In this document: piece by piece, positions 1 to 64,000 of the stretch
How the letters are laid out: every line of letters starts with the position of its first letter
How positions within the stretch are numbered: position 1 is the stretch's first letter
Notes under the pieces: model-generated
Told to the model about the DNA's origin: nothing
Databases searched by the model: none
The model's input: the letters and a program-made list of their open reading frames with translations, nothing else
Position numbers and translations under genes: made by a program
Source: Candidatus Latescibacterota bacterium
Lineage (GTDB): Bacteria; Latescibacterota; UBA2968; GCA-2709665
NCBI GenBank assembly: GCA_965198095.1
Contig: OZ240239.1
Span: forward strand, 118,641 to 182,640
DNA: 64,000 nucleotides
Reading direction: 5' to 3'

Positions 1-1040
1 AGCTGACCGAGGAGCTCGGCGCCGTCCACGTTGCAGGTCGGGTTGTGGTTGAAATTGAAGATGTAGATGCCGTCCACGCCCTGGTGCCAGGCGTTGCAAG
101 CGGCACCGCGCAGGGCCTCCTTCGACGCGGGCACATACTGCGGACCGGGGCCGATTTGTTCAGACGGACAGGCGTAGACGTGACAGTCCTTGCCTCGGGC
201 CATCTCCACGAACCGGTCGAAGGGCGCGTCCGTGGCCGTATCCCAGTAGACGGAGGGCGAGATGCAGGTCACGGACCGCTGTTCGAGGACCGCCTCCAGG
301 TCCAAACCCATTTCGTGCGTGGCCTCCGGCGTCGCGGCCGTGCGGATCCCGAAACCGAGCGGCCGGCCCCTTTTTTCACCGATTCGGTCGAGCGCCGCGC
401 GGCAGTCGGCCAGGAATTCGGTCAGGATGGGACGGCCTGCTTCGATGTCGGTGAAGCTGACCATCGGCTCCCGCATCAGGTCCAGCTCGAATCCATCCAC
501 GTCATACCGGGTGCAGACCTCTTCCATCAGCCTGATCTTCCAGGCGCGGACCTCGGGCAACGCGTAATTCAGGCCCCGTGGCCCACCGGCCACGCCGTAT
601 CTGCCCTCGGTGCAGTCTTTCGGGATGTTGTATTCCGGGTGGCGCGTTCGCCATTCGGTCAGCCAGGCGAACCGCTCGCCGTGCCGGTCGTTGAAGCGGG
701 TCCCCGGCCAGAACTCCATCCCGGCGTCGTGCGCTGCCTGGACGGCCATCTCCCAGACATCCACGTCCAGGGACCAGAGGTGATGCAGGTTCTCCTGGAC
801 CCGATATTCCTGAAGATTGGTGTAGGTCGTGTTCCTGGGCGGCCTCGCCTCCGGGATCTCCGTCTTGTACCACGGCAGCGCGTCGCCAAGTCCGAACAGG
901 TTGCAGATCACCCGACCCACCTGCGTGCCGATCACCCGCCCGACGGCCTCGTAGACAAACTCATCCGGGCTCATCGGCGGCGCTGTTTGGAGCAGGAAGC
1001 TCCCGTCGTTGTTGTAGATCAGTCGCGGCGCTTCAGACAT
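1..1040 (-). CDS. GHL-family TIM-barrel glycoside-hydrolase-like protein, subfamily A paralog (3' end truncated by window edge)
   Basis: Minus-strand translation from ATG (complement of 1038-1040) gives MSEAPRLIYNNDGSFLLQTAPPMSPDEFVYEAVGR.. and continues through ..YDVDGFELDLMREP.. This is clearly paralogous to the 17702-19255 and 19949-21517 proteins. The track ORF 45..1121(+) is the antisense shadow. Confidence 0.6.
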   Translation of the reverse strand, partial: MSEAPRLIYNNDGSFLLQTAPPMSPDEFVYEAVGRVIGTQVGRVICNLFGLGDALPWYKTEIPEARPPRNTTYTNLQEYRVQENLHHLWSLDVDVWEMAVQAAHDAGMEFWPGTRFNDRHGERFAWLTEWRTRHPEYNIPKDCTEGRYGVAGGPRGLNYALPEVRAWKIRLMEEVCTRYDVDGFELDLMREPMVSFTDIEAGRPILTEFLADCRAALDRIGEKRGRPLGFGIRTAATPEATHEMGLDLEAVLEQRSVTCISPSVYWDTATDAPFDRFVEMARGKDCHVYACPSEQIGPGPQYVPASKEALRGAACNAWHQGVDGIYIFNFNHNPTCNVDGAELLGQ

Positions 1041-1090
1041 CGAGGTTGCAGGCATCTTTCCTCCCGGGCTCTGTTCAGAACGCTGTCGGT

Positions 1091-1912
1091 CTATGCGCCT
1101 CCTGGACCGACCATGGTGTAAGGTGCAGCTTCGTGGATATAGGTGAATTCGATATCGAGAAAGGATCTGTCGAGGTGGTTGTAGAGCGATTCGATCGAGG
1201 CGCACTCACTCACCCCGTGGTTGACGTGGACGAGCCCCATACCCGTGTCGAGGGCATAGCCAGCCATCTCCCACCAGCAGAACTCTGTTGCTACGAAGGC
1301 GTCCGCGCCGTAGCGATCTCTGGCCTCCACCAGACACTCCGGATTGCTGCCCCAGGCGCCGACGTTCGTCGCCAGGCGTTGCACAGGCATATCCGTGCTG
1401 CCCACGACGGCCACGTACTGCTGGCCTAAATCAGCGGTCTTCTCAGCGATCAGAATGCCGATCTCCCCAAGCGTCGTTCCTGCTGCCATCCGGCAGAGGG
1501 CAAAAATCGTTCCCGCCTCGTAGCGTTCGACCGTGTAGTCCGTCAGCCCAAGCGACTTCGGCCACCACTCGCATACGCCCAGCTCTGGATACCGGTCCCA
1601 GAGGTCGTGACACCTGATCGCCGTGATGCCGAGTTCATCCAGGAGCTCACGCTTGGCGTCAGAGCGTGTCCGGTCGAACGATTCCTCGTCGCGATCCTTC
1701 CTCTGCCAGATGATCGGCTCGTGAACGATCACGAGCTGACACTCTTGTTCAGCGGCTTTTCGGATCGCGCGCGTCGTGCCCATCCAGGTCACCGCCGCTT
1801 TCATCACCTCCCGATCGGCAGGCCCGTGTGTGATCCGATCGACCGTGGACTCCGGATCGACCCATCCCTTGCCCATCGCGTGGAGCTGTTGCAGAATCTC
1901 TTTCGCTGTCAA
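1091..1912 (-). CDS. Nif3-like dinuclear metal centre protein (DUF34/YqfO family)
   Basis: 273 aa. N-terminal LVIVHEPIIW resembles the Nif3 HHP/HEP metal motif. C-terminal VNHGVSECASIE resembles the Nif3 GHYxSE motif. Confidence 0.5.
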   Translation of the reverse strand: MTAKEILQQLHAMGKGWVDPESTVDRITHGPADREVMKAAVTWMGTTRAIRKAAEQECQLVIVHEPIIWQRKDRDEESFDRTRSDAKRELLDELGITAIRCHDLWDRYPELGVCEWWPKSLGLTDYTVERYEAGTIFALCRMAAGTTLGEIGILIAEKTADLGQQYVAVVGSTDMPVQRLATNVGAWGSNPECLVEARDRYGADAFVATEFCWWEMAGYALDTGMGLVHVNHGVSECASIESLYNHLDRSFLDIEFTYIHEAAPYTMVGPGGA

Positions 1913-1954
1913 GGCAGAATCCTCGCCAAATGTTGTTGGACCAGCGTGGGACGC

Positions 1955-2947
1955 TCAAACCCAGACCGTTTCAAACAGTCGCATCAGATTCCCTCCCATG
2001 ATCTTCTTCGCGTCGGATTCCGAGTAACCCCTCTTCAGAATGGCACGCGTGACATTGGGAAATTCCGCCGATGACCGAATGCCCTCGGGATTGACGATCG
2101 GAAAATCTACCTTTGCGATCGGACCTTTCCGGCTTTTGCCGATCAGGAGCCAGTCGAAGAACGATTCGGGCCGGCCTTCCGTGAAATCGGTCCCGATCGA
2201 CACGTGATCGATCCCCACGACCTTCACCAGGTAACCGATCACATCCACGAAATCCTCGAGGGTAGACTTGGACCCCGCCGCCAGGAACGGGGGAAAGATG
2301 TTGGCCCCGACGAGTCCCCCCTTCTTGACCAGGGCGAGGAGCTGTTCATCCGTCTTGTTGCGGGGATGATCACACAGAGCGCGCGGATTGGCGTGGGTGA
2401 ACGCGACCGGTTGGGACGATGCCTCAATCGCCTCCATCGTCGTCTGATAACCGACGTGAGAGAGATCGATCAGCAGACCGAGCCGGTTCATCTCTTCGAT
2501 CACCTCCAGACCGAATCGGCTCAGTCCCACATCGGTCCGCTCCAGACACCCGTCCCCCACGTAGTTTCGCTCCATATACGTAAGCTGAATCACGCGCACG
2601 CCGAGCGTCTTGAACGTGGAGAGCAGACGCGAGTCGTGTTCGATCGGCGCGGTATCCTGAAAGCCGAAGATGATACCGACCTTTCCCGCCGACTTGGCCG
2701 CTCTGATGTCGTCCGTGGTCCTCACCGGCATGATCAGGGAGCCGTGGGCCTCGAACATCTCGTTCCATCTCTCGATCTTCTCCACGGTCTCCTGGAAATT
2801 TTCGTGCACCGCGACCGTCGCGTTGATCGCCGTCAGCCCTCCCTGGACGAGAGAACGGAATACCGGTTCACCCCATCGGCTGACCTGCAATCCGTCGATG
2901 ATAATCGAGGCCTCGTGCAAACCCGATGCCCGATCTTCCGCCATCAC
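1955..2947 (-). CDS. membrane dipeptidase (peptidase family M19, renal dipeptidase-like)
   Basis: 330 aa with typical M19 regions (IIDGLQ.., ..LIDLSHVG.., HVSIGTDF). No signal peptide. Confidence 0.8.
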   Translation of the reverse strand: MMAEDRASGLHEASIIIDGLQVSRWGEPVFRSLVQGGLTAINATVAVHENFQETVEKIERWNEMFEAHGSLIMPVRTTDDIRAAKSAGKVGIIFGFQDTAPIEHDSRLLSTFKTLGVRVIQLTYMERNYVGDGCLERTDVGLSRFGLEVIEEMNRLGLLIDLSHVGYQTTMEAIEASSQPVAFTHANPRALCDHPRNKTDEQLLALVKKGGLVGANIFPPFLAAGSKSTLEDFVDVIGYLVKVVGIDHVSIGTDFTEGRPESFFDWLLIGKSRKGPIAKVDFPIVNPEGIRSSAEFPNVTRAILKRGYSESDAKKIMGGNLMRLFETVWV

Positions 2948-2969
2948 GCCCCACCTTCGGTGACGTCAG

Positions 2970-4091
2970 CTACTTTCGGACGGACACGCTTTCAAGCTTT
3001 GCTTTGTCCAGCTCGACCCCGATGCCTGGCCCTTCGGCCGGCACACTCGCAAATCCATCCCTGACACGCAGAGGCTCACGGGTGATGTCTGCGGCGAGCC
3101 ATCCGTCCGAGCCAAGCGGAAAATCGCCGCCAATCACATTCCAGGTTGCGGCGTAGAAGTGAGCGGCCGTCGCGGCACCCACGCTCGTGGAAGGCTGTCC
3201 TCCAGCATACAGAGGAATGCCTGCCGCATCCGCGATGGCGGCGATCTTTCGAGCCGTGTAGATACCGCCAATCTTCGCCAACTTGATGTCGATGATGGAT
3301 GCCGACTTCTGCTTTACCAGGTCCGTCACCGCGTGGATCGAATTCGCACTCTCGTCTGCCATAATCGGCACCGAGAGCGCCTCTGAGAGACGGGCCATAC
3401 CGTCCAGATCCCAGATGGCCAAGGGTTGCTCCACGAACTCCAGGCCGTAAGGCTCGACCATACGCTTCAGCCTCGAAAGGGCCTCGCTGTATCGCATTCC
3501 TGCGTTTCCATCCACGCGAAACGCGACATCGGGACCCAGGGCCTCTCTCACGGCTGCCGTGTTTCGGACATCGGTCTCCGCATCGGGCGCCCCGATCTTG
3601 CACTTCAGAAGGAAATAGCCTCGATCGGCCTGTCGTTTGGCTTCATCCGCCATCTCGCTTGCCGGTTTCATCCCGATCGACCAGACACAGGAAATCTTGT
3701 CCCGGAAGCACCCCCCAAGCAGGTTGTAGAGCGGCACGTCGAGTGCTCGGGCAGCCAGGTCGTAGACGGCGTCGCTCACCGAGGTCCGGGCGTAGCTGCC
3801 CCCGTTCACCGCTCGCTCCATGTCCTGGTTCAGCTTTTCGATGTCGAAAGGGCTGCGCCCCAGGATCAGCGGCGTGTAAACGTTGCGGATCAGCGACAGG
3901 ATCGTGTCCTGCGTCTCACCGCAGCCCTGAAAGCACGGGATCGGCTGTGTCTCTCCAAGCCCGATCGTTCCGTCATCCGCCGTGACGCGCACGAGGACGT
4001 TCTCCTGCACCTCCAGCGTCCCCGTGGCGATCACCACAGGGATCTTGTAGGGGATGTCGATCGCAATCGCTTCGATCTTCGCGATCTTCAT
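2970..4091 (-). CDS. enolase-superfamily enzyme, mandelate racemase/muconate lactonizing enzyme (MR/MLE) family (dipeptide-epimerase-like)
   Basis: 373 aa. Has the LKCKIG (KxK) motif and MR/MLE-type metal-ligand spacing. Sits next to a dipeptidase gene. Confidence 0.75.
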   Translation of the reverse strand: MKIAKIEAIAIDIPYKIPVVIATGTLEVQENVLVRVTADDGTIGLGETQPIPCFQGCGETQDTILSLIRNVYTPLILGRSPFDIEKLNQDMERAVNGGSYARTSVSDAVYDLAARALDVPLYNLLGGCFRDKISCVWSIGMKPASEMADEAKRQADRGYFLLKCKIGAPDAETDVRNTAAVREALGPDVAFRVDGNAGMRYSEALSRLKRMVEPYGLEFVEQPLAIWDLDGMARLSEALSVPIMADESANSIHAVTDLVKQKSASIIDIKLAKIGGIYTARKIAAIADAAGIPLYAGGQPSTSVGAATAAHFYAATWNVIGGDFPLGSDGWLAADITREPLRVRDGFASVPAEGPGIGVELDKAKLESVSVRK

Positions 4092-4157
4092 CTCGCCATC
4101 ACCATAGGACTCAAGCAGTTGATTGCGCGAAACTCCGTCGCGAGAATGACCGTTTTA

Positions 4158-4187
4158 CGGTACCCGTGTTTTGGTTGCCCGGTACCC
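4158..4187 (-). promoter_or_regulatory. GGTACC-N16-GGTACC box (copy 1; variant ..TTTTGGTTGCCC..) upstream of the MR/MLE-dipeptidase-Nif3-GHL operon
   Basis: CGGTACCCGTGTTTTGGTTGCCCGGTACCC lies ~70 bp upstream (gene sense) of the 4091 start. See the first finding. Confidence 0.5.
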
Positions 4188-4192
4188 ATCGT

Positions 4193-5146
4193 TCAAAATC
4201 CGGCGCCCTTGTCACAGACGTAGAGAAACGGCTCTCCGGCCAGATACCTTCTCAGATTCTCTTTCAACCCATCGGCCCGTCCTCTCCACAGCCGGTCTGA
4301 CACCGAAGAGACGTGCGCCGTGAGGAGCACGTTCTCCATGTCCCAGAGCGGGTTGTCCGGAGGAAGGGGTTCTTGCGCCGTCACATCCAGCCCCGCGCCT
4401 CGAATCCGACCTGAACGCAGCCCGTCGATCAGCGCGGGCTCGTCCACAATGCCTCCACGGGAAATCACGATGACGTATCCGCCCGCCTTCAGCTTCCCCA
4501 GCTTCTCCCGATCGATCAAACCGCGCGTCTCCGGCGTCAACGGGGCCGTGACGACAAACCAGTCGGAAATCTGAAGCAGATCGTCCAGCCGATCCAGGCC
4601 CCACACCGCCTTGACCTCGGCCGGAGGATCGAACGGCCGGACGTCGACGGCAACCACCTCCATCCCGAATCCGTGTGCGCGGCGAGCCACGGCCCTCCCG
4701 ATGTCTCCCAGGGCCAGGATGCCCATGGTCGCCTCGTTCAACTCCACGAACCGGTTGTCGTAGTGCCGCCAGTCCCAGCGGTGCGCCGCCTGATCGGCCC
4801 AGAGGTCGCGTCCGCGGTGGGCAAGCGTCAGCATGAACAGGAAGACGTGATCGGCCATCGGGTTGGCGTGCGGACCCCGGACGTTCGTGAGCACGACGTC
4901 GCTCTCGACCAGTTCCGGGATGGCGGTCACCCGATCCACCCCGGTCCCCAGGATCTGAACCCACTTCAGTTTTTCGGCCGCCAGGAAAGATTCCCGTGAA
5001 AGCTCTCCAAACAAGGCGTCCGCATCCCGAACCTGCTCGATCTCCTCTTCAGGTGTGGCCGCAGGCACAAAATCGATCTCCGGAAACTCCTCGCGAAGCT
5101 CGCCCAGAAACTTGTCCCGCACGTGGCCGGTGACGACAATCTTCAT
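4193..5146 (-). CDS. D-isomer-specific 2-hydroxyacid dehydrogenase (NAD-binding, phosphoglycerate-dehydrogenase-like)
   Basis: Start refined to internal ATG (MKIVVTGH..) with a GGGAGGAG Shine-Dalgarno. Carries GxGxxG (LGDIGRAV) and a catalytic R/E/H arrangement. ORF track 4193..5212. Confidence 0.8.
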   Translation of the reverse strand: MKIVVTGHVRDKFLGELREEFPEIDFVPAATPEEEIEQVRDADALFGELSRESFLAAEKLKWVQILGTGVDRVTAIPELVESDVVLTNVRGPHANPMADHVFLFMLTLAHRGRDLWADQAAHRWDWRHYDNRFVELNEATMGILALGDIGRAVARRAHGFGMEVVAVDVRPFDPPAEVKAVWGLDRLDDLLQISDWFVVTAPLTPETRGLIDREKLGKLKAGGYVIVISRGGIVDEPALIDGLRSGRIRGAGLDVTAQEPLPPDNPLWDMENVLLTAHVSSVSDRLWRGRADGLKENLRRYLAGEPFLYVCDKGAGF

Positions 5147-5147
5147 C

Positions 5148-6458
5148 TCACGCTCCTCCCTGTTCGTTGTCCGACGTGAACCTGACCTGCCTGAATCGAT
5201 TCGCCAGGTCACGCACCCTTCTTCTGACCTGCTCAGGATCCTCCTCTTTTAGAGCATCCACGATACAGTCCGCGACCTCGGGCACGTCCGCCGCCGTCAT
5301 CCCGGTCCGCGTGAGCTCCTGGACACCCATGCGTATGCCATGGCTTCCGACCTCCCGAGGAATCGCCATCGCCCCCGCGATGATGTTGCACGCCTCAAGC
5401 CTGTCCGCGACCGCCTTGCCCTCGCCGAACGCATCCACGACCAGAAGCAACGTGTGCGTCTCCGTGTAACCCAACGCTTCTCCGATGAGGGGAACCCCGC
5501 GTTCGTGCAGCGCGGCACCCAGCGCCTTCGCATTGCCGATGACCGCGCTCGCGTGCGCTTCGCCGAACTCGATCCACTCCAGGAAGGTGGCTGCGAGGGC
5601 CGGGATGCGTCCGAGATGGTGATTGCTCTCCAGGAGCGGCGCAATCGCAGGGCCGATCTGCTCCGCCAGCGACTCGTCATTCGTCAGGACCAGACCCCCC
5701 TGAGGGCCGGCCAGCGTCTTGTGGGTACTGGAGATCACCACGTCGGCCCCCTCCTCCAGCGGGGATGGGAACCGCTTTCCGGCAATCAGGCCGATGACGT
5801 GGGCCGCGTCGAAGATCAGGCAGGCATCCGGAACATACCGGTCCATGGCCTCTCTGATCGCCCTCACCGGCTGCCGAAACAGGAAGACCCCCGACCCGAT
5901 CGTCACCAGCCTGGGTCTCTCCCTTTCGATGAGCGAGACCGTCTTTTCGAGATCGATGTTGTATCGCGGCCCGTCCCACGGAATCGAGATCGACTTGAGG
6001 TCGATCTCGAGCGGCGTCTCGGACAGCTTCTTGGCGTATTCGTGTCCGTTGAACACCTCCAGGGCCGTGTCCCCGGGTCTGGCGAGTGCGAAGGTCGTTG
6101 CAATACCGGCCAGGTTTCCCGACAGGGGACGCAGGTCGACGTAGGCCGCTCCGAAAAGCTCCTTCGCCAGCTCGTGCGCCAGCGCCTCGATCTCCGCGAT
6201 GTACCGATTTCCCTGGTAATGCCGGTGAAACAGGTCGATGCCGATGTAGTTGCCATACCGGTGATTCAGCTCGTGAGCGAACAGCCGATCCACGAGCGCG
6301 CTCGGGTGATTCTCGGAGGCGATGAGATTCAGGCTGTTCTCCCTGAATTCGCTGTGTCGATCGATCAGGGCATCAATCTGTTGGACTCTCGATTCGAAGT
6401 TCACGTCTCTCCTCGCTGGTAAAAATGTCCTGGTTGTCTTCTGGCCTGAATCATTCAT
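5148..6458 (-). CDS. glyA: serine hydroxymethyltransferase family protein (PLP-dependent)
   Basis: 436 aa. Has the SHMT signatures LIASEN and SSTHKTLAGPQGG (PLP lysine). Divergent N-terminus, so it could be a paralogous aldolase rather than the housekeeping enzyme. Confidence 0.65.
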   Translation of the reverse strand: MNDSGQKTTRTFLPARRDVNFESRVQQIDALIDRHSEFRENSLNLIASENHPSALVDRLFAHELNHRYGNYIGIDLFHRHYQGNRYIAEIEALAHELAKELFGAAYVDLRPLSGNLAGIATTFALARPGDTALEVFNGHEYAKKLSETPLEIDLKSISIPWDGPRYNIDLEKTVSLIERERPRLVTIGSGVFLFRQPVRAIREAMDRYVPDACLIFDAAHVIGLIAGKRFPSPLEEGADVVISSTHKTLAGPQGGLVLTNDESLAEQIGPAIAPLLESNHHLGRIPALAATFLEWIEFGEAHASAVIGNAKALGAALHERGVPLIGEALGYTETHTLLLVVDAFGEGKAVADRLEACNIIAGAMAIPREVGSHGIRMGVQELTRTGMTAADVPEVADCIVDALKEEDPEQVRRRVRDLANRFRQVRFTSDNEQGGA

Positions 6459-6543
6459 GAATTGTCACGGATAGCTGCTTTATTCGCGAATCAATCAACT
6501 CCACCTCGGCACAATGGCTTGTCGAGCGGTTGAGGAAGCGTGT

Positions 6544-6579
6544 GTGAAGGTGGGGCAGACATTCCTGTCTGCCCTTCAC
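6544..6579 (-). terminator. stem-loop downstream of the aldo/keto reductase gene
   Basis: GTGAAGG-TGG-GGCAGACA ttcc TGTCTGCC-CTTCAC, about 120 nt after the aldo/keto reductase stop. No clear U-tract. Confidence 0.35.
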
Positions 6580-6696
6580 ATTGTCCTTCTGCCGGAATGC
6601 ACACAGAAGAAAGGCTTGCGCCGCCCTTATAGAGCCAATACTCGTCGTCGGACGAGAGTTGTATCGAGGGGTCGGTTTTCGCAATGTGCCTCGGAT

Positions 6697-7680
6697 CTAT
6701 CCAATCCAGCCCGGTGTCGTGATCGTATCTGCGATCTCGAAGACACGCTTCAGTTCCTCATCGGAGAGTGACGCCACATCACATACCGCCACGTTCTCCT
6801 CGATCTGTCCGCGGGTCTTCGCACCCGCGATCACGCACGACACCCCCGGGTGGTCCAGAACGAACCGGAGCGCCGCCTGCGCCATCGTCCGACCCGGACG
6901 GGCGATAAAGTCGAGTTGAGGAAGCTTCTTCAGCGCGTCGACCGATTCCGGCCGGTTGAATCGCTCGAACCGCACGTCTTCTTTCGTGAGGGTCTTGGCG
7001 TCCGGGCCGTGGTAGTTTCCGCTCAGCCACCCCTTGGCAAGGGGGACTCGAATCAGCGTCCCGATCTCCTGCGCCTTTGCCCAGTGGAGCAGCGCATCGG
7101 CATCCCGCTCGATCAGGTTATAGCCAATCTGCAGGACGTCGATCGGCCCCAAAGCCCGCAGCTTGTCAATGGCCTCCCGATCGTTGATCGAAATCCCGTA
7201 CCATCTCACCTTCCCCTCCCGCTTGAGCGCCTCCAGCGTCTCCATCACCGCCGGCATGGCCCATTCGTGAGGCACGGCGTGGAGCTGATACAGGTCGATC
7301 CAATCTGTTTTCAACCGCTCCAGGCTGCCTTCACACGCCTCACGGATCCGCCTTCGGACCGACGCTTCGTCCACCTGCCCCTCTTCGATCCCCTGATTGG
7401 GCGCAACCTTCGTGGCGATGATCCATTTCTCCCTTCGGCCCTTCAGGGCCCTTCCGGCCAGGACCTCGCTGTGTCCGCCTCCGTAGCCTTCCGCCGAATC
7501 GATCAGGTTCACGCCCAGCTCCTCGGCCCGGTGAAGAAGCGCGATCGACTCCTCGTCATTCGTTCCCGTCCACCCGTAGAACGATCCATCCTCCCGCTTG
7601 CGCAGTCCCGCGATCGGGAAGGCCCCGAGGCCGATCTCCGACACCTGCAGTCCGGTCTTTCCGAATGTCCGATATTTCAT
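6697..7680 (-). CDS. aldo/keto reductase
   Basis: Start refined to MKYRTFGKTGLQVSEIGLG (canonical aldo/keto reductase N-terminus). ORF track 6697..7701. Confidence 0.85.
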   Translation of the reverse strand: MKYRTFGKTGLQVSEIGLGAFPIAGLRKREDGSFYGWTGTNDEESIALLHRAEELGVNLIDSAEGYGGGHSEVLAGRALKGRREKWIIATKVAPNQGIEEGQVDEASVRRRIREACEGSLERLKTDWIDLYQLHAVPHEWAMPAVMETLEALKREGKVRWYGISINDREAIDKLRALGPIDVLQIGYNLIERDADALLHWAKAQEIGTLIRVPLAKGWLSGNYHGPDAKTLTKEDVRFERFNRPESVDALKKLPQLDFIARPGRTMAQAALRFVLDHPGVSCVIAGAKTRGQIEENVAVCDVASLSDEELKRVFEIADTITTPGWIG

Positions 7681-7704
7681 ACGCCAGCACTTCGATGACA
7701 TCGG

Positions 7705-9288
7705 TTATCCGCGATTGTCCTCACCTGAACAAGAGATACGCACGTGCACGTTCTTCACGACGATACCCCTGTTGGAAGGGTCCCGGTTGATCATCCTGAT
7801 CCTGTTCGACCCCTTCAGAATCTGCTCCGGCTCGACGCTGAAGCTGACCCATTCGCCATTCAGCGAGCCGCCCGAAACATCGCGGTCGTTCAGCCTCACC
7901 TCCACGCCCTCCGCAACGCTCAGTCCGTCGGCCTGAATGCTGAGCGTCACATCAGGTCTTTGACCCCGCCGATCGCCCGACGGATCCTCGCCGATCGTCA
8001 TGGTCACCGTGAAAGGCCGTGTGGGCTCGAGCTTCGCGGGACATTCCGGGTCCAGCACGGTGGGCAGCTCACAAAAACGAAGGAGATCTCGAATCTCTCG
8101 CCCCAGGAGAAACCGAAAATGCCCGTCCGAGAAATAGTCCTTGTCGAGCCGTGACAGGAAATCGGGGTCCCCCATCTCTCGCCACCCCGAGCTTTCGGGA
8201 TCGTCCGGCTGGCGTCTCTGTCCTCTCATTCCCGGTCGATTGGGGACGAGGTCGAAGTAGTTGAAGGTATAGACCCCGTCGGCGCCCGAGTGCCAGACAT
8301 TCATAGCGCGAGCGCGGAAATTTCTCATCGGAAGGCCGTCCTGAACGTCGGCCGGTCCCTCACGCCGTTTGGACCCGGACCAGCTCAGGCAGGGATAAAC
8401 CGTCACGCCGTGGCTGCGGCCCAGCGCCACCCACGCATCCCAGGGCGCCAACTCCCACTCGCCCGGAATCAGCAGGTCCACGAGCCCCTGTTCCAGCCAC
8501 GCCCTCACGTCCAGGCCGATCGCCTCGCAGCACGAAACCGAAGCGGGAATCCGCACCGCGACGAGGATCGGGCGCCTCCGCTCCAGGCCGATCCGTTCCG
8601 TCATGTCCCGAACCCGGCGAAGCAGGTCGGTCATCACATCCCGCTCCGCCTGCGTGCAGTCCTTCCCGTTCGCGTTGCACCTGAAGTGAGGCGGGTGGCG
8701 CATCCAGTCCATCTCGATCCCGTCCACGTCGTACCGCTTGCAGACATCCTCCTGCATCCCGAACGCTTTCTCCCGGACCTCCGCCTCGTCGTAGGCCGCC
8801 CCGGACCAGAATCCGAAGGCAGGAGGATCCTCGAGAGACCCGAACAGGAGCTGAGGGTTGTCCCCCTTGAACTGAGACCCCAGCATGTGCCACAGCGGGT
8901 AGGCGTCGTGGATGTCGTTCATCCGCATCGACCAGAAGACCTCGATCCCGTTCGCCCTGCAGAAGTCGACCATGATCTCCAGCGGGTCCAGACCGGCCTC
9001 GTGAAACGCCTTCGTCCGGTTCGCCTCGAACACGCCCTCTCTGGAAACGAACGGCTCGGAGACGTCGCTCATATGGGTCGCCATCCCCAGGCCGGCGCTC
9101 GTGCAGTAGAAGATCGAATCCACGTGCGTGCCGAGGAGGGGCGTCGTTCGGTCGGCCAGGAGCGCCTCGCGACTGATATCCTTGTCGCCAAGCCTATACA
9201 TAATAGTATTGCCGTCGTTATTGAAGATCACGCGCCGCCTGCGATGGGTGGCCTGCTCACGTCTCCTTCTGAGTTCGTCGAGTTGCAC
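7705..9288 (-). CDS. GHL-family TIM-barrel glycoside-hydrolase-like protein, subfamily B (N-terminal RRREQ-rich extension)
   Basis: 527 aa. Motifs ..RRVIFNNDGNTIMY.., DSIFYC, ..YDVDGIEMDWMRHP.. Likely GTG start. No signal peptide. Tandem paralog of the 9310 gene. Confidence 0.6.
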   Translation of the reverse strand: MQLDELRRRREQATHRRRRVIFNNDGNTIMYRLGDKDISREALLADRTTPLLGTHVDSIFYCTSAGLGMATHMSDVSEPFVSREGVFEANRTKAFHEAGLDPLEIMVDFCRANGIEVFWSMRMNDIHDAYPLWHMLGSQFKGDNPQLLFGSLEDPPAFGFWSGAAYDEAEVREKAFGMQEDVCKRYDVDGIEMDWMRHPPHFRCNANGKDCTQAERDVMTDLLRRVRDMTERIGLERRRPILVAVRIPASVSCCEAIGLDVRAWLEQGLVDLLIPGEWELAPWDAWVALGRSHGVTVYPCLSWSGSKRREGPADVQDGLPMRNFRARAMNVWHSGADGVYTFNYFDLVPNRPGMRGQRRQPDDPESSGWREMGDPDFLSRLDKDYFSDGHFRFLLGREIRDLLRFCELPTVLDPECPAKLEPTRPFTVTMTIGEDPSGDRRGQRPDVTLSIQADGLSVAEGVEVRLNDRDVSGGSLNGEWVSFSVEPEQILKGSNRIRMINRDPSNRGIVVKNVHVRISCSGEDNRG

Positions 9289-9309
9289 GTCCCGAATCTC
9301 CGTGAAGGA

Positions 9310-10821
9310 TCAACCCGAATGGGCAATTCGCACGTGAACGTCCTTCAGAAGGACTTTGTTCGACGGATCCCGGTTGATCACCTTGATGGTGTTCGCCCCT
9401 TTTCGGATCCGCTCCGGCTCGACGCCGTAGCTGACCCATTCCTCCTGGAGATCGCCGTTCGAAAGAGCGCGGTCGTTCAGCCTGACTTCCAGACGGTCCG
9501 CTTCGGTCAGACCGTCGACGCGGACGCTCAGCGTCACGCTGGGATTGGATCCCGAGTCCTTTCCGGGCAGGTCTTCGCCAATCGTCACAATCGCCGTGTG
9601 AGGCCGGGTCGGTAAGAGCATCACGGGACTTCCCGGGTCCAGCGCAGTCGGATACTCGTAAAACCGAAGCAGGCCTTTGATCTCCCGCCCCAGCAGAAAC
9701 CGAAAATGACCGTCCGGGAAGTAGTCCTTGTCCAGTCCGGCCAGGAGCTCGGGGTCGCCCACCTCCCGCCAGGCCGCGCTCGATGGGTCGAACAGATTGT
9801 AGGTGTGGATCCCGTCCGCACCCGCGTGCCAGACGTACATCGCCCTGGCGCGGAAGTTCCTGAGCGCGATCCCGTCCTGCACGTCGGGCGGCCCCTGACG
9901 CCGCCTGGATCCTGACCAGGTCAGATCCGGATAGACCGGCACGCCGTGCTCCCGGCCCAGCTTTACCCAGGTCTCCCACGGCGCCAGCTCCATCTCCCCG
10001 GGGACCAGCAGATCCACGAGATCCTCCTTCAGCCACGCCCTCACGTCCAGGCCCATCACTTCGCAGCACCCGACAGAGGCGGGAAGGCGCTCCGCCACGA
10101 GCATCGGGCGGCCGCGCTCCAACCCGACCTGCTCCGTCATCTCGCGAATACGGCGGTGCAGGCCCGTCATGATCTCCCGCTCCACCTGCGTGCAGTCCTC
10201 CCCATTCGTGCCGCATTTGAAATGAGGCGGGTGGCGAAGCCAGTCCAGCTCGATGCCGTCCACGTCGTACCGCTTGCAGACATCCGCAAGCAGCTCGAAC
10301 GCCCGTTCCTGAACCTCCGGTTCGTCGTAATTCAGTCCTGACCACATTCCGTACTCGGATGGGTCTTCCAGCGATCCGTGCAGAACCTCGGGGTGGTCCT
10401 TCTTGAACTGAGGAATCATCTCAGACCACCGCGGCTGGCCGTCGTGGGTATCGTTCATCCGCATAGACATGAAAATCTCGATCCCGTTCTCCCTGCAGAA
10501 GTCGATCATAATCTGAAGAGGGTCCAGACCCGCCTCGTGGAACGCCTCGATCATGTTCGGCGCGAACACACGCGTCTTCGCGAGGAACGGTTCCGCGACA
10601 TCGCTGATGTAGGACACGTGACCCAGCCCTGCGCTCCAGGGGCAGTAGAAGATCGAGTCGACGTGCGATCCGATCAGCCCTGTCGTGCGGTCCGCAAGGA
10701 GAGCTTCGCGGCTCACCTCCTTGAGGTTGTAGACAATATCGCAGCCGTCGTTGTTGAAAATGATCCGACGTTTTCGGTGTTTGGCCTGCTCTCGCTGTTC
10801 CCTCAGTCGTTTCAATTCCAT
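9310..10821 (-). CDS. GHL-family TIM-barrel glycoside-hydrolase-like protein, subfamily B
   Basis: Start refined to MELKRLREQREQ.. (M23 of ORF 9310..10887), supported by a GAGGAG Shine-Dalgarno and by the N-terminus of the 7705 paralog. Motifs IIFNNDGCDI, DSIFYC, YDVDGIELDWLRHP. Confidence 0.6.
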   Translation of the reverse strand: MELKRLREQREQAKHRKRRIIFNNDGCDIVYNLKEVSREALLADRTTGLIGSHVDSIFYCPWSAGLGHVSYISDVAEPFLAKTRVFAPNMIEAFHEAGLDPLQIMIDFCRENGIEIFMSMRMNDTHDGQPRWSEMIPQFKKDHPEVLHGSLEDPSEYGMWSGLNYDEPEVQERAFELLADVCKRYDVDGIELDWLRHPPHFKCGTNGEDCTQVEREIMTGLHRRIREMTEQVGLERGRPMLVAERLPASVGCCEVMGLDVRAWLKEDLVDLLVPGEMELAPWETWVKLGREHGVPVYPDLTWSGSRRRQGPPDVQDGIALRNFRARAMYVWHAGADGIHTYNLFDPSSAAWREVGDPELLAGLDKDYFPDGHFRFLLGREIKGLLRFYEYPTALDPGSPVMLLPTRPHTAIVTIGEDLPGKDSGSNPSVTLSVRVDGLTEADRLEVRLNDRALSNGDLQEEWVSYGVEPERIRKGANTIKVINRDPSNKVLLKDVHVRIAHSG

Positions 10822-11038
10822 ATCGCGAAACTCCTCATCTAACGCGTGCGCGAAACAAATCCCCCCTGCCCCTCCCTCGACTCGCAAGCTCGCTCGGGAC
10901 AGGCCTTTGCTAAAGGGGGGAGACTACTCGTACCGACATACTACCCATCAAGAAACGGAATCCTCCCCCTTTGGAAAAGGGGGACTGAGGGGGATTTCGT
11001 TCGGAATAAAGCATTCTGGTCAGGAACTCATACCGCAA

Positions 11039-13063
11039 TCACACCGCCGTATAAGAAAAATACCGCGCGTCGTTCGCGTCCAGCTCCACCGGAAGACCCT
11101 TCGCCATCAAATCCTTTCCAGAGTACTCGTCCGCCTCGCCCGACTTCTCGTTGGTCACACGATAGGTGCTCCCCGAATCGAGCGACCTCATCCGAATCTC
11201 CAGCCGATCCGTTGTGCCGTAATACCGGAAGACAAGCACGATCCCCTCTTTCGTCCCGTCACGGAACTGTCCGGCGTCCCAATCCGCCTCGTCCTGCGGC
11301 TGCGGCGTCAGGTGATGGTAGTCCTTCATCAGCAGATGCCGAAACCGCTTGTAGACCCCGATCCAGTGCTTCAGGTTCGCCAGCGGCACCGCCTCGATCT
11401 CGTCCATCCTGGCGCTGATGAAGAGCATCCCCGCCATACGGCTGATGCAGGACAGGTCCGAGATCTCCTCGTCCATCCCGATGTGACCCTTCAGCGGCTT
11501 GGGCGCCAGGATCGTCCCGAGGTGACTCGCGGGCAGGAAGGTGTTCCCGCTCAGCTGCATCCGCCGGCAGCGATGAGGATCGCCGCTGAACTCGTTGGCC
11601 CAGCATCCGTGGGACCGCCTCACCACGCCCAGATCGAGTCGGTGCGCCCCGACGGAATTGTTTTGAATGAAGACGTCAGGGTGCCGCTCGAGCAGCCGCT
11701 CCCACACCGAATACAGCCCCTCGTAATACGCGAACTGGATCTTCCCCGTCGGGTCCACGGCCTGCCACGTCGGCAAAGGTCCCTGGTCGCACTCCCAGTG
11801 GATGTATCTCAGCTTCAGTCGCTCGATCACGCCACTGACCAGTTCGAACACATAGTCGCACGCCTCGCGAAGCGCATAGTTCATCAGGCGATATCTGATT
11901 ACCACGAATTTCCAATCGCTCGCACCCTTCGGTGCGTCCGGGAAGAGCAGGTGGGGTTTCTCGTTCCAGATCTTCGTCCCCTCGGAGATCACTTCCAGGT
12001 CGAGGAACAACCCCATACCGATCTCCCTGGAGCGGAGATGTTCCGCCAACGCCTCCATGCCGCGAGGCCACTTCTGCGGGTCTTCAGGCCAGTTCCCAAA
12101 ACCCGTCGCGTGGAGACCCTTGAACCACATGACCACCAAGTCCGCCATCTCTACACCCAGTTCGGCGTTCACATCCGCGTGCAGAAAGAGCTCGTCCTCT
12201 TCAAAGGGCTCCCGGTTTCCCGGCCAGTAGGAATAGGTCACAGGAGGGAGCGCGGCGCCATGGAGCGGAGGGATCAGATGACCCGCGATATACCTTCGCA
12301 GGGCGTTGCTGCCCGCGTCGATGTCGCCCTCGAAGAAGCCGACGTGAACACGCGGAAGCTTCAGGCGCTCGCCCGGCTCCAGGACCAGTCCGTCCACTCC
12401 CGGACCGAGCTTCAGACTCAGGCCAGGTTCAAAGCCCGTGTAAGGCCGTTTCTCATCCGTCCGTTCCTCCGCCTGGACCCGATTCAAGACCTTGAAGTGA
12501 CCGTGCCACAGCCCCGACCACTCGAGGCCGAGAAAGAGTCCGGGTGCGTCCGACCGGGCGCCCGCCGTGGCCAGAAAGATCGGCAGATCCTGGTCCGAGG
12601 AAACGCCGTCTGCCGGCCCGTGGCTGAACTCCGGACCGAACCCCGCCATCGGCATATCCGTGCGCACCCAGTAGACCTCCCTACCCGGATAGCCCAGAAG
12701 CTTCCCGTAGGCACCACCAGAGCTGCTCACGATCTTCGGTATGCCTTCGAACCCGAACAGCGTCATGCTCAGCGCCCACAGGTCTGAAATCGGCTTGGAG
12801 CGCTCCGACGAGGTGTTCGTCAGCGAGAGCTGGTACTCCACCGCACCATAGTCAGGAACAACCTCCACGTGGCAGATCGCATCCAGGCCGGCGTCGCTGC
12901 CGAACCCGAGCTCCCAGCTGTCTTCCGACACCTGCTCGACCCCGTCCTCTGCCCACGTAACAGCGGCATCTTCCATCACGACCGAGAACAGCTCGGTTCG
13001 TTCGATGAACCGGGCCAGTGAAGGCGGGGCCGGCTTCAAGAATGCGTCGAATGTGGCTTGCAT
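11039..13063 (-). CDS. GH36-like alpha-galactosidase family protein (tandem copy 1)
   Basis: Start refined to MQATFDAF.. (GGGAG Shine-Dalgarno; matches the paralog start). YIHWECDQG region resembles the GH27/36 nucleophile region. ~84% aa identity to the 13313-15337 product over the N-terminal 50 residues. Confidence 0.65.
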   Translation of the reverse strand: MQATFDAFLKPAPPSLARFIERTELFSVVMEDAAVTWAEDGVEQVSEDSWELGFGSDAGLDAICHVEVVPDYGAVEYQLSLTNTSSERSKPISDLWALSMTLFGFEGIPKIVSSSGGAYGKLLGYPGREVYWVRTDMPMAGFGPEFSHGPADGVSSDQDLPIFLATAGARSDAPGLFLGLEWSGLWHGHFKVLNRVQAEERTDEKRPYTGFEPGLSLKLGPGVDGLVLEPGERLKLPRVHVGFFEGDIDAGSNALRRYIAGHLIPPLHGAALPPVTYSYWPGNREPFEEDELFLHADVNAELGVEMADLVVMWFKGLHATGFGNWPEDPQKWPRGMEALAEHLRSREIGMGLFLDLEVISEGTKIWNEKPHLLFPDAPKGASDWKFVVIRYRLMNYALREACDYVFELVSGVIERLKLRYIHWECDQGPLPTWQAVDPTGKIQFAYYEGLYSVWERLLERHPDVFIQNNSVGAHRLDLGVVRRSHGCWANEFSGDPHRCRRMQLSGNTFLPASHLGTILAPKPLKGHIGMDEEISDLSCISRMAGMLFISARMDEIEAVPLANLKHWIGVYKRFRHLLMKDYHHLTPQPQDEADWDAGQFRDGTKEGIVLVFRYYGTTDRLEIRMRSLDSGSTYRVTNEKSGEADEYSGKDLMAKGLPVELDANDARYFSYTAV

Positions 13064-13115
13064 TTCAGCTCCCGCTTCCTGCAGCAACTACGTCACCATA
13101 CACTTCAGATGCGCA

Positions 13116-13278
13116 TGTCATTCCGAGGAGCCTCTGCAGAGTCAGATCACGCTTTGCCAAAAACTTGGCGTATTTGCGGCGACGAGGAATCTCAAAAGGG
13201 CATTACTCATTGACTATCTCTTGAAGTATCAGCTGCTGCGTAGACTGTTGCGATTCCTGGCTCACGCTCGGAATGACA
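13116..13278. repeat. ~163-bp element bounded by perfect 12-bp terminal inverted repeats (TGTCATTCCGAG ... CTCGGAATGACA), copy 1
   Basis: Inverted termini read directly. Lies between the GH36 paralogs, 3' of GH36 copy 2. Confidence 0.5.
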
Positions 13279-13312
13279 GATTAGGTTGCGAGGTTCCTGT
13301 CGAAAAAGGTGA

Positions 13313-15337
13313 TCACAACTTTTTGTAGGAGAAAAACCTGGCATCATTGGCCTCCAGCTCCGCCGCAAGGCCCTGCGCCATCAAGTCCTTACCCGAACAC
13401 TCCTCCGCTTCGCCCGATTTCTCGTTCGTCACACGATACTGGCTCTTCGGATCGAGCGATCTCATCCTTATCTCCTGCCGTCCTGTCCTGCCGTAAAACC
13501 GGAAGACCAGCACGATTCCCTCCTTCGTCCCGTCACAGAACTGCCCGGCGTCCCAGTCCGCCTCGTCCTGCGGCTGCGGCGTCAGGTGATAGTAGTCCTT
13601 CATCAGCAGATGCCGGGACCGCTTGAAGACCCCGATCCAGTGCTTCAGGTTTGCCAGGGGCGCCGCCTCGATCTCGTCCATCCTGGCGCTTACAAAAAGC
13701 ATCCCCGCCATTCGGCTGATGCAGGACAGATCCGAGATCTCCTCGTCCATCCCGATATGGCCCTTCATCGGCTTGGGCGCCAGGATCGTCCCGAGGTGAC
13801 TCGCGGGCAGGAAGGTGTTCCCGCTCAGCTGCAACCTGCGGCACCGGTGTGGATCGCTCATGAACTCGGTGGCCCATCCGCCGTGGGAACGCTTGATCAC
13901 TCCCAGGTCGAGCCGGTGCGCCCCGACCAGGTTGTTCTGAATGAAGACGTCGGGGTGCCGCTCCAGCAGCCGCTCCCACACCGAGTACAGCCCCTCATAG
14001 AACGCGAACTGGATCTTCCCGGTCGGATCGACGGCCTGCCACGTCGGCAGGGGTGCCTGGTCACACTCCCAGTGGATATACCTCAGCTTCAGGCGCTCGA
14101 TCAGTCCGCTGACCATCTCCAAGACCGTATCGCACGTTTCCGGAAGCGCATAGTTCATCAGGCGGTATCTGAATCCCGCGAACTTGAAGTCGTGCGCCCC
14201 CTTCTTTGGATCCGGGAAGAGCAGGTGCGGTTTTTCGTTCCAGAAATCCGTCCCCTCGGCAACCACCTCCATTTCGATGAACAGCCCCAAACCGATCCCC
14301 TTCGCGCGGGCGTGTTCCGCGAAGGCCTCGATCCCGCTCGGCCACTTCTCCGGATCTTCCGGCCAGTTTCCGTGACTCCTGGGATGGTGACCCCTGACCC
14401 AGGCGACGTCCACGTTTGCCGTCTCGATACCGAGTTCCGCGCTCACGTCCATGTGTTGGCACAACTCATCCTCTGTAAATGGATCCCGGTTCCCCGGCCA
14501 GTAGGAATAGGTCACCTGAGGGAGCGCCATCCCCTCGAGTGGAGGGATCAGATAACCTGAAATGTAGCGGCGAAGGGCGTTGCTGCCGGCGTCGATGTCC
14601 CCCTCGAAGAAGCCGACGTGAACGCGCGGAAGCTTCAGGCGCTCGCCCGGTTCCAGGACCAGTCCATCCACTCCGGGGCCGAGCTTCAGACTGAGGCCGG
14701 GTTCAAAGCGCGTATAACGCCGTTTTTCGTCCGTCCGTTCCTCCGCCTGGCCCAGGTTTAGCGTCTTGAAGTGCGCGTGCCACAGCCCGGACCACTCCAG
14801 GCCCAGAAAGAGTCCCGGTGCGTCCGACTGGGCGCCGGCCGTGGCCAGAAAGATCGGCAGGTCCTGGTCTGAAGACACGCCGTCCGCCGGCCCGTGGCTG
14901 AACTCCGGTCCGAACCCCGACATCGGCATATCCGTCCGCACCCAGTACACCTCCCTACCCGGATAGCCCAGAACCTTCCCGTAGGCACCGCCGGAGCTGC
15001 TCACGATCTTTGGAAGACCTTCGAACCCGGACAGCGTCAGGCTCAGCGCCCACAGGTCCGAAATCGGCTTGCAGCGCTCCGACGAGGTGTTCGTCAGAGT
15101 GACCTGATACTCTACGGCACCATACTCTGCAACAACCTCCACGTGGCAGATCGCATCCAGCCCGGCGTCGCTGCTGAACCCGAGCTCCCAGGTATGCTCC
15201 GATACCTGCTCGACCTGGTCCTCCGTCCACGAAACGGCCGATGCTTCCATCATCACCGAAAACAGCTCCGTTCGCTCGATGAACTCGGCCAGTGAAGGTG
15301 GAGCCGGCTTCAGGAATGCATCGAATGTGGCCTTCAT
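13313..15337 (-). CDS. GH36-like alpha-galactosidase family protein (tandem copy 2)
   Basis: 674 aa. Collinear and highly similar to 11039-13063. Confidence 0.65.
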   Translation of the reverse strand: MKATFDAFLKPAPPSLAEFIERTELFSVMMEASAVSWTEDQVEQVSEHTWELGFSSDAGLDAICHVEVVAEYGAVEYQVTLTNTSSERCKPISDLWALSLTLSGFEGLPKIVSSSGGAYGKVLGYPGREVYWVRTDMPMSGFGPEFSHGPADGVSSDQDLPIFLATAGAQSDAPGLFLGLEWSGLWHAHFKTLNLGQAEERTDEKRRYTRFEPGLSLKLGPGVDGLVLEPGERLKLPRVHVGFFEGDIDAGSNALRRYISGYLIPPLEGMALPQVTYSYWPGNRDPFTEDELCQHMDVSAELGIETANVDVAWVRGHHPRSHGNWPEDPEKWPSGIEAFAEHARAKGIGLGLFIEMEVVAEGTDFWNEKPHLLFPDPKKGAHDFKFAGFRYRLMNYALPETCDTVLEMVSGLIERLKLRYIHWECDQAPLPTWQAVDPTGKIQFAFYEGLYSVWERLLERHPDVFIQNNLVGAHRLDLGVIKRSHGGWATEFMSDPHRCRRLQLSGNTFLPASHLGTILAPKPMKGHIGMDEEISDLSCISRMAGMLFVSARMDEIEAAPLANLKHWIGVFKRSRHLLMKDYYHLTPQPQDEADWDAGQFCDGTKEGIVLVFRFYGRTGRQEIRMRSLDPKSQYRVTNEKSGEAEECSGKDLMAQGLAAELEANDARFFSYKKL

Positions 15338-15377
15338 CTCAGCCCCGTTCTACATCACGATACACTTTGCAGGAACC

Positions 15378-15542
15378 TGTCATCCCGAGGAGCCTTTACG
15401 GAGTCAAATCATGCCTTTCTTAAAAACCCTGGCGAATTACGGCGACGAGGAATCTCAGGAAGAAAGTATTCACTTAACAATATCTTGAAGACGTAGCTGC
15501 TCCGTCATGTGTTGAGATTCCTCGCTCGCGCTCGGAATGACA
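15378..15542. repeat. ~165-bp element with terminal inverted repeats TGTCATCCCGAG / CTCGGAATGACA, copy 2 (diverged)
   Basis: Same architecture and ~70% internal identity to 13116-13278. Lies upstream of GH36 copy 2. Confidence 0.5.
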
Positions 15543-15595
15543 AATCGGGTTGTGGACCTTGGTGATACACGCCCATCCGAAAGCCAAATACGTCA

Positions 15596-16783
15596 TCACC
15601 AGCTGGCGATGAATTCCTCCACGTCGAAATCTTCCGGCAAGTCCTGGCAGACGTACTCCATCGGCCCGGACTGGAAGCCCGGAACAAACTGCTCTTCATC
15701 AGATCTGAGCCTCGCGTCCAGCGCAGAGAAACGCTGCCACAGGGTATCGATCTCTTTCTGCGAAAATCGAGGGCCGACAACCTCGTGCTGAGTCCAATCA
15801 CGGAGATAGTTTCTTTGCTTCGGGTGAGAATCGAACCGGAGCTTGTAGACCAGTTTCGAGATGAGGATCAGACAGACGATCCGCGCAGGTTCGGCTGGGT
15901 GAAGCCTTGCAAGTGCATCCTGAAAAGGCTCAACATCCTTGTCCAAAACGGCGCGGAGCAGCGACGTGATCGTATCGCACTCCTCCGCATAAAACGCCGC
16001 GAGTCGATCGTAGACCCGGCGGCCGGATTCCGACAGATATCGGGTGAATCCGAGATCTCGAACAAACCCGGGGACGTACGGAAAGACCGGGCCTCCGAAT
16101 GAACGGTAGCCCAGATGGACTGTCCTGCGCAGCTTGGTCCCGTAGTTGCTGCCCCAGTGGAGAATCGTATTCGTATACACCACCCCGTCGCCCGCTTTCA
16201 ACTCCACCTGAAGGCCATTGGGGAGGGGGACACAGGGGTCCTCGTCCAGCAGGCAGTTCTCCTCGTCGGTATTCGATCGACGGTGACTTCCGGGAATGAC
16301 CCACAGCACGTCGTCGTCGTAGAGCGGGATGTTCCACTGCAGATAGCCCGGAGCGTTTTCCAGCAGGTCGATCTGCAGGCCGCGAAGCGGCCCTTCGTCC
16401 ATCGGATGGATGTCGCGATGCCACTTCGCCGGCCCGTGGTCGCGCACCGGGTTGCACATCATGAAGATGCCTGTGTTCGACGCTTCCTCAGCTTGCATCA
16501 ATTGGCGGTTGACGCCCCTCGTGTTTTCGTGAAGGCAGAACTCCATCGTGTCGGCAGTCGTTTCGTCGATCAGGTTCTGCCATCCCCTCAGCCGGGGCTG
16601 GGGATCGGCCTCCCACACCCCGCCCGGCGGGTCTCCCGGTTCGCGGTCACGGGCCCAGATCTCCCGCTGCCGATCGACAAGCGTCTCGAAATTTTTCCTC
16701 AGCCCCTCGAGTTGATCCGGCGGAATCACCTCACGCAGGATGATGAACCCATCTTTTTTCAGTTGCCCGAGGTCTACATTCAT
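15596..16783 (-). CDS. phytanoyl-CoA dioxygenase (PhyH) family Fe(II)/2-oxoglutarate-dependent oxygenase
   Basis: 395 aa. PhyH-like N-terminus (KDGFIILREVIPPDQL), WHRDIH..D and later H consistent with the HxD...H facial triad. Confidence 0.65.
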   Translation of the reverse strand: MNVDLGQLKKDGFIILREVIPPDQLEGLRKNFETLVDRQREIWARDREPGDPPGGVWEADPQPRLRGWQNLIDETTADTMEFCLHENTRGVNRQLMQAEEASNTGIFMMCNPVRDHGPAKWHRDIHPMDEGPLRGLQIDLLENAPGYLQWNIPLYDDDVLWVIPGSHRRSNTDEENCLLDEDPCVPLPNGLQVELKAGDGVVYTNTILHWGSNYGTKLRRTVHLGYRSFGGPVFPYVPGFVRDLGFTRYLSESGRRVYDRLAAFYAEECDTITSLLRAVLDKDVEPFQDALARLHPAEPARIVCLILISKLVYKLRFDSHPKQRNYLRDWTQHEVVGPRFSQKEIDTLWQRFSALDARLRSDEEQFVPGFQSGPMEYVCQDLPEDFDVEEFIASW

Positions 16784-16845
16784 CTACAGCAGTCCTGTTC
16801 TCCCCCTTCCCTTTAGCGAAGGGGGCTGGGGGGTTAGGTCCGTTT

Positions 16846-17517
16846 TCACGCCTTCAGTATGGCCGAAAGCTGCTCCGTCCTCACCAGATCCGCCCAACGC
16901 GATCCGATCAGACAGGGCATGATGTCCTTCGTCCCCTGCGTCTGGAAGAGCACCGCGTCTTCCACCCAGCTGTTTTTGTAACCGTATTCCCGGCTCTGGA
17001 TCAGCGTATAGAACACGCAGGCGTCCCCGAACTGGCCGCAGAGCACGTTGTGCTCGATCCCCGCGTTGCGCAGCATGAAGTCCAGCCCGGTCCCCGTAAA
17101 CGAGGAGCTCGTCGGCTTCTGAATCACGATCTCGCCCTCGATCGGCGCCAGCTCATCGATCACCGACATCGGTTTGCTGCCCACGAGGTCGTAATCCCGG
17201 CCTTTCATGTAGGGCACCATGTCCCGCCCGTCTTTCGTTCGCCTCGCCATTTCCATAAACACCACCGTCCCGCCCGCTTTGCGAAAGACATCCAGCACCA
17301 GCCTGATCCTCGGGATGATCTCCGCCAGCTCCTTCTCGAAGAACGCCCGCCGCTCCTCCAGCGCTTCGGCTTTCAGCCCGGTCTGTCCCGTGACCCACCA
17401 GTCCGGGTCACAGAATCGATTCATCATGTCCACGATAATCAGCGCCGTCCGATCTGGCGGAAGTTGGTCCGCCTCACTCAACCGCGACACCGTGAACTGG
17501 TCCAAATCCACGAGCAT
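16846..17517 (-). CDS. isochorismatase-family cysteine hydrolase
   Basis: 223 aa. Canonical ALIIVDMMNRF and catalytic-Cys region (VLCGQFGDACV). Confidence 0.8.
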   Translation of the reverse strand: MLVDLDQFTVSRLSEADQLPPDRTALIIVDMMNRFCDPDWWVTGQTGLKAEALEERRAFFEKELAEIIPRIRLVLDVFRKAGGTVVFMEMARRTKDGRDMVPYMKGRDYDLVGSKPMSVIDELAPIEGEIVIQKPTSSSFTGTGLDFMLRNAGIEHNVLCGQFGDACVFYTLIQSREYGYKNSWVEDAVLFQTQGTKDIMPCLIGSRWADLVRTEQLSAILKA

Positions 17518-17629
17518 CGGTCTCTCCTTTGCTTTTCGTTTTTCTCAATCTTCTCTGCGACCTCTGCGCCTCGGATCACAATCCTTTGGGGGCAGGCGGT
17601 GATTCTTGGTTCTTGATTTTCCCGATCCC

Positions 17630-17660
17630 CGGTACCCGTGTTTTGCTTTCCCGGTACCCG
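17630..17660 (-). promoter_or_regulatory. GGTACC-N16-GGTACC box (copy 2)
   Basis: CCGGTACCCGTGTTTTGCTTTCCCGGTACCCG, ~115 bp upstream of the isochorismatase start. Confidence 0.5.
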
Positions 17661-17701
17661 GATTTCCATTCCGCAATCCCAAATTCGCAATCCGCAATTG
17701 G

Positions 17702-19255
17702 CTAGCCTCTCATCGGCAGAATCCGGTAATTGATCTCCAGGTTCACGTCGTGGAGCACGAATTCCGTCTCCACCCGCGGATTCCGTTTCCTCAGCACCGC
17801 TTCCACCTCATTCCATCCCTGCTTGATCCAGCCCCCCGCCCTTACATCATATCGAAGCGCATAGTTCCCCTGAAAGGCATTGGGGCCGGGACCTACGGTG
17901 TATTTCTGCGGAACGTCCAGCGGGACGGTCTGCGGCAGGGCTTTTCCATTCAGCTTGAACTCGTATTCGTCCTCCGAGGTCACGCCCACGAGGATCAGCT
18001 CGAGGGTCACTGCATCCACGATCCCCCGCTCACCGGCCTTCTCCAGATCGTCGCTCACCAGAAAACGGATCGTCTCTCCGGAATTCTCCTCCAGCGCAAA
18101 CGGAAGCGGATAGTCACAGCCCTCATAAGCTTCTGGCGAAGGCCACGAGCGGACAGAGCCGAAGGCGGGTGTGACCACATAAAGCTTGTCCCTGAACTCA
18201 AGCGTGGCCGGATCCCCGAGCTGCGACAGGATCTCGCGGTCATCCATCTTCGCCATCGTCTGGTGATGGAAGTTGAACAGGTAGATGCCGTCCACGCCCT
18301 GCCGCCAGGCGTTGAGCGCCCCGGCCCGCAGGGCCGCTTTCGGCGGGCGGCTGTGGCCCCCGGGCCCCACTTGCTCGGAGGTACTGCCCAGGATGCGGCA
18401 GTCCGTGCCCTCGGCCATTTCCAGGAACGACTCGAACGGAAGGTAGGTCACGGTATCCCAGTAGCATGAGGGTGAGACGAAGTCGACGAGCCCCTCCTTG
18501 ATCCATGTCCCTACCTCCAGACCGAGCTCGTGACATTTCTCCGGTGTACCGGCAACGCGAACGCCGAACCCTACAGGACGGCCCCGCGCCTCGCCGATAC
18601 GATTCAGCAGCGCCCGCGCCTCTCGCATGTATTCGGTAAGCATCGGCCGGGCTTCGTCCATGTCGGGATAGTGGTAGCCGGGGTGACGGATGAAGTCCCA
18701 CTCGAACCCGTCCGTGTCGTAGCGCGTGCATGCCTCCTCCACCAGCGCCAGACGATGGGCGCGTACCTCCGGAATCGCAAAGTTCAGACCGGTACTCTGT
18801 TTGTCTGAACGGGGCATCGGGGCGGCGGCCTTGTCGCCCAGCTCGTACTCCGGATGGCTGACCCGCCATTCACTCTTCCACTGGTAACGGGAGCCGTGCA
18901 GGTCGTTGAACCGGTTCGCGATCCAGTACTCCATCCCGGCCTCGTGGGCCGCCTCCAGCGCCACCTTCCAGGGGTCTACCCCTTCCGCCCAGAGCCTCAG
19001 CATAATCTCCTGCTGCCGCCACTCGCTCACATAGCCGACCGTCTCCATGTCGATGCCCTTGGCGCCGGGTACCTCGGTCGGCCACAGCGGAACCGCGTCG
19101 CCGAACCCGAACTGGTGGCAGACCACCGCGTCCACCTGTGTGCCGATAAACCTGCCTACCGACTCGTAGACGAACTCCTCCGGCGTCATCGGCGGTGCGC
19201 AGTAGAGCAGAAAGCTTCCGTCATTGTGGTAGAAAAATTTCGGTGGCTTGGCCAT
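17702..19255 (-). CDS. GHL-family TIM-barrel glycoside-hydrolase-like protein, subfamily A
   Basis: 517 aa. MAKPPKFFYHNDGSFLLYCAPPMTPEEFVYE.., VDAVVCH, YDTDGFEWDFIRHP. AGGAGGGAG Shine-Dalgarno. No signal peptide. Confidence 0.6.
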   Translation of the reverse strand: MAKPPKFFYHNDGSFLLYCAPPMTPEEFVYESVGRFIGTQVDAVVCHQFGFGDAVPLWPTEVPGAKGIDMETVGYVSEWRQQEIMLRLWAEGVDPWKVALEAAHEAGMEYWIANRFNDLHGSRYQWKSEWRVSHPEYELGDKAAAPMPRSDKQSTGLNFAIPEVRAHRLALVEEACTRYDTDGFEWDFIRHPGYHYPDMDEARPMLTEYMREARALLNRIGEARGRPVGFGVRVAGTPEKCHELGLEVGTWIKEGLVDFVSPSCYWDTVTYLPFESFLEMAEGTDCRILGSTSEQVGPGGHSRPPKAALRAGALNAWRQGVDGIYLFNFHHQTMAKMDDREILSQLGDPATLEFRDKLYVVTPAFGSVRSWPSPEAYEGCDYPLPFALEENSGETIRFLVSDDLEKAGERGIVDAVTLELILVGVTSEDEYEFKLNGKALPQTVPLDVPQKYTVGPGPNAFQGNYALRYDVRAGGWIKQGWNEVEAVLRKRNPRVETEFVLHDVNLEINYRILPMRG

Positions 19256-19530
19256 GCTCCCTCCTGTATTTGGCTTGGTTTCGATTTCCAGACTACCCTT
19301 TGACGGCTAAAGCGCCGCGTAGTCTGGATACAGCTTTCTCAGTTTGATCCGAGCATCGTTTGTCGTGAACCGCCAATGGACAGCCTTGCTTTTGTTGTTG
19401 CGATCGTTCGACCAGGCGGAAGTCTGCTCTTTGAGTCGTACGGCCGCTGATAGACGTCCAAGACATCCTCTATAGCGGCGACAAACGCGGCGTTCTGCTT
19501 GGGCGGAATCACCCAGCACGTTCTCAGGTG

Positions 19531-19660
19531 AGCTTACGTTCGCCAGCAGGAGCTGGCTCCTACCTTATGAACGGCTTGTGAATATTACCTGATTCCAAAC
19601 GCCGGTAAATCCGGTAGGAGCCGCCTCCCGGCGGCGAACACTTCACCCCGATACTCTCAA
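19531..19660. repeat. REP-like hairpin repeat (GGCTCCTACC ... CCGGTAGGAGCC family), single copy
   Basis: ..GCCAGCAGGAGCTGGCTCCTACCTTATGAACGGCTTGTGAATATTACCTGATT..CCGGTAAATCCGGTAGGAGCCGCCTCCCGGCGGCGAACACTTCACC. Same family as the units around the RAYT gene. Confidence 0.6.
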
Positions 19661-19912
19661 CCGACGGCCTAGAGCACCCGGATACTTGAGGCTTGGTGCT
19701 GTGAAATCCCCTCAATCCCTCCCTCGACGCGCAGGCTCGCTCACCTCGGTACGGCCGGGAGCCTACGCGGTGCAGGCGGGAAGGGCCTTTTTCAAAGGGG
19801 AAGGTTGCCTATTTGCTTTACGAACGACGAACAACGATCCACGATTTACTCCGCGCCTCTGCGGCGGACTATGCCTTTTCGAATCCGCAATTGAGTGGCG
19901 TTACCGGCTCTG

Positions 19913-19941
19913 CGGTACCCGTGTTTTGCTTTCCCGGTACC
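19913..19941 (-). promoter_or_regulatory. GGTACC-N16-GGTACC box (copy 3)
   Basis: CGGTACCCGTGTTTTGCTTTCCCGGTACC, just downstream of the 19949 gene stop. Preceded by ACGAACGACGAACAACGATCCACGA. Confidence 0.45.
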
Positions 19942-19948
19942 AGGCCCT

Positions 19949-21517
19949 TCATCCTCGCATGGGTAGAATCCGGTAGTTGATCTCGAGGCTCAGGTCGTGG
20001 AACACGAAGTCGGTCTCGATCCCGGAATTCCGCTTCTTGAGCATCGCCTCCACCTGGTTCCAGCCCTGACGGACCCAGTCGCCTACCCTGACATCGTACC
20101 GGAGGGCATAGTTCCCGTGATAGGCATTCGGGCCGGGGCCCACCCGGTAGTGTCGGTTCAGAGCGACGAGGGCCGTCTCGGGCAGCGCCCTGCCGTTCAG
20201 CTTGAACTCGAACTCATCCTCCGAGGTCAGAGAGACCACGATCAGCTCCAGCGTTACGGCATCCAGAATGCCTCTTCTGGCAGCGGTCTCCAGGTCATCG
20301 GCCACCCGGAAACGGACCGTGGTTCCCGATCCCTCCTGCAGCGTCACCGGCAGCTGATGCTCCCATCCCGCGAAAATCGACGTCTCGTGAGGGACCCGCT
20401 TCAAGGCATCAAAAGTACCGGCGATCACATAAAGTTTGTCCTTGAACGCCAGCGTCTCCAGATCTCCGAGTTGTGACAGCACATCCGAATCATCCACGTT
20501 GTAGGTGGTCTGGTGATGGAAGTTGAACACGTAGACGCCGTCCACCCCCTGCTGCCAGGCGTTCATCGCTCCGGCGCGCAGGGCGCCCGCGGGTGGGAGG
20601 GGATGCTGGCCGGGCCCGACCTGCTCCGACGTACAGCCCAGAACGCGGCATTCCGAGTCTTTCGCGATGTCCACAAATTCCTCGAACGGCGAATCGGTCG
20701 CGCTGTCCCAGTGGGGCGCAGGGGAGATGTAGTCCACGAGCCCCTCCGCGATCCACGTCTCCAGCTCCAGACCGATGGCGTGACACTTCTCCAGGGTGAC
20801 TGGACAACGCACACCGAAACCGAGCGGGCGGGCCCGACGGTCGCCGATACCGTTCAGCTTTGTTCTGGCCTCGCGCACGTAGGCGGTCAGGATCGAACCG
20901 TTTTCAGGGAGGTTGGGCACGCTGTGTCCTGGTTCCCGCTGAAAGTCCCACTCGAACCCGTCCACGTCATAGCGCTCGCAGGCCTCCAGCACGATCGCCA
21001 GACGATGAGCGCGCACTTCAGGGATCGCATAGTTCAGACCTGTACACCGCTCGCCGTAAACGCTTCCAGGGCCGTGCAGCCCCGAACCGCACTCATCGCC
21101 CAGCTCATACTCGGGATGCTGCGCGCGAAACTCGCTCCGCCACTCGTAGCGCGGGCCGTGCAGGTCGTTGAACCGCTTCCCAACCCAGTACTGCATCCCC
21201 GCCTCGTGGGCCGCCTCCAACGCCAGCTTCCACGGATCGATCCCCTCCGCCCACAGCCGCTTCATAATCTGCTGCTGCCGCCACTCGCTCACGAAGCCGA
21301 CCTTCTCCCGCTCGATTCCCTTGGCGCCCGGGACCTCCGAAGGCCAGAGCGGCACCGCGTCGCCGAAGCCGTACATGTGACAGACCACGGCGTCCACCTG
21401 GGTGCCGATGAAGCGCCCGACCGCTTCGTAGACGAACTCCTCGGGCGTCATCGGCGGGGCGCAGTAGAGCAGAAAGCTCCCGTCGTTGTTGTAGAAGAAC
21501 TTCGGAAAGGCCACCAT
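19949..21517 (-). CDS. GHL-family TIM-barrel glycoside-hydrolase-like protein, subfamily A
   Basis: 522 aa. MVAFPKFFYNNDGSFLLYCAPPMTPEEFVYE.., YDVDGFEWDFQREP. Tandem paralog of the 17702 gene. Confidence 0.6.
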   Translation of the reverse strand: MVAFPKFFYNNDGSFLLYCAPPMTPEEFVYEAVGRFIGTQVDAVVCHMYGFGDAVPLWPSEVPGAKGIEREKVGFVSEWRQQQIMKRLWAEGIDPWKLALEAAHEAGMQYWVGKRFNDLHGPRYEWRSEFRAQHPEYELGDECGSGLHGPGSVYGERCTGLNYAIPEVRAHRLAIVLEACERYDVDGFEWDFQREPGHSVPNLPENGSILTAYVREARTKLNGIGDRRARPLGFGVRCPVTLEKCHAIGLELETWIAEGLVDYISPAPHWDSATDSPFEEFVDIAKDSECRVLGCTSEQVGPGQHPLPPAGALRAGAMNAWQQGVDGVYVFNFHHQTTYNVDDSDVLSQLGDLETLAFKDKLYVIAGTFDALKRVPHETSIFAGWEHQLPVTLQEGSGTTVRFRVADDLETAARRGILDAVTLELIVVSLTSEDEFEFKLNGRALPETALVALNRHYRVGPGPNAYHGNYALRYDVRVGDWVRQGWNQVEAMLKKRNSGIETDFVFHDLSLEINYRILPMRG

Positions 21518-21721
21518 TTCCTCCCAAGGTAAATTTCGCCGTCCGGAGACGGCTTTCGGTTGACAGAGACGGCCGCCGTGATCGGATTCGTCGCCGTCTG
21601 GAGACGGATCCTACCATATGAATAGACGTCTGAAACGGTTCAACAACGAACCCACGGTACTCCTGTTCTGATTCCCGGGTGCTCGCCTTCACGATCCACG
21701 AACAACGGTTTTTACGATCCC

Positions 21722-21751
21722 CGGTACCCGTGTTTTGCTTTCCCGGTACCC
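21722..21751 (-). promoter_or_regulatory. GGTACC-N16-GGTACC box (copy 4)
   Basis: CGGTACCCGTGTTTTGCTTTCCCGGTACCC, ~205 bp upstream of the 21517 start. Preceded by ..CACGATCCACGAACAACGGTTTTTACGATCC. Confidence 0.5.
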
Positions 21752-21768
21752 GAACTAAGCCCTGCTTC

Positions 21769-24243
21769 TCACGATGCCACCCTGAACGCGTATAGCCTCG
21801 CCCCTTCCAGCACCACCTTCAGCCGGACCACCCGCCGGTATACTTCCTCCAGCCGCACCCGCTTCCATCGCACCTCGTGGGCCACGCGGTCTCCCGAGAA
21901 TGGAATACAGTCATCCAGACCCAGCTCCGGAAACAGATTGCCCTCCGCATCCTGCACCTCCACGCGGATGCTGCCGCCCGGGTCGGTCTGTCCGTTCAGG
22001 AGCAGGCGACTCCCTTCCACGACGAGGGGCAGCGTCGTGAACGTTCCTTTGGATCGGATCGGTTCCACGTGCGCGAGCCTGCCCGCCTTGCACTTCGCCA
22101 GGCCGGGCACGACACGGTGCCGCTTCGTCTCCTCGAAAAAGTCCTCCCAGCTCGTGAAAAAGGGCGCGAGCTCGAAGTAGGGGAGCTTGGCCTTGAACGC
22201 TTCCAGCGTGTCGGCAGTGAGATACCCGCCCAGCATATAACGCGTATTTGTCCCCCCGAAGGGGAACCACCACTCCTCTTCCCCGTCGGCGTTCGTGATC
22301 GGCGTGTATTCATTCAGACCGCTGGAGCTGGTATTCCAGCTCCCTATGGGTCCGTTTTCCAGAAGGGGCTTTCGATTCGCCCCGAACTTGCTCCAGTGGA
22401 TCAGGTCCCGGCTCCACAGCAGGTGCTGCCGGTTCTGCTGTGTCGAAAAGTCCCAGTTCAGCAGCGCACCCAGATAGAGCTGGCCGTCCGTGTCGCTCAG
22501 TTCCTTCCCCTCCGGCCTCAGAAACCCGAACCCGTAGAGGGTCGTACCGGGTGGATCGTGTTCGTCCGGTACCGTCTGGTGACGCCGTTCCCAGTTGAAC
22601 CCGTCCCGCGTCCACATCACGGCGCGCGTGCGGATGGCCGCCACGCTGTGCCAGAGGTAAAAGGGCAGCCCCGTGGGCGGATAGGCCGGCGCGTCCGGCC
22701 GGTAGTAATAGAAGAAGGTCTTGCTCTTCCGATCGTAAAACGTGGCCGTGGACCGGCCGCCGGCCTGGAAGAGCGCAAACGGTTCTCCCTCGAACGGATA
22801 GGTGGACGCTCGCTCGTTCGTAGACGTGAGCCTCATGCCGCGCGCGCCGGTCAGGACGGGCCGTCTCGTCAGGGCAAGGAAGGTGTCTCCCCGCCGCTCG
22901 AAGCCCCAGAACTCCCGGTGCTTCGGTTTGAATCCACCCAGGAACTGCTTCGCCGCCTCCATGTTGGCCTTCAGGAAGACCCGGAACACGAAGTTGTCCA
23001 TATCTATCGGTCCGTCCTTCTTGGGATCGTAGAACCGGTAGCGGTACTTCCTCGGAAACGGACGCTCCTTCACGAACGCCGGAAAGCTGTCGAACTCTCC
23101 CGACAACAGGAAATCTTCACCAGACTTGTCCCTCAGAATATTGTTGTTCTTGGATCCCTTGTAGTCCACGATGCCCAGGTCCGGCTTCTCCCACGTCACC
23201 CCATCGTTCGAAACCGTGAGACACAGATACCGGATCGAATACGCCGTGATCGTCGATCGCACACCCATCTTCCACAGCCGTTCGTCCTCGGTAAGCGGAC
23301 CGGCGTAATAGGTGGCGCGAAATTGTCTCGCTTCTTTGTCATACGAGAAAGAGTTGATCTGCAGCTGATCAGGCCCCTCCTCCCAGGGGCGGTCGAGCAC
23401 CGCGATCGGCCCGTCCGACAGGACCTCCAGCTGGTCGGGCGCGTGCTGGAGCCCGGAGGAGGATCCGCAGATCCAGCCGTCCACCATGTACTGGGGCATC
23501 TGCCCGACTCTCAGCGGATTCAACGGGCGCTTCGGCTTGTTGGGCGTCTCCAGGTTGATCTGGCGCACCATGTAGGGCCCCACCGCCTTGCCGCCCTGCT
23601 GGGCCCTCACGCGAAGCCAGAACTCCCCGCGTCCCCATCCCGCCCCGTCGAACGTACACCGCCGTACCTGGCCGTTCAGTTTCAAATCCAGAGGGCCCGC
23701 GAGGCGCTTGTGTCCCTTCGGGTCCACCACATCCACCTTCACCGAGCAGGTCTCTACGCGATCGGGCAGCGTCCGGATCGTGAAGGCCACCTCGGTCTTG
23801 TCGATAAACGCGGCCCGCTCCGGACAACACTCGATGAACTGCCGGAGCGAGTCCACCTGCCCCAGCTTCATCCCGCCGATATCCCCGAAGAAATCGTTCG
23901 CGTCCAGCCTCAGGACGCCCGATCCCACCCGCCTCCCGCCCGCCCTCAGCGTGAGGTCGAACCTGTAGCCACCCAGCGCCCACATCGCTCTCCCCTCGGA
24001 ATCGGTGGCCAGGCTCGGACCATACCGCCCTTCGTCCACGAGCGGATACGTGATCACGACCTCACCGCGGTCGCCCACCCGTTCGGCGTTACCGGTCAGC
24101 TCCTGTTCGAACCCATAGGGCTGCGTCACCTGGACGGTGGCTCGAACAGCCCCCGATTTGAGCCCTGAAGGCCAGCGAAACGTCAGCGCCTGCCTGAAGT
24201 AGCCCCTGTGCTCGAGCTTCAGCCTCAATCTTGACCCATTCAT
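21769..24243 (-). CDS. beta-propeller glycoside-hydrolase-like protein with ~300-aa N-terminal extension and C-terminal beta-sandwich (LYAFRV family)
   Basis: 824 aa. Middle region has repeated S-x-DG-x-x-W/F blade-like motifs (VSNDGVTWEKPDLG). C-terminus ..PFSGDRVAHEVRWKR..ARLYAFRVAS is homologous to the C-termini of the 51668, 61192 and 62794 proteins. Confidence 0.55.
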   Translation of the reverse strand: MNGSRLRLKLEHRGYFRQALTFRWPSGLKSGAVRATVQVTQPYGFEQELTGNAERVGDRGEVVITYPLVDEGRYGPSLATDSEGRAMWALGGYRFDLTLRAGGRRVGSGVLRLDANDFFGDIGGMKLGQVDSLRQFIECCPERAAFIDKTEVAFTIRTLPDRVETCSVKVDVVDPKGHKRLAGPLDLKLNGQVRRCTFDGAGWGRGEFWLRVRAQQGGKAVGPYMVRQINLETPNKPKRPLNPLRVGQMPQYMVDGWICGSSSGLQHAPDQLEVLSDGPIAVLDRPWEEGPDQLQINSFSYDKEARQFRATYYAGPLTEDERLWKMGVRSTITAYSIRYLCLTVSNDGVTWEKPDLGIVDYKGSKNNNILRDKSGEDFLLSGEFDSFPAFVKERPFPRKYRYRFYDPKKDGPIDMDNFVFRVFLKANMEAAKQFLGGFKPKHREFWGFERRGDTFLALTRRPVLTGARGMRLTSTNERASTYPFEGEPFALFQAGGRSTATFYDRKSKTFFYYYRPDAPAYPPTGLPFYLWHSVAAIRTRAVMWTRDGFNWERRHQTVPDEHDPPGTTLYGFGFLRPEGKELSDTDGQLYLGALLNWDFSTQQNRQHLLWSRDLIHWSKFGANRKPLLENGPIGSWNTSSSGLNEYTPITNADGEEEWWFPFGGTNTRYMLGGYLTADTLEAFKAKLPYFELAPFFTSWEDFFEETKRHRVVPGLAKCKAGRLAHVEPIRSKGTFTTLPLVVEGSRLLLNGQTDPGGSIRVEVQDAEGNLFPELGLDDCIPFSGDRVAHEVRWKRVRLEEVYRRVVRLKVVLEGARLYAFRVAS

Positions 24244-24754
24244 GACGCTTTCTTCCTCCTCCTTGCGCCGTCGCGATGACGCCGTGGGCGTACAAACAGG
24301 TGATGAGATTCGGTCCTTACGATCCGAGATTCACCGGGGTGAACGACGCCCGCCGTGACTCCTGCAGGAGTTTCAGGACTTGCCTCTCCCTCCACAGCAC
24401 CTGTACATATTGAGAGCCGCGCTGCTTATGCAGGCGGCTCGCCATAGACCGCTCCTCCGCCGTTGGATCGCGCCGTTTGCGGCTGCCGGCGAGGGCCAAG
24501 ATACGGTCTGAAAATCAGGCCGTCAACCGAAAAAATTGCGCCGGATGACCCCTCCCCCGGCCACGCCCGGCCCTCAGCGCGAGAATGAAATGTCCGTGCC
24601 GAGAGAATCGGGACGTCCCGCTCTGTCGGACTCGTCTACAGACTCATCCGATGCAAGCCAACAAATCGACTCGTCTTTCGGGTGCCGCTGTCGTCGGCTA
24701 CGCTTTCCTAAAGTCACGTTACGGGACTTCGCGCAGTTTCGTAATATAAGACAA

Positions 24755-24782
24755 GCCGCCCGGAGCAATTGCTCCGGGCGGC
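24755..24782 (-). terminator. intrinsic-terminator-like hairpin after the FadL-like outer-membrane protein gene
   Basis: Perfect stem GCCGCCCGGAGC aatt GCTCCGGGCGGC. On the minus strand it is followed by UUGUCUUAUAUU. Confidence 0.55.
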
Positions 24783-24841
24783 CGCCTTATCCTTCGACTT
24801 CGACGCACCCGATCTCTCACCGGGTGCCTGCTCTGTCCGCT

Positions 24842-25888
24842 TTAGAAGGACCCGCTCACCGTAAACCGGATCGGCTTGTGGTCGAGCAGTTCATCCAGCT
24901 CAGAATACGACACGTCGGCCATGATGCTCCGACTACCGCCGAACGTGCCCTTGACACCCGCGCCCACGCTCCAGCTCTGAGCATCATACTTGAACCGGTT
25001 CCCGGCGCGCAGGGCGAGCATGTTGTTGAACCACAGCTCCGCGCCCACGTGATACCGCTGCCAGGAGTCTGTGTGATAGGCGCCCTCGAAGGCCACCGTC
25101 ACATACGTCGGGTCGCCTATGTTGCCCATCACCTCCCCGGCCAGGCCGAGGTTGAAGATCACGGGCTGAGACGACTCGAAGATGTCGATCGCGCTGACGT
25201 CGTTCCCCAGGTTCTTGATGCCCATGCCGATCCTCAGACTCTCGAACCCCGTGTGCATCAGCGTGCCCGCGCTCAGCAGCACCGCGGTGACCTCTTCGTC
25301 CAGACCCAGCTCGGACTTCACGTAACGCAGCTGGACGCCCGCCCCCAACTTGTCGGTCATCTGATAGGCATAGTGAAAACCGATGCCCGTGTCGCCCAGA
25401 TCCAGCATCTGACCCGTGCCTTCCGGGGCCAGGGACGTGGTCTGCTCGACGTCCGGAAAGCTCAGCGTGATCACCGAAAGCCCGACCACGCCGATCGGGG
25501 TGTTGACCGCAACGGCGCCCGTGCGGTAATCCATCTCGCCGAACCACCGCATCCCGCCGAACGACCACCCGAAGTTCTCGATGCCGGCGATCCCGGCCGG
25601 GTTGTAGTAGATCGCGTCCATCCCGTCCGCCACCGCCGTGAAGGCCTCACCCATCGACTCCAGTCGGGCCGTGGGCGCGATCTTCAGGAAGTGGAACGTG
25701 GACGGATTCTGCTTCGTAAAGCGATCGAAGTCCGACAACGTCTCGTCCGAGAGCGACGCCTTCGGATCGAAGGGGATGTCCTGGAAGTCTGTCGTTACGA
25801 TTTCGGCCTGGGCCCATGCCGGGGCAGATGCAAACGGGAGAGCCGCAGCCAGCGCCAGGACGGTTAGCGTGCATACAATCCATTTCAT
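24842..25888 (-). CDS. outer-membrane beta-barrel protein, FadL/PorV-like
   Basis: 348 aa. N-terminal signal peptide (MKWIVCTLTVLALAAALPFASAPAWAQA). YYNPAGIA (NPA-type hatch motif). Alternating amphipathic strands. C-terminal Phe (..FTVSGSF). Confidence 0.5.
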   Translation of the reverse strand: MKWIVCTLTVLALAAALPFASAPAWAQAEIVTTDFQDIPFDPKASLSDETLSDFDRFTKQNPSTFHFLKIAPTARLESMGEAFTAVADGMDAIYYNPAGIAGIENFGWSFGGMRWFGEMDYRTGAVAVNTPIGVVGLSVITLSFPDVEQTTSLAPEGTGQMLDLGDTGIGFHYAYQMTDKLGAGVQLRYVKSELGLDEEVTAVLLSAGTLMHTGFESLRIGMGIKNLGNDVSAIDIFESSQPVIFNLGLAGEVMGNIGDPTYVTVAFEGAYHTDSWQRYHVGAELWFNNMLALRAGNRFKYDAQSWSVGAGVKGTFGGSRSIMADVSYSELDELLDHKPIRFTVSGSF

Positions 25889-25928
25889 AGCGTGTTTCCC
25901 TTTATGAATGAGGTTGTTCTCGTCCGTC

Positions 25929-28280
25929 CTACCTGTGGATGACCAGGTAACCGCTCTGCGTCTTCCCGCGGTTTGAGGGAAGCAGGCTCTCCACCACCCA
26001 GTAGTAGACCCCCGTCATCAGCTCGCTGGTGAGTGTAGCGTTCTTCAGCGTGAATTTGGCCTCGCCGGAGGTGCTATTTCTGTGGTAGAGCGTCGAGACC
26101 AGGTCGCCGCCCACGCTGAAGATCGAGATCTTGGCCTGGGTGGGAACGCCCACGAACCGCATCTTGAGCGCCCCGGCGTAGCTCTGGTCGTCCGCCCGGA
26201 TGTTCAGCGGGTTGGGGACCACGCGGATCTGAGTCTCCAGCGCGTCGGCGGCCGCCGTCGGAGGCTGGCTCGGCACAAAATCTTTCAGCGTCCTCTGCTC
26301 GGGTGCCGAATAGCCGCCCTCCATCCCGCCGGTCACGTGAGACGACATCTGCGCGGGCAGATCCGCAAGGGTCTTTGACCCCTCGCTCCAGTCCGACTTC
26401 GCAGAGGCCACGGCCCGCACGTTGTAGAAGTTGGCGAACCCGGCCAGGGACTCCGAATCCGTCCAGGCGTAGGAGGTGCCCGCCCCGGTGGCCGCGACCT
26501 CCTCCTTCAGGATCCAGGGTCCATATTCCGCATAGACCGACTGGTAGACCCGGTAGGCCGTCACGTCGGTCGTCCCGTAGTCAGGATTGATCGCGCTTTC
26601 AGGCGCGCCGGTCCATTCGACCAGGTTTTGAGCCGAATCGCTGTTCTTCACCGTGAAATCGACATCGGGCGGTGTGTTGGGGATCTGCCACTCGTTCGAG
26701 TAGGCGAACAGCGCGTGGCTGATGTTCGTCCACAGCCCTTCGTGGCCCTTGGCCAGCTCGGCATTGCGGAACGCGTCGTCCGTCCCCTTCGACCCGACCG
26801 TGTTCATCGCCCAGCCTGTCGGGTCTATAGGATATCCCGTCTGGGAGTTGATCGTGACGTGGGAGCCGGTGCCCACCACATTCGCCATCACCAGCTTCAC
26901 CTGGTCCCCCGGGTCCATCGTGTAGGGCCCATACAGCAGGTCGACGAAGCCCAGCTCCACTTGCGAAGGCGGCGCGTGGGAAGCCGCCGTCCAGGCGTCG
27001 TAGCGGTCGGCGTTTGAGACCGGGCCTAATCCATCCGCCGGGTCCACGACATCGTTCCCGGACTCTTGCTTCCAGAAGTGCCAGAGCGGCTCTCCCGCGG
27101 GCTCCACATACCCCGCGGCCGCGTCCGCCGCGTTCCAGGCCCCGGTGCCGCTGCTCCTCCAGGCCAGGGCGCCGTACCCGACGTAGTCCGGAGAAAGCGG
27201 CATGCCGTTCGGCCGTAGGCTCGCGTTCAGCCAGCTCGGGTCGACGCAGGCAGCAAGGATGCAGACCTCCGCAATGAACGGGTCGCCCGTGTCGTCGTCA
27301 GGCGTCAACGGGAGGTCCCCGTCCCACTGCACGTGCCAGTTCCGCCCGACAAGATTGGCGTTGCCTTTGAACCCGGCGGCCTCGGAGTAGTCGATCCACT
27401 CGTCCGAATCATCGTCTCTGAAATAGTGCCGGCCGCCGTGGTAGCCGAAGCGGGAGGTGTTGCCGGTCTGGTTGATGTTGAAGCCGTTGATTCCCCCGAA
27501 GTAGGCCCCCGTGATCTGCGAGTCGGAGGTGTTCGTCCAGACCAGCTCGTGGACGAGCATGTCGTCCAGGTCCTGGTTGCTCCAGGCCAGCACTCTCCGC
27601 TTGGCCGTGAGCACGTTGGACCCGCCGTGCTCGTTCGACTCCCACTCCGAGATCATGATCGTCTCGGCCGTATTCTGCAAAGGCGAGTAGATCCCGTAGT
27701 CGTAGTTGTGGATCTCATACGGGTGCTGGGTCGTCGGATCGCCGGATAGCGGCACCGCCCCCGGCCACCAGTTGGACGTGCTCTCTCCGGGTTTCTTAGC
27801 ATCGGATTTACTCGACTTCGTGTTGATGCCCCAGGTCGCCTCGGGGCTGTTCTCGATATCGTAGGTGTGGGGGAGGACCTCCGGGGTGGTCTGCCGCGGC
27901 CCCGTAAAGGAGGCATACTTTTCGCCCCCCACCTGTGTCAGCGAGATCAGGCCCTCGCTCACAGAAAACATCGTGCCCTCGTAGGCCCCGCAGTGCCCCG
28001 TTGGCTTGACACTCCAGTACCAGTCCACCTGAGGGGCCGCGCACGAGCTCGCCGGGGTGCCCGGGAAGCTCAGCATCCACATCCCCCGGTTGCCCTTCCC
28101 TGGGAAGGCCGAGCTGGTGACGCCGTTGTTCGCGAACCCGTTCCAGACGTTTGCCCGGTCCAGGTTGCGCCTCGAGGTCATCATGTTGATCTGGGCGGAG
28201 GCGCTGAACGTGTCTGCGGCAAGCAACGCAGCCGCAGCCAAGCCGAGCACCGCCCATCTCTTCAACTGATTACCGAACAT
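25929..28280 (-). CDS. secreted protein with probable C-terminal T9SS sorting domain (function unknown)
   Basis: Start refined to MFGNQLKRWAVLGLAAAALLAADTFSASAQ (signal peptide; AAGGAG Shine-Dalgarno). The last ~70 aa (AKISIFSVGGDLVSTLYHRN...TGVYYWVVESL..GYLVIHR) fit the T9SS C-terminal domain pattern. ORF track 25929..28334. Confidence 0.5.
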   Translation of the reverse strand: MFGNQLKRWAVLGLAAAALLAADTFSASAQINMMTSRRNLDRANVWNGFANNGVTSSAFPGKGNRGMWMLSFPGTPASSCAAPQVDWYWSVKPTGHCGAYEGTMFSVSEGLISLTQVGGEKYASFTGPRQTTPEVLPHTYDIENSPEATWGINTKSSKSDAKKPGESTSNWWPGAVPLSGDPTTQHPYEIHNYDYGIYSPLQNTAETIMISEWESNEHGGSNVLTAKRRVLAWSNQDLDDMLVHELVWTNTSDSQITGAYFGGINGFNINQTGNTSRFGYHGGRHYFRDDDSDEWIDYSEAAGFKGNANLVGRNWHVQWDGDLPLTPDDDTGDPFIAEVCILAACVDPSWLNASLRPNGMPLSPDYVGYGALAWRSSGTGAWNAADAAAGYVEPAGEPLWHFWKQESGNDVVDPADGLGPVSNADRYDAWTAASHAPPSQVELGFVDLLYGPYTMDPGDQVKLVMANVVGTGSHVTINSQTGYPIDPTGWAMNTVGSKGTDDAFRNAELAKGHEGLWTNISHALFAYSNEWQIPNTPPDVDFTVKNSDSAQNLVEWTGAPESAINPDYGTTDVTAYRVYQSVYAEYGPWILKEEVAATGAGTSYAWTDSESLAGFANFYNVRAVASAKSDWSEGSKTLADLPAQMSSHVTGGMEGGYSAPEQRTLKDFVPSQPPTAAADALETQIRVVPNPLNIRADDQSYAGALKMRFVGVPTQAKISIFSVGGDLVSTLYHRNSTSGEAKFTLKNATLTSELMTGVYYWVVESLLPSNRGKTQSGYLVIHR

Positions 28281-28314
28281 GGGTAAGACTCCTTCTGTGT
28301 GAATGCGCTGCCAT

Positions 28315-31300
28315 TTAGAACGACAGGCGTGCACCGAGGACGAACAGGCGCGGCTGTTCCCCTACGCCACCGCCGGTAGGCGCGCCGTAGGACTCTGCCT
28401 GCCCGAGTGAATACCGGGTCATGTCGCGGTAGTCCCCGTACTTCAGGAAGTTCGCGTCGTCGGGCTCAAACGCCGACAGCCCGTAGAGGACGTAGTTGGA
28501 CGTCGTCGGCAGCTCGTCCTTCTGGTTGAACAGGTTCCGGATCTCGACGAAGGCCGTGGCCGTCCCGGACTGGCCGAAGCTGAAGTCCTTCTCCACGTTC
28601 AGGTCGGTCACCGTGTTGATCGGCGAGTTGCGAAGCTGCGTCGGTGCGTCAGGCGGCGTGTAATTATAGGGCGTGCCGCCCTGGACCCGGTAGAGCATCG
28701 TCACACGGCTCCCGGCCAGGGCCTTCATTTTGTAATCGGCCGGGGCCGAGAACAGGAACTGAAGCGCCGCGTAGTTGCGCCGGTCGATCCCGTTCGTCGG
28801 CTTCGGGAGCCGGTAGACATTCCGGTGGCTCGCAAACGTCTGGTCATACCCCTCGACCCGCAACGGCTGCAGCACGTAGCCCTGGGGCCCGTTGTCCGCG
28901 CCCACACCGGCGAGGTGTGCGTCGTAATTCGCCTGTGCGCGAGCCTTGTAGTCGGCCCGTTCCGCGGCCGTCGGGACCCTGGGCGTCTCCGTTCCGTCGG
29001 AATTCGAGTCTACGCCCAGGAAAAAGTCCGGGCCATCCACGAAGGACGGGTCGTGGAAGAAGACCACCGTCCACGTCCCCTGACCCGCCTTCAGCCACTG
29101 CGTGTTCCAGGACAGGTTGAACGAGGTCATCTGGCTGAACATCTTCTTGAATGAGAGCTCGAACCCGCGGGAGGTCTTCACCGTCGAGATGTTGCCCGAC
29201 CGGAAGGAGTTGTCCTTCGTCACGCCGTCCGGCCACAAGTCGGTGTTGGCCACCCAGTAATACCGCCGCTGCATGATCTGCCCCTCCAGGTCCTTGAAGT
29301 AGGCCGTGGAGCTGAGCACGTAGTCGCCGGCGAAGTTCCAGTCTATCCCGGCTTCGAACGTGACCGTGCGCTGGGGGTCGAGGTCCGTCGTGGCATACCG
29401 CTGGTTGTGCGGCTGCTCGAGCGAGTTGCCGAGTTCCGTCTGGTCGATCTGCCCGTTGTCGTTCACATCGGTGTCCACGGTGCGCGACCTGAACCCGCGG
29501 TCGTAGAGGAACTGCTTGGAGGGCATCTCGTGAAGCACGCCGCTGTAGAACCGGATCGTGGAGCGCTCCGTAATCGGGTGCGAGATGCCGAGCCGCGGGC
29601 TCACGTTCGTGATCCAGTCGGTCGACCGGAACGGCACGTTCTCGAAGCGCCGCATCCGCCACCAGTGCCACCACTGCTGGCCGTCCTGCACCCAGATGTC
29701 GCCCGCGTGCAGGGCGTCCGCCCGGAGGCCCGCGTTGATCACCAGGCCCTCGAACTCCATCTTGGTCTGGACGTAGCCCCCGACCTGCTTCGGGTTGAAG
29801 GACTCCCAGCCATCGTATATGTTGCCCTTGCCGGCCATGCGGATCCGCCGCTCATTCCCACCCGGCCTCAGGTCGTGATATTCAAACGCCAGCAGGTCAT
29901 AACGGTAGGCCTCCAGCCCGGCCTTAGCCAGGATCTGCTTGGCCACCTGGCTCGTCACGTCCGCCTTTAACGAGATGCGTTTGCGATCGTGATCCATAAG
30001 CGCATAGACACTGTATTGCTGGGTAAACCCGTAGTCATCCCTCGATTTGGACTCCGACGAGCCCTCCGCAGCGGCAACGTCGGTAGTGGTCCTCGAATTC
30101 TGCCAGGAGACCCGGATGTCGTAGAAGGTCGTCGGCGAGATCGTATGCGTGGCGGTCAAATAGGCGGCACTCTCCTTGAAGGTATGCACGCCGTGGGAAG
30201 CAAACCCCTCCGGCAGGAACATGGCGGAGGCATCCGTGGCGTTTGTCCCCCCCCCAAAATAAAAACGTTTACCAATGAAGGGACCCCGACGGAAATAGCC
30301 CAACTGGTCCCCATCATACTGGTCGCGGGTGGAATGAATACCGCCCACCTTGAACTTCATTGTGCCGCCCGAGCGGAAGGTGAAGCTCCCCATCCCCGAG
30401 AAGTTGCCCGGCGGACCCATGTTGGCGTTGGGGGTGACGGGCGCCGTCCGGTCGGTCTTGGCATTCACGAAGAACCCGGCGTTGTCAGACAGCGGGCCGT
30501 GAACCGAACCTTCGATCCAGTGACCTGTCTTTTCGTCGTAGTCGGTCCGGCTGTGGGACGATGTAAAGTCCGAATCGGACCAGGGGTTGGCCAGCCCGAT
30601 GTAACGCTTGAGCCAGCCGCTGTCGTAGATGTTGGGCCCGAAGTGCTTCACCCCCGGCGGCTCAAACCGGTACTCCAGCTGGCCACCGAATCGGGATCCG
30701 GACTCCCTGGTGACCATGCTGATCACGCCGCCAGAGGCGCCGCCATACTCGGCGTCCATCCCGCCTACGGTCACCACCACCTCCTGCAGTGCGCCCTTGT
30801 TCAGCGGGATCCACTGCTCGTAGTCGAGGTAGGTGTCGTCGTTGAGCATCTTGACGCCGTCCACCTCGTAATACTGCTGAGGCGCGGAGTTGGTCTCTGC
30901 GGTGTCGCTGCCCCGGAGGCGCACGTTGCCGTCCACCGACACCCCGGGCTGCAGCTCGAGCAGGTCATCGGTGTCCCGCGCCAGCGGCACGCTCTGAATG
31001 TCGAAGATGTCGACGACGTAACGGCTCGTCGTCTTGTCGGGTTCCACCGGAGGACGCCGTGCCGTCACCACCATCTCGGCGGCCTCCAGCGTAGCTTCCG
31101 TCATCGTGAAATTCAGTCTGGTCGTGAAGTCCGACTGCACCGACACTTCCTCCTGAGTCGAGGTGACATACCCCACCATCGACGCCGTTACCCGAACGAG
31201 GCCGGGGTCTACCGCAAGGATCAGGTAGTAACCCTCGGCATCGGTCGTGGCGCCGCGCCGGGTGCCCTCGATCACGACGTTGGCCCCCGGAAGCGGATTG

Positions 31301-31422
31301 CCGTCCGCGTCGGCGACCACGCCCTGGACCTTCCCGTACGTGCTGGCCATCACGCTGTCCGGACTGAACACCACCAGCAGCCCGGTCAACAGAAAGCAGA
31401 CGAAACTGAGTAGATATCTCAT
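28315..31422 (-). CDS. TonB-dependent outer-membrane receptor with N-terminal carboxypeptidase-regulatory-like domain (SusC-like)
   Basis: 1035 aa. Signal peptide. GKVQGVVADADGNPLPGANVVIEGT (CarbopepD_reg-like). Plug region. C-terminal ..LGARLSF. Confidence 0.75.
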   Translation of the reverse strand: MRYLLSFVCFLLTGLLVVFSPDSVMASTYGKVQGVVADADGNPLPGANVVIEGTRRGATTDAEGYYLILAVDPGLVRVTASMVGYVTSTQEEVSVQSDFTTRLNFTMTEATLEAAEMVVTARRPPVEPDKTTSRYVVDIFDIQSVPLARDTDDLLELQPGVSVDGNVRLRGSDTAETNSAPQQYYEVDGVKMLNDDTYLDYEQWIPLNKGALQEVVVTVGGMDAEYGGASGGVISMVTRESGSRFGGQLEYRFEPPGVKHFGPNIYDSGWLKRYIGLANPWSDSDFTSSHSRTDYDEKTGHWIEGSVHGPLSDNAGFFVNAKTDRTAPVTPNANMGPPGNFSGMGSFTFRSGGTMKFKVGGIHSTRDQYDGDQLGYFRRGPFIGKRFYFGGGTNATDASAMFLPEGFASHGVHTFKESAAYLTATHTISPTTFYDIRVSWQNSRTTTDVAAAEGSSESKSRDDYGFTQQYSVYALMDHDRKRISLKADVTSQVAKQILAKAGLEAYRYDLLAFEYHDLRPGGNERRIRMAGKGNIYDGWESFNPKQVGGYVQTKMEFEGLVINAGLRADALHAGDIWVQDGQQWWHWWRMRRFENVPFRSTDWITNVSPRLGISHPITERSTIRFYSGVLHEMPSKQFLYDRGFRSRTVDTDVNDNGQIDQTELGNSLEQPHNQRYATTDLDPQRTVTFEAGIDWNFAGDYVLSSTAYFKDLEGQIMQRRYYWVANTDLWPDGVTKDNSFRSGNISTVKTSRGFELSFKKMFSQMTSFNLSWNTQWLKAGQGTWTVVFFHDPSFVDGPDFFLGVDSNSDGTETPRVPTAAERADYKARAQANYDAHLAGVGADNGPQGYVLQPLRVEGYDQTFASHRNVYRLPKPTNGIDRRNYAALQFLFSAPADYKMKALAGSRVTMLYRVQGGTPYNYTPPDAPTQLRNSPINTVTDLNVEKDFSFGQSGTATAFVEIRNLFNQKDELPTTSNYVLYGLSAFEPDDANFLKYGDYRDMTRYSLGQAESYGAPTGGGVGEQPRLFVLGARLSF

Positions 31423-31980
31423 CTATTCTCCTCCTAATGCTATCTCGCGAGAAAACTGCGCGGCAGTTGCGACATGGCCTCGTCGATTTGATGATGGCCT
31501 AACGCCGAAGCAATTTGCAACAACGGTGTTGCCGTGCTTACCGTAGAAACGTTAAACGCCATTCAGACAAGGCACCACCTCCTTGAACCTGAAGCGATAA
31601 CAAAAACTGTGAAATACACCCGCGGATTTAGAACTAGATAAACTACGCAGTATACGCTCGGCGTGTCAAGAAAATTCTCAGCTTCAAAAACAGACAGGTT
31701 GGGTAGCCTATTTTTCACGAACGACGCGTTGACTCTTCTCCGGCCCCGACGCGCGGGATGATTGAATTCCCGCGCTCAGAGAAACGGACCGTCTTCCTGC
31801 GTCGGACGCGCGTCTATGAACCTATCCGATGCAACATCAAAGGCCAACACATCGACTCTGTCTTTCCGGTTGTCGTTGTCACAGGCGAGGCTTTTCTGAA
31901 GGCGCGCCAACTCACGTTGCAAACTTCGTGACATGAAACAAGCCGCCCGGAGCAGGATGCGCGGCGTGACATCCGATCTC

Positions 31981-33258
31981 TCACCAGGTGCCGGCTCTGC
32001 CCGCTTCAGAAGGGCCCCTATAGACGGGCTCGAACGTGTCGTCGTCGTCCGCGCCGAACCCCGTGGGCGGATGCACGACGCGCGACGCGCGTTGCAGGAC
32101 ATAGACCACCTTGAGGCTTGAATTCCGAATCACAACCCAGGCAAGCTGGGCGTCATCCCGGGGTCTCAAGGCCACGCCGCGATTGGGGATGGCTCCGGTC
32201 GTCCATCCGTTCACGAGGGCACGATCCAGGGGGAGGCCCACAGTGCCGGTTTGGTCGATGGACGTAAACCGGCTGCTGTCGTAGGTCGTGTAGTGCAACC
32301 GCCCGGATTCTGCACTTGCATCTACGCGGTCGATCTGAAAGGGAAAGACATCGAAAAAGGAAAGGTCCGGATCGACCTCGACCTCCAGCTCAGCGGAATA
32401 GACGGTCCGCCGGGTCAGGTTCGGGACGTCGAATCGGAGGAGCGACCCATACCGGATGCCGGAGGCCACCATCAGCTGATCGGTCTCCGGACGGTCGTCC
32501 GTGCGCGCTCCCCAGTAGGTGTCGTCAACCGCACCGGTCTCAAATCGGTGTGCCTCTCCGCCAAGGGTAAACAGGAACTCGAGCTTGGGGCGCCGCCCCT
32601 CTGTTCCCGGCCTCGAGGCATCCCCCGACGTGAGCACGGTGAGAAACTCCGATCCGGCCGCCGGATGCAGCATCACCTCCAGAAACGGCGCGGCGGCGTC
32701 GGCATCCAGCGCGTCGTCCAGAATCAGTCCGGGAAGGTCGACCGTCAGGCGGCCGGCGCCATCGTCCGTGACAGTGGCGCCGGGTAACGCCGAAGCCGGA
32801 AGGTCGACGTGTGCGGCAGGATCCCGTCTGCTCACGAACGTGCTCGTTTCATCCCAAACCCCCTCCGGGCGGCTGATTTGCAGGTCCGGGATGCCGCGAC
32901 CGCCACCATCCGCGTGCGTCCGGAGATGCATCCGGAGCGATATCATGACAAGGTCGCGAGCGCTGTTGCCGCCCGCCGCGCGAGCCATGGAATCGGCAGG
33001 CATCCGGAAGCGAAGCAAAGACCTCAACACGATCCCGTTCATCCGCCCAACCCGCAACTCGTCAGACTTCCCGTGGACGAGTGGCACGATGCCCTCGAAC
33101 GTCGACTTACCCTCCGAAAGGGCGAGTGGATCCAGTTCTGTCAGGAGCGGCTCGGACGAGACCTCCGACAGCCTTACGACGTCGCCGGACTTCCCGCAAG
33201 AGACGATGGATGCGAACGCCAGAAGAGGCAGTGCGAGGAGGGATTTTGAGAAGGTCAT
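31981..33258 (-). CDS. hypothetical lipoprotein
   Basis: Start refined to MTFSKSLLALPLLAFASIVSCGKSG (lipobox IVSC). No recognisable domain. ORF track 31981..33414. Confidence 0.45.
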   Translation of the reverse strand: MTFSKSLLALPLLAFASIVSCGKSGDVVRLSEVSSEPLLTELDPLALSEGKSTFEGIVPLVHGKSDELRVGRMNGIVLRSLLRFRMPADSMARAAGGNSARDLVMISLRMHLRTHADGGGRGIPDLQISRPEGVWDETSTFVSRRDPAAHVDLPASALPGATVTDDGAGRLTVDLPGLILDDALDADAAAPFLEVMLHPAAGSEFLTVLTSGDASRPGTEGRRPKLEFLFTLGGEAHRFETGAVDDTYWGARTDDRPETDQLMVASGIRYGSLLRFDVPNLTRRTVYSAELEVEVDPDLSFFDVFPFQIDRVDASAESGRLHYTTYDSSRFTSIDQTGTVGLPLDRALVNGWTTGAIPNRGVALRPRDDAQLAWVVIRNSSLKVVYVLQRASRVVHPPTGFGADDDDTFEPVYRGPSEAGRAGTW

Positions 33259-33399
33259 GGGTCTTCCGGTGCTGCCGCGTCTTCCGTGAACCTTGAATTC
33301 CCTTCGTAAAGCTACGGAAAAGTGGGAAAAAGTAAAGCCTTCCAGGGGTGGTTCTCCAAACGGAATCGGCATTGGGATGGCATACACACACGTCGTCAT

Positions 33400-34250
33400 C
33401 CGCGGCTTCGCCAACAGAGTTGGCGATTGGATTGGCGCACCCTAAGTCGCCGTCTGTGGCTTCGCCAACAGAGTTGGCCATAGGATTGGCACATCTTAAA
33501 TCGCAATCTGTGGCTTCGCCAACAGAGTTGGCGATTGGATTCGTGCACCCTAAATCGCAATCTGTGGCTTCGCCAACAGAGTTGGCTCCTACCGGATTTG
33601 GGACGTTATGACATCGGTGAATCCAATAGGCCCAATAATCCGGTAGGAGCCGTCTCCCGACGGCGAACCATCTGATCGCAGTGTGGTGCCTCTGCTGAAC
33701 CTATGGGTGGCGATTGGATTCGTGCACCCTACGTCGCCGTCTGTGGCTTCGCCAACAGAGTTGGCTCCTACCGGATTCGGGACGTTTTGATATCGGTGAA
33801 TTCAATTCACCGGAAAATACGGTAGGAGCCGTCTCCCGACGGCGAACCATCTGATCGCGGTGTGGTGCCTCTGCTGAACCTATGGGTGGCGATTGGATTG
33901 GCGCACCCTAAGTCGCCGTCCATGGCTTCGCCAACAGAGTTGGCAATTGGATTGGCGCACCCTAAGTCGCCGTCCATGGCTTCGCCAACAGAGTTGGCTC
34001 CTACCGGATTCGGGACGTTTTGATATCGGTGAATTCAATTCACCGGAAAATACGGTAGGAGCCGTCTCCCGACGGCGAACCATCTGATCGCGGTGTGCGC
34101 CTCTGCTGAACCTATGGGTGGCCATAGGATTGGCGCACCCTAAATCGCAATCTGTGGCTTCGCCAACAGAGTTGGCCATGGGATTGGCGCACCCTAAATC
34201 GCAATCTGTGGCTTCGCCAACAGAGTTGGCTCCTACCGGATTTGTGGCGT
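33400..34250. repeat. mosaic BIME-like repeat array combining two repeat families
   Basis: Family 1 is a ~54-bp tandem unit: GTGGCTTCGCCAACAGAGTTGG followed by (C)GATTGGATTGGCGCACCCTAAGTCGCCGTCT-like sequence. Family 2 is the ~125-160-bp hairpin unit GGCTCCTACCGGATT..CGGTAGGAGCCGTCTCCCGACGGCGAAC, the same family as the RAYT-associated REPs. Confidence 0.7.
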
Positions 34251-34349
34251 TATGACATTGGCGCTACGGAGCGCAAAATACGTGCCGCCAGCAGCTCGGC
34301 TGCCCGCGGCGTTGCGCGCTTCTTCGTGTCACTCCGCGATACGAAAAAC

Positions 34350-34379
34350 AAGCCGCCCGGAGCGCCTGCTCCGGGCGGC
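34350..34379 (-). terminator. Rho-independent terminator of the 41604-to-34419 catabolic operon
   Basis: AGCCGCCCGGAGC gcct GCTCCGGGCGGCT hairpin followed on the minus strand by UUGUUUUUCG. Confidence 0.6.
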
Positions 34380-34418
34380 TGCTCATTGCCGCGATATGAT
34401 TTCGCCATTTGGAACCGA

Positions 34419-35192
34419 TCAAACCTGGGTCGTGCCGGCCATGGATCCGCCATCAACCGCGATGGTCTGACCGCTGACGTATCGGGATTCGTCAGAGGCC
34501 AGGTAGACCGCCAACTCGGCGATATCTTCGGGCCGACCGAGCCGCCCCAGGGGGACGGCCGCCGCGTTCACGCTCCGTTTCGCCTCGCCGTCTTCGGTCG
34601 ACGCGTAGTAGCGCGCGAGCATGGGCGTATCGGTCGCGATCGGGCAGATCGCGTTGGCGCGAATGGCCTCCTTCGCGAAGTCGATTGCGAGGGACCGGGT
34701 GAGGGCGGTCACGGCCCCCTTCGAGGCGGCGTACAAGGGCATATCGGGCCGGACCCGCAGCGCGGTGAGCGAGGCGATATTGATGATCGAGCCGCCTCCG
34801 CTCTCGATCATCAGCGGAATAGCCTGTTTGCACACGAGCAGGACCGCCAGGACGTTCAGATTCATCGTGCGATGGAAATCGGCCTCGGCCGTCTCCAGCA
34901 GGGGCTTGAGCTCGCAGATCCCGGCGTTGTTGTCCAGGACGTCCAGTCTTCCATACTCGGACCGAATGGCCGCCACTGACTGCCGCACATCGGCCTCGGA
35001 GGTCACGTCCGCCTCCAAGGCCAAGGCGGTTCCGCCCTGGCTCCGGATCCGGTCCGCGACCTTCGACCCGTTCTGCGCATCGATGTCCACGACCACCACC
35101 TTGGCCCCTTCTCTGGCGAAGGCCAGCGCAGTGGCCTGTCCGATGCCGGCTCCGCCGCCGGTGATCAGCGCAACCTTATTCCGTAAACGCAT
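34419..35192 (-). CDS. SDR-family oxidoreductase
   Basis: Start at [20 protein letters not shown] (TGxxxGxG). YxxxK in LYAASKGAV. Confidence 0.85.
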
Positions 35193-35322
35193 AGCCTTGT
35201 CTCGCGGATGATGCATTTGTAGGGGCGAACACGAGGTCCACCCCTACCGATCTGTCTTCCGAATACCATCATTCGATCCGGTCCCCGATAAGACGAACGA
35301 CGATCCAAGGTTTTAAAGTCCG

Positions 35323-35352
35323 CGGTACCCGTGTTTTGATTTCCCGGTACCC
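35323..35352 (-). promoter_or_regulatory. GGTACC-N16-GGTACC box (copy 5; TTTTGATTT variant)
   Basis: CGGTACCCGTGTTTTGATTTCCCGGTACCC, ~130 bp upstream of the SDR start. Preceded by AGACGAACGACGATCCAAGGTTTT. Confidence 0.5.
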
Positions 35353-35357
35353 GATGC

Positions 35358-36296
35358 TCACGTTTCTCTATAGATCGGCACGTTGGCGACGGCCGCTTCG
35401 ATCTGATCGGGACCGTAGGTCGCCTGATCCGAGCTCGGTACCAGCCGGCTGTCCATACCGGTCATCTCCGCCCGCAGGCCCGTTCTCGCCGCCTTGATCT
35501 CCCGCATTCGAGCCAGCCATCGCGCCCGCGTGAGATGCCCGTCGGGGTTCGAATGCCAGCTGCCAGGGAAGACATCGGGATCGTCCCACGGCGCCGTCTC
35601 TTTCGGTTCGTTGATGATCAACTGCCAGCGGGTGGCCTCCATCTCCGCTTCGGTTTCCGGATACTTGTAGAACCCGACGCGACACATTCTGCGGTCCACG
35701 AAGCCGCCCCAACTGGCGTGCCACAGCCGAACGTCGAAGGCCACGACGTCGCCCGGATCCGCCTCGCAGGCGTAGGCGGGGACGTGCTCCACGCCCCCGA
35801 GCGCCCGCTTGATCGGGTGCGATCCGCCCAGCTTCTGTTTGGCCCTCACGTCGCGCAGCACATCGTGAAACGGATTCTGGTGTGAGCCCGAAATCACCCG
35901 AAGCGCGCCCCTGTCCGCCCGGACCGGCTGGAGATAGAAGAGAAAGCTCACGCCGGACTGGTTGATGTTCACCGTGTCGGGGTGCCATTTGGTGCCTGGG
36001 TTCACGAAGCGCATTACGCTGCACGGCCCGATCGCGAAGACGTCTTCGCCGAACATCCGCTCCGCCGTCCCGACGAACCTCGGGTCTTCGGTCAGCCCGG
36101 AAAGAAACGGCCCGTCCTGGACCCTGAAATAGAAGCCCTGCCGCTTGCTGCCGTCGAACGCGTCATACCGAGAAACGCGCTCGGCCGCGCGCTCGAACTC
36201 GGCGTTGATTGCCTCCACCTCGTCCCGCGTGAACAGGCTTTTCAGGATTACGAATCCGAACGTCCTGAAGTGCGAAAGCTGCTCCTGGGTCAACAT
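35358..36296 (-). CDS. phytanoyl-CoA dioxygenase (PhyH) family oxygenase
   Basis: Start refined to MLTQEQLSHFRTFGFVIL (AAGGAGG Shine-Dalgarno). WHPDT..D and HASWGG consistent with a 2-His-1-carboxylate site. ORF track 35358..36335. Confidence 0.65.
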   Translation of the reverse strand: MLTQEQLSHFRTFGFVILKSLFTRDEVEAINAEFERAAERVSRYDAFDGSKRQGFYFRVQDGPFLSGLTEDPRFVGTAERMFGEDVFAIGPCSVMRFVNPGTKWHPDTVNINQSGVSFLFYLQPVRADRGALRVISGSHQNPFHDVLRDVRAKQKLGGSHPIKRALGGVEHVPAYACEADPGDVVAFDVRLWHASWGGFVDRRMCRVGFYKYPETEAEMEATRWQLIINEPKETAPWDDPDVFPGSWHSNPDGHLTRARWLARMREIKAARTGLRAEMTGMDSRLVPSSDQATYGPDQIEAAVANVPIYRET

Positions 36297-36516
36297 GAGC
36301 CTTCCCTCCTTTTGCAGCGTCCCCCGTCCCCGCAAAAGACATGCCGTGTGGCACCGGCAGCAAGCTGCCGGTGGATCATGATGAGCCTGTTGTGTTTCTT
36401 AGCGTGAGGAATCTTGCACGGGCAGACAAGCTGCCCGTGGCACACGTGACTGGATTCGCGATCTCACGCGCAGAACCACCGGCGATCCGATTCAGTCTTT
36501 CGAACGACGGTTTTTT

Positions 36517-36545
36517 CGGGACACCTGTTTTGATTTCCGCTACTC
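36517..36545 (-). promoter_or_regulatory. degenerate GGTACC-box-like element (CGGGACACCTGTTTTGATTTCCGCTACTC)
   Basis: Preceded by the CGAACGACGGTTTTTT flank shared with other copies. Lies between the TPP-enzyme stop and the PhyH start. Confidence 0.3.
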
Positions 36546-36547
36546 TC

Positions 36548-38164
36548 TCATGCGGTAATTTTCTGCAGCCCCAGCTTTACCGGCACCTCGATCAGCGTCG
36601 GCTTTTCACTCTCAAGCGCCGCCTCGATCGCCGGGCCTATCCCATCAAGCCGCTCCACCCGGACCGCGTCCGCACCAAACGCCTTTCCCAGGGCTACGAA
36701 GTCGGGGTTCACGAGATCCACCTCGCTCCTTTGGCCGAAACGATCGTCCTGTTGAATCCGAAGGATGCCGTAACCCCGGTCGTCAAAGACCAGAATCACG
36801 ACCGGGAGGCCGTACTGTACCGCAGTCGCCAGTTCCTGACAGGTCAGCATGAAGCCCCCGTCTCCGCAGATGGCGACCACCGGCCGGTCCGGATGGGCAA
36901 CCTTGGCCCCCAGGGCAGCGGGAAGGCCGTAGCCCAGCGTGCATCCGCCCATCGGGTAAAGATAGGTGCGCGGCGCATAGATATCCAGCATCTGCCAGCC
37001 CAGGTTGGTGCACACCGTCACATCCATGGCAAAGATCGTTTCCCTCGGGAGCGCGGAACGGACGTCCTGGATCATCCGGGTTTCAACGGGAAGCGCCTCC
37101 TGCCAGAGGCTCCGGACCTCCGCCTTCAGGTCGGCCACCTCGGCTTGACGGCCTTGCCGCGGCAATGAATCTGTCGAAAGCTGACCCAGGATCGCTTCGA
37201 GCGTCGCCGCCGCATCCCCCGCGAGAGGCAGGGCTGCCGGATAGTTTTTTCCGATCATCTCCGGATCGATATCGATATGGATGACCGTCTCCGGAAGCTG
37301 CAGCGTCCACTTATCGGTGGCCAGGTAAGAAAATCGCGTCCCGACGGCCAGCAGCAGGTCGCAGCCCTTGAGATAGTCGCGCACGGGTCGCTGCCCGAGG
37401 AGGTAACCCAGGTGCAGGGGATGATCGGCCGGCAGTGCGCCCTTGCCCAGATTCGTCGTCAGCACAGGGGCCTGGAGCGTTTCGGCGAGCTGTGCAAGCT
37501 CGGCACAGGCCCCGCCGCTCACGACGCCGCCGCCCGCCCAGAGGATCGGGCGCTTCGACTGTTCGATCAGGTCAACCGCTTTCTCGATTCCATCCCGGCT
37601 CGGTGCCGGTCGCGACGGTTGCGAGGCTGCCGGGATCGCCACTTCGTCCGCGGCGTCCAGGACATCTACGGGCAGTTCCAGTGCAACAGGCCTTGGACGA
37701 CCCGACAAAGCGCTGCGAATCGCCGCCCGTAGTTCGGGAACGATCTCCGCGACGCCCGACGCCCTCGCGCTGAAGCCAGTCACTCGCTCCAGCATCCCCA
37801 GCTGGTCGGGCACTTCGTGATAGACGCCTTTGCCGGCGTCGATGTACGCCGAGGGGATCTGCGTGCACAATAGCAGGACGGGGCACGAGTCGCCGTAAGA
37901 TGTAGCAAGCGCCCCGAGCGTATTCAGCGCGGCCGGTCCCGTCGTGGTCAGACAGACGCCGAGCCTGCCCGTCGACCGGGCGTAGCCGTCGGCCATGAAT
38001 GCGGCGCCCTGCTCGTGGCGAACCAGGACGTGACGAATCTCCGGCACGTCCAGCAGCGCGTCATAGATCGACAGGGAGTGGCTGCCCGGGATGCCGAAGA
38101 CGGTATCCACCCCTTCCGCCAGGAGCGTTTGGACAACCGCCTGCCCCCCGGTTAGACGCGGCAT
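36548..38164 (-). CDS. thiamine-pyrophosphate-dependent enzyme (acetolactate synthase large subunit / benzoylformate decarboxylase-like)
   Basis: 538 aa. N-terminal TPP-PYR domain (GIPGSHSL). C-terminal TPP-binding GDGGF..N motif (ICGDGGFMLTCQEL). Confidence 0.8.
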   Translation of the reverse strand: MPRLTGGQAVVQTLLAEGVDTVFGIPGSHSLSIYDALLDVPEIRHVLVRHEQGAAFMADGYARSTGRLGVCLTTTGPAALNTLGALATSYGDSCPVLLLCTQIPSAYIDAGKGVYHEVPDQLGMLERVTGFSARASGVAEIVPELRAAIRSALSGRPRPVALELPVDVLDAADEVAIPAASQPSRPAPSRDGIEKAVDLIEQSKRPILWAGGGVVSGGACAELAQLAETLQAPVLTTNLGKGALPADHPLHLGYLLGQRPVRDYLKGCDLLLAVGTRFSYLATDKWTLQLPETVIHIDIDPEMIGKNYPAALPLAGDAAATLEAILGQLSTDSLPRQGRQAEVADLKAEVRSLWQEALPVETRMIQDVRSALPRETIFAMDVTVCTNLGWQMLDIYAPRTYLYPMGGCTLGYGLPAALGAKVAHPDRPVVAICGDGGFMLTCQELATAVQYGLPVVILVFDDRGYGILRIQQDDRFGQRSEVDLVNPDFVALGKAFGADAVRVERLDGIGPAIEAALESEKPTLIEVPVKLGLQKITA

Positions 38165-38167
38165 GTG

Positions 38168-38956
38168 TCATTCCGCCGTGGGCGGCGTGGGAAAGGGACG
38201 GCCGATCGGGTTGCCCGCAATCAACCCGCCGTCGACGCACAAGACGTGTCCGGTGATGTAGCTGGATTCGTCGGAGGCCAGGAACAGGACCGCATTCGCC
38301 ACTTCGCGGGGCAATCCCCATCGCCCCATCGGGACCAGGTAATTCCCCAGGGCATACTGGTCGCCCCCGACGCGCCAGGAGGTCATCTCGGTCTCGGTCA
38401 TTCCCGGCGCCACGGCGTTCACGCGTATGTTCCGGTCCGCCAGATCGATCGCCAGCGTACGGGTGAGCGCGACGGCGCCGCCCTTGCTCGCCATATACGG
38501 CTCGCGAAGGTGGGATGACTGGATGGCGCCGATCGAGGCGATGTTCACGATGTTGCCCTGCCCGCGCTCCAGGAAATGATCCAGCACGTAGCGGCAGGTG
38601 AACCAGACGCCGTTCAGGTTGACGCCGATCACCTTGTGCCAGTCTTCGTCCGTGAATTCGTTCGGAAATTTGTAGAGGTTGATCCCGGCGTTGTTGACCA
38701 CGATGTCGATCTGACCGAACGTCTCCAGCGTCTTCGCGATGGCAGCCTGCACCGCCTCCGACCGTGAGACATCCGTCTGGGTAACGAGCGCCCGACGTTT
38801 CAGCTCCCGGATCGACTCAGCCGTCTTGTGGGCCCCTTCCTGATCGATCTCGAAGATGGCGACGTCCGCCCCCTCTTCGGCGAATCGGATCGCAGTCGCC
38901 CGGCCGATCCCGCTCCCCGCGCCGGTCACGATGGCCACCTTCTCTTGCAGTCTCAC
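38168..38956 (-). CDS. SDR-family oxidoreductase
   Basis: 262 aa. VAIVTGAGSGIGRA, NNAG, YMASKGGA. 4-bp overlap with the upstream fumarylacetoacetate hydrolase gene. Confidence 0.85.
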   Translation of the reverse strand: MRLQEKVAIVTGAGSGIGRATAIRFAEEGADVAIFEIDQEGAHKTAESIRELKRRALVTQTDVSRSEAVQAAIAKTLETFGQIDIVVNNAGINLYKFPNEFTDEDWHKVIGVNLNGVWFTCRYVLDHFLERGQGNIVNIASIGAIQSSHLREPYMASKGGAVALTRTLAIDLADRNIRVNAVAPGMTETEMTSWRVGGDQYALGNYLVPMGRWGLPREVANAVLFLASDESSYITGHVLCVDGGLIAGNPIGRPFPTPPTAE

Positions 38957-39885
38957 GGGGACCGATGCCCCTTCCGCACGACGCGATTCCGAAGCACGCC
39001 GATCCGTTCGATCTCCAGCTCCACGACGTCCCCCGGCTGCAGCCAGCGATCCAGCTCCAGACCGCAGCCGCCCCCCACGGTGCCGCTCCCGAAAAGCTCC
39101 CCGGGATGGATCGTCTCCCCCATCGAAACGTGGGCGACGAGCTGCCCGAATGTCCAGTAGGATGTACCGGAGCGGTTGTCCGACCAGGTCTCGCCGTTGA
39201 TCCTGGCCGTCATGCGCAGGTCGTAGGGATCCACCTCGTCAGCCGTCACGATGCACGGTCCGATCGACGTCGCGAAGTCCTTCCCTTTGGCCGGCCCGAG
39301 CTTGCACGCCATCTCCCTGCGCTGAATGTCCCGCGCGCTCCAGTCGTTCAACACGGTGTAGCCGAAGATGTGATCCTCGCCCCGCTCCGCCGGGATATCC
39401 CGACCTCCCTTTCCGATGATGATCCCCATCTCCAGCTCGTAGTCCAGCTTCTCGGTGTAGGAGGGCCAAACCAGGTCTTCCTCCGGGCCGATCATCGCCA
39501 GTGCATTCCCCTTGTAATAGGTCGGCATCTCGCGCCAGATCTCGGGCAGCGGTTCCCCGCGAAGCTTCCAGGCGGTCCGCACGTGCTGTTCGAAGATCCA
39601 GAAGTCACGGAACGATCTCGGCCGAGGAAGGGGCGGCAGTAGTTTCACTTCATCCGGTTCGTGCCAGTAGCACGGGTCGTTGTTCGCCAGGGCAGAGTCG
39701 AAGGCCGATCTGGCCGCATCGAGGCCGGCCTCTCCGGCGTCGATCAACGCCAGCATATCCTGGGCGAAGTCTCCCCGGCCCGCATCAGACGCCGCCGCGG
39801 CTGCCAGGTCGAGCACCCGCCCGGCATCGTCCAGCGCCCCCAGGCAAGTCCGGGACGCGCCATCTGTGAAGGTCACGAGCTTCAC
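38953..39885 (-). CDS. fumarylacetoacetate hydrolase (FAH) family protein
   Basis: 310 aa. FAH-fold metal/catalytic region (DYELEMGIIIG, ..VLNDWSARDIQ..). Confidence 0.75.
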   Translation of the reverse strand: MKLVTFTDGASRTCLGALDDAGRVLDLAAAAASDAGRGDFAQDMLALIDAGEAGLDAARSAFDSALANNDPCYWHEPDEVKLLPPLPRPRSFRDFWIFEQHVRTAWKLRGEPLPEIWREMPTYYKGNALAMIGPEEDLVWPSYTEKLDYELEMGIIIGKGGRDIPAERGEDHIFGYTVLNDWSARDIQRREMACKLGPAKGKDFATSIGPCIVTADEVDPYDLRMTARINGETWSDNRSGTSYWTFGQLVAHVSMGETIHPGELFGSGTVGGGCGLELDRWLQPGDVVELEIERIGVLRNRVVRKGHRSP

Positions 39886-40886
39886 GTCCGATCCAACCCT
39901 CCGCCGGCCGTCTGCTTGAAGATCTTCAGAAGGGCCAGATCCCGCGCTTTGAGGATCTGCCGCGGTGTCTTGCCGTCGTAATCGTAAAAGCCTTTCCCGG
40001 TCTTGACCCCCATATGTCCCGCATCCACCAACCTCTGCATCGTGCTGTAGGCGGGCATAGCCGAAAGCCGTTTGGCCATCTCCTTCTGGATCGCCAGACT
40101 CACGTCCAGGCCGGTAAAGTCGTAACGTTGCGCCACCCCCACAACGACCATTCGTGGGGCCAGCGAGGCCTTCACCGCCTCATCCAGCTGTTCGGGCGTG
40201 GCCAATCCCCTGTCCAGAAGGTCGTTGACCTCCCGGCCGATCGCCACCTGAAGCCGGTTCACCAGGTAGCCCTGAATAAACCGATCGAGCACCACCGGCT
40301 TCTTGCCCAGGCGCGTCAGAAGTCGGGCGACACGGTCCGCCGTGTCGTCGGACGTCTCGGGGCCTTTGACCACGTCGACGAGCGGAATGATGTAGGGCGG
40401 CGCATACCAGTGCGCGATGCAGAACCGTTCGGGGTTGCGGATGCGTACGATCTCGAACAGGTTCAGGCTGGACGTGTTGGAAAGCAGAATCGTATCCGCC
40501 GGGCAGGCCTCGGCCAGGCGGACGAACAGATCCCGCTTGACTTCCGGGTCTTCAGGAACGGCCTCGAGCGCGAGGTCAACGTCACGGGCCGAAGCCTCCA
40601 GGTCTGTGCTCGTCCCGATGCGTTCGAGGATCGGATCGATCTCCGTGCGGTCCAGCGCCTCCGCTTCGGCCATCATCTCCAGATTGGACCGGATCTGCCT
40701 GAGCGCGCGCCCCAGGATCGACGCGCTCACGTCGACCAGCTGGACGTCGTACCCCCCCGAAGCAAACACCTGGGCCAGACCGTGGCCCATCGTTCCAGCC
40801 CCGACCACGAGCACCCTGTCGCGTTCGGAAGAGGCCACGCTACGCCTCGTCCACGATGGCCACGACTCTCGCGAGCGAACCGTCAC
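39882..40886 (-). CDS. 3-hydroxyacyl-CoA dehydrogenase family protein (NAD-binding)
   Basis: VLVVGAGTMGHGLAQV Rossmann motif. The annotated 5' end overlaps the cyclase gene by ~45 nt, so the true start is probably downstream (possibly GTG). Confidence 0.7.
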   Translation of the reverse strand: MTVRSRESWPSWTRRSVASSERDRVLVVGAGTMGHGLAQVFASGGYDVQLVDVSASILGRALRQIRSNLEMMAEAEALDRTEIDPILERIGTSTDLEASARDVDLALEAVPEDPEVKRDLFVRLAEACPADTILLSNTSSLNLFEIVRIRNPERFCIAHWYAPPYIIPLVDVVKGPETSDDTADRVARLLTRLGKKPVVLDRFIQGYLVNRLQVAIGREVNDLLDRGLATPEQLDEAVKASLAPRMVVVGVAQRYDFTGLDVSLAIQKEMAKRLSAMPAYSTMQRLVDAGHMGVKTGKGFYDYDGKTPRQILKARDLALLKIFKQTAGGGLDRT

Positions 40887-41604
40887 CCATCCAGTAACGG
40901 ATCGGAAAGGCGGCGATCGTGACCCGCATCCCGGTCACCTCGTCGATATCTCCGCCCACGTTCTCGATCAGGCCGATGCCGTTCATCAGCATCTTGTTGT
41001 GGGCATACTCCTGAGAAGGGTGCTCCGGCGGGTCGAACTGTTTCGGAAAATCGTCCAACAGCTCCCGTCCCGTCACTTTCTTGTACTTGTCATACACCCA
41101 CGGCGTGCGGTCCGGACCCTTCGTGCACAAGAAGATATCGTTCGCCTGCGTGTCGTGGCCGACACATTTGACACCCTTCTCGACGAACCAGTCCGCGGCC
41201 TCTTTCCACATCCCCGGAGAGAACTGAAAGTATTTCGTGTTGTTTCCCCAGTACTGGTGCCAGCCCGTGTTGATGATGACGATGTCGTCCTTCTGGATCT
41301 CCGGCCTGGCGTGCTCGAGATCCTCGGCCGTGATCAGTTCCCAATCGTTCTTTGGAATGCTCACCACGACGCCTGTCCCATAGTATGTATCCAGCGGAAC
41401 CTCGTCCATGTCGCACCCGTTCTCGTTCACGTGAATCGGAGCGTCCACGTGGGTGCCCACGTGCATGGAGTGTTTGATCATCGTCGTCGTCTGGCCGTTA
41501 TGCTGGGGCATGGAGATCCGCTCGATGATGAGGTCGGGGCTGCCCGGCCAGACCGGCATGCCAAAACCGAACGGGTGCGACAGGTCAACCAGTCGTCTCG
41601 GCAT
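40840..41604 (-). CDS. cyclase-family metal-dependent hydrolase (kynurenine formamidase-like, PF04199)
   Basis: 254 aa. Signature HVGTHVDAPIH plus DLSHPFGFGMPVWPG. Confidence 0.75.
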   Translation of the reverse strand: MPRRLVDLSHPFGFGMPVWPGSPDLIIERISMPQHNGQTTTMIKHSMHVGTHVDAPIHVNENGCDMDEVPLDTYYGTGVVVSIPKNDWELITAEDLEHARPEIQKDDIVIINTGWHQYWGNNTKYFQFSPGMWKEAADWFVEKGVKCVGHDTQANDIFLCTKGPDRTPWVYDKYKKVTGRELLDDFPKQFDPPEHPSQEYAHNKMLMNGIGLIENVGGDIDEVTGMRVTIAAFPIRYWMGDGSLARVVAIVDEA

Positions 41605-41654
41605 CTTGATACGCCCTCCTTGTCCTGAAAGTCCGTCCGCCCATCGCGCTGAGA

Positions 41655-41805
41655 CAAGCCCGGCAAATCCGGTAGGAGCCTTACCTTCGCCAGCAGGAGC
41701 TGGCTCCTACCTTATGAACGGCTTGTGAGTATTACCTGATTGCAAGCCCGGTGAATCCGGTAGGAGCCGCCTCCCGGCGGCGATCCATTCACGCCGATAC
41801 TCGCC
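41655..41805. repeat. REP-like hairpin repeats (1.3 units) on the 3' side of the RAYT pseudogene
   Basis: CCGGCAAATCCGGTAGGAGCC then a full unit CTTACCTTCGCCAGCAGGAGCTGGCTCCTACCTTATGAACGGC..CCGGTGAATCCGGTAGGAGCCGCCTCCCGGCGGCG. Confidence 0.65.
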
Positions 41806-41815
41806 TTGCTTGATC

Positions 41816-42323
41816 TTACCAATCCGGGAAAAGACACGAGAACGGCCAATCTTCTGGGGTTGCAACATATCTTTTTCTCACCGGATTTTCATGGATGTAT
41901 CCGATTTTCATGGATGTATCCGAGATGTCGAGCAAACGCCTCTTTGTTACGAAGCTTATGATCATAGAACCCGCGCTGCCAGAACCTTCCCGTCCTGCAT
42001 TGTAGTCTGTTGATTCCTCTAGCTGTATGGCTTCCGAATGAAGCCATCACGCTGGAAAGATCCTGATCCTCTCCCAAGGCCACGATCAAATGCAAGTGAT
42101 CAGGCATCAGGACGTATCCTTCACATCTGAGACGCTCATTTTCATGAAGCCAGCGCAAACACCGAACGATGAGCTCCGGCACTTCAGATTCCTCTTTCGG
42201 ATTCATTGGGTCGCGAACCAGTGGACCTGTAGTATCGTCCACGCACTTTGTTATGGAGTAGATGGATCCGGGCAAGGAATTACGCCATTTCCTCAGAGCC
42301 GATTGATGGAACCCTCTTTCCAT
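41816..42323 (-). pseudogene. REP-associated tyrosine transposase (RAYT; IS200-like Y1 HuH transposase) disrupted by a 19-bp tandem duplication
   Basis: The current ORF 41889..42323 encodes ..GYVLMPDHLHLIV.. (HuH) and ..RFWQRGFYDHKLRN..HLGYIHENRIHP, then stops. Removing one copy of the duplicated 19-mer (41881-41919, CCGGATTTTCATGGATGTAT / CCGATTTTCATGGATGTAT) restores ..YIHENPVRKRYVATPEDWPFSCLFPDW* and a 162-aa product ending at 41816. Confidence 0.7.
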
Positions 42324-42350
42324 TTTTTTACACGTATCAACCGACGGCCG

Positions 42351-42975
42351 AGCTTACCTTCGCCAGCAGGAGCTGGCTCCTACCTGATGAACGGCCTGTG
42401 AGTATTGCCTGATTGCAAGCCCGGTGAATCCGGTAGGAGCCGCCTCCCGGCGGCGAACACTTCACCTCGATCCTCGCCTTACCTTCGCCAGCAGGAGCTG
42501 GCTCCTACCTTTTGAACGGCTTGTGAGTATTGCCTGATTGCAAGCCCGGTAAATCCGGTAAGAGCCGCCTCCCGGCGGCGAACACTTCACCTCGATCCTC
42601 GCCTTACCTTCGCCAGCAGGAGCTGGCTCCTACCTCATGAACGGCTTGTGAGTATTACCTGATTTTTCAAACCCGGTAAATCCGGTAGGAGCCGCCTCCC
42701 GGCGGCGAACACTTCACCTTGATCCTCGCCTTACCTTCGCCAGCAGGAGCTGGCTCCTACCTCATGAACAGCTTGTGAGTATTACCTGATTTCAAACCCG
42801 GTAAATCCGGTAAGAGCCGCCTCCCGGCGGCGAACACTTCACCTCGATCCTCGCCTTACCTTCGCCAGCAGGAGCTGGCTCCTACCTCATGAACAGCTTG
42901 TGAGTATTACCTGATTGCAAGCCCGGTAAATCCGGTAGGAGCCGCCTCCCGGCGGCGAACACTTCACTTCGCAGA
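42351..42975. repeat. tandem array of five ~126-bp REP-like hairpin units on the 5' side of the RAYT pseudogene
   Basis: Five near-identical tandem units CTTACCTTCGCCAGCAGGAGCTGGCTCCTACCT[CT]ATGAAC[AG]GCTTGTGAGTATT[AG]CCTGATT..CCCGGTAAATCCGGTA[GA]GAGCCGCCTCCCGGCGGCGAACACTTCACCTCGATCCTCGC. Each contains the GGCTCCTACC/GGTAGGAGCC inverted repeat. No unique spacers. Confidence 0.75.
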
Positions 42976-43186
42976 AAGCAAGTATTGGGTGTGCCGTTTT
43001 GTCGTCAAAAGCCGATCGGAGACTAAGTTGTTGAATTTCACGCACCTGAAGCGAGTCTCGTCGCGGGTGTGGATCGATCTGCAAAAACCGGTCTGGGAAG
43101 ATAGGTAGGTAGGGCTTGAACGCTAAAACGTTCTTGGAGGAAGGAGACAGGATCGGTCGGCTGGCGCGCCCACTCTTGCCTCAAGG

Positions 43187-44212
43187 TCAACTCGTGTCGA
43201 TCCGCTCCGCCATCTCCGACATCGTCTGCGCATCCACGGACCGACGGTGCAGGATCGTCTCGAGATTGCCCATATGATCCGAGTGTTCGGGAACCGCCTC
43301 CAGCGCTTCACGAACCTCTTCCCAGGTACATCCGATCTGCCGGGGCTTGTAGCGGGTGCCGCAGGCCTTGAGCATCTCCACGGCCTTCTCGAAGTGCGTC
43401 TCGCAGAGATGACAGGTGATCAGCGTCCCAAGGGCGACGATCTCGCCGTGCAGCGGTTGCTGACCGTGCACCCAGTAAAAGGCGGGGTCCATGGGATGAT
43501 CGATGCTGTGATTCACGTTCTGCTTCATCACCGGGAGGTCCCACCGCTCCCGGCTGATCTCCGCGCAGGTCCGAATGGCCGGGGGTCCGGGCCTTCCCTC
43601 GACGTCCAGATCGGAGGCGTAGCGTTCCACGCGCTCCGATATCCAGGTCTCTATCTCTTCCTGTGCGGCCGTATTCCAAGAATCGCCCGGCAGTCCCTGA
43701 TCCGTCCACCACTTCCAGGCGGCCGCTGCGGCCAGGAAGCAGACGCACTCGCCCATGCCGGCCGCGTTGAGGTAGGGCGGCGCGGCCCAGATCACGTCGG
43801 TGTCCAACAGCACACACTCGGGCACCAGCGTATCTATAATCGCGAGCTTGCCGTCCCGCCGAAGCGGATATGTCAGCTGAAAAATGGCACCGGTCGACAC
43901 GACGGTCGGGATCTGGATGAGCCTGGCCTTCTTCTTCAGGGCGACGTATTTGGCGGCGTCCAGGGCCCTCCCGCCTCCAATTCCGAGGACGTGGGACGTC
44001 TTCGGAAGTTTCTTCACGAGGTCGTTGGAATAGCCTTCCTCCTGGCTGGTCACATATGCCAGGCCCTTGGGCTCGCCCGGCAGCTTTTCCCGAACTGCCT
44101 CCCAGGCCGAGGGCGAGGTCAAAACGACATAACCCTTGAGATCCCGGCATCCGTCCTCGATCACGCGCGTTCCGTAATGGGTAACCCAATCTTTCAATGG
44201 TTTCGTGGCCAT
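43187..44212 (-). CDS. iron-containing alcohol dehydrogenase / dehydroquinate-synthase-like superfamily protein
   Basis: 341 aa. Glycine-rich NAD motif GIGGGRALDAAKYVA. His-rich C-terminal metal region. Confidence 0.55.
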   Translation of the reverse strand: MATKPLKDWVTHYGTRVIEDGCRDLKGYVVLTSPSAWEAVREKLPGEPKGLAYVTSQEEGYSNDLVKKLPKTSHVLGIGGGRALDAAKYVALKKKARLIQIPTVVSTGAIFQLTYPLRRDGKLAIIDTLVPECVLLDTDVIWAAPPYLNAAGMGECVCFLAAAAAWKWWTDQGLPGDSWNTAAQEEIETWISERVERYASDLDVEGRPGPPAIRTCAEISRERWDLPVMKQNVNHSIDHPMDPAFYWVHGQQPLHGEIVALGTLITCHLCETHFEKAVEMLKACGTRYKPRQIGCTWEEVREALEAVPEHSDHMGNLETILHRRSVDAQTMSEMAERIDTS

Positions 44213-44408
44213 TTATGGCTCCAGTATCGAACGAAATGCGTGATTCCAGACCGGCAGGACAGCCGTAACGGAATGTTAATGCTATAGGATAGCGAATTCG
44301 CACAAAATCTCCAAGCCTTTTCGAGCCTTTGCCGGGGTCCAAACGAGCCGACTTCCGGAATGCCACCGGGAGGATCTGCGACCTTGGGTCCGCACGTTTT
44401 GGCTGACC

Positions 44409-46340
44409 CTACGAAGCACTCACCCACGTCAGAAAGGGTGAGGCGCCGCGATTTCCCCACGCATAGAAAGGGATCGCCGTCACCGGCGCGGCGGTCCCAC
44501 CCTCCCCGCGAAGGACAACGGTCTGGCCCAGGAGGCCTTCCTCCAGGTCGGTTTCGAACCCGGGCAGTTCCCCCACAGGCGCGTAGAGCCCCTCCCCTTG
44601 TCTTGAACGCGCCCCTGTCCCAACACAGATCTCCCACAGGTCGAGACCGGGATTGTCCGCCCCTTCGAAGCAGTAGACGAGGGGCCCCCGCATCAAGGCC
44701 AGTCTGCGTCGCAGGACCTTCACTCGGGGATCCGCCTGTACGCCGACGACCGGCATCGGCAGGTCCAGAATCACGCGGTCTCCCGGGCTCCACTCTCTGT
44801 GGATTCGGCAGTAGGATCCAGGTTCGACCCCACTGACAGCTGTACCGTTGACTTCAACCTTTGGGTTCGAACACCAACCGGGGATGCGCAGGTTCAGATC
44901 GAAGCTCGCGGGTTTCTGGGAAGAAACCTCGAGCTCTACGAGGCCCTCCCACGGATACTGCGTCTTTTGCGAAAGGGCGATCTCCGTACCATCCGGCAGG
45001 TGCCAATCTACGCGGCTGTTGTCGTAGAGGTGGACCCAGAAGCCACTTTCGGACGTGCTATAGATATAGCCGGGAACCGACGCGATCGTACAAAGCACGT
45101 TCGGGGGACAACAGCTGGGCGACAGAGACGCCCAGGTCGTTCTCGGAGGATGATCCCCGAGTGAAGCCAGGGGCACGAGGTAGGAGAAAGTGGTGTGGTC
45201 CAGCGAGACACCCGCCAGGATCCCGTTGTAGAGAATCCGCTCGAAAAGATCGGCATACACCGCCTCACCCGTCACGGCGAGCATCCGCCAGTTCCAGTAG
45301 GCGTTGCCGATCGTCGCGCAGGTCTCCATCCCGGTCGACCCGGTCCAGCCCCATACCCCCTGGGACAGGTCGAAGGCCTCTTCAACTGCCACTTCGGCTT
45401 CCCCGCGTTTGACCGCGATCGATCCAACAATATGCATCTTCCTCTTGGTGACGTCGTTCCAGATCGCGTCCAGCTTGTCCAGGTAGGCCTTATTTCCGGT
45501 TTCCGCGAAGGAGTCCGCGCCGCCGCACATCAGATAGGTCTGGCGAACGAGGTGTGCGGAACGACGGACGCCTACATTCGACCCGATCGCGACGCTCGGA
45601 CCGATTACGGGCGGCTGTCTGAGCAGAGGCGTCAGGAAATGCTCGGCGCCGCGCAGGTAGCGTTCATCGCCGGTCGAACGATACAACTCTACGAGCGCCA
45701 TCTCTATGGCGGGGTGCCCCGCGAACTCCTCGCCTCCGAATTTCGCGCAGACCCGGTCCGCAACGCCCATCGCGCATTCCAGGAATTTATCTTCACCGGT
45801 CGCGCGATGGTGGGCGATGGCCGTCTGGATCAGGTGGCCCGGAGTTGCGAGCCCATACGAGAGCTCGAAATTCTCGCCATAATAGATGTTGAAAAAATCT
45901 TCATTCTGATGTGCCGCGACGAAACCGGCCGCAAGGTCGTTGACCAGACCGCGGATCTCATCATCCTCACCCGACTGAAGCACGAACGCGCACGCTTCCA
46001 GCCACTTCGTCGCGTTCGCGCGCCATGTGTAGGACAGTCCGAGTTTGTTCTGGCCTCTATAGTTCTTGTCCAGAATCTCGAGGGCGGCCCCAATTTCCGG
46101 ACCGTCCGTAGACTGGGAGAATGTCCGGAACGGGCTGATCTGATCGTCCCTGTCGAGCCAGGAGAGGAAGGCCGGAATGCCCGCCCTGCGGCTGGCCTCC
46201 ATTCGCGGCCGCCAGAATCCCGCCTCCATCGTAACGGCCTGAATCGGGACCGGTCTTAGAATGGCGTGGGGGCTCTGAACGGTGGAAACGACGCCCGCCT
46301 CGTTCCAAGCCGGGAGGGTCTTACCTTCCTTGGTACTCAC
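44409..46340 (-). CDS. glycoside hydrolase family 127 (beta-L-arabinofuranosidase, DUF1680) protein
   Basis: 643 aa. N-terminal ..PIQAVTMEAGFWRPR.. typical of GH127. Conserved Cys cluster including SCCPPN (Cys-Cys of the HypBA1 Zn site). Confidence 0.75.
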   Translation of the reverse strand: MSTKEGKTLPAWNEAGVVSTVQSPHAILRPVPIQAVTMEAGFWRPRMEASRRAGIPAFLSWLDRDDQISPFRTFSQSTDGPEIGAALEILDKNYRGQNKLGLSYTWRANATKWLEACAFVLQSGEDDEIRGLVNDLAAGFVAAHQNEDFFNIYYGENFELSYGLATPGHLIQTAIAHHRATGEDKFLECAMGVADRVCAKFGGEEFAGHPAIEMALVELYRSTGDERYLRGAEHFLTPLLRQPPVIGPSVAIGSNVGVRRSAHLVRQTYLMCGGADSFAETGNKAYLDKLDAIWNDVTKRKMHIVGSIAVKRGEAEVAVEEAFDLSQGVWGWTGSTGMETCATIGNAYWNWRMLAVTGEAVYADLFERILYNGILAGVSLDHTTFSYLVPLASLGDHPPRTTWASLSPSCCPPNVLCTIASVPGYIYSTSESGFWVHLYDNSRVDWHLPDGTEIALSQKTQYPWEGLVELEVSSQKPASFDLNLRIPGWCSNPKVEVNGTAVSGVEPGSYCRIHREWSPGDRVILDLPMPVVGVQADPRVKVLRRRLALMRGPLVYCFEGADNPGLDLWEICVGTGARSRQGEGLYAPVGELPGFETDLEEGLLGQTVVLRGEGGTAAPVTAIPFYAWGNRGASPFLTWVSAS

Positions 46341-46358
46341 TGGGTGACCTCCCCGACG

Positions 46359-47240
46359 TTATACCGGCATTGTGCGTTTGGTGTGGGCCCGCCCGATCTT
46401 GGCAGGCACTTCTCCCGCAGGCCCACAGGAGCCGATCATCAGGCCCTCGTCGATCATTTCAACCACGGTGTCCGGGAATACAAGATCGAGGAAAAAGACG
46501 TGCGCCTCCTGAAGGGCCGCCTTCACACGCTGGCGGGCCTGCGAGACCGCTTCGGGATAAGGAGGGTCGTGAGCGTCGGGATAACCGAACGACATCGCCA
46601 TGTCGCCGGCGCCCCACTCCCCACAGATGATGCCAGGCACCTTCGCAATCGACTCTGCGTTTTCCAGGGCACGTCTGTTTTCGATCTTGATTCCGAGCAT
46701 GATCTCGCCCACGGGATTCAGCGGCCAGACATCGGCCCGCTTCAAGTATTCCTGGACAGGAAGGCCCCACACTTCCGACGCGGATGCCTGCCCCTTATGA
46801 CCCCTGCGACCGGGATCCAGACCCTGTCCTACACCGAGCTGCTGGAAGGAGTAACGGCAGGATTCGACGAAGGCCTTGACGGCCTCCGGCGTTTCGGCAT
46901 GGGGCAGCGCGACGCCGTGGACCCCCTGCGCGAGGACCTGTTTGATCATCCAGGCGTTCGCCCGGACCACGGCTTCGCTCGTGCCGTCCGTCGGAATGGT
47001 CACGGACACGGCCGGCGTCCGGTGCCCGCTCCGGGTCGGACCGCCATCCACCAGGCCACGCATGAACTCGCCGATGGCGTGGACATCGAACGGATCGTGT
47101 TCCGTCTCGATCCTGATGTAGTCGGCCCACGTACCGGCCATCTCCCGGCCGGCTTCGTAAGAAACCTCCTGTGGATCGATATAGTAAATCGGCTGCCCCT
47201 GCTCGAGCAGTTCGATCGCCCTGTTGATCCGTTTCGGCAT
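46359..47240 (-). CDS. HpcH/HpaI-family aldolase (2-keto-3-deoxy acid aldolase-like)
   Basis: 293 aa. ..WADYIRIETEHDPFD.. matches the HpcH/HpaI DxxxxDxEH substrate/metal motif. Confidence 0.55.
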   Translation of the reverse strand: MPKRINRAIELLEQGQPIYYIDPQEVSYEAGREMAGTWADYIRIETEHDPFDVHAIGEFMRGLVDGGPTRSGHRTPAVSVTIPTDGTSEAVVRANAWMIKQVLAQGVHGVALPHAETPEAVKAFVESCRYSFQQLGVGQGLDPGRRGHKGQASASEVWGLPVQEYLKRADVWPLNPVGEIMLGIKIENRRALENAESIAKVPGIICGEWGAGDMAMSFGYPDAHDPPYPEAVSQARQRVKAALQEAHVFFLDLVFPDTVVEMIDEGLMIGSCGPAGEVPAKIGRAHTKRTMPV

Positions 47241-47265
47241 CTCTCACCTCCAAAAGATTCACGCT

Positions 47266-48330
47266 TTACACAATGCGCCACCGCGTGCCCATCAGGCAGG
47301 TCTTCTCGTCCAGTTGGTCCTTCTGGTAGTAGACTGTCCAGATCGATTCATCAGCCAACTGAACCGAGGCCGGGTAGCCCAGGTCTGCGTCGTGCGATGC
47401 GCAGACGAGCCCTTCGTTTCCGGCCTCCCAGCTCCTCCCCTCGTCCTTGCTGATACAGGCATACTCTCCGTACGGTGGCCTCCGCTTCCCGTAAACGACA
47501 AGCAGCCATCCGTTGTGCAATCGAATCAAGTGGGGAGGATAACCCCAGATCGAAGTCGGCGCCGCCACTGTCCAGGTCGCCCCGCCGTCCTCACTCAGCG
47601 ACTGCCGCAGAAAGTGCTGCGCTCGGTCTTGGGGTACGTAGCGAAACATCGCGACGAGGCGCCCGTCTTCCGTCTCGACGGCGTGGGGTTCGTGGTAGTG
47701 ATCGATCGATTCATCGGGAGGGATCTCGATCCGACCCAGAAGCACCCAGGAACGGCCGTCGTCCTCCGACTGCTCTACCAGGAGCGCCTCCTCGTCGTGA
47801 AAGATCGTCCTGCCCACGTAGAGGAGCCGTCCGTCACTCAATTCAATTGGACCGTGAGGCGCGCTCTCCTGCGTTCGAACCGGCGCCTCCCAGGTCTTTC
47901 CTCCGTCCCCCGACCGCCGCACCCAGTGCCCCAGCCAGTCACGCCTGTCTTCCTGTGTAAGCGAATCAATAGTCGCCTGCCACCGGTCTGCCGTCTCGTC
48001 GCCGTACTGCTCCCGGTATCTCAGCATCCGCGCTTCCGAAGCGACGCCGGTAAACCAGCTCACCACGATCGCGCCAGATCGAGTCACAATGATCCCCGCA
48101 TCCCGATCATCCACGGGCGTGTCGTTGATCGTCTCCGGGGTACTCCAGTTCGCGCCGCTGTCGGAGGACCGCACGAGCTGCGTCTTGCCGTAGGGACAGA
48201 CGTGTGAATCGCGGTCTCCTGAAAAGGCGACAAGCAATTCTTCTTGTGCCGTCTTCGCGATCGTCGGCCAACCGATGTAGCGACCGGGTTGTTTGCAGAT
48301 CACCTGCGTTGACAATACTTCGATTTCCAC
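47266..48330 (-). CDS. BNR/Asp-box repeat protein, exo-alpha-sialidase-like (GH33-like), no signal peptide
   Basis: 354 aa with five Asp-boxes (SSDSGANWS, SGDGGKTWE, SEDDGRSWV, SEDGGATWT, SKDEGRSWE). Confidence 0.7.
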   Translation of the reverse strand: MEIEVLSTQVICKQPGRYIGWPTIAKTAQEELLVAFSGDRDSHVCPYGKTQLVRSSDSGANWSTPETINDTPVDDRDAGIIVTRSGAIVVSWFTGVASEARMLRYREQYGDETADRWQATIDSLTQEDRRDWLGHWVRRSGDGGKTWEAPVRTQESAPHGPIELSDGRLLYVGRTIFHDEEALLVEQSEDDGRSWVLLGRIEIPPDESIDHYHEPHAVETEDGRLVAMFRYVPQDRAQHFLRQSLSEDGGATWTVAAPTSIWGYPPHLIRLHNGWLLVVYGKRRPPYGEYACISKDEGRSWEAGNEGLVCASHDADLGYPASVQLADESIWTVYYQKDQLDEKTCLMGTRWRIV

Positions 48331-48342
48331 GAATTTCCTCCC

Positions 48343-48371
48343 GTAGAGACGCCCCTGCGGGGCGTCTCTAC
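48343..48371 (-). terminator. perfect 13-bp-stem hairpin overlapping the stop codon of the 48368 gene, immediately 5' of the Shine-Dalgarno and ATG of the 47266 gene
   Basis: GTAGAGACGCCCC tgc GGGGCGTCTCTAC, then (minus sense) GGGAGGAAATTCGTGGAAATCGAAG ATG. Confidence 0.4.
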
Positions 48372-49474
48372 CCGACGCGATGTTCTTCCAGCAATTCGTA
48401 GTTCGGTTCCATCCCCAGGCCGGGCCGATCCGGCACGGTCACATACCCATCCTTGTCCAGGACGAGCGGATCCTTGAAGATGCGGCCGCGCAACGGGTCT
48501 ACCGTTTCGCGATAGAACTCCAGAATCAGACCGTTCGAAATCGCCGCAACGAGGTGGATGTGGACCTCCTGCGCACCGTGCGGGGCGATGCGCAGATCGT
48601 GGGCGGCCGCCAGGGCGGCGACCTGCATGAACTCGGTCACGCCTCCGAGGATCTGGGCATCCGCGTTGAAGATCGCGGCGCTGTCGTGGTCGATCAGGTC
48701 GCGGAATCCATAGCGCGTGTACTCATTCTCGCCCGTGGCAATCGGAATCACCGTCGCCTGCGCAACCTGCGCGTGTCCGCGGTAGTCATCCGGCGCCACA
48801 GGCTCCTCGAACCAGAACGGATCGTAGGGCTCCATCTTGCGGGCCATGTCGATCGCCTCGTAGGCCGCGTAGGCGTTGTTGGCATCCACGAGCAGCTTGA
48901 TGTTGGGCCCGATCGTCTCCCTCACGACACGTACCCGCTCCACGTCCTCGGGGATCGACACGCCGCCCACCTTCATCTTCACCGCTTTCGCCCCCAGGTC
49001 CAGATTTTCCTCCATTTCCCGGGCCAGTTCCTTCAACCCTTTGCCCCCTTCGTAGTAGCCGCCCGCGATATAGGTCGGGATGCGGTCCGTGTAGCCGCCG
49101 AGCAGCTTGTGCACGGATTTGCCCAGAATCTTGCCCATCAGGTCCCACAACGCGATGTCGATCCCACTGATCACCTGCGTCGACATTCCGCGGCGGCCCA
49201 CGATCTTGGGTGTCCACATCCGCTCCCAGATGCGCCGATAGGCGAACGGATCCTCGCCGATCAGGGCCTGCTTGAAATGGTCGACCAGGGCGCTTGTCAC
49301 CTCGCCCGGACGACCCGCCGCGGTGCCCCCGCCCCATCCGATCCCGGTAATGCCCTCGTCCGTCGCGATTCGGATCAGGTTCAGACCGACCGTCGTGTAC
49401 GTATACTTCCCGTTCCGAATCGGTCGGGGGCGCGGCCAGGCGTAGCGCTGCACGGTCACATCGGTAATCTTCAT
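48368..49474 (-). CDS. enolase-superfamily acid-sugar dehydratase (MR/MLE family)
   Basis: 368 aa. KMKVG (KxK), DANNAY, and metal-ligand D/E/D spacing. Confidence 0.75.
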   Translation of the reverse strand: MKITDVTVQRYAWPRPRPIRNGKYTYTTVGLNLIRIATDEGITGIGWGGGTAAGRPGEVTSALVDHFKQALIGEDPFAYRRIWERMWTPKIVGRRGMSTQVISGIDIALWDLMGKILGKSVHKLLGGYTDRIPTYIAGGYYEGGKGLKELAREMEENLDLGAKAVKMKVGGVSIPEDVERVRVVRETIGPNIKLLVDANNAYAAYEAIDMARKMEPYDPFWFEEPVAPDDYRGHAQVAQATVIPIATGENEYTRYGFRDLIDHDSAAIFNADAQILGGVTEFMQVAALAAAHDLRIAPHGAQEVHIHLVAAISNGLILEFYRETVDPLRGRIFKDPLVLDKDGYVTVPDRPGLGMEPNYELLEEHRVG

Positions 49475-49575
49475 CCAAGAATCTCCTTACCGATTCTCTT
49501 CGTCAATGACGCAATCTATTGACTATCGTTTCCTTTCTCCGGGCGTTCCCGCCTCCGCCGTCATCTTTTGACTTC

Positions 49576-49616
49576 CCGGTACCCCGTGTCTTGTTCTCCC
49601 GGAACCCGGTACCCGG
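49576..49616 (-). promoter_or_regulatory. GGTACC-box variant (CCCGGTACCCCGTGTCTTGTTCTCCCGGAACCCGGTACCCGG)
   Basis: ~100 bp upstream of the enolase-superfamily dehydratase start. Has an extra GGAACC half-site. Confidence 0.45.
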
Positions 49617-49626
49617 TAGCTCGCTG

Positions 49627-50547
49627 TTACGCCACGTCACCCAAGATCTGCGCGACGACATCCAGACCCACGAGCTCGCTCCACGCCTGCTGCAGCCTGC
49701 CGCACGCCGGTCCCGGCTTTCCGTTACCGATCGCCATGTTGTTGATCCGCGTCACCGGCCTGAGGCAGAATGGGGTCGAGCTCTCAAAGGCCTCGTCCGC
49801 GTTGCAGACGTCGAACACCTGGAAGTCTCTTTCCACGAACGGAATCTCGAGTCTGTCTGCCAACTCGATCACGGTCTGCCGGCTGATCCCCGGAAGGGCG
49901 TTGCGCAGCGTCGGGGAAACGATCGTTCCCTCCTGAACGATCAGCAGGTTCCCGCCGCTGAACTCGGCCACGTTCCCATCCAGGTCCAGCATCAGCACTG
50001 CTGCCTTCGGGTCGACCATCCTCGCCTCTTTCTCCGCCAGCCAGTAATGCATTCGGCTTCGATATTTCATCTTGGGGTCGATACACTGCGGTGGCACGTG
50101 ACGGGTGGACGGCGTTACCGCGTGCACGCCGTCCCGCACCCCCTCGGTCCAGAAGTGCAGGGGCAGAGCGAAGGTGTGAACACAGACCGTCGGTGCCATC
50201 TCCTGCGTCCCGGCGGAGGTGCCGGCGTAGACCGAAAACGATCCGGCCGTGACGAAGTGGATCACGCCCAGCTCCTTTTCCTTCGGAAGCAGCGCGGCGT
50301 TGTGGTCGATCACCTTCATGGTGATGTCGATCATCTCCTTCGGGCTGATCTCTGTCTGGAAACGGGCGTAGTTCATCGACCGGTAGAGCCGGTCCACGTG
50401 CTCGCCGAGCTTGAACGGCTTCTGGTTGAACGTCCGGGTCATCTCGGTGACCGTTGCGCCCAGCACGACACCGGCGTCGTAGACCGGCAACGCAGCCTCC
50501 GCGTAGGGTATGAATTTTCCCTTCAGGTAGGCGATGGGCTCTTTCAC
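49627..50547 (-). CDS. class IV PLP-dependent aminotransferase (branched-chain / D-amino-acid aminotransferase family)
   Basis: 306 aa. Fold-type IV signatures (..EAALPVYDAGVVLGATVTE.., ..VERDFQVFDVCNADEAF..). Confidence 0.7.
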   Translation of the reverse strand: MKEPIAYLKGKFIPYAEAALPVYDAGVVLGATVTEMTRTFNQKPFKLGEHVDRLYRSMNYARFQTEISPKEMIDITMKVIDHNAALLPKEKELGVIHFVTAGSFSVYAGTSAGTQEMAPTVCVHTFALPLHFWTEGVRDGVHAVTPSTRHVPPQCIDPKMKYRSRMHYWLAEKEARMVDPKAAVLMLDLDGNVAEFSGGNLLIVQEGTIVSPTLRNALPGISRQTVIELADRLEIPFVERDFQVFDVCNADEAFESSTPFCLRPVTRINNMAIGNGKPGPACGRLQQAWSELVGLDVVAQILGDVA

Positions 50548-50782
50548 GTCCGATACCCTCCCGCGACGATCTACAAAATACAGCCGCTCATAGCCACATT
50601 ACGCGCGATTGTCCCATCTCAACATACGGAATGTTACACTCCGGCGCGACGCAAATCGGCCCTAGTGACGAATCCTCAGCCGATCGCGCTCTACGGATTC
50701 GAACCACGCCTCCCAGTCATCCTCCGAATGGCGATCCACGATCCGGTCGTCTCTTTTGGGACACGATCGACGAGCGACAGAT

Positions 50783-51553
50783 TTATCTTACGCAGCCCGG
50801 AAAGCACCGCCCCTTGACCCGAAAGTATTCAGGCCCGGGGCCTTCTCGCGTGTAGCGAGATTGGGCGCTCATGTAGGACAGGGCGCTGGCGCGGCGCCAC
50901 CGGTCGGAGCGGTTGGGCGACGTATAGTGGGGCAGCAACGAGTGAAAGAAGAGGCCCGCACCCGCAGGAATGGGGACAACCCTCAACTCGCCGAGTTCGG
51001 CCTGGATTTCATCGTCGATGACGAAATCGTCCGTCACCTGATGATGCGGGAGCGGACCCCGCTTGTGCCCTCCAGGAAGGACCTGCATACACCCGTTTTC
51101 TTCGTCGGTATCGTCAAAGGCGAACCAGCAAGAAACCAGGGCCATCGGTTCGATCGGCCAGTAGGGAGAATCCTGGTGAAACCCTTTGGCCGATCCCACG
51201 CCCGGCGGCTTGGCCAGCAGCGAATTTCGAAACATCTTGATATCAGGTCCCAAGATGCCCTCGACCTTGGAGACGATGGCGGGGTGGGTGCCAAGGCTGC
51301 GAAAGCGGTCATCCCCTTCCACGAGCCCGTCGACCTTCCGAATCCCGTCCCCCGGATGGTCGACGCCGATCTCGCCGCGGGCCACCCTGGGCTCTGTTTG
51401 GAAACGCACGTCGCCCCGGTCCCGGCCTCCGTGCGTGTACGCGCGGAACCGCTCCAGCAAACCTTCGATTTGTTCTCGAGGGAGCAGATGCTCGACAACG
51501 AAGAACCCGTCACGGTCATACGCCACGCGCTCTTTCTGTGTGAGACCCTGCAT
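50783..51553 (-). CDS. phytanoyl-CoA dioxygenase (PhyH) family oxygenase
   Basis: Start refined to MQGLTQKERVAYDRDGFFVVEHLL (AAGGAG Shine-Dalgarno). GFHQDSPYW and HSLLPH form the facial triad. ORF track 50783..51622. Confidence 0.7.
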   Translation of the reverse strand: MQGLTQKERVAYDRDGFFVVEHLLPREQIEGLLERFRAYTHGGRDRGDVRFQTEPRVARGEIGVDHPGDGIRKVDGLVEGDDRFRSLGTHPAIVSKVEGILGPDIKMFRNSLLAKPPGVGSAKGFHQDSPYWPIEPMALVSCWFAFDDTDEENGCMQVLPGGHKRGPLPHHQVTDDFVIDDEIQAELGELRVVPIPAGAGLFFHSLLPHYTSPNRSDRWRRASALSYMSAQSRYTREGPGPEYFRVKGRCFPGCVR

Positions 51554-51667
51554 TTTCACTCCTTGTATATCGCCAGTCAGAATCCACCGGCAGCAAGCTG
51601 CCGGTGCCACACCACACAACATCGATTACGAGACTATATCACCCGCGCCACGGGCACGCTCGAGGCT

Positions 51668-53275
51668 TCAAGATCCGACTCTGAAAGAATAGAGCTCAGC
51701 GTCCTTCATCACAAACCGAAGACGAATCGGCGCTCCTTCCAGTCCCTGTATCGCCCGACGCTCCTTCCACTGCACCTCGTGGTCGATCGCATCGCCTGCG
51801 AACGGAACGGCATCCTCGCGAGAGAAACCCGTGAGCGGCTCCGCGTATTCGTCCAGTACCTCCACCGCCACGCTTCCTCTCGCGGCGCGCGCATTCACGA
51901 ATACTTTCTTTCCTCTCCCCGGATCGAACGGCCGCGTCAACAGTTCTCCCCCGGCGTCCCCGGCGTTCACCGAAACAAACCCGTCCAGGCGAAGCGTGGC
52001 CAGGCCCACCGCCCCCGTGACCTCGCGGCCTTCCACGATCGTATCCCTCACGCGAGAGAGACGCTGTCCGTGGCCCCTGACCTTTCCGGAGTAATAGATC
52101 TTCAGCTCATCGCCGCGTTCGACCATGCCTGTCGGATAGATCTCCATTTCATCCCAGTCTCCGGCCTTCCCGCAGGCCATCAACAGCTGTCGGTCGCATA
52201 CCCGCGTCCAGGCGTGACCGTCCCGACTGAAGGCCAGCTGCGCGTCCATCAGCTTGTCGAGCCCCTCGGCGTCCGAAGGCCTGCCTCCGGTCTCCGGGTC
52301 GGTATTTCCGGTGTGCGTATAGTTGTAGTAGATCCACAGGAACCCGATGTAACAGTCCTCGTACTCGAAAAACGGCATGTTGTAGAACTCAATCCCCGTA
52401 TCATCCTGATCATCCGGCACGAGCACGACGTCATCCTGGGGCAGCGTCCAATGGATGAAGTCCGGACTCGTGCATCGGCCCAGGACCCGAATCCCGCGCG
52501 GCCCCCGCTCGGGGTAGACCAGCCAGGGCATCGGTCTGAAGTAGCCGACATAGGCGTTCAGCCGCGCATCCCAGATCACCCTTCCCGCGCCCAGACCCCG
52601 GTCGAGTACCGGATTTTCCGGGTGGTCGGTCCAGTGGAGCCCGTCTGGCGAGAAGGCAACCCCCACGCGCTGCGATCGGTCCCCCGTGCCGATCACCGCT
52701 TTGAACCGCTTCTGCGGATCCGCGTCGTGTGGATCATACATGGCCGGCTTGCGCGGACACAGATTCGTCTTCTCATCCGAACCGGGAAAGGGCGCCAGGC
52801 CCAAGGGCGGTTTCTCGAAGTGGACGCCGTCCGTCGATACGGCGTAACAGTGGGAATAGACGTTCAAGGGGCCACCCTTTCGCTGCCGAATGTCCAGCCC
52901 GGGCACCTCGACCGAATCGTTTCCGTGAACCCCGTCAACCTTTTCCAGATCCTCGAACCCGGGCAGAGAGTCGTGCACCTTGAAGCAGGTGTACCACAGC
53001 TTGTACAGCCCGTCGTTCTCGTCGTAGATCACCATGTGAGGCGAGGCACCCGTGCCTTCCCACGGATCTTCCGGAACCAGAATGGGATTCTCCGGGTGTT
53101 TTTCGGGCTGATGAAGCACCCGGTAGACATTATCCATCCGGCCGATCAGGTGGTCATCCAGGAAAAGCTGTCGCTTCAACCCGATCTCGATCACACGTCG
53201 CTCCTTTCGCCCCTTGACTCGAAACCCGAAACTGATGCTATCCGAACTGTTGCGGAATAATCCCCCCCGTGGCAT
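51668..53275 (-). CDS. beta-propeller glycoside-hydrolase-like protein (LF[VL]DD / LY[AS]FRV family)
   Basis: KRQLFLDDHLIGRMDNVYRV.., STDGVHFEKPPLG, SPDGLHWTDHPENP, C-terminal ..ELYSFRVGS. The start is uncertain; the longest ORF reaches 53323 and overlaps the sulfatase 3' end. Confidence 0.55.
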   Translation of the reverse strand: MPRGGLFRNSSDSISFGFRVKGRKERRVIEIGLKRQLFLDDHLIGRMDNVYRVLHQPEKHPENPILVPEDPWEGTGASPHMVIYDENDGLYKLWYTCFKVHDSLPGFEDLEKVDGVHGNDSVEVPGLDIRQRKGGPLNVYSHCYAVSTDGVHFEKPPLGLAPFPGSDEKTNLCPRKPAMYDPHDADPQKRFKAVIGTGDRSQRVGVAFSPDGLHWTDHPENPVLDRGLGAGRVIWDARLNAYVGYFRPMPWLVYPERGPRGIRVLGRCTSPDFIHWTLPQDDVVLVPDDQDDTGIEFYNMPFFEYEDCYIGFLWIYYNYTHTGNTDPETGGRPSDAEGLDKLMDAQLAFSRDGHAWTRVCDRQLLMACGKAGDWDEMEIYPTGMVERGDELKIYYSGKVRGHGQRLSRVRDTIVEGREVTGAVGLATLRLDGFVSVNAGDAGGELLTRPFDPGRGKKVFVNARAARGSVAVEVLDEYAEPLTGFSREDAVPFAGDAIDHEVQWKERRAIQGLEGAPIRLRFVMKDAELYSFRVGS

Positions 53276-54773
53276 CGGGCACGACGGAGAGCCAGCGTGC
53301 ATCGTAAAGGGCGCCCTCGGCATCGAAGACCCGTCCGTCGGGAAGCATGTACTGGTTCGGCGTCGTCGGCTTCTGTCCGGATTGGAATTCCGACGACCGG
53401 GCCCTGTCCGCGGCCATCTGCTGGTGGACCCGCTCCCAGCTGAATCCCTCGAAAAGGGCCTCGCGCATCTTCCGACATCGGGTGGCTTGATGGGGGCTTT
53501 CGGCCAGGTTCGTCTCCTCGTCCGGGTCGTTCACCATATCGAACAGCAGCCGGTCTCCCTTCTCGATATCCACGTACTTCCAGTCCCGGCTCCTCACGAC
53601 ACGCATGGCAGCCGCCGCTTCCTGCTTCGCCGTCTGTTTGTAGTTGATCCTCACGCCATAGTGACAATAGCCCGCGGTCACGTACTCCCGGGGCGCTTCC
53701 GCATCCTCAGGGTCCGCCAGCAGGCCGCTGAAGTCCTTTCCGTCCAGCCCTTCCGGAATCGGAAGACCGGCCAGACCGCAGGTCGTCGGATACAGGTCGA
53801 TGAGCGAAATCGGGTGCGGAACCGGGTGATGTCCTTCCCGTATTCCGGGGCCGCGGATCAGAAGCGGGACCCCGATCGAAGGATCGTAGTAGTTGCCCTT
53901 ACCCCAGAGACCGTGCAGGCCGGCCATCTCTCCGTGATCACTCGTGTAGATGACGACCGTATTCTCCAGCAGGCCGGCATCGCCCACACCCTTCAGGAGT
54001 TCGCCGATGCAGTCATCCGCGAAATCCACGCAGGCGTAGTAGCCTTCCCGTCCGCGCCGGGTTTCCTCAGGCGTAAACTCACGCCAGAGACGTCGCGCGA
54101 AAGGCTCCAGCTTCTCCGCAAAGCCGGAGGGCGGATCGATCGGCGGCAGTCGGTCTCGGTAATACCGGATGTAGCGACCCGGGGCCGTAAAGGGACTGTG
54201 AGGCCGGGAATAGGAGGCACACACGAACCAGGGCGTCTCCGGCTCGCGGCTCTGGTGCTCGAGCAAGAGGGCGATTGTCTCCCTCGTGACGACCACGTCC
54301 TGCAGAAGACTCTCGGGGATCTCGGTGATCCCCCCGCTTGTGGCCGAATGATACGAGGGAAACAGGTCGATCGGCTCGGGCTGATGGCTCAAGCCGTGCC
54401 GAAGATCGCCGTAGGGCCGGACCTGGAATCCCTGCATCTGGTCTCGACCGCCGAAGTGCATCTTGCCGACCAGGCCGGTGCGATACCCGTGCGCCGCGAA
54501 GTGGGCCGGCCAGGTTACGTGCTCGGGAAAAATGATCCAATGGTTGCTCCACGCCGCGCATCGGAAATCATCTTTGCCCGTGAGCAGGCACATCCTCGAG
54601 GGGGTGCAGACCGGCGACGCGCAGAAGGCGTTGTCGAACTGGACCGACCGGCCGGCCAGGTCGTCCAGATGCTGCGTGCGGACGTGCTCATCTCCCGAAA
54701 ACCCGGCTACCTTGGGCGCGTGTTCGTCGGTGAGGATAAGGAGAATGTTCGGTTTGTTTGAGTTTCCGCTCAT
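53238..54773 (-). CDS. sulfatase (S1 formylglycine-dependent family), no signal peptide
   Basis: 511 aa. ILLILTDEH and the C-x-P-x-R formylglycine motif in CASPVCTPSRMCLLTG. GKMHFGG. Confidence 0.85.
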   Translation of the reverse strand: MSGNSNKPNILLILTDEHAPKVAGFSGDEHVRTQHLDDLAGRSVQFDNAFCASPVCTPSRMCLLTGKDDFRCAAWSNHWIIFPEHVTWPAHFAAHGYRTGLVGKMHFGGRDQMQGFQVRPYGDLRHGLSHQPEPIDLFPSYHSATSGGITEIPESLLQDVVVTRETIALLLEHQSREPETPWFVCASYSRPHSPFTAPGRYIRYYRDRLPPIDPPSGFAEKLEPFARRLWREFTPEETRRGREGYYACVDFADDCIGELLKGVGDAGLLENTVVIYTSDHGEMAGLHGLWGKGNYYDPSIGVPLLIRGPGIREGHHPVPHPISLIDLYPTTCGLAGLPIPEGLDGKDFSGLLADPEDAEAPREYVTAGYCHYGVRINYKQTAKQEAAAAMRVVRSRDWKYVDIEKGDRLLFDMVNDPDEETNLAESPHQATRCRKMREALFEGFSWERVHQQMAADRARSSEFQSGQKPTTPNQYMLPDGRVFDAEGALYDARWLSVVPDATGGIIPQQFG

Positions 54774-54902
54774 ATGACGACCTCGCCTTCAAAGACTGGA
54801 TACGAACAACCCGAGAAGCGCGATCCCGGTCGCGGCCAGCACACCCAGAATCAGCGGCCGACAATGTCAGTAACGCGACTGGCGATGCGGCCCTGCATAA
54901 GC

Positions 54903-55111
54903 TCACTCCTTCTCGCTCAGTTTCCGAACAACGCCTCGTCCGTTCTCAAATAGCGCCCTGCTGCATCCTCGTTGAGATCGATTTCCAATCCCGGTGTCTC
55001 CGGCACCTCCCTCCCTGGCCTGAGTGTTCGTGGGCCGCGAAAGGTAGAGCATGAAGCTTCCGTCGTTGTTGTAGAAAAACCGGGGCGGCTTCGCCATGCC
55101 TCCCTTTCCAT
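54903..55111 (-). pseudogene. remnant of the 5' end of a GHL-family gene (N-terminal ~20 codons only)
   Basis: Minus-strand ATG at 55111 encodes MAKPPRFFYNNDGSFMLYLS, then diverges into unrelated sequence. The nucleotide stretch ~55040-55111 is homologous to the 5' ends of the 17702 and 19949 genes. Confidence 0.55.
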
Positions 55112-55152
55112 TCGGTGATGAGAACGCCGTGATACGTAGCTCTTTCATCAGC

Positions 55153-55193
55153 AGAAAGACGCCGGCGGACAGGGTCGTTACCGGCGTCTTTCT
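55153..55193 (-). terminator. 13-bp-stem hairpin immediately after the stop of the 55215 gene
   Basis: AGAAAGACGCCGG cggacagggtcgtta CCGGCGTCTTTCT. Confidence 0.45.
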
Positions 55194-55214
55194 GAACAGC
55201 TGGCTTCCGCTGCG

Positions 55215-55952
55215 CTATTTCTTCACTGAAAGGTCGATCATCCTGAACGCATAATCGGCCGGATATCGTGTAATATGGGTTCCCGGATCTTCGTAGTCCA
55301 GGCCTCCGCCGCGAATGACCACCTTGTAAGCGGTGTGCTCCGGACGTGTCGTGTCGCCGATTCTGAAGGTGGTCGTGTTTTCGTAGAGCCCGCTTATGAA
55401 ACTGCCTGGCACGTTGCACCCAGCCGTCATGTTGTAGAAGATGTTCTGAATTCGTTGGATGTGGTTTCGCGCCTCTTCAACCGTCTCGAAATCCGGGATC
55501 GCCTGAGTCAGCGCACTCTGGACAAAGGCATTGTGCTGCCCTTGCAGGTTGCCCACCCGCTGGCGCTTGATCAACTGCCCGGCGTGGGTCCGTCTCACCG
55601 TTTTGAGGCTTTCGCCCGGCCCCCACCAGTCCACCGTGTTGTAGTTGCTTCCAGAGCAGCCCGATCCGACGATCATAACCGAAACGATCGGTTTTTCTTC
55701 CTCAATCGTGATAGACCCGACCTCTCCCTCGATTTCCATCCCTTTGTGGTTGTATTCCAGCCAGTTTTCCACCTTCACATTCCTGTAATGAAACGGAAAC
55801 GTGTAGACGTGATGTTCCGTCTCGAACACTTCCACCTCCTGCAAGTCACCCATCTTGTCCGCGTCAGCTTCCGAGGAATAGCGGGCCAGGTTCTCTGAGA
55901 CCAGCGTGTAGTTGGGACTCCCATCTTCTCTTTCGTTCACCCAGTTCATGCT
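55215..55952 (-). CDS. hypothetical protein, lower GC than surroundings
   Basis: Likely start MNWVNEREDGSPNYTL.. within ORF 55215..56048. No recognisable motifs. Local GC is ~53% against ~63% for the window. Has its own terminator hairpin. Confidence 0.4.
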   Translation of the reverse strand, partial: SMNWVNEREDGSPNYTLVSENLARYSSEADADKMGDLQEVEVFETEHHVYTFPFHYRNVKVENWLEYNHKGMEIEGEVGSITIEEEKPIVSVMIVGSGCSGSNYNTVDWWGPGESLKTVRRTHAGQLIKRQRVGNLQGQHNAFVQSALTQAIPDFETVEEARNHIQRIQNIFYNMTAGCNVPGSFISGLYENTTTFRIGDTTRPEHTAYKVVIRGGGLDYEDPGTHITRYPADYAFRMIDLSVKK

Positions 55953-56094
55953 GTCGCTCCTCTGTCTTCGGGTTGGAACAACGACCGAGTCTTTCTCGAA
56001 TGGTTCTCGTAAGATAGTATTGATGCTTCGAGGCGGGCCAAAAGTCAATCAGAATCCGAATTGATGGCACACTTTGGGTGACGATTCCACCGAT

Positions 56095-56985
56095 TCAACT
56101 CAGACACGCCTCGAGATATTCACGAGCCCGGTTGACCTCCACCGCCACCTCTGCTATGGGTTCCCGAATCGGAATCCCACGCGGCGCAGGATGCATGAAC
56201 ACCTCGGTCCAGCCCGCATATTCGATCTCCTTCAAGGCCGAAACAATCGGAGCGAAATCGAGCGGCCCACGGCCCGGCATCTGCAGCAAGATCTCCTCCG
56301 GCTTCAGCGCCCCGTGACTCCCTTTCCCGTGCTGCCAGGCATAGAAGAGAAACAGCTTGTCGTCGAGGTCGCGGATGAGCTGAGCGACCCGCTCAGGATC
56401 GTCCGGCAGATGATAGGGTGCGAGGGCAATGCCCAGGGGTCTCGACCCGGCGAACTCGGCCAGCCACCGCATCGAGTCGAGCGAGTCGACGATCCAGCTG
56501 GCGTGGTTCTCGATCCCGATCCGGACGCCGAGCGCCTCTGCCAGGTCCAACTGAGGCTGCTGGCGCGCCACAAACTGCTTTACGGCGCGCCTTAAGTCTT
56601 CGCCCTCCAGGTCGGCCGGTCCCCCGCTTCCGCAGACGACAAGCTCGGCATCGAATGCCCTCAAGAAACGGATCTCGTCGTCAAGACCGAAAGGGCCCAG
56701 GTCAAACCGGGTAGAGACGCCCAGCTTGACGCCGTGCGTTTCCAGCATCTCCAAAAATGCATCGTGGCCCATGGCTTCGGCCTGCTCCCGCTGGTTCCCG
56801 TGTACGCGAGGCCAAATGTCCAGATGTTTCGCCCCGACCTTTGGAACCTCGGGAAGGACCCGCGCGAGAGGGGTCGTGCCGTACAGCGAGGACGCGAGCA
56901 GATACCGGAATTGGAAGGGCGGGTCACAACCCATCTTTTTTCCCGTCGAATCGCCGGCGGTGAGGGTCAAACAGAAGGGCGGCAC
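56095..56985 (-). CDS. sugar phosphate isomerase/epimerase (xylose-isomerase-like TIM barrel)
   Basis: ..LGVRIGIENHASW.. and HLDIWP... The start may instead be the internal MGCDPPFQF (56934). Confidence 0.65.
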   Translation of the reverse strand: MPPFCLTLTAGDSTGKKMGCDPPFQFRYLLASSLYGTTPLARVLPEVPKVGAKHLDIWPRVHGNQREQAEAMGHDAFLEMLETHGVKLGVSTRFDLGPFGLDDEIRFLRAFDAELVVCGSGGPADLEGEDLRRAVKQFVARQQPQLDLAEALGVRIGIENHASWIVDSLDSMRWLAEFAGSRPLGIALAPYHLPDDPERVAQLIRDLDDKLFLFYAWQHGKGSHGALKPEEILLQMPGRGPLDFAPIVSALKEIEYAGWTEVFMHPAPRGIPIREPIAEVAVEVNRAREYLEACLS

Positions 56986-57036
56986 GCGCGCCGCCCTTGA
57001 ACGGATCTTTGAACGAAATCGTGTTCGAGTCCCGCG

Positions 57037-57747
57037 TCAACCGGGCGCCGCCGGATATTCGCCGCACAGATAGCGGGTTCTTGCGACGTCCTCGTCCAGC
57101 TCGGGAAACCGGGTCATCGGTTCAAGAAAAAAATTGTCTGCCAGGTCATCGCAGACGCTGCTGACTTCCCCGCTCACGGTGTATTGCACGCCATCGACTT
57201 CGAGGCCGGTGCCCTCTTCGCCCCAGAACTGGTGAATGGTCCGCGCAGGAAGGCAGACGCTTCGGCCGGGCTCCAGGCAGACCCGGTCTCCCGGATTCAA
57301 CGCAACCGTCTGACCGTCTACCTGCAACGTAAAGGGTTCGTCCGATCGCTTCCCGTCGTCCGTCGCCTTGCAGACCTCCACGAGGATATTGCCGCCGCTC
57401 CGGTTGATGATATCCTCCCGCTTCGAAAGGTGGAAATGTGCCGGGGCGCGCTGGTTTTCAGGGTCCAGAATGAGTTTTTCCGCATAGGTCTTCGGATAGT
57501 TCGCGTTCTTGGCCGACCCGTTCCGGAGCGTCAGCAGCGTCCGACCGATTTCCTTGAACCGCCCGCTTCCGAAATCGGTCACGTCCCAGCCCAACATGCA
57601 GTCGCGAATCTCGTCGGCTTCGGGACCCTTCTTCTGCCAGTCCTCCACGTTCCAGAACGCGAACGGCGGCAGATGAAACCCGAAGTGTTGGAAGACCTGT
57701 ATCGCGGTCTCGACAGATCGCTCTATTTCAGACCGCTTTAATAGCAT
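57037..57747 (-). CDS. D-lyxose/D-mannose ketol-isomerase family (cupin)
   Basis: 236 aa. MLLKRSEIERSVETAIQVFQHFGFHLPPFAFW.., HFHLSKREDIINRSGGNIL. These match the D-lyxose isomerase family. Confidence 0.7.
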   Translation of the reverse strand: MLLKRSEIERSVETAIQVFQHFGFHLPPFAFWNVEDWQKKGPEADEIRDCMLGWDVTDFGSGRFKEIGRTLLTLRNGSAKNANYPKTYAEKLILDPENQRAPAHFHLSKREDIINRSGGNILVEVCKATDDGKRSDEPFTLQVDGQTVALNPGDRVCLEPGRSVCLPARTIHQFWGEEGTGLEVDGVQYTVSGEVSSVCDDLADNFFLEPMTRFPELDEDVARTRYLCGEYPAAPG

Positions 57748-57764
57748 TCTCTACCTCCATCGCT

Positions 57765-59270
57765 CTAGCTTTCTTTCGTCTCTCGCCTTTTAACGATCTC
57801 CGACCACGGAACGCCCTTTTCGATGTCCCTGATTTCCCGGGAGAAGGCCTCGTGGTGATAACCCGGCACGGAGGCGAACCTCACCCCTTCGGGCAGCGCT
57901 CCGTGCAGCAGCGGCGGACAAGACCGGTAGCGCAAGAGGTCCATCAGCAGGGCCTCCCGAATCTCCCGGTAGTCGGGGTCGTGCCACCTGTTGTAAATCT
58001 CTCCCGGATCCGTCCGGTGGTCGTAGATCTCGCTCTCGTCCCCTGTCAAATCGAAGGTGATGCGGAAGTCTTCTGTCCGCATCGACATGTGGTGATAGTC
58101 CTTCACGTGTTCGCATAGGACCGCCCGTTTGTTCCACTCCTCCTTGCCCAGAATCGCTGGGACGAGGCTCCGTCCCTGAACCGTGTTCGGCGTCTCAAGG
58201 CCGAGCAGTTCAGTTAGCGTCGGATAGAGATCCACAGACTCCACGAACTTGCCGAACTCCTCTCCCGAAGGCAGCCCACTCGGGTAGCGAATAATCAGGG
58301 GAACCTTGTGAACGCATTCGTAAAACCCGAGGTTCTTCCAGATCAGTCCGTGCTCACCCGCGAAGTCTCCGTGGTCGGAGGCGTAGATGACGATCGTATC
58401 TTCCAGGATGCCCTGGGCCTCCAGCTCCGCAAGCATCCTTCCGATCTGCTCATCGATCAGGGTGACGAGCGCGTAGTAGTAAGCGATACACTGTCTCAGG
58501 TGCGCGTCGTCCCTCGGCCGGTAGGGGTACCAGAGTTCGCCACGCATCGACTGCTGTTGCCGCTCTGACTTGCCCTCAAACGGGTCTTCGGCATTCGCAG
58601 GGACCGTTACCTCATCCGGATCGTAGAGGCGGTCATACGGCTCGGGCACGGTGAGCGGATCGTGAGGCCGTTCGAAACAGACGTAGGCGAAGAACGGCTT
58701 GCCTTTGTCTCGCTCGCGGAGGTATTTCACTGCCTCGTCTCCGCACCAGACCTCCATCGAGTGTTCCAGTGGCAAGGGCGACGTGACCGCGCAGTCGGGG
58801 TGCTGCTTCCATTTGCTCGTATTGTCGTAATCGTCCGCCACCCCTGCGTCAACCAGGCTTCGGAAGTAGTCGCACGTGAGCGGGTCGTCCGGCAGCGCAT
58901 CGGTGTTCGTGCTGAAACAGGTAGTGTCGAACTCTCGTCGGGGCCAGTGCACCCCGATATGTCCCTTTCCGATGAGCGCCGTCTCGTATCCGGCCTGCCT
59001 CAGGGTCGCCGTGATCGGATTCAGGTGGTCTGGCGGCTCATCGATGTTGCCGTGACGCCGATGCCAGTGTTCGTAGATCCCGGTCAGGTAAGAGATGCGC
59101 GATGGGCCGCAGTGCGCGCTGTTGGCGTAGGCCCTGGCGAATCGAATGCCCTCCCGCGCGAGCCGGTCCATGTGGGGCGTCTGGAGCAGAGGCTCGCCCG
59201 CGCAGGACATACAGCGCGCATTATGCTGGTCGCTCAGTACAAAGAGGATGTTGGGCTGTCCGGAAGCCAT
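57765..59270 (-). CDS. sulfatase (S1 formylglycine-dependent family), no signal peptide
   Basis: 501 aa. ILFVLSDQH and C-x-P-x-R in SAHCGPSRISYLTG. ..IVIYASDHGD.. Confidence 0.85.
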   Translation of the reverse strand: MASGQPNILFVLSDQHNARCMSCAGEPLLQTPHMDRLAREGIRFARAYANSAHCGPSRISYLTGIYEHWHRRHGNIDEPPDHLNPITATLRQAGYETALIGKGHIGVHWPRREFDTTCFSTNTDALPDDPLTCDYFRSLVDAGVADDYDNTSKWKQHPDCAVTSPLPLEHSMEVWCGDEAVKYLRERDKGKPFFAYVCFERPHDPLTVPEPYDRLYDPDEVTVPANAEDPFEGKSERQQQSMRGELWYPYRPRDDAHLRQCIAYYYALVTLIDEQIGRMLAELEAQGILEDTIVIYASDHGDFAGEHGLIWKNLGFYECVHKVPLIIRYPSGLPSGEEFGKFVESVDLYPTLTELLGLETPNTVQGRSLVPAILGKEEWNKRAVLCEHVKDYHHMSMRTEDFRITFDLTGDESEIYDHRTDPGEIYNRWHDPDYREIREALLMDLLRYRSCPPLLHGALPEGVRFASVPGYHHEAFSREIRDIEKGVPWSEIVKRRETKES

Positions 59271-59355
59271 GTTCGATAAAATCTCGCAGATGACACGGAG
59301 AGACGACCGATTCCATTACTAAGGAATCAGGTTTCACTGTCAAGCAGTAATTCGA

Positions 59356-59805
59356 TCATCGCTCGACTTGGACCCTCCTTGACGTGCCTTTTCTCGGAGT
59401 GACACGGACGACGCCCCGGTCCGCATCCACCACCACCCGATCCCCCGTCGCGATGGTCGAAAACGGGTCACGCTCCAGGTCCGTCATCATCGGGATGCCG
59501 TTCACGATGCACCCGAGGGCGGCCAGGCTGTCGACCTCCACGTTCACGAACGCCACCGGGGCATTTCCTTCCAGCCGGGCCAGGTTCAGCGTCATCGGCG
59601 TCCCGGAAGATCCCTTGGTCGAGCGGATCACGAGCACCCGATCCCTCAGTGATTCACCCTCCAGCGGATGTCCGGAGCCGATCACTTTCCCGGTAATCGC
59701 ATCCACCTCGCCCCAGAAAGAGAGCGTGGCGTCCGCCACCAGCGCCGTCCCCTCGGCCCTTCCCATCACCACCCCTCTGCCCTTGATTTCGATCGTCTCA
59801 GCCAT
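59356..59805 (-). CDS. aconitase X swivel-domain small subunit (DUF126 / AcnX type IIa small subunit)
   Basis: Start MAETIEIKGRGVV.. Typical DUF126 length and Gly-rich pattern. 8-bp overlap with the upstream AcnX large-subunit gene. ORF track 59356..59826. Confidence 0.6.
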   Translation of the reverse strand: MAETIEIKGRGVVMGRAEGTALVADATLSFWGEVDAITGKVIGSGHPLEGESLRDRVLVIRSTKGSSGTPMTLNLARLEGNAPVAFVNVEVDSLAALGCIVNGIPMMTDLERDPFSTIATGDRVVVDADRGVVRVTPRKGTSRRVQVER

Positions 59806-61051
59806 CTCCCATCCACTTCCCGGCAACGGCCGCCCGAATGCACGGTTCGGTCTCCGCGATAATCATTTCTGCCCCCAGCATCCCCCGGGCATAATGCGCC
59901 TGTTTGAACCCGTGGGTTACGATGCGCTTGGCCGGGATCCGCATGTTCGTTGGGCAAGTGTCGCACAGGATCCGGCCGCCCGCAGCCTCGATCGCCTCCG
60001 TGTATCCCATCGCGTCCGCGTTCCCCTTGGTTCCCCGGGCCGTATCCACCCAGAGCCTCACCCCCTGGGCGATCTTTTTCCCCCTCAGTAGGCCAGCAAT
60101 CTCAGAAATTTCCTGGATAGACGCGTGAGGACAGCCAAGGATCACGGCGTCGATTTCGTCTCCGGTGTGGGTCCGAAGCGATTCATAGGTCTCCCTCAAG
60201 GCGGCATCGTCAAACACCGTCTCGGGCTCGGGCACATCGCCCTGAAACGCGGCCTCCAGTGTGGGAGCCTCGGGCGTCACGCCCGCGATGTGACACATCG
60301 TCACGCCCCCTGACGTCGCGAGCGCGGCGCACAGCTGCTTCGCCTCATCCTGTGACGGGCGTTCCACGCCGTTGAACACCGGAATACCCAAACCAGCCAA
60401 CTTTCCCGAATAGTAACCGAGCGCCCCCCAGTCCGTCGGGCTGTCCAGGTCTGCGGTCACGTCGATCCGCAGCGTCCCCTTCCGGTTCTCGTCCAGTAGG
60501 ACACCGAACTCGGGTACCAGTCCTAGAAGCGACGCCGCGATCGCGCTCTCCGTCCCGTGCCGCACGGTTCTCGCCCCCAGGATCGAGTTGGCGTAGACCA
60601 CCGCTGAAGACTCGGTCCAGGCGCAGACCTCCCCCTTCAGCGGAACGTTTCCGACGAGATACGGCGCGCACGTGAACGTCGGGATGAATCCGGCCTCAGC
60701 CGCCATGTCTGCCAGTTCCTTCTGCATCCGCACCTGCTCCGGATCGTTTTCAGGCACATCCTGATGGCCCTCCAGTGTGACGAAAGCGGCGTGGACTGTG
60801 CAGGTGCATCCCGGGTGCGTCTGGTGCGCGCAGGCCTCCTTCAGATCTTCCATATACCGGTCGAGTGTTTCCCGGGAAGCCCCTCTGGCCATCAGGTTGG
60901 GAACCGGCAGCAGCGCGTGCGTGTTCTCCACGCGCACCAGCCGCTGCGCACCCATCGCCTCGCCCCACGCGACCAGCCAGCGCATGCACTTGGCCAGGTA
61001 GTCGCCCTTGGCGCCGTCCAGAATGGCCTGCTGTTCTTCAGTAAGATCCAT
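59798..61051 (-). CDS. aconitase X catalytic large subunit (DUF521 / AcnX type IIa large subunit; hydroxyproline- or mevalonate-phosphate-dehydratase-like)
   Basis: 417 aa. The N-terminal MDLTEEQQAILDGAKG.. and Cys-rich regions are typical of DUF521. Paired with a DUF126 gene. Confidence 0.6.
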   Translation of the reverse strand: MDLTEEQQAILDGAKGDYLAKCMRWLVAWGEAMGAQRLVRVENTHALLPVPNLMARGASRETLDRYMEDLKEACAHQTHPGCTCTVHAAFVTLEGHQDVPENDPEQVRMQKELADMAAEAGFIPTFTCAPYLVGNVPLKGEVCAWTESSAVVYANSILGARTVRHGTESAIAASLLGLVPEFGVLLDENRKGTLRIDVTADLDSPTDWGALGYYSGKLAGLGIPVFNGVERPSQDEAKQLCAALATSGGVTMCHIAGVTPEAPTLEAAFQGDVPEPETVFDDAALRETYESLRTHTGDEIDAVILGCPHASIQEISEIAGLLRGKKIAQGVRLWVDTARGTKGNADAMGYTEAIEAAGGRILCDTCPTNMRIPAKRIVTHGFKQAHYARGMLGAEMIIAETEPCIRAAVAGKWMGDG

Positions 61052-61084
61052 ACGACTCTAATTTTCTTATCACCAGAGTAACAA

Positions 61085-61165
61085 TCGCCGCCGGGAGGCG
61101 GCTCCTACCGGATCAATGAGTGCGATGTATCTGGTAGGAGCCAACTCCCGTTGGCGACGAAATGA
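61085..61165. repeat. REP-like hairpin (short member of the GGCTCCTACC family)
   Basis: CGCCGCCGGGAGGCGGCTCCTACCGGATCAATGAGTGCGATGTATCTGGTAGGAGCCAACTCCCGTTGGCGACG. Confidence 0.55.
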
Positions 61166-61191
61166 CTCACGGTGATTGCATACGGTTTTCC

Positions 61192-62712
61192 TTACTGTTT
61201 AGGAATCTGCAACGCATAAAGCTTCGCGTTGTCCATGGTAAAACGAACTCTGACCGGGAGATGCGCTCCGATATCCGAGTTTCCCCTCCACGTGAACGTA
61301 TGCGCCAGGCTGTCCCCCTTGAAGGTATCACAGTCCTCTCTGGAAAAGCCATCAACAACGTATCCATCCGAGGTTAGAAGTTCGGCGTCAATATAACCTC
61401 CGGACGCAACGGCGTTGACGACAAGTCGATTGCCCGGCGATTGAAGCGGTTTCGTCAACAGTGTAGGCGGGTAATTATTCTTGGTGCTTCTGTGCGAATT
61501 GTCGATCGCGTCGATGGAGACGAATCCGTCCAGCCGCAGCTTGGCCAGCCCGAGCTTTGTGTTACCACCCGCGTCGTGGCGGTTGTCCGTCCCGGTATAG
61601 TAAACCCAGTGCTCATCCCCGACCCGCATCGGGGCCTGTAACATTGCGCACATGCCCCACTCCCAGCTTCCATCCGGACCGAGGGGCAGAAAAGGCCCGG
61701 TTCTCAGCCGTTCCCAGTGGAAACTGTCCCTGCTGTGCGAAAGGTACATATCCATCGTGTCGTGCGCCGTGTGATGTGTCCTCACGAAGCCGAGGTAGAT
61801 GCTCTCGTAGTAGAACGCCTCCATGCCGTAGAAGTCCGTATCGAACGGATCCAGCGCGTCCTTGTCGATCACGGGCGCAGACATCGACCAGTGGATCAGG
61901 TCGTTGCTCTGCATCCTCTGGATCGATCGCTCCGTCCTGTGCACCAGCATCGGACTTGGATAGGGATTTCGACAAAATCCAAGGTACTTCTTGCTCACGG
62001 GATCATACATGATACTAAGCGTCTCGTCTCCTCGCCCGGCACTGATCGGCCCCGGGTCCGGCGTCCAGTGGATCCCGTCGGGGGAATGGAAGACCGCCGG
62101 CTGTCCTCCTCCGTGACCCATCTTGTAGCGTCTGGACGGATCGGCCTCAGGATCCTTCACGACGTATTGACACTTGGTCTCGTAAACGATGTTCGTGTCG
62201 CTGCCATCGGTGTGTTTCACCACGCCCAGCGGCGGCGTTTCCCACTTGATGCCGTCCTCCGAGGTGGCATACAGGATCCTATAGTTATAGCTTCGCACGG
62301 GCACACCTTCTACCGTCAGGCCGTTGTACCACATCTTCCAGATCCCGTCTTCTTCGTCGTAGAGGATCCTTGCCGGCCACGGCGCAGACCTGCCCTCCCA
62401 GTCGTGCGACCGCTGCATGATCGGATTGCCTTCGTACCGCACGGGCTGATTCACCGTCCGCGTCACGAAGGCGGTCGCCCTGAGCAGATGCCCTGGTACG
62501 TCCGCTTCGATCTTGTCGGTTGCCTCGCTCCATCCGTCCAGGTTCGTTCGCTCCTCGGCTGACGCCGGTATCCGCGGCTGTACCCATCGGGCCGTCTCCG
62601 CGAGACGAGGAGAAATCCAGCGCGTCGTCTCGATAATGTGGTCGTCCACAAAAAGCTGCTTGCGTGTACCGACATCAACGATCAGTTCTGATCCTGGAAC
62701 CTGTAACCTCAT
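61192..62712 (-). CDS. beta-propeller glycoside-hydrolase-like protein (LF[VL]DD / LY[AS]FRV family)
   Basis: 506 aa. MRLQVPGSELIVDVGTRKQLFVDDHIIE.., SEDGIKWETPPLG, SPDGIHWTPDPGP, SRDSFHWERLRTGP, C-terminal ..AKLYALQIPKQ. No signal peptide. Confidence 0.6.
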   Translation of the reverse strand: MRLQVPGSELIVDVGTRKQLFVDDHIIETTRWISPRLAETARWVQPRIPASAEERTNLDGWSEATDKIEADVPGHLLRATAFVTRTVNQPVRYEGNPIMQRSHDWEGRSAPWPARILYDEEDGIWKMWYNGLTVEGVPVRSYNYRILYATSEDGIKWETPPLGVVKHTDGSDTNIVYETKCQYVVKDPEADPSRRYKMGHGGGQPAVFHSPDGIHWTPDPGPISAGRGDETLSIMYDPVSKKYLGFCRNPYPSPMLVHRTERSIQRMQSNDLIHWSMSAPVIDKDALDPFDTDFYGMEAFYYESIYLGFVRTHHTAHDTMDMYLSHSRDSFHWERLRTGPFLPLGPDGSWEWGMCAMLQAPMRVGDEHWVYYTGTDNRHDAGGNTKLGLAKLRLDGFVSIDAIDNSHRSTKNNYPPTLLTKPLQSPGNRLVVNAVASGGYIDAELLTSDGYVVDGFSREDCDTFKGDSLAHTFTWRGNSDIGAHLPVRVRFTMDNAKLYALQIPKQ

Positions 62713-62752
62713 TGATAAGCCTCCTTATCTCGATCCACGATTAGCGGGTTTG

Positions 62753-62790
62753 CGGTACCCGGTACCCGTATTTGACTTCCCAGTACCCGG
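62753..62790 (-). promoter_or_regulatory. GGTACC-box variant (CGGTACCCGGTACCCGTATTTGACTTCCCAGTACCCGG)
   Basis: ~40 bp upstream of the 62712 start. Preceded by CGATCCACGATTAGCGGGTTT. Confidence 0.45.
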
Positions 62791-62793
62791 TCT

Positions 62794-64000
62794 CTACTCT
62801 TGCGGAATTTGCAGGGCGAAGAGTCTCGCGTTATCCATGTAAAACCGAACTCTGATGGGAATGCAGCCACCTATATCCGCGTTTCCTTTCCAGGTGAACG
62901 TATGCGCCAGACTGTCCCCGTTGAACGTATCGCAGTCTTCCCTGGAATGCCCGTCGATCACGTTTCCATCTGTTGTCAACAACTCGGCGTCGAGATATCC
63001 CCCGGAAGCGACCGCGTTCACGACGAGCCGGTTTCCCGGCGATTGTAGCGGTTTGGTCAACAGCGTCGGCGGGTAGTTCCTTCCCGCGCGTCGGTGCGCG
63101 TTGTCGATCGCGTCGATCGACACGAACCCGTCCAGGCGAAGCTTCGCCAGCCCCAGACCCGCAGCATCACCATCCCCACCATCGTGCAGTCCCGCTACGC
63201 CCGTATAGTAGAACCAGAGCTCATCACCGACCCTCATCGGGGCCTGAAACATCTGGGCCATGCCCCATTCCCAACTCCCGTCTGATCCTCGAGGCAGAAA
63301 AGGTCCGGTCCGTATCCGCTCCCAGTGGAAACTGTCTCTGCTGTGGGACAGCCACACCTCCATGTGATCAGGGCCCGTTCGGTGAATGTTCACAAATCCC
63401 AGATACATACTCTCATAGTACATCCCCTGCAAACCGTAAAAGTCGGTGTCGAAAGGATCCAGCGGGTCCTTGTCGATGATGGGGGCCGATATCGACCAGT
63501 GGATCAGATCATTGCTCTGCAGCCTCTGGGTCGATCGCTCCGTCCGGTGGGTCAGCCACGGTTCAGGATAGACGTTTCGGCAGAACCCGAGATATTTCTT
63601 GCTCACGGGGTCATACATGATGGACAGGGTCTCGTCCCCTCGGTCGCTCTGGGTCGGACCCGGGTCGGGCGTCCAGTGGATTCCGTCGGGGGAATGGTAG
63701 ACCGAGGCATCGATCGGGGGGTCCCAGTGGAGCAACGGACCGTGACCCATCTTGTAACGCCTGGAAGGGTCTGCGTCTTTGTCCTTCACAACGTACTGAC
63801 TCTTGCATTCGTTCACGATATTCGTGTCGTTCCCATCTCTGTCTTTCGCGACCCCCAGCGTCGGTCTTTCCCACGTGATGCCGTCTTCAGACGTGGCATA
63901 CATCGTGTTGTACACGATCTTCCGTTCAGGGAACTCGTCGACGGTCACGCCGAGGTACCACATCTTCCAGATCCCGTCTTCCTCATCGTACATAATGTCC
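62794..64000 (-). CDS. beta-propeller glycoside-hydrolase-like protein, tandem paralog (5' end outside window)
   Basis: Collinear with 61192-62712 at ~75% identity (..YDEEDGIWKMWY.., C-terminal ..ARLFALQIPQE). Confidence 0.6.
   Translation of the reverse strand, partial: DIMYDEEDGIWKMWYLGVTVDEFPERKIVYNTMYATSEDGITWERPTLGVAKDRDGNDTNIVNECKSQYVVKDKDADPSRRYKMGHGPLLHWDPPIDASVYHSPDGIHWTPDPGPTQSDRGDETLSIMYDPVSKKYLGFCRNVYPEPWLTHRTERSTQRLQSNDLIHWSISAPIIDKDPLDPFDTDFYGLQGMYYESMYLGFVNIHRTGPDHMEVWLSHSRDSFHWERIRTGPFLPRGSDGSWEWGMAQMFQAPMRVGDELWFYYTGVAGLHDGGDGDAAGLGLAKLRLDGFVSIDAIDNAHRRAGRNYPPTLLTKPLQSPGNRLVVNAVASGGYLDAELLTTDGNVIDGHSREDCDTFNGDSLAHTFTWKGNADIGGCIPIRVRFYMDNARLFALQIPQE

Follow-up and report, generated by a model that had tools for sequence, protein, structure and literature searches.

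The definitions of REP, BIME and REPtron used here, as well as the role of GTAG in recognition and cleavage by REP-associated tyrosine transposases (RAYTs, TnpA_REP), are those given in PMC8266576. A REPtron is a tnpA_REP gene with adjacent REPs, and a BIME consists of a REP and an inverted REP with variable linkers, in tandem copies. A REPIN consists of inverted REPs around a short spacer, forming one long hairpin. In Pseudomonas fluorescens SBW25, REPIN clusters are made of tandem REPIN repeats together with their flanks, and one such cluster is found beside each RAYT (Bertels & Rainey 2011, PMC3116915). It is also common for REP singletons or dimers to be reiterated in clusters along with the DNA that flanks them (Di Nocera et al. 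2013, PMC3733652). REP/REPIN-RAYT systems have been studied mainly in Pseudomonas, enterobacteria and Stenotrophomonas. The locus described below extends the system to an uncultured Latescibacterota lineage; our literature search did not find a paper naming both Latescibacteria and RAYTs.

The locus is an array of short repeats in a 64,000-nt stretch of DNA from a Candidatus Latescibacterota bacterium (GCA_965198095.1, OZ240239.1:118641-182640), called the window throughout. The repeats are REPs and REPINs, and they are associated with RAYT genes. Most probably, GTAG-type REPs and REPINs of a RAYT (TnpA_REP) system form a cluster here at the chromosomal home of one transposase, RAYT-B, with the transposase itself lost. 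The array changes fast and belongs to an already known type of bacterial repeat; it is no new repeat. What sets it apart is a fixed double-hairpin arm, an amplified 54-nt sub-unit, and the disappearance of the RAYT from the cluster to which it had belonged.

The SBW25 REPINs are alike in having inverted GTAG-REPs, a short spacer and a long hairpin, in forming ordered tandem clusters of near-identical units with flanks, and in having a distinct cluster for each RAYT. Three RAYT/REPIN families are present in the SBW25 genome, whereas two are found here. Only here does a second, headless hairpin follow the headed REP on its 3' side at a distance of exactly 39 nt, with amplification of this 54-nt sub-unit. 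The host also differs, being a member of the Latescibacterota, and the RAYT of the cluster is missing in the window.

The BIMEs of E. coli and the REPtron concept (Ton-Hoang/Corneloup et al.; PMC8266576) share with the array the mosaic of REPs in both orientations, the small number of linker types, the tandem arrangement and the association with tnpA_REP. By inspection, however, the array has no resemblance to the Y, Z1 or Z2 REPs or to the L, S, l or r linkers. Its REPs are short perfect palindromes that have 6-bp stems and lie 2 nt from GTAG. In this they agree with group-3 REPtrons (Marinomonas Mb, for example), whereas E. coli REPs are bulged and 30-40 nt long. The array also contains runs of headless hairpins in the same orientation, which are not a BIME feature.

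The GTAG-tagged REP families surveyed in PMC3733652 are similar with regard to the tag, the stems of 5-13 bp, the dimers with spacers of 20-100 bp, and the large clusters reiterating units and flanking DNA. In that survey, head-to-tail dimers were absent or under-represented, whereas the standard arm of the array is a pair in head-to-tail order, joined by a fixed 39-nt linker and untagged in its second member. Finally, IS200/IS605 elements share the Y1 HUH transposase (Pfam Y1_Tnp) and the recognition of hairpins with a 5' guide tetranucleotide, and one relative (L121, see below) has a true IS200-type TnpA in the same intergenic spacer. In contrast to IS200/IS605 proteins, the transposases discussed here, RAYT-A and RAYT-B, score as RAYTs, and the repeats are short REP/REPIN units and not the ends of gene-carrying insertion sequences.

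The array and its REPs

The 20-mer GGCTTCGCCAACAGAGTTGG occurs in nine exact copies on the plus strand between 33404 and 34229 (starts at 33404, 33458, 33512, 33566, 33745, 33924, 33978, 34156 and 34210), with zero copies expected by chance. The start-to-start distances are 54, 54, 54, 179, 179, 54, 178 and 54 nt, and Tandem Repeats Finder (TRF) reports array periods of 54, 179 and 233 nt. A preliminary description of this DNA had counted at least nine copies of a 22-nt core. The number nine is right for the 20-mer, but the full 22-mer with its GT prefix is present in only six of the nine copies, the others beginning with GC or AT. The same description had not seen the 54-bp family elsewhere in the window, which we confirm: neither GGCTTCGCCAACAGAGTTGG nor the linker segment that follows it (S, see below) is found anywhere else in the 64-kb window. 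Searches of genome and metagenome contig collections did not return the exact core, look-ups of the two flanking proteins by exact sequence were likewise negative, and Rfam gave zero matches, both for the whole window at gathering thresholds and for the array at E <= 1.

The whole array (33404..34237, minus strand) lies between an operon terminator and a lipoprotein gene, as had been stated. Its upstream boundary is the strong intrinsic terminator of an SDR (short-chain dehydrogenase) gene (terminator 34351..34380, minus strand, 13-bp stem and T-run; gene 34419-35216, minus strand). Its downstream neighbour is a lipoprotein-like gene starting at 33258 on the minus strand, for which a Pfam domain search found no domain. 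The SDR-to-lipoprotein spacer measures 1.16 kb in the window. Between the last repeat and the promoter region of the lipoprotein-like gene, there is a degenerate flank (33360..33403, minus strand) that resembles the S linker and has about 61% identity to a unit.

To describe the layout, we denote the REP hairpin as R, its GGTAGGA head as h, its 3' linker as S, the linker of the inverted arm as T, the inverted REP as I and the REPIN spacer as Sp. On the minus strand, which is the direction of the flanking genes, the array then reads hR-S-R-S-T-I-Sp-hR-S-R-S-T-I-Sp-hR-S-T-I-Sp-hR-S-R-S-R-S-R. On the plus strand, with P for the remainder of each REPIN module, the order is R-S1-R-S2-R-S3-R-P1-S4-R-P2-S5-R-S6-R-P3-S7-R-S8-R-P4, where P4 is degenerate. 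Read along with the genes, the window and the orthologous loci L119 and L122 share one module grammar, {I-Sp-hR-S-(R-S)n-T}m.

Aligned in the GTAG-reading orientation, all copies fit the template GGTAGGA + GCCxxC + 3-4-nt loop + GxxGGC + GA(A). There are about 25 matches to this template at 7 sites in the 64 kb, and across these copies the variable stem positions 4 and 5 co-vary (GCCGCC/GGCGGC, GCCAGC/GCTGGC, GCCAAC/GTTGGC and GCCGTC/GACGGC). The REPs of the array, those of the RAYT-A flanks and the copies in relatives are intergenic. The palindromes GCCAAC-TCT-GTTGGC and GCCGTC-TCCC-GACGGC have stems of 6-8 bp, and folding predicts them as hairpins. Judged from its sequence, the array repeat is a GTAG-type REP with a short perfect palindrome 2 nt from GTAG, which is the type of group-3 REPtrons (PMC8266576). 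The reverse complement of the 22-nt core, read on the minus strand, belongs to GGTAGGA-GCCAAC-TCT-GTTGGC-GAAGCC, the left REP of each REPIN. The TTGGCG..CGCCAA palindrome noted earlier for each unit is simply the REP stem-loop (T)CGCCAAC-AGA-GTTGGCG(A).

The GGTAGGA head is found on 4 of the 9 R copies and on all three inverted partners. In the five headless R copies its place is taken by CCAATC, CCTATG, CCAATT or CCCATG. The ninth R copy in the direction of the genes (33404..33424, minus strand) is such a headless copy, GCCAAC-TCT-GTTGGC-GAAGCC. It forms the array end closest to the lipoprotein-like gene and is kept as the final unit in L119 and L122. The other headless copies, also on the minus strand, are at 33458-33478, 33512-33532, 33924-33944 and 34156-34176. 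Because they lack the GTAG that RAYTs use for recognition and for the choice of cleavage site, the headless copies are probably inert passengers and not RAYT substrates.

The element described earlier as a GGCTCCTACC hairpin is a REPIN, with two inverted REPs around a 48-nt spacer; GGCTCCTACC is also found at 19.5, 41.7, 42.4-42.9 and 61.1 kb. Three copies of this REPIN, REPIN-B, are complete in the array. Copy 1 (33566..33667) is a headed inverted pair, with the GCCAAC stem on the minus strand and the GCCGTC stem on the plus strand around the 48-nt spacer. Copy 2 is at 33745..33846 and copy 3 at 33978..34079; the 125-nt module of copy 3 equals that of copy 2 at 123 positions. In copy 4 (34210..34300), which abuts the SDR terminator, the headed-R left arm and half of the spacer are intact and the right arm is degenerate. 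The four elements of the preliminary description therefore amount to three complete copies and a degenerate one beside the terminator. The three complete copies have the inverted REPs, the short spacer and the single long hairpin that define a REPIN, and they fold at -28 to -29 kcal/mol (z = -5 to -6.8). The larger superunit also folds as a single long hairpin (-54.3 kcal/mol, z = -6.1).

It had been proposed that two distinct repeat families are interleaved here and that four hairpin insertions interrupt the array. We find instead a single REPIN family, to which the core, the 32-nt segment and the hairpin element all belong, the core itself being the left arm of each hairpin element. We also considered insertion of the 125-nt element into an older 54-nt array. 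This reading was rejected because the core belongs to the REPIN, and the insert would have needed to recreate a perfect inverted partner of the adjacent core. The array does have the structure of a BIME, that is, REP and inverted REP with variable linkers in tandem copies. The earlier label "BIME-like" is thus appropriate in a broad sense, which covers GTAG-REPs, inverted REPs and linkers in tandem within a RAYT system, but not with regard to two families, alternation or insertions.

Linkers and the double-hairpin arm

The segment previously given as 32 nt is the S linker, a 3' extension of the R REP. Its eight copies, each 33 nt long and on the minus strand, start at 33425 (33425..33457), 33479, 33533, 33712, 33891, 33945, 34123 and 34177. 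Together with GAAGCC, the S linker accounts for 39 nt from the headed R to the next headless R. The linkers do not come in two alternating variants, as had been suggested. The eight copies reassort 3-4 polymorphic blocks, namely GATTGG, CATAGG, AATTGG or CATGGG in block 1, GGCGCACCC, CGTGCACCC or GGCACATCT in the middle block, and AGTCGCCGTC or AATCGCAATC in a further block, and their pairwise identities range from 67% to 97%. For the hairpin within the S linker we claim no structure, as by inspection the variants do not show consistent compensatory changes.

The T linker is the 3' extension of the plus-strand GCCGTC REP (33665..33711, 33844-33890 and 34077-34122, plus strand). It is homologous to S (z = 5.4), with an alignment score that was reached by none of 2000 shuffles, and S and T each match their counterpart in the more distant relative L123. 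The end of T, CCTATGG+GTGGC, may be read as the decayed remnant of a headless hairpin.

A similar arrangement occurs in dispersed form in the window (21535..21615, minus strand), where a headed REP (GGTAGGAT-CCGTC..) is followed by a 39-nt linker and then by a headless GCCGTC hairpin. The linker of this copy is homologous to T (z = 5.4) and ends in CCGAAA, not in CCyATG. In L123, each linker has 39 nt and ends in ATG (CGATG or CCCATG), and in both orientations the same hairpin recurs after it as a headless copy. From these sequences we infer that the REP arm in the family of the array is a double hairpin, made of a headed REP, a 39-nt linker and a headless copy. Such an arm sets two direct repeats of at least 21 nt at a distance of 54 nt.

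The fixed arrangement of headed REP, 39 nt and headless hairpin is the only unusual structural feature of the array. A headed REP with a headless hairpin of the same stem on its 3' side was sought in 150 REPs from other phyla that share the template, and one borderline case was found. TRF analysis of 118 loci with the same REP template did not detect a unit of the 54-nt type; among these loci, L064 has a tandem REP array with a period of 127 nt. We also considered that the 54-nt unit was born at this locus by a single duplication at a microhomology (GCCA/TGGC). This was rejected, as L123 and L121 (74% and 73% relatives) already have the headed R, the linker and the second R.

RAYT genes and orthologous loci

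A RAYT gene is present in the window at another site. RAYT-A (41816..42323, minus strand) belongs to a sister family, REPIN-A, which follows the same REP template with GCCAGC and GCCGCC stems. The NCBIfam model REP_Tyr_transpos scores RAYT-A at 115 bits (cutoff 80), against only 21 bits for the IS200 TnpA model. RAYT-A also has a Pfam Y1_Tnp match and matches the E. coli TnpA_REP structure 4ER8 (E = 1.7e-11). In the two RAYTs, the HUH motif and the motif with the catalytic tyrosine are visible as HLHLIV/HVHLAI and YIHENP/YIYENP. The gene is broken by a 19-nt tandem duplication (at about 41891-41928), which is specific to the window and absent from two relatives. REPIN-A arrays flank RAYT-A on both sides, with five tandem copies of 126-nt period on one side (42353..42960) and one copy with an extra truncated REP on the opposite side (41671..41790).

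Loci orthologous to the array were reached via homologues of the lipoprotein-like protein. In L119, the immediate flanks are 99-100% identical to those of the window on both sides, and the spacer measures 2.2 kb versus 1.16 kb in the window. It contains the modules of the window and, in addition, an intact RAYT-B of 161 aa, which scores 100 bits with REP_Tyr_transpos (cutoff 80) and 28 bits with the IS200 model, and is 55% identical to RAYT-A. In L119, the TAG stop codon of RAYT-B sits within the head (GGTAGGA) of the REP that follows. The sample of L119 also yielded another contig, L122, in which RAYT-B occupies the same place and the unit counts differ. Neither RAYT-B nor a remnant of it was detected by tblastn in the array of the window.

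In a global alignment, the spacers of the window and L122 are 95.1% identical. Large differences between them are limited to four indels, each of exactly 54 nt, and a 558-nt indel, which contains RAYT-B. The comparison with L119 gives a RAYT-B indel of 611 nt and further indels of 61, 103 and 167 nt, which correspond roughly to one to three units. As repeat arrays can be aligned globally in more than one way, the exact junction of the RAYT-B deletion is uncertain. Coverage of L122 is only 2x, and L119 has a few irregular units that are possibly sequencing errors.

In the more distant locus L123, the same spacer contains a RAYT of 74% identity and only a few REPs. In L121, a REPIN is present in this spacer and an IS200-type TnpA takes the place of RAYT-B. 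The spacer of L120 is 87 bp long. It was considered as a clean empty site and rejected as such, since it keeps about 28 nt of REPIN spacer and lacks the terminator, and since the contig is of 2x coverage and the genes are frameshifted.

RAYT-B thus lies within the orthologous array in L119 and L122, and a RAYT lies beside the same REPs in L123, which ties REPIN-B to a RAYT. The array locus is the conserved home of RAYT-B. A tnpA_REP gene with adjacent REPs is found at the RAYT-A locus of the window, where the gene is frameshifted, and at the orthologous locus in L119, L122 and L123, but not in the array of the window itself (33.4-34.25 kb). We therefore class the array as a REPtron remnant and not as a REPtron.

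The length of the array varies in 54-nt steps between near-identical genomes, far faster than the flanks. The length polymorphism that the preliminary description had proposed to look for is thus present, as two independent assemblies show the same grammar with different unit numbers. With flanks 99-100% identical, and arrays differing by 54-nt steps and by the presence or absence of a RAYT, the locus is a natural experiment, which documents the speed of change in such a cluster and how a RAYT can disappear from its own cluster.

Turnover of the 54-nt units and competing explanations

We propose that the 54-nt R+S units would be gained and lost by unequal homologous recombination, or by replication slippage, between the hairpins that form direct repeats. 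The same process between larger units would account for the 179- and 233-nt periods. Recombination between repeats on both sides of RAYT-B may then have deleted a segment of about 560 nt in the lineage of the window, and GCCA microhomology or homology may mark the junction of this deletion. The proposal is drawn solely from the sizes of the indels and the geometry of the repeats. A function for the host need not be invoked for the array.

Alternatively, the RAYT itself could make the 54-nt units, by cleaving single-stranded DNA at the CA or CT near the end of the 39-nt linker (CCyATG) and by strand transfer between neighbouring REPs, so that the double-hairpin arm would be the real transposition substrate. 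The linker is indeed exactly 39 nt, ending in CC(C/T)ATG or CCAATC, in the array and in L123 (in both orientations), and a linker of similar length is found at 21615 in the window. Group-3 RAYTs perform strand transfer in vitro, and their cleavage sites are CT or CA dinucleotides on the 5' or 3' side of the REP (PMC8266576). Elsewhere, REPs seldom form head-to-tail dimers (PMC3733652), and the arm looks specific, given that a headless copy with the same stem is essentially absent from the 150 same-template REPs of other phyla. However, the extra copies lack the GTAG that characterised RAYTs need for the choice of the cleavage site (PMC8266576), and the dispersed arm at 21.6 kb ends in CCGAAA and not in CCyATG. 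In addition, the array is intact although RAYT-B is missing from the window and RAYT-A is frameshifted, and indels of exactly 54 nt between flanks of 99-100% identity are what unequal crossing-over between 21-nt direct repeats is expected to produce. On balance, manufacture of the units by the RAYT appears unlikely.

A related idea concerns the arm more than the array. The double hairpin might be a functional innovation of the Latescibacterota RAYT-B lineage and not debris, in which case each arm of the non-autonomous element, a REPIN of about 220 nt, would contain two hairpins. Cleavage by the RAYT would then fall at the CA within CCyATG, and the head-to-tail arrays of 54-nt units would result from this cleavage and from strand transfer. 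If true, REPINs would have a new architecture here, and RAYT activity, poorly understood in vivo, would have a natural read-out. We consider it an outside chance, and on present evidence read the arm as probably no more than a structural quirk favouring slippage. Its fixed geometry makes it well suited to a RAYT cleavage assay.

Unequal recombination or slippage, the reading that we prefer, would also have to be set against retention of the array for a role in the host, as a transcriptional insulator or backup terminator, as a block to 3'-5' exonucleases, or as a platform of the gyrase or IHF type. REPs and BIMEs have been credited with such roles (PMC8266576), and the position of the array, exactly between a terminator and the promoter region of the next gene, would suit them. 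Moreover, every REP hairpin would form in a read-through transcript, and there are two weak terminator-like matches within the REPINs. Yet a strong intrinsic terminator is already present upstream of the array, and the number and order of units vary freely between near-identical genomes. Neither the few REPs of L123 at this place nor the 87-bp spacer of L120 would be expected if the array were required. With nothing that indicates selection on the array as such, and with zero Rfam matches, we give a host role little credence.

The region is highly repetitive, with its periods of 54, 179 and 233 nt, and L119 and L122 disagree within the array even though they come from one sample, some L119 units carrying small irregular indels. 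The array, or at least the absence of RAYT-B, might therefore reflect repeat collapse or mis-joining during assembly. This is highly improbable: three independent contigs agree in their grammar and in their first and last units and have identical flanks, the window and L122 differ by whole multiples of the unit and by a single indel of gene size, and the order of the S variants differs in ways unlike simple collapse. An assembly artefact is accordingly an unlikely origin for the array; that RAYT-B is absent from the window is known from the assembly alone.

A CRISPR array or a protein-coding tandem repeat (54 nt being 18 codons) can be dismissed in spite of the regular 54-nt spacing, the partly palindromic repeat and an 87-aa ORF spanning three units, as the supposed spacers are 67-97% identical copies of one sequence, the 125-nt REPIN modules break the period and, not being a multiple of 3, leave no persistent frame, the ORFs of the array (87, 99 and 124 aa) have no NCBIfam match, and the repeat, a GTAG REP, is linked to RAYT genes. 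The preliminary description had named unique spacers as what would indicate CRISPR; the segments between the repeats are near-copies of each other, which speaks for a genuine array other than CRISPR. Arrays of this kind should thus be annotated neither as CRISPR-like nor as new repeat families.

A second REPtron and dispersed REPINs

RAYT-A, the REP-associated tyrosine transposase (RAYT) gene at 41816-42323 (minus strand), and the flanking REPINs (two inverted REPs each) of the sister family REPIN-A are a second REPtron, separate from the array under study (33404-34237) and 8 kb away from it. On one side of the gene, five REPIN-A copies with GCCAGC and GCCGCC stems are arranged in tandem with a 126-nt period (42353-42960), and the opposite side carries one copy together with an extra truncated REP (41671-41790). 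REPINs are also found as singletons in the window, one of the REPIN-A type (19536-19640) and another in which the spacer is short (23 nt) and the stems are mixed, GCCGCC/GCCAAC (61085-61157). The latter resembles the SDR-proximal REPIN of L121 and of L123, two of the relatives' loci orthologous to the array region.

Transposase genes in the window and in relatives

RAYT-A contains a 19-nt tandem duplication (cggatacatccatgaaaat twice, at about 41891-41928), which truncates the gene directly after the catalytic YIHEN motif. Because cggatacatccatgaaaat is present only once in the orthologous loci L119 and L121, the frameshift is specific to the window genome or to its assembly. RAYT-B, a second RAYT located inside the orthologous spacer of L119, L122 and L123, is missing from the window array, so that neither of the two RAYT loci of the window has an intact RAYT gene.

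In L121, on a Latescibacterota chromosome, the spacer position of RAYT-B is occupied by an IS200/IS605-type TnpA (9406-9822, 138 aa, 77 bits versus a cutoff of 55), adjoining the same REPIN, linker and degenerate hairpin. Two different Y1 transposases are thus found at one intergenic site in related genomes.

The RAYT-B stop codon TAG (L119 9341-9343, L122 4582-4584) falls within the GGTAGGA head of the next REP downstream (…GAT TGG TAG GAGCCAAC…). The 3' end of RAYT-A is similar (…GAT TGG TAA GA).

REP template across phyla

A scan of genome contigs identified the exact template GGTAGGAGCCxxC-N4-GxxGGCGA at more than 118 loci, with hosts among Brocadiaceae, Scalindua, Nitrospirota, Nitrospinota, Latescibacterota, Victivallales and some Pseudomonadota MAGs. 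Several phyla thus have a single frame of REP head and stem in common, which suggests a RAYT clade with a wide distribution or with horizontal spread.

Neighbourhood variation among relatives

Identity between the window and L119 is 76-90% at about 25250-31750, versus 99-100% in the remainder of the shared 20 kb. Within the divergent patch lie a gene for an outer-membrane receptor (CarboxypepD_reg/Plug) and the genes following it, and the patch resembles a surface-protein cassette that has recombined or is diversifying. Paralogues of PhyH (phytanoyl-CoA dioxygenase) directly upstream of the SDR gene also vary in number among relatives, with one copy in the window (35358-36335) and in L119, two in L121 (6331-8190) and four in L120 (5119-9057). 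L122 likewise has two PhyH paralogues, with an rve-integrase fragment lying between them.

Follow-up and report, generated by a model that had tools for sequence, protein, structure and literature searches.

REP-associated tyrosine transposases (RAYTs) are monomeric HUH/Y1 single-strand DNA nucleases. By analogy, they are thought to maintain the population of REP and REPIN sequences in the genome that carries them. A gene of this family lies in the 64-kb stretch of Latescibacterota DNA that was analysed here (the window), where it carries a 19-bp tandem duplication that shifts its reading frame. To judge from its sequence, this copy is either a pseudogene of the RAYT family or an intact member with an assembly error. 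Which of the two is it, and could the shortened product still work? The reading put forward here is that of a real and very recent RAYT pseudogene, specific to the window assembly, and we regard it as probable.

A duplication that breaks the reading frame

Tandem Repeats Finder (TRF) detected an exact tandem repeat of period 19 at 41884-41923 of the window (2.1 copies, 100% matches, 0 indels). A repeat search resolved it into two 19-bp copies of GATTTTCATGGATGTATCC, 100% identical, at 41884-41902 and 41903-41921, and a script confirmed their exact tandem identity in three registers. The initial annotation had reported a direct tandem repeat at 41881-41919. The duplication itself holds, but the copies as they were written there, one of 20 nt and one of 19 nt, do not, as their register spans the boundary and they look non-identical. 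In 64 kb of random letters, the expected number of exact 19-mer tandem repeats is about 2e-7 (4^-19 x 64000). Across the duplication the minus strand reads ...CGACATC TC GGATACATCCATGAAAA TC GGATACATCCATGAAAA TC CGGTGAG..., with the 19-bp unit flanked by a 2-nt TC..TC microhomology. Copy 1 (41884-41902, plus-strand GATTTTCATGGATGTATCC in both TRF and the repeat search) is a 19-nt gap in all aligned relatives. Copy 2 (41903-41921, coding-strand unit GGATACATCCATGAAAATC) encodes G135-Y136-I137-H138-E139-N140 and the first base of the P141 codon. Deletion of either copy regains the ancestral sequence.

As it stands in the assembly, the frameshifted RAYT (TnpAREP) ORF occupies 41889-42323 on the minus strand, with its ATG at 42323. 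The window copy thus lacks an intact RAYT ORF: the +19 frameshift leads to a premature TGA at 41889-41891 and a product of 144 aa. The translation ends in ..GYIHENRIHP*, just as the initial annotation had read it, and RIHP are aberrant residues that follow N140. The 144-aa product retains the HuH motif (H76-L77-H78, 42090-42098), Y136 (41916-41918) and N140, and the frame is lost from P141 on. Removing one 19-bp copy in silico yields a 489-nt, 162-aa ORF that ends in ..YIHENPVRKRYVATPEDWPFSCLFPDW* with a TAA at 41816-41818. The length and stop position proposed earlier for the repaired gene were thereby reproduced, and four conspecific contigs encode the repaired protein at 100%. In the window, the native C-terminus survives as an out-of-frame remnant, ..PVRKRYVATPEDWPFSCLFPDW*, at 41816-41888 on the minus strand, still closed by the native TAA.

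Family, fold and active site

The repaired protein scores 115.1 bits against NCBIfam NF047646 (REP-associated tyrosine transposase, equivalog; cut-off 80 bits) and covers profile positions 4-146 of 146. The 144-aa form scores 87.1 bits and covers 4-131 of 146, so that the repair is worth 28 bits and the repaired C-terminus fits the family to its end, as had been predicted. Pfam PF01797, suggested at the outset as the profile against which to check that C-terminus, cannot serve the purpose: its match stops at residue 139 and it scores alike with and without the repair (32.7 bits repaired and 33.2 bits truncated, cut-off 23 bits). The closest solved relative by sequence is E. coli TnpAREP (4ER8, E 1.7e-11), in an alignment that extends through ..YIHENPVRKRYVATPEDWPFSCLF. 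For the repaired protein, AlphaFold gave a model (pLDDT 87.3, pTM 0.82) whose top PDB match by fold is again TnpAREP (4er8_A, E 1.1e-9, TM 0.65), with IS200/IS605 TnpA structures forming a second tier. The NF047646 score, the top match to 4ER8 by both sequence and fold, and the flanking REPs described below bear out the first assignment of the gene as a RAYT.

According to Messing et al. (2012, PMC3479197), the HUH motif of E. coli TnpAREP is H59-M60-H61, its catalytic tyrosine is Y115, and N119 and H123 lie on helix alphaD. In the alignment to 4ER8, H59, H61, Y115 and N119 correspond to H76, H78, Y136 and N140, and H123 corresponds to K144. The HuH motif noticed in the initial annotation is therefore present, as H76-L77-H78, and together with Y136 and N140-P141 it is invariant in an alignment of 26 homologues. 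Because it aligns with Y115 in the DYIYINPV of E. coli TnpAREP, Y136 of GYIHENPV is taken as the catalytic tyrosine. It lies inside the duplicated segment and not in RFWQRGFYDH; the earlier placement of the catalytic-Tyr region in RFWQRGFYDHKLRN was mistaken.

The same study describes how E. coli TnpAREP binds the REP hairpin through its 5' GTAG head and cuts and rejoins single-stranded DNA by way of a 5'-phosphotyrosine intermediate (PMC3479197). By analogy, we infer REP-specific cleavage and rejoining of single-stranded DNA by the intact 162-aa enzyme. The two systems share the HUH motif, a tyrosine on helix alphaD in the context Y-x-x-x-N-P-V, a DWPFS segment, and flanking 5'-GTAG REP hairpins in alternating orientation, as in BIMEs or the 'REPtron' (PMC3479197). 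The differences are several. Identity is only about 23-30%, the host belongs to the Latescibacterota and not to the gammaproteobacteria, H123 is replaced by K144, and the window copy is frameshifted. The REPs of the window also have 2 nt between GTAG and the 6-bp stem, and their spacers measure 47 nt, unlike those of the E. coli system. In addition, the Latescibacterota protein ends about 3 residues past DWPFS, without the autoinhibitory tail of about 25 aa that carries E161 in the E. coli protein (PMC3479197).

The gene shares with the TnpA proteins of IS200/IS605 elements (Y1; IS608 2VJV, ISDra2 2XM3) the HUH/Y1 fold and chemistry and a PF01797 score above the cut-off. It differs from them in scoring only 20.9 bits against the IS200 equivalog NF033573 (cut-off 55 bits), in occurring as a single copy in the window, and in its RAYT-specific NPV..DWPFS C-terminus. 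A multi-copy IS200/IS605 element was considered as well and set aside, there being one copy within the 64-kb window.

REP and REPIN sequences around the gene

Both sides of the gene carry REPINs. Upstream lies a 619-bp array (42353-42971) of 4.9 tandem 125-bp units with 95% matches (TRF). Every unit consists of two REPs in inverted orientation, GGTAGGAGCC-AGCTCCTGCT-GGCGAA and GGTAGGAGCC-GCCTCCCGGC-GGCGAA, whose GTAG heads point toward each other with 47 nt between them. Downstream is a single REPIN (41686-41784), made of one REP on the minus strand (41686-41711) and one on the plus strand (41759-41784), and abutting it is a truncated REP head, ATCCGGTAGGAGCC, on the plus strand at 41667-41680. 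The 26-nt REP consensus is GGTAGGAGCC-NN-CTCC-N-G-NN-GGCGAA. In its strict form the motif has 20 matches in the 64-kb window, against 0 in 100 shuffles, and beyond the RAYT locus it occurs at 19.5, 21.6, 33.6-34.2 and 61.1 kb (four or five other loci). Among all 94 loci fetched, it is confined to the 13 that have close orthologues of this RAYT.

Changes in the stems are compensatory (GCCGCC/GGCGGC, GCCAGC/GCTGGC, GCCGTC/GACGGC and GCCAAC/GTTGGC), and every variant folds alike, with 6 bp in the stem, 4 nt in the loop and GTAG in a free 5' tail. The whole 125-bp REPIN unit folds as a long hairpin (z ~ -3). An Rfam search of 41000-43600 at E<=1 gave no match, and the REPs therefore fall outside any curated RNA family. 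A promoter and terminator scan stayed at background level. The anatomy of the locus is that of a RAYT with its own REP/REPIN family.

Elsewhere in the window, the GTAG-headed REP family forms further clusters at 33404-34242, 19539-19638, 21590-21615 and 61084-61158. The largest of these (33404-34242) is a composite tandem array with 179- and 233-bp units and 54-bp subrepeats, and its stems are GCCGTC/GACGGC and GCCAAC/GTTGGC.

REPIN-RAYT systems of a similar arrangement are described for Pseudomonas fluorescens (Bertels & Rainey 2011, PMC3116915; Bertels et al. 2017, PMC5581495). As in them, the RAYT appears to be inherited vertically, here with one copy in the window, and has the same neighbouring genes in related species, and the inverted REP doublets on both of its sides are over-represented elsewhere in the genome. 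Two features set it apart, namely the longer REPIN spacer (47 nt) and the amplification of flanking REPINs to a tandem array of 3 to 5 units. RAYTs with flanking REPINs are known from many bacterial classes (PMC3116915; PMC5581495).

The locus in other strains of the species

An exact look-up of the neighbouring cyclase protein retrieved nine conspecific loci, two of which (L092 and L094) stop short of the RAYT locus. Because the neighbouring genes of these loci are mostly 98.8-100% identical to those of the window, with the Fe-ADH gene as low as 97.7%, the contigs can be taken to represent distinct strains. The initial annotation had proposed a comparison with other RAYT loci of the same genome; the 64-kb window holds no other, and the comparison of alleles came instead from these strains.

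Four contigs from two samples (L086, L089, L090 and L091) encode a RAYT that is 100% identical by tblastn to the repaired protein over residues 1-162. At the DNA level they show 0 mismatches to the window over 531 aligned nt, and the sole difference is the absence of 19 nt. The RAYT of L088 is interrupted: behind nt 305 sits a 1622-bp insertion sequence (L088:1795-3416) with a DDE_3 (IS630-like) transposase gene, inverted repeats of about 28 bp at its ends and GCTAG on either side; this RAYT copy carries 9 substitutions, against none in the four intact alleles. L087 and L093 have neither RAYT nor array and keep a single REPIN, whose flanks match the outermost units of the window. This looks like a deletion by recombination between flanking REPINs, the downstream REPIN and the first upstream unit. 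The array itself has 3 to 5 units of 125 bp among the strains.

At the site of the duplication, then, the only state found outside the window is the one-copy state, in 4 conspecific contigs, 1 sister-species locus and 3 TARA contigs. The duplication is present in the window assembly only, and in 0 of the 8 conspecific contigs that cover the locus. A junction pattern with an N{0,19} gap returned 0 matches, for either allele, in the genome and metagenome contig collections. The best relative found by a search for related loci in JGI metagenomes was 43% identical and uninformative on the allele. An exact look-up in the protein collection returned no 144-aa RAYT, no 162-aa RAYT and no Fe-ADH of the window.

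Several further observations concern these contigs. The single-REPIN remnants of the two deleted alleles lie between the Fe-ADH and cyclase genes, at L087:3800-3935 and L093:970-1105. The intact 162-aa RAYT ORFs (about 3302-3790 in L086, L089 and L090; 3265-3753 in L091) are absent from the called genes of their contigs, which may be due to their atypical composition. With the intact RAYT both uncalled and absent from the protein collection, protein-based searches therefore miss the allele. In all four intact strains the REP just downstream of the RAYT has a 1-nt deletion in its stem (GGTAGGAGCCGCCTCCCGGGGCGA; L086, L089 and L090:3823-3846, L091:3786-3809), whereas the stem of the window REP at 41759-41784 is full. 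The GH127 (beta-L-arabinofuranosidase-like) gene at 44409-46340 is 85-98.6% identical among conspecifics, while the other genes are mostly 98.8-100% identical; recombination with a divergent lineage may lie behind this, or else diversifying change.

Orthologues and selection on the lost C-terminus

The closest database proteins, P0001 and P0002 (80% and 77% identical), are both 162 aa long and both end in CLFPDW, as do the 162-aa orthologues on TARA contigs. The intact orthologue P0001 comes from a sister species, represented by a Candidatus Latescibacterota MAG, and is encoded on its chromosome OZ252100.1 (5.66 Mb). There, as in the window, the RAYT gene sits between the Fe-ADH and cyclase genes, and the flanking genes share 85-87% DNA identity. 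One RAYT locus was returned from this 5.66-Mb genome; the 64-kb window likewise has one copy, and no second RAYT locus was found in it. Aligned at the DNA level, the sister species and a TARA contig show a clean 19-nt gap against the window.

Against its orthologues, the repaired gene has a dN/dS of 0.15. The ratio is 0.09-0.12 over codons 141-162, the 22 codons past the frameshift, so the C-terminus was under purifying selection for essentially the whole divergence. Relaxed selection before the duplication was accordingly rejected, with a dN/dS of 0.15 that is not higher in the downstream codons.

Two features of the region stand out beside these results. The RAYT (41816-42323) has 48.8% GC and a GC3 of 0.51, against 61.2% GC in the window and a GC3 of 0.78-0.82 in the flanking genes, an atypical composition for an apparently vertically inherited gene that occupies the same position in the sister species. 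Further along, a GDSL-lipase gene of 349 aa separates the HpcH/HpaI aldolase gene from the BNR-repeat gene in the sister species (L005:458-1552). The lipase gene is without counterpart in the window, where its flanks lie 25 nt apart (about 47251-47276).

A real mutation or an assembly error

Could the extra copy exist only in the assembly? On this account the 19-mer stands only once in the organism's DNA, the 162-aa RAYT is intact, and the second copy arose from a read-overlap join, from polishing or from a rare subpopulation variant. Small tandem duplications are known to arise where short overlaps at joins are left unmerged, and a duplication seen in one assembly only, next to four conspecific contigs that are otherwise identical, is what such an error would leave. 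Nor do the perfect copies and the 0 differences elsewhere in the gene give any independent sign of age, since zero substitutions are predicted equally by an artefact and by a very recent mutation. The surrounding sequence, however, argues for a sound assembly. The flanking coding sequence, about 7 kb in all, aligns to the conspecific contigs with no indels, the lengths of 7 of 8 neighbouring genes differ by at most one residue from those in the sister species, and the adjacent array of 95%-identical 125-bp units was resolved over its 619 bp, which suggests long, accurate reads. The site also looks like that of a genuine event: it holds the only perfect short tandem duplication in the 64 kb, and its TC..TC microhomology is typical of real slippage. 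Lastly, RAYT loss alleles are common in the species, and a real mutation is the more plausible because other conspecific contigs have lost the gene independently (one by an IS, two by deletion). An artefact of assembly or consensus is thus an unlikely explanation, if one to be reckoned with.

For the real and very recent loss that we favour, the proposed course of events is simple. The 19-bp segment between the TC..TC microhomologies would have been duplicated in tandem, most likely by replication slippage (or else by microhomology-mediated duplication). The footprint of an excised element, or a target-site duplication, was considered and rejected, as 19 bp is an unusual length for a target-site duplication and a 2-nt microhomology is typical of slippage. 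We infer both that slippage was the cause and that the organism's DNA, not the assembly alone, carries the duplication. The event appears to be extremely recent, because the gene is otherwise nucleotide-identical to the intact allele in four strains.

Probable loss of activity

What would the frameshift do to the protein? The frame shifts after N140 and runs into a stop four codons later, giving the product of 144 aa. This product lacks the last turn of helix alphaD (predicted at 127-143) together with the conserved C-terminal 22 residues PVRK..PEDWPFS.., and with them a terminal beta-strand that the AlphaFold model predicts at 156-158. The gene is most likely non-functional and its truncated product inactive, to judge from the lost segment, which is worth 28 profile bits, is selectively constrained and includes the conserved PEDWPFS block. 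As a counterpoint, the HuH motif, Y136 and N140 are all still present in the shortened chain. For E. coli TnpAREP, the structural study reports that removal of the autoinhibitory tail (delta152) raises cleavage (PMC3479197). This hyperactivity is no precedent here, because delta152 removes a different, more distal tail that the Latescibacterota protein natively lacks.

The retained residues do raise the question of an enzyme that stays active despite the frameshift, whether because the 144-aa product works on its own, because ribosomes shift to +1 near CCA-UGA-A, or because a 49-aa ORF complements the truncated chain. The +1 frame is indeed open, and an ATG-started ORF of 49 aa (41816-41965) carries a second GYIHENPV..DWPFS with the full native C-terminus. 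IS200/IS605 relatives form active sites in trans from two chains; TnpAREP, however, is a monomer, which counts against complementation in trans. The 144-aa product would have to do without 22 residues that are under purifying selection (dN/dS 0.09-0.12) and worth 28 bits. By inspection, the sequence has neither a slippery nor a stimulatory frameshift signal, no Shine-Dalgarno precedes the 49-aa ORF, and a +1 shift at the stop would add six residues right after the catalytic helix motif. Programmed frameshifting was rejected for want of such a signal and for this 6-residue insertion beside the catalytic motif. Continued activity by any of these routes is scarcely credible.

A switch or a plain loss

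A tandem duplication is unstable, and if one copy is lost precisely the exact wild-type allele returns. Could the duplication then be real and reversible, an OFF state that reverts frequently by copy loss, so that slippage toggles the RAYT in the population? The intact allele does coexist within the species. In Neisseria, RAYT frameshifts are recurrent and occasionally revert, and an adaptive gain and loss has been proposed (bioRxiv 10.1101/2021.07.10.451892). The Latescibacterota duplication, by contrast, is a single occurrence, and relatives lack any pre-existing repeat tract at this position, which is therefore no dedicated contingency tract. What a phase-variable locus would show as a repeat is unique sequence in 4 conspecific, 1 sister-species and 3 TARA loci. 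Neither of the other loss alleles, one an IS insertion and the other a deletion, is reversible, and this speaks for plain dispensability. A slippage switch is on these grounds very improbable. A related proposal, of a rapidly reverting OFF state that together with the IS-disrupted and deleted alleles marks ongoing conflict between host and REPINs, is improbable too. If it were true, RAYTs would be repeatedly silenced, here reversibly, in natural Latescibacterota populations.

A simple and very recent loss of the gene has known parallels. Replication-slippage frameshifts with occasional reversion are described for the RAYTs of N. gonorrhoeae and N. meningitidis (Bertels & Rainey, bioRxiv 10.1101/2021.07.10.451892), and complete RAYT loss for some strains of E. 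coli and Pseudomonas (same source). The window copy resembles the Neisseria RAYTs in its slippage-type frameshift and premature stop, in the intact alleles of its relatives, and in a loss that is recurrent and tolerated. In Neisseria, however, the frameshifts fall within short homopolymer tracts, entire clades are fixed for them and REPIN decay is visible, whereas the window has a 19-bp duplication at a non-repetitive site, in one assembly, that is too recent for decay. Without the RAYT, the REPINs would no longer be propagated and slow decay would be expected, REPIN decay after RAYT loss having been described (Bertels & Rainey, bioRxiv 10.1101/2021.07.10.451892). Counting the duplication, the IS insertion and the deletion between REPINs, the species appears to have lost its RAYT in at least three independent ways, and such repeated loss fits a dispensable gene.

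Implications

For annotation, the locus is best recorded as a RAYT pseudogene, or a suspected frameshift with a known 162-aa repair, and not as a 144-aa protein, with the catalytic tyrosine at Y136. The event is of a known kind and no new kind of system is involved; what is unusual is the clarity of its population context in a little-studied phylum. If the duplication is real, as seems probable, it offers a clean and datable snapshot of RAYT loss: no substitution has followed the event, sister strains still carry the intact allele, and two more independent loss alleles occur at the locus. It would extend to the uncultured phylum Latescibacterota a picture of REPIN-RAYT systems that comes mainly from Proteobacteria. 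The natural series of intact, frameshifted, IS-disrupted and deleted alleles would be well suited to measuring how REPINs decay once their RAYT is lost.

Follow-up and report, generated by a model that had tools for sequence, protein, structure and literature searches.

REP families are typically dispersed and amount to more than 100 copies per genome. Among the systems closest to the locus reported here, the GTAG-1 families are largely clustered, with dimers reiterated in tandem and GTAG termini that typically face inward ('TT'), and the hallmark of GTAG-1 and GTAG-2 elements is a pair of unpaired nucleotides between GTAG and the stem together with a conserved 3-nt motif opposite (PMC3733652). 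On the protein side, TnpAY1 subclass 2.5 of Quentin 2018, which equals RAYT Group 3 of Bertels 2017, carries the motifs DH[LF]H, WQ and YI[VI]ANP, has a length of about 151 aa and clusters with Xanthomonad and Pseudomonad sequences; a D in place of E100 has been reported for subclasses 2.5 and 2.7 (PMC6006769). As to taxonomic range, the survey by Di Nocera et al. recorded GTAG REPs from Proteobacteria, Cyanobacteria, Chloroflexi and PVC, and from Chlorobi and Bacteroidetes only transposase-less CGTC repeats (PMC3733652). Bacteroidetes RAYTs were placed by Quentin et al. in subclasses 2.4, 2.6 and 1.2, with atypical structures (PMC6006769). Loss of the transposase has also been described: in Neisseria gonorrhoeae the RAYT is frameshifted and the REPINs persist, and clades of P. 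chlororaphis have lost their RAYT (Bertels & Rainey, bioRxiv 10.1101/2021.07.10.451892).

In this study, we analysed a 64,000-nucleotide stretch of DNA (the window) from Candidatus Latescibacterota bacterium, which belongs to a phylum of the FCB group. We read the locus at its centre of interest as a REPtron, that is, a chromosomally fixed RAYT, single-copy in the window and bracketed by cognate REPs, and we put the probability of this reading at roughly 0.88. The repeats directly 5' of the Y1/HUH gene are arranged as follows (positions count from the first letter of the window):

42353–42977, no strand: tandem array of five 125-bp REP dimers (REPIN/BIME-like), from TRF, repeat families D5/D6, the REP map, unit alignment and folding.
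42383, 42508, 42633, 42760 and 42885, minus strand: REP-B heads in the array, from the REP map.
42433, 42558, 42685, 42810 and 42935, plus strand: REP-A heads in the array, from the REP map.

The initial annotation had described five near-identical tandem units of ~126 bp at this position, and TRF recovers them at 42353–42971 as a period of 125 with 4.9 copies, 95% matches and zero indels. Each unit combines REP-B on the minus strand (GTAGGAGCCAGCTCCTGCTGGCGAAG) with REP-A on the plus strand (GTAGGAGCCGCCTCCCGGCGGCGAAC), and the inverted repeat GGCTCCTACC...GGTAGGAGCC recorded earlier corresponds to these two REP heads. The GTAG heads of each unit point inward with ~47 nt between them, and a REPIN-like dimer of ~100 nt plus an outer linker of ~25 nt make up the 125 bp. 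Judged from period-defined units (the regex-collected set is biased, most REP positions being fixed by the regex), the units differ pairwise at 5–9 positions, nearly all of them in the inner spacer, and the variants are distributed mosaically among units. Outside the inner spacer, the exceptions are two heads, 42558 and 42810, in which GTAG is mutated to GTAA. An array of five units had been thought large for REPs. This did not hold up, since clustering is typical of GTAG-1 dimers (PMC3733652) and an unrelated organism of ~70% GC (JGI sample) carries arrays with the same ~126-bp period, so that five units are not exceptional.

The REPs are built on one format, in which GTAG-GA leads into a GC stem of 6 bp with a loop of 4 nt, and GAA follows the stem. 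Every variant has the two unpaired nucleotides after GTAG and the 3-nt tail. Five stem variants occur in the window, namely GCC/GGC, AGC/GCT, GTC/GAC and AAC/GTT, the last with a 3-nt or a 4-nt loop. Within the 64 kb, 24 REPs lie at six sites; GTAG is invariant in 22 of the 24 once aligned, the other two being the GTAA copies in the array. Allowing at most one mismatch, the window has 25 occurrences of GGTAGGAGCC where 3.7 are expected, and 0 of 100 shuffles attain 25. In the alignment of the 24 window REPs, 98.3% of stem cells are paired, compared with 14–58% in slid-partner controls, and both variable stem pairs always change on both sides, which none of 500 shuffles matched. Of the 241 REPs from all fetched loci, which come from many genomes, 204 show full complementarity at the four variable stem positions; more than 15 stem types are represented, and the scan pattern that yielded most of the 241 did not require complementarity. 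Folding, which had been proposed earlier as a check, gave the hairpins anticipated: as DNA, single REPs form 6-bp hairpins of −7.5 to −8.4 kcal/mol and the dimers long hairpins with z = −3.3 to −5.8, including the long hairpin of the array 42353–42977 (z = −3.3). No Rfam family reached its gathering threshold anywhere in the 64-kb window.

By these features of the sequence, the repeats are REPs of the Pseudomonas-type 'GTAG-1' format. They share with the Pseudomonas/Xanthomonas-type REP-RAYT systems the GTAG, the two unpaired nucleotides, the short GC stem-loop and the conserved 3-nt tail, as well as inward-facing GTAG dimers and clustered arrays (PMC3733652), and REP-B of the window differs from a P. 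entomophila REP, GTAGGAGCCAGCTTGCTGGCGAA, in the loop alone (PMC2817692, Table 1).

The gene bracketed by these repeats, RAYT-1, and its 3' side comprise three features:

41816–42323, minus strand: RAYT-1 pseudogene, from Pfam Y1_Tnp, the reconstruction, NF047646, the 4ER8 alignment and intact alleles.
41884–41923, minus strand: 19-bp tandem duplication GATTTTCATGGATGTATCC, 2.1 copies, from TRF and 19-mer comparison.
41655–41805, no strand: 3' REP cluster of RAYT-1, a truncated REP-A head (41671–41680) fused to a full A/B dimer (41680–41805).

The open reading frame at 41889–42323 (minus strand) matches Pfam Y1_Tnp. Within it, the 19-bp duplication repeats the GYIHEN codons and shifts the frame directly after YIHEN, so that the last 23 aa are replaced by RIHP* and the family-conserved DWPFS segment is lost. 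The 19-mer occurs twice in the window and once in six relatives, which makes the duplication specific to the window strain, whose gene was thus broken recently; it could in principle be an assembly error. Removal of one 19-bp copy restores an ORF of 162 aa, and this reconstructed RAYT-1 reaches 115 bits with the NCBIfam model NF047646 'REP-associated tyrosine transposase', whose cutoff is 80, and 21 bits with the IS200 model NF033573 (cutoff 55). The gene had already been called a RAYT pseudogene, a designation that the duplication and four relatives with a single 19-mer, 100% identical to the reconstruction, bear out. The truncated ORF still reaches 87 bits on NF047646, covering profile positions 4–131 of 146, with 132–146 missing, and its 144-aa product retains the HUH, WQ and Tyr motifs as well as the Asn that corresponds to N119. 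The truncated protein would be expected to be inactive; some residual activity of the 144-aa product may persist.

The motifs of RAYT-1 are HUH (DHLH, in PDHLHLIV), WQ and Tyr (YIHEN, in GYIHENP). Among solved structures, its best match is E. coli TnpAREP (4ER8, E = 1.7e-11), in which these motifs align with H59/H61 and Y115/N119 and whose residue roles have been described (PMC6006769, PMC3479197). In this alignment, RAYT-1 keeps the equivalents of W94, Q95, H101, R104, Y115 and N119 and has D at the position of E100; W94, Q95, H101 and R104 are the residues that contact GTAG. Compared with the E. coli REPtron (tnpAREP/yafM, BIMEs; 4ER8), the locus has the same REP-gene-REP layout, a protein of the same HUH/Y1 monomer family, BIME-like REP arrays alternating in orientation and, by analogy, GTAG as guide; deletion of tnpAREP in some E. 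coli strains (PMC3733652, citing Ton-Hoang 2012) also finds its counterpart here. The E. coli REPs differ in being long hairpins with bulges, whose foot GTAG adjoins directly, and E. coli TnpAREP differs in an extra autoinhibitory C-terminal tail of ~25 aa (E161), which is absent from RAYT-1 (PMC3479197), the alignment stopping at E. coli residue 138.

With the Pseudomonas/Xanthomonas-type proteins, RAYT-1 shares DHLH, WQ, the D at the E100 position and a GTAG placed 2 nt from the stem (PMC6006769), and in both kinds of system a genome has several paralogous RAYTs with a separate REP variant for each. Differences lie in the host, Latescibacterota (FCB) rather than Gammaproteobacteria, in the Tyr motif, YIHENP/YIYENP here against YI[VI]ANP in subclass 2.5, and in length, 162 aa against about 151 aa. 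Likeness to subclass 2.5 was judged by motifs alone, of which DHLH, WQ and D-for-E100 fit, and YIHENP, together with the 162-aa length, does not. A tblastn search of plasmids with the RAYT returned 5 weak matches of at most 38% identity, a Pseudomonas plasmid RAYT having 32%.

The RAYT is flanked by its REPs in the window and in loci L120, L121–L123 and L129–L134; REPs stand on both sides of it in the window and in orthologous loci from three other sources. In the window, there is one copy of the RAYT-1 type, and tnpB is absent. Together with the 115 bits on NF047646 and the GTAG heads and GC hairpins with their compensatory changes, the REPs on both sides substantiate the REPtron-like architecture that the initial annotation had proposed. 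Its estimate of ~1.3 units at 41655–41805 also agrees with what we found, a truncated head and one full unit. A flip of orientation around the RAYT, which it had proposed to look for, is not seen: the dimer at 41655–41805 has the orientation of the upstream array, and the REP dimers flanking RAYT-1 are hence direct repeats, not inverted ones.

Away from RAYT-1, copies of the same kind occur at three places:

19533–19656, no strand: solitary A/B REP dimer (REPIN), 91–95% identical to the array units.
21587–21616, minus strand: single degenerate REP GTAGGATCCGTCTCCAGACGGCGA, upstream of the 19949–21517 gene.
61081–61161, no strand: short dimer of REP-A (61108, minus strand) and REP-E GTAGGAGCCAACTCCCGTTGGCGA (61134, plus strand), with a spacer of ~23 nt.

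Single copies had been noted at 19531–19660 and 61085–61165, and we mapped these to 19533–19656 and 61081–61161, respectively. The former sits in a 694-bp intergenic region with an IS630-like transposase fragment adjoining, folds as DNA with −29.4 kcal/mol (z = −5.8), and is kept as a dimer in relative L138. The latter lies between the AcnX gene and a 506-aa gene and folds with −25.5 kcal/mol (z = −5.6). The copy at 21587–21616 was absent from the earlier list; its orthologue in L138 has an intact GTAGGAGCC head. In line with the earlier statement that the copies are all intergenic, each of the six REP-bearing sites in the window lies between long homology-supported ORFs. At locus L120, 6 of 6 REPs lie between called genes, and in the relatives the one overlap is that of a REP with the RAYT-2 stop codon only. 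The dispersed copies presumably arose through RAYT action; among the loci compared, no pair of filled and empty sites was found for any of them.

A further REP-bearing site is more complex:

33392–34250, no strand: relic of a second REPtron, from repeat families, the REP map and the relatives' loci.
33643, 33822 and 34055, plus strand: heads of REP-C, GTAGGAGCCGTCTCCCGACGGCGAA.
33592, 33771, 34004 and 34236, minus strand: heads of REP-D, GTAGGAGCCAACTCTGTTGGCGAA.

This mosaic array, noted earlier at 33400–34250 as one more location of the dispersed family, does contain family members. It is not a set of mere dispersed copies, being instead what is left of a second REPtron whose RAYT is deleted. 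It holds four D-type REPs, three C-type REPs and five 'headless' 54-bp units (D hairpin without GTAG), and its periods are composites, 179 = 125 + 54 and 233 = 125 + 2 × 54. In five relatives (L129–L133), an intact RAYT-2 of 162 aa lies inside the array, between the SDR gene and a 425-aa gene, with C/D REPs on both sides. RAYT-2 shares 55% identity with RAYT-1, reaches 100 bits with NF047646 and has the motifs DHVH, WQ and YIYENP. In the window there is no trace of RAYT-2, and the C/D REPs and headless 54-bp units remain at its site. With RAYT-1 frameshifted and RAYT-2 gone, the window strain thus has no intact RAYT at these two loci.

To place these states in context, ten contigs of close relatives were retrieved through a look-up of the window's cyclase protein; exact-protein look-ups with the Fe-ADH_2 and AcnX proteins returned no record. 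The flanking DNA of the relatives is 91–99.7% identical to the window, by segment. The state of RAYT-1 differs among them:

L130, L132, L133 and L134: RAYT-1 intact, 100% identical to the reconstruction, with the 19-mer once.
L129 and L131: RAYT-1 interrupted by an inserted IS630-family element that has terminal repeats of its own.
L128: RAYT-1 absent, with a single A/B dimer left inside the same outer flanks.

The state of L128 is what recombination between the direct-repeat dimers bracketing RAYT-1 would leave. RAYT-1 is thus inactivated in three independent ways among close relatives, by duplication, IS insertion and deletion. The upstream array also varies, comprising 1, about 2, 3, 3, 3+, 5 and 5 dimers across sources. 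The closest homologue, an intact protein of 162 aa with 80% identity to RAYT-1, is encoded by the Candidatus Latescibacterota MAG OZ252100.1, which is collinear with the window over 33–51.5 kb and whose neighbour proteins are 79–96% identical. In both, the RAYT is enclosed by the Fe-ADH_2 and cyclase genes, and in OZ252100.1, too, REPs of this class flank it; a scan with a degenerate REP pattern found matches at no fewer than five sites over about 2 Mb of this genome. On TARA ocean contigs, the A and B REPs again flank a RAYT, here a 77%-identical one. The shared syntenic slot argues for a RAYT-1 that was vertically inherited and domesticated, as opposed to a mobile IS.

The same comparisons bear on other explanations of the locus. 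That the array is a plain minisatellite, i.e. a hairpin segment serving as terminator or mRNA stabiliser, amplified by slippage or unequal crossing-over next to an incidental Y1 gene, appears unlikely. It is true that the array ranges from 1 to 5 copies among close relatives in whole 125-bp steps, and that the mosaic sharing of variants suggests conversion or unequal exchange; recombination clearly shapes the array. However, the same REPs flank orthologous RAYTs in a different species and on TARA contigs, and stand on both sides of a 34%-identical RAYT in an Acidobacteriota MAG, while REP copies occur at three further unlinked sites of the window. Nor does a terminator account for the conserved part of the element, as the GTAG head has no role in one and is yet invariant in 22 of 24 REPs, and intrinsic terminator-like sites were not predicted around the arrays. 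Very unlikely, in our view, is an autonomous insertion sequence of the IS200/IS605 type whose ends are the flanking hairpins and whose solo ends or MITEs are the dispersed copies. RAYT-1 does belong to the Y1_Tnp fold family, and subterminal hairpins with a 5' tetranucleotide are known from IS608 (PMC6006769), but the protein scores far better on the RAYT equivalog than on the IS200 model (115 bits against 21, cutoff 55), tnpB is absent and the flanking REP dimers are direct, not inverted, repeats. We rejected this candidate on these grounds and on the single copy in the window, found at the same syntenic site where neighbour proteins are 79–96% identical.

We regard as highly improbable that the 125-bp unit is a MITE moved by a DDE transposase, for example of the IS630 family, with the Y1 gene a bystander. 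Its imperfect terminal inverted repeats of ~27 bp would suit such an element, the IS630-like fragment at 19.3–19.5 kb abuts the solo copy, and an IS630-family element is active in the relatives. Against this, the IS in L129 has terminal repeats (CTAGCCCGAATAATTCATAAATTTGCTG...) that bear no relation to the REPs, and a transposase without a match in the window, a TA target duplication is not evident at the solo copy, and each half of the unit is a self-complementary hairpin with covarying stems, for which a DDE terminal repeat has no need; the candidate was rejected accordingly. The IS630-like fragment at 19.3 kb is not similar to the element inserted in RAYT-1 of the relatives. Palindromic repeats at regular spacing might finally recall a CRISPR-like array with unique spacers, an explanation of negligible probability that is ruled out by the unit alignment. 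The 'spacers' recur at 90–96% identity in every unit and at 19.5 kb, as the initial annotation had already seen in finding no unique spacers, the repeats alternate in orientation, and there are zero matches to Rfam/CRISPR-type families.

Returning to the REPtron reading, how the REPs spread can be outlined by analogy with E. coli TnpAREP. The RAYT would bind the REP hairpin in single-stranded DNA, reading the 5' GTAG, and would cleave and rejoin at a nearby dinucleotide (PMC3479197, PMC6006769); cleavage and rejoining would then seed REP copies at other intergenic sites (19.5, 21.6 and 61.1 kb). As a biochemical mechanism for this particular RAYT, the scheme is an extrapolation from the E. coli enzyme. 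Array copy number would later shift through unequal recombination or slippage between direct repeats, and of these, unequal recombination better explains the changes in array size, given the whole-unit steps and the mosaic sharing of variants. RAYT-2 would likewise have been deleted through recombination between its flanking REP arrays. Since RAYT-1 is frameshifted and RAYT-2 deleted, both window arrays are probably orphaned, with transposition no longer possible, and the window strain may be RAYT-null. One may speculate that the persisting extragenic hairpins still have a structural role in RNA or DNA, like REPs in other organisms.

The present state resembles that of REPIN-RAYT populations with RAYT loss, in which a frameshifted RAYT is accompanied by persisting REPINs; vertical inheritance, a single copy per type and a spacer more variable than the REPs are shared as well. 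What differs here is that one RAYT has three independent lesions and a second RAYT has been lost, in an uncultured lineage. Instead of drift, the cause of such loss could be REPIN-host conflict, with selection acting against RAYT activity. Across this set of close relatives the RAYTs are variously intact, frameshifted, disrupted by an IS or deleted, which amounts to a natural experiment on REPIN decay outside Proteobacteria. Possible, if on balance doubtful, is the joint proposal that this population is discarding its RAYTs and that the GTAGGAGC-hairpin-GCGAA REPs and their RAYTs form one ancient clade; this clade may span FCB, Acidobacteriota, anammox Planctomycetota, Nitrospirota/Nitrospinota and Gammaproteobacteria, and may thus not be a gammaproteobacterial invention.

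The kind of system is well known; the REP/RAYT pair is ordinary in itself and is new for the Latescibacterota lineage. The earlier suggestion that RAYT/REP systems are new to an FCB-type lineage therefore stands in part. RAYT-like subclasses of Bacteroidetes are known (PMC6006769), while a canonical GTAG-REP/RAYT is undescribed in the Latescibacterota/Gemmatimonadota literature searched, our search for RAYT or REP with either phylum name having returned spurious matches only and no describing paper. Our findings extend the canonical GTAG-REP/RAYT to Latescibacterota and probably to Gemmatimonadota, and they explain, for the annotation of these MAGs, two large repeat arrays and one 'hypothetical protein'. 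The nearest RAYT relatives in a library of 1.84 billion proteins have 41–54% identity and all come from metagenomes, the two that are named carrying the labels Latescibacteria and Gemmatimonadetes 'hypothetical protein'. Across very distant phyla, the Pseudomonas-type REP core stays nearly the same, while the RAYTs diverge to 34–55% identity, a conservation that bears on the age of REPIN-RAYT associations. A metagenome scan with the full A/B dimer gave zero matches, and one with a looser A/B single-REP pattern gave 18 contigs, mostly of other organisms. Scanning genome contigs with the degenerate REP pattern yielded at least 119 stretches, the window's own genome not being among those listed; among the matches listed, the same REP core is present in MAGs of Brocadiaceae/Scalindua, Nitrospirota, Nitrospinota, Acidobacteriota, Victivallales and others, and one Acidobacteriota contig has it to either side of a RAYT with 34% identity.

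A related RAYT, meaning REP-associated tyrosine transposase, is encoded in an Acidobacteriota metagenome-assembled genome (MAG), and a Latescibacterota MAG carries an IS200-type Y1 protein; their positions are as follows.

Related Y1 genes outside the window
L050, 254-905 (Acidobacteriota MAG, CAZAEY010000013.1): RAYT, 34% identical to RAYT-1
L120, 19570-19986 (Latescibacterota MAG, OZ252100.1): IS200-type Y1 protein of 138 aa (NF033573, 77 bits)

The Acidobacteriota RAYT has GTAGGAGCCGCCTCAGGCGGCGA on both sides, with both copies in the same orientation. Since the element lies on either side of a protein only 34% identical to that of the frameshifted RAYT-1, conservation of the REP core extends across phyla despite strong divergence of the protein. 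The 138-aa protein occupies the site where relatives of the window have RAYT-2, the paralogous RAYT of the C/D-type REP array. It carries a Y...Q..HH motif, resembling Quentin subclass 1.2, and a pair of C/D-type REPs lies ahead of its gene.

A dimer period of approximately 125-127 bp recurs in the A/B array, in the C/D array and in an unrelated organism of ~70% GC. The A/B array has a period of 125 bp, and the C/D array (33392-34250) has periods of 179 (125+54) and 233 (125+2x54). In the organism of ~70% GC (JGI sample Ga0114931; loci listed, L140, L141 and L156) the period is again ~125-127 bp, but with a different division into inner and outer spacers (51+75 against 43+84).

The solitary REPIN, a single A/B REP dimer at 19533-19656, has the following surroundings.

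Features bordering the solitary REPIN and the array
19339-19512, minus strand: 57-aa ORF fragment, IS630-family transposase-like (IPPKQNAAFVAAIEDVLDVYQRPYD), directly adjoining the REPIN
19657-19669: 13-mer TCAACCGACGGCC, bordering the REPIN
42337-42349: 13-mer TCAACCGACGGCC, bordering the RAYT-proximal array end

The 57-aa fragment had no match in NCBIfam, and the IS interrupting RAYT-1 in relatives is not related to it. At ≤1 mismatch, the two listed occurrences of TCAACCGACGGCC are its only matches in the window, a count of two that was reached in 2/100 shuffles. Its presence beside both elements hints that the solitary REPIN was derived from the RAYT-proximal copy, along with a piece of that copy's flank.

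Compared with the window (31.6-52.4 kb), contigs L128-L134 of close relatives are mosaic, with nucleotide identity shifting across the REPtron: on the cyclase side L129 reaches 99.3%, against 90.9% on the Fe-ADH side, and L128 shows 97.8% versus 91-93%. The REP arrays may mark recombination breakpoints.

The window also holds several paralogues of a ~500-525-aa protein family, in tandem or dispersed, and a bipartite motif, CGGTACCCG-N12-CCGGTACC, with five exact copies (none expected), all on the plus strand.

Paralogues and motif copies
45-1121, 7705-10887, 17702-21517, 61192-63993: ~500-525-aa family paralogues
4158-4186, 17630-17658, 19913-19941, 21722-21750, 35323-35351, plus strand: exact motif copies
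49565-49608, 62725-62790: looser motif copies

The paralogues share 65-83% nucleotide identity and found no confident match in Pfam (GHL10 appeared faintly in one relative), which suggests that the family has undergone a lineage-specific expansion within a carbohydrate-utilisation-like region. Every exact motif copy is located ~50-190 nt upstream of where a minus-strand gene starts, except that at 19913, where the IS fragment and the REPIN intervene between the motif and its gene. The motif is a candidate operator or promoter common to the paralogous ~520-aa genes and PhyH/SDR genes.

Follow-up and report, generated by a model that had tools for sequence, protein, structure and literature searches.

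Leaderless sulfatases, PhyH-family dioxygenases and glycosidase-like enzymes of predicted cytoplasmic location in a Latescibacterota catabolic island

Where does a sulfatase act when it carries no signal for export, and what is its substrate? The question is raised by two S1 sulfatases encoded in the 64-kb stretch of DNA analysed here (the window), which comes from Candidatus Latescibacterota bacterium, uncultured and of marine type, and is part of a long catabolic island lying entirely on a single strand. An earlier note had proposed that sulfated and/or sialylated oligosaccharides are imported and desulfated inside the cell, and had listed three PhyH-family enzymes as a hint of an oxidative step. 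The coordinates and sequences that it gave for the sulfatases and the PhyH enzymes proved correct.

53238..54773, minus strand: Sulfatase 1, leaderless Cys-type S1 sulfatase of a choline-sulfatase-like clade, 511 aa
57765..59270, minus strand: Sulfatase 2, leaderless Cys-type S1 sulfatase, 501 aa

Sulfatase 1 begins MSGNSNKPNILLILTDEH, with an in-frame stop six codons upstream and no intervening ATG, GTG or TTG, and Sulfatase 2 begins MASGQPNILFVLSDQH, with a stop 16 codons upstream and no alternative start; upstream in-frame starts that would add a signal peptide were thus looked for and found for neither. The Pfam Sulfatase profile (146 and 167 bits, respectively) aligns from its first position at residue 8 of Sulfatase 1 and residue 6 of Sulfatase 2. 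Both proteins have the CxPSRxxxLTG, SDHG and GK(M/G)H motifs (CTPSRMCLLTG, SDHG and GKMH in Sulfatase 1; CGPSRISYLTG, SDHG and GKGH in Sulfatase 2), with the remaining catalytic residues intact.

When the longest possible ORFs were scanned for hydrophobicity, a signal-peptide-like N-terminus was seen in only 4 of the 44 window proteins (KD at least 2.56, against at most 1.96 in the remaining proteins). These four are contiguous and all fall within a transporter block, in which a CarboxypepD_reg domain (Pfam, 72 bits) and a sub-threshold SusC/RagA N-terminal match (58 bits) were found.

24842..33414, minus strand: exported block, a TonB-dependent-transporter-like protein and three signal-peptide proteins, the sole exported proteins in the window
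28315-31422, minus strand: the TonB-dependent-transporter-like protein, 1035 aa

No signal peptide was found on the GH127 protein, the two GH36 proteins, the BNR protein, the five proteins of GHL type or the three propeller proteins. Because they lack an export signal, both sulfatases, the three PhyH enzymes and at least 12 glycosidase-like enzymes are predicted to be cytoplasmic; the upstream-stop check and the scan bear out the leaderless state that the earlier note had described. The glycosidase-like set comprises five GH156-like proteins, two GH36, one GH127, one BNR sialidase-like protein and three GH32/GH130-like propellers.

1..1205, minus strand: fifth GH156-like paralogue, Pfam GHL10 28 bits, GH156 residues conserved, C-terminus lost at the window edge
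7705-9288 and 9310-10887, minus strand: two GH156-like paralogues with the same GH156 residue set conserved
17702-19255 and 19949-21517, minus strand: two GH156-like proteins (PDB 6rzd EnvSia156, E 5.8e-23)
11039-13087 and 13313-15337, minus strand: two leaderless GH36 proteins, Pfam Melibiase 93-94 bits
44409..46340, minus strand: leaderless GH127 with three GH127 Pfam domains (189, 94 and 64 bits), upstream stop at 7 codons
47266..48330, minus strand: leaderless BNR_2 sialidase-like six-bladed propeller, Pfam BNR_2 75 bits
51668..53197, minus strand: leaderless propeller protein, 508 aa, five-bladed beta-propeller and beta-sandwich
61192..62712, minus strand: leaderless propeller paralogue, 506 aa
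62794..63993, minus strand: third propeller paralogue

The five proteins labelled GHL are leaderless homologues of the GH156 inverting sialidase, in which an earlier study defined a catalytic Asp, a catalytic His and a carboxylate triad (PMC6811678). All catalytic and carboxylate-binding residues are retained in the five (Asp14, His134, Arg129, Arg202 and Asn346), which strengthens the earlier hint of a sialylated substrate, and the pair at 17702-21517 conserves the Asp14 equivalent, Arg129, Asp132, His134, Arg202, Arg246 and Asn346. The paralogues at 7705-9288 and 9310-10887 share 63% identity between them and 24-27% with that pair. However, identity to the characterised enzyme is only about 25% and the +1 subsite residues differ. 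The BNR_2 protein had as its top PDB match only 5hx0, an uncharacterised protein.

The gene following Sulfatase 1 was corrected from 551 to 508 aa (start near 53197). Its product has no Pfam match; its AF2 model (pLDDT 91.3) retrieved GH32 endo-levanase, GH130 mannoside phosphorylases, GH43 and GH117 in Foldseek at 10-16% identity, and some of its homologues give weak GH32N or GH130 matches. The 506-aa paralogue is 35% identical to it (alignment A1), and the third shares the MWY...YATSxDGIxWE motif with the A1 consensus; its ORF extends to within 7 nt of the window end, and its N-terminus may lie beyond the edge. The model points to a GH32/GH130-like fold in an unclassified family resembling glycoside hydrolases or phosphorylases.

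The island also encodes the following proteins, several of which could act on the sugars released.

46359..47240, minus strand: HpcH/HpaI-type 2-keto-3-deoxy-acid aldolase, Pfam HpcH_HpaI 55.8 bits
48368..49474, minus strand: enolase-superfamily acid-sugar-dehydratase-like enzyme, Pfam MR_MLE_N and MR_MLE_C
49627..50547, minus strand: class IV aminotransferase, Pfam Aminotran_4 126 bits
55215..55949, minus strand: conserved hypothetical protein, 244 aa
56095..56985, minus strand: xylose-isomerase-like TIM-barrel enzyme, Pfam AP_endonuc_2 55 bits
57037..57747, minus strand: D-lyxose/D-mannose isomerase-family cupin, Pfam Lyx_isomer 271.7 bits over its full length
59356..61051, minus strand: AcnX-family dehydratase, small subunit 59356-59826 and large subunit 59798-61051, Pfam AcnX 407.6 bits and AcnX_swivel 86.7 bits

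The TIM-barrel enzyme is of the sugar isomerase, epimerase or dehydratase class; the enolase-superfamily enzyme has talarate/galactarate and arabinonate dehydratase as top NCBIfam models, sub-threshold at 242-247 bits; the aminotransferase scores below threshold with the models for branched-chain and D-amino-acid transaminases; and AcnX scores 247 against the cis-3-hydroxy-L-proline dehydratase equivalog (cut-off 700). The 244-aa protein, without a Pfam or NCBIfam match, is 84% identical to its L005 orthologue and likewise called as 244 aa in L020. An M19 dipeptidase and an SHMT-like protein also occur in the island and, since these, the aminotransferase and AcnX are enzymes of amino-acid type, the locus is not devoted to glycans alone.

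The reading that we judge best, and consider somewhat probable, is desulfation inside the cell of imported glycan fragments bearing acidic sugars. Fragments esterified with sulfate and containing 2-keto-3-deoxy acidic sugars (sialic acid, Kdn or a related ulosonic acid) would pass the outer membrane through the TonB-type transporter. With at most two transmembrane segments in any ORF of any frame, the 64-kb window encodes no inner-membrane permease, and passage across that membrane would rely on one whose gene lies elsewhere in the genome. In the cytoplasm the fragments would be dismantled by exo-acting enzymes, the sulfatases would strip sulfate from small oligo- or monosaccharides, and the freed sugars would enter the mannose/lyxose-isomerase-type cupin, the TIM-barrel isomerase, acid-sugar dehydratases and keto-deoxy-acid aldolases. 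The maturase gene reported missing from the window is indeed missing, no ORF there matching FGE-sulfatase, Radical_SAM or SPASM in Pfam scans; the formylglycine-generating activity needed by the sulfatases would be encoded outside it. The PhyH enzymes would hydroxylate pathway intermediates, either a sugar or an amino compound.

50783..51553, minus strand: PhyH3, Fe(II)/2-oxoglutarate dioxygenase, 256 aa, Pfam PhyH 126.6 bits
35358..36296, minus strand: PhyH2, divergent PhyH-family dioxygenase, Pfam PhyH 72.2 bits
15596..16783, minus strand: PhyH1, divergent PhyH-family dioxygenase, Pfam PhyH 35.7 bits

All three exceed the Pfam PhyH cut-off of 22 bits, with intact iron-binding motifs (HxD, distal His and Arg in each): H126-Q-D128, distal H209 and R220 in PhyH3, invariant in alignment A2; H105-P-D107 and a distal His in PhyH2; and H122-R-D124 and a distal His in PhyH1, which has a C-terminal extension of about 170 aa. 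The trio is therefore real but not, as had been suggested, a recurring paralogue: pairwise identities lie below 25-30% over short segments, and the three belong to mutually unrelated subfamilies. PhyH2 and PhyH1 gave no PDB sequence match. For PhyH3, whose start at 51553 is backed by orthologues, the AF2 model (pLDDT 92.4) aligned in Foldseek with human PhyH, PHYHD1, proline hydroxylase H11 and SnoN at TM 0.77-0.80. Since its nearest structures are divided between amino-acid hydroxylases and sugar-modifying enzymes, and the aminotransferase lies directly downstream here and in an unrelated 7.4-Mb genome, a sugar is one of two substrate options for PhyH3, an amino compound being just as plausible.

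A serious but tentative alternative, to which we give somewhat less than an even chance, is accordingly that the substrates of the PhyH enzymes, or at least of PhyH3, are not sugars but free amino acids or amines; they would then form an amino-compound branch with the aminotransferase, AcnX, the enolase-superfamily enzymes and the M19 dipeptidase. Besides the adjoining aminotransferase, it draws on Foldseek neighbours that include trans-3/4-proline hydroxylase H11, leucine hydroxylase GriE and ectoine hydroxylase EctD, and on the fact that AcnX and some MR/MLE members are hydroxyproline dehydratases. However, the neighbours in sequence and fold also include the sugar-modifying SnoN, SnoK and EvdO2, PhyH3 homologues elsewhere lie beside GH106, GH127, a sugar-type ABC transporter and a sulfatase, and an equivalog-level match to an amino-acid hydroxylase was sought and not found.

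Less probable, and in our view rather unlikely, is that Sulfatase 1, possibly also Sulfatase 2, cleaves a small non-glycan sulfate ester imported as a solute, such as an osmolyte-like or secondary-metabolite sulfate (compare BetC or cytoplasmic arylsulfatases), its position in a glycosidase island being incidental. Membership of subfamilies acting on small aryl or alkyl sulfates had been named as evidence against the glycan interpretation, and Sulfatase 1 comes close to it: its nearest solved or characterised relative is the small-molecule enzyme choline-O-sulfatase (6fny BetC, 182 bits), and top PDB and NCBIfam relatives include arylsulfatase PRK13759 and phosphonate monoester hydrolases. Its family, of more than 2000 proteins, keeps 61-78% identity over no fewer than eight phyla, the pattern one would expect if the substrate were small and common, and outside Latescibacterota most homologues lie among unrelated genes rather than in glycan loci.

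Yet the choline-binding residues are replaced (Tyr123 to Arg, plus Trp129 to His and His145 to Pro, two changes shared by 119/119 family members), and a choline sulfatase is for that reason ruled out. Where BetC has its choline cage the family has conserved basic residues (Arg/Lys/His and His), the GW-x13-WYHN choline determinant is missing, Glu386 is replaced, and the TIGR03417 score is 255 against an equivalog cut-off of 433; the leaving group is probably anionic or polyhydroxylated rather than cationic. Sulfatase 2, moreover, has a GlcNAc-6-sulfatase as its top solved match (5g2v, 199 bits).

Against a small ester, too, glycosidase and sulfatase genes form clusters at 2/3 of the Sulfatase 1 paralogue loci in a Candidatus Latescibacterota chromosome and on one further contig. 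The window shows synteny with that chromosome, gene order being kept at 80-93% nucleotide identity there and in ENA contig_6; these and the following observations support the glycan reading. In the sister genome a second paralogue occurs with a GH156-like gene, a GH29 fucosidase, three further sulfatases and a TonB-type transporter, and an insertion directly upstream of the Sulfatase 1 orthologue carries a CysK equivalog, a YeiH-family putative sulfate exporter and a DapA/NanA-like aldolase. A homologue 78% identical to Sulfatase 1 lies with two BNR proteins, a propeller, two sulfatases and a GHL10-like gene, possibly GH156-like.

Recycling of sulfated or acidic glycans that the cell re-imports from its own surface, instead of external foraging, would suit the cytoplasmic hydrolases and the lack of a recognised secreted depolymerase in the window; it is nonetheless very improbable, given the TonB-dependent-type outer-membrane importer and secreted accessory proteins in the same single-strand run, the large, paralogue-rich enzyme set resembling nutrient-acquisition loci, and the absence of glycan-biosynthesis genes nearby in the window. 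That the leaderless appearance is an artefact of mis-set starts or an unrecognised export route deserves hardly any credence and is largely refuted already: sequence alone leaves room for non-classical secretion, but the longest possible ORFs were used, upstream stops are close, some 15 separate enzymes and their orthologues in two other assemblies share the pattern, as do all of the 120 family members closest to Sulfatase 1, and the exported proteins of the same window have obvious signal peptides.

Of the original interpretation, the cytoplasmic location, the sialic-acid hint and the maturase absence stand, while the recurrence of PhyH and the word 'unusual' do not. Because those 120 relatives of Sulfatase 1 and most of the 150 cluster representatives nearest to Sulfatase 2 (the closest at 42-46% identity) are leaderless, such sulfatases are common in sequence data, though poorly characterised, and calling cytoplasmic sulfatases unusual was an overstatement. 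Bifidobacterium breve is known to have sugar sulfatases of this intracellular kind, a precedent for sugar desulfation inside the cell (PMC7326374). The layout of this island, real and under-studied, is not a new type of system; it varies known biology.

The sulfatases, glycosidase-like enzymes and dioxygenases of this island carry no leaders, which places all of them in the cytoplasm. Nearly all genes of the 64-kb window (G+C about 61%) lie on the minus strand, and Pfam and NCBIfam scans of its 44 ORFs gave the picture of a catabolic island. The features on which the analysis centred are these:

15596-16783, minus strand: PhyH-type dioxygenase, PhyH1
35358-36296, minus strand: PhyH-type dioxygenase, PhyH2
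50783-51553, minus strand: PhyH-type dioxygenase, PhyH3
53238-54773, minus strand: S1 sulfatase of 511 aa, sulfatase 1
57765-59270, minus strand: S1 sulfatase of 501 aa, sulfatase 2
1-1205, 7705-9288, 9310-10887, 17702-19255 and 19949-21517: five GH156-like ('GHL') proteins
51668-53197: propeller protein of 508 aa, with paralogues at 61192-62712 (506 aa) and 62794-63993
24842-33414: transporter block

Sulfatase 1 begins with MSGNSNKPNILLILTDEH; six codons upstream is a TGA, and the interval contains neither ATG nor GTG nor TTG. Sulfatase 2, whose N-terminus reads MASGQPNILFVLSDQH, has its nearest upstream stop at 16 codons, and that interval is likewise free of start codons. In both proteins the Pfam sulfatase domain begins at residue 6-8. 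When the longest possible ORF of every protein in the window was scanned for hydrophobicity, a signal-peptide-like segment was seen in four of the 44, contiguous at 24842-33414 (KD 2.56-2.81), and the remaining 40 stayed at or below KD 1.96, none of the glycosidase-like proteins having room for a leader even in its longest ORF. Hidden upstream starts are ruled out by the near stops without start codons and by the longest ORFs of the other enzymes, which lack hydrophobic N-termini. The claim of the earlier note that both S1 sulfatases and the glycosidase-like proteins are leaderless is therefore borne out: an upstream alternative start adding a signal peptide was looked for in both sulfatases and none was found. 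Its gene coordinates and its observation held, with slight corrections to two gene starts, and of its interpretation the cytoplasmic location stands, whereas the uptake of sulfated glycan fragments is a step that we infer.

As regards import, the window contains one outer-membrane importer block, which includes a 1035-aa TonB-dependent-transporter-like protein. A classical SusC/SusD polysaccharide utilisation locus (PUL) is ruled out, since this protein matches the SusC model at its N-terminus only (58 bits, cut-off 368), no SusD family match was recognised in Pfam scans of the window, and the enzymes have no signal peptides. Downstream of the TonB-type transporter are two more proteins with signal peptides, one of 801 aa (25929-28334) with a weak CHU_C/T9SS-type C-terminal match and one of 348 aa (24842-25888) with weak FadL/PorV-like matches; they may be surface-binding or outer-membrane partners in place of SusD. 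Across all six frames of the window there is no ORF with at least three predicted transmembrane segments, and therefore no inner-membrane transporter is encoded there. A maturase gene is likewise absent from the window, as had been noted earlier, and neither there nor in the homologue locus L006 nor in the examined loci of a related genome were FGE-sulfatase, Radical_SAM or SPASM matches found. In the scheme we propose, glycan fragments bearing sulfate and acidic sugars would be imported and then dismantled in the cytoplasm, small substrates would be desulfated inside the cell, and the inner-membrane permease and the maturase would have to come from elsewhere in the genome. In the syntenic locus of a sister genome (L005), the genes upstream of the sulfatase 1 orthologue encode a DapA/NanA-like aldolase, a CysK equivalog (411 bits, cut-off 351) and a YeiH-family putative sulfate exporter (sub-threshold, 128 bits against 233), a predicted set that supports cytoplasmic sulfate release.

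The Sulfatase domain (PF00884, cut-off 25) was matched over profile positions 1-300 of 301 in both enzymes, at 146.4 bits in sulfatase 1 and 167 bits in sulfatase 2. Sulfatase 1 has a complete Cys-type maturation motif (CTPSRMCLLTG) together with SDHG and GKMH, and its D16, C56, R60, N77, K104, H192, D279, H280 and K292 align with the choline-O-sulfatase BetC (6fny), its nearest solved relative (182 bits, residues 5-429). The top NCBIfam model is also a choline sulfatase, TIGR03417, at 255 bits and thus under the equivalog cut-off of 433.45. Choline is recognised by Trp129 and His145, in the GW-x13-WYHN hairpin, and by Glu386 (PMC5870055, PMC9063841). When BetC was aligned by MAFFT with sulfatase 1 and 119 family members, every catalytic residue proved to be conserved; in BetC numbering, Trp129 was replaced by His and His145 by Pro in 119 of 119, and Tyr123 by Arg, Lys or His in 117 of 119, while the Glu386 position was Ser or Ala by MAFFT and Arg by HMMER pairwise alignment. 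The replaced choline determinants, together with the score below the cut-off, rule out a choline sulfatase identity for sulfatase 1. Replacement of the clamp and of Glu386 makes a cationic leaving group unlikely, and the more basic pocket argues for one that would be anionic or polyhydroxylated.

The family of sulfatase 1 is large (more than 2000 members at E <= 1e-20) and spans Latescibacterota, Acidobacteriota, Planctomycetota, Lentisphaeria, Spirochaetaceae, Kiritimatiellia, Verrucomicrobiota and Chloroflexi. Its 120 closest members show 61-99% identity and measure 495-525 aa. In 99 of the 120, which are all those where the motif search located it, the metal-binding motif starts at residue 5-19, and this marks the 120, and the family as a whole, as leaderless. 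The neighbourhood of sulfatase 1 is not kept across phyla, and a comparison of 19 loci revealed no universal partner gene. Two of the three paralogue loci on the Latescibacterota chromosome are of glycan type, one of them being the syntenic locus and the other holding a GH156-like gene, a GH29 fucosidase, three further sulfatases, a GntR regulator and a TonB-type transporter; on another contig, a homologue of 78% identity is accompanied by two BNR proteins, a GHL10-like (possibly GH156-like) gene, a propeller and two sulfatases. Acidobacteriota homologues have TPR proteins, a 2-hydroxyacid dehydrogenase and a small FGE-domain gene (PF03781) nearby. The last of these, a 167-aa FGE-sulfatase-domain gene about 3 kb from the sulfatase 1 homologue (L001 6486-6989, with equivalents in L007-L012), is a candidate for a dedicated maturase or a maturase fragment. 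Directly upstream of the third Latescibacterota paralogue there is a Peptidase_M19 and MR/MLE pair (L003 7409-11515), similar to one at the left end of the window (1955-4091). Between sulfatase 1 and a TIM-barrel isomerase lies a 244-aa protein (55215-55949) without a family match, 84% conserved in the sister genome.

Sulfatase 2 also has a complete Cys-type motif (CGPSRISYLTG), with SDHG and GKGH, and its top solved match is the GlcNAc-6-sulfatase BT4656 (5g2v; S1_11), at 199 bits in two stretches only. It scored 258 bits with its top NCBIfam model, the arylsulfatase PRK13759 (cut-off 481), and 201 bits with the choline sulfatase model (cut-off 433.45). An exhaustive search of 1.84 billion cluster representatives found relatives just 42-46% identical outside its own cluster. 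In most of its nearest single-domain relatives the catalytic domain lies within about 15 residues of the N-terminus, Sec or Tat leaders being present in a minority, so leaderless S1 sulfatases are common in sequence space, with few of them studied. A Planctomycetota CAZyme preprint contained no sulfatase localisation data. The layout had been described earlier as unusual, which is right in that it departs from the exported sulfatases of Bacteroidota PULs, but too strong for a type of enzyme that is itself common.

With regard to the sugars handled, the five GH156-like proteins match EnvSia156 (PDB 6rzd), the founding GH156 inverting exo-sialidase, the top match reaching E 5.8e-23 and 84.7 bits over residues 86-366; identity to EnvSia156 is only about 25%. 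The EnvSia156 structure assigns Asp14 as base, His134 as acid and Arg129, Arg202 and Asn346 as the carboxylate triad, in addition to Arg246 and Asp132 (PMC6811678). Equivalents of all seven are kept in each of the five paralogues, where an N-terminal xxDG-S...Y motif is spaced as Asp14, Ser16 and Tyr20 are. This conservation argues for GH156-like enzymes whose ligand is most likely a 2-keto-3-deoxy acid sugar; given the variation at Tyr135 and at the +1 subsite (Trp164, Phe203 and Phe278), the ulosonic acid and the linkage may differ from those of EnvSia156. Signal peptides are common among GH156 members (PMC6254351), and the five window proteins have none. The 508-aa protein between sulfatase 1 and PhyH3, which has two paralogues at 61192-63993, gave a confident predicted model (pLDDT 91.3), in which a propeller of five blades is joined to a C-terminal beta-sandwich. 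The model matches structures of GH32, GH130, GH43 and GH117, with a sequence identity of 10-16%; a PDB sequence search with it returned nothing significant. The only solved relative of the BNR protein is itself an uncharacterised protein.

According to Pfam and NCBIfam, the remaining genes of the region encode a D-lyxose/D-mannose-isomerase-family cupin, a xylose-isomerase-like TIM barrel, an acid-sugar-dehydratase-like enolase-superfamily enzyme, an HpcH-type aldolase, GH127, a two-subunit AcnX dehydratase and a class IV aminotransferase. Given what is generally known of such families, cleavage of Kdn-type sugars to pyruvate and mannose, followed by isomerisation of the mannose, would fit this enzyme set. 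A separate block at 36548-41604 comprises a TPP enzyme, an SDR, a FAH-family hydrolase whose top NCBIfam model, sub-threshold, is 2,4-didehydro-3-deoxy-L-rhamnonate hydrolase, a 3-hydroxyacyl-CoA dehydrogenase and a cyclase, and resembles non-phosphorylative deoxy-sugar acid catabolism. It is conceivable, and in our estimate improbable, that members of the sulfatase 1 family would desulfate ulosonic acids in the cytoplasm, for example 8-O- or 9-O-sulfated sialic acid or Kdn, acting once the GH156-like and BNR enzymes have released the sugar. Sulfated sialic and ulosonic acids, including Kdn8S and Kdn9S, are analytically established (PMC13634767), and a 2023 review states that microbial sulfatases for this class of substrate have not been reported (PMC10017367).

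All three dioxygenases exceed the gathering score of Pfam PhyH (PF05721; 22 bits), with 35.7 bits for PhyH1, 72.2 for PhyH2 and 126.6 for PhyH3, and each has an HxD motif (H122/D124, H105/D107 and H126/D128, respectively) with a distal His and Arg. Their mutual similarity is nearly absent (BLASTP E >= 3e-4), which rules out recent duplication, so that the domains and motifs described in the earlier note are there but the recurrence is that of three subfamilies and not of one amplified gene. PDB sequence searches with PhyH1 and PhyH2 gave nothing significant. PhyH3 is 256 aa long, with its start at 51553. Its family, in which H126, D128, H209 and R220 are invariant, extends at 62-68% identity over Armatimonadetes, Chloroflexi, Gemmatimonadetes, Planctomycetota and others. 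Its predicted model (pLDDT 92.4), the one on which the fold was checked, has the double-stranded beta-helix of the PhyH subgroup and superposes on 2a1x (human PhyH) and 2opw with TM 0.77-0.80; human PhyH, PHYHD1, SnoN, SnoK, the trans-3/4-proline hydroxylase H11, GriE, ThoJ and EctD are matched about equally, and EvdO2 by sequence. Characterised members and the window proteins have the fold, the HxD...H triad and the 2OG-binding Arg in common, but identity to any of them is at most 26%, so the substrate is not transferable.

Homologues of PhyH3 adjoin GH106 and an SDR, or a sugar-type ABC transporter, and others lie near GH127, so that its association with carbohydrate genes is recurrent, even though a neighbourhood comparison of eight loci found no universal partner gene. 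In a 7.4-Mb genome the homologue stands in a run of PhyH, DegT aminotransferase, sulfatase and acetyltransferase genes, and in the window the gene immediately downstream of PhyH3 is an aminotransferase (49627-50547). Aminotransferases of three fold classes (class IV, DegT and class III) are repeatedly found beside PhyH3 homologues or leaderless sulfatases in loci unrelated to one another (window 49627-50547; L026 7001-13050; L006 4075-5397) and may point to an aminated substrate. Because of the recurring aminotransferases and the amino-acid-hydroxylase neighbours, an amino compound is an equally plausible substrate for PhyH3; the oxidative step on a sugar suggested earlier is consistent with the carbohydrate neighbours but is not favoured over it. 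A further possibility, again an improbable one, is that one PhyH enzyme would oxidise a modified sugar, for example by O-demethylation or by oxidation at an aminated carbon.

In earlier genomic work on Latescibacterota, sulfatases were predicted to assist in the degradation of algal glycans and anSME genes were recorded, with no discussion of enzyme location (PMC4454575). Window 44410-60347 is kept in order and sequence in the Latescibacterota MAG chromosome OZ252100.1, which carries L005, at 80-93% nucleotide identity, and an 804-kb ENA contig (L020) has the same gene order as the window with single proteins 84-99% identical; on these grounds we place the window in a relative within Latescibacterota. 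Relatedness across 44409-61051 is mosaic: identity to L020 reaches 98-99% for sulfatase 1, PhyH3, the aminotransferase and the isomerases, and GH127, BNR and HpcH, just 84-91% identical to L020, are nearer L005 (86-96%), a pattern that suggests between-strain recombination. The three additional L005 genes directly upstream of the sulfatase 1 orthologue (L005 6769-9987 against window 54773-55215) and an additional BNR gene (L005 3617-4771) are lacking in both the window and L020 (aldolase, CysK, YeiH-family and BNR). A palindromic REP-like unit, with core GGTAGGAGCCGCCTCCCGGCGGCGAA and its complement, forms dense arrays at 41600-43200, flanking an IS200-like Y1 transposase (RAYT-type, Pfam Y1_Tnp) at 41889-42323, and palindromes of this family also fill a 1-kb gap at 33300-34300; at the corresponding position, the near-identical contig L020 has a DDE_3 transposase instead. 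A promoter and terminator scan of the window gave counts close to shuffle expectation.

To our knowledge, the carbohydrate sulfatases characterised so far are nearly all exported and come from Bacteroidota loci. The island, from a little-known phylum, would have the opposite layout, with import coming first and acidic sugars and sulfate being taken off afterwards, in the cytoplasm. It also brings together enzyme groups without a known substrate: a large sulfatase clade whose closest members are leaderless and whose pocket is unlike that of choline sulfatase, divergent GH156-like enzymes, and a GH32/GH130-like propeller family. Should sulfated sialic acids or related ulosonic acids prove to be the substrates, a recognised gap would be filled, and if not the result is an ordinary but useful annotation of a catabolic island.

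Compared with known systems, Bacteroidota PULs and the window both have a TonB-dependent outer-membrane importer, glycosidases and sulfatases, but the PULs export their S1 sulfatases to the periplasm (for example BT4656), whereas the sulfatases and glycosidases of the window have no signal peptides. AtsA of Pseudomonas aeruginosa is a cytoplasmic S1 arylsulfatase for sulfate esters imported via AtsRBC; that system scavenges sulfur from aromatic esters with a linked ABC importer, while the window is a carbon-catabolic glycosidase island without a linked permease. B. breve is a Gram-positive gut bacterium whose GlcNAc-6-sulfate cluster has its own transporter and anSME maturase; unlike that cluster, the window has neither an inner-membrane transporter nor a maturase, and its sulfatases lie among about 12 cytoplasmic glycosidase-like genes. 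In the B. breve UCC2003 cluster the sulfated sugar is imported and then desulfated intracellularly (PMC7326374), and the logic proposed for the island is that of this system and of cytoplasmic small-molecule sulfatases such as BetC. BetC/SmCS (S1_12; 6fny, 6g5z) is like sulfatase 1 in its length of about 510 aa, its lack of a signal peptide and its catalytic residues, all of which are kept, but its choline clamp (GW-x13-WYHN) and Glu386 are replaced in sulfatase 1. With the observation confirmed and the interpretation partly supported, the layout of the island is a variant of already known biology.
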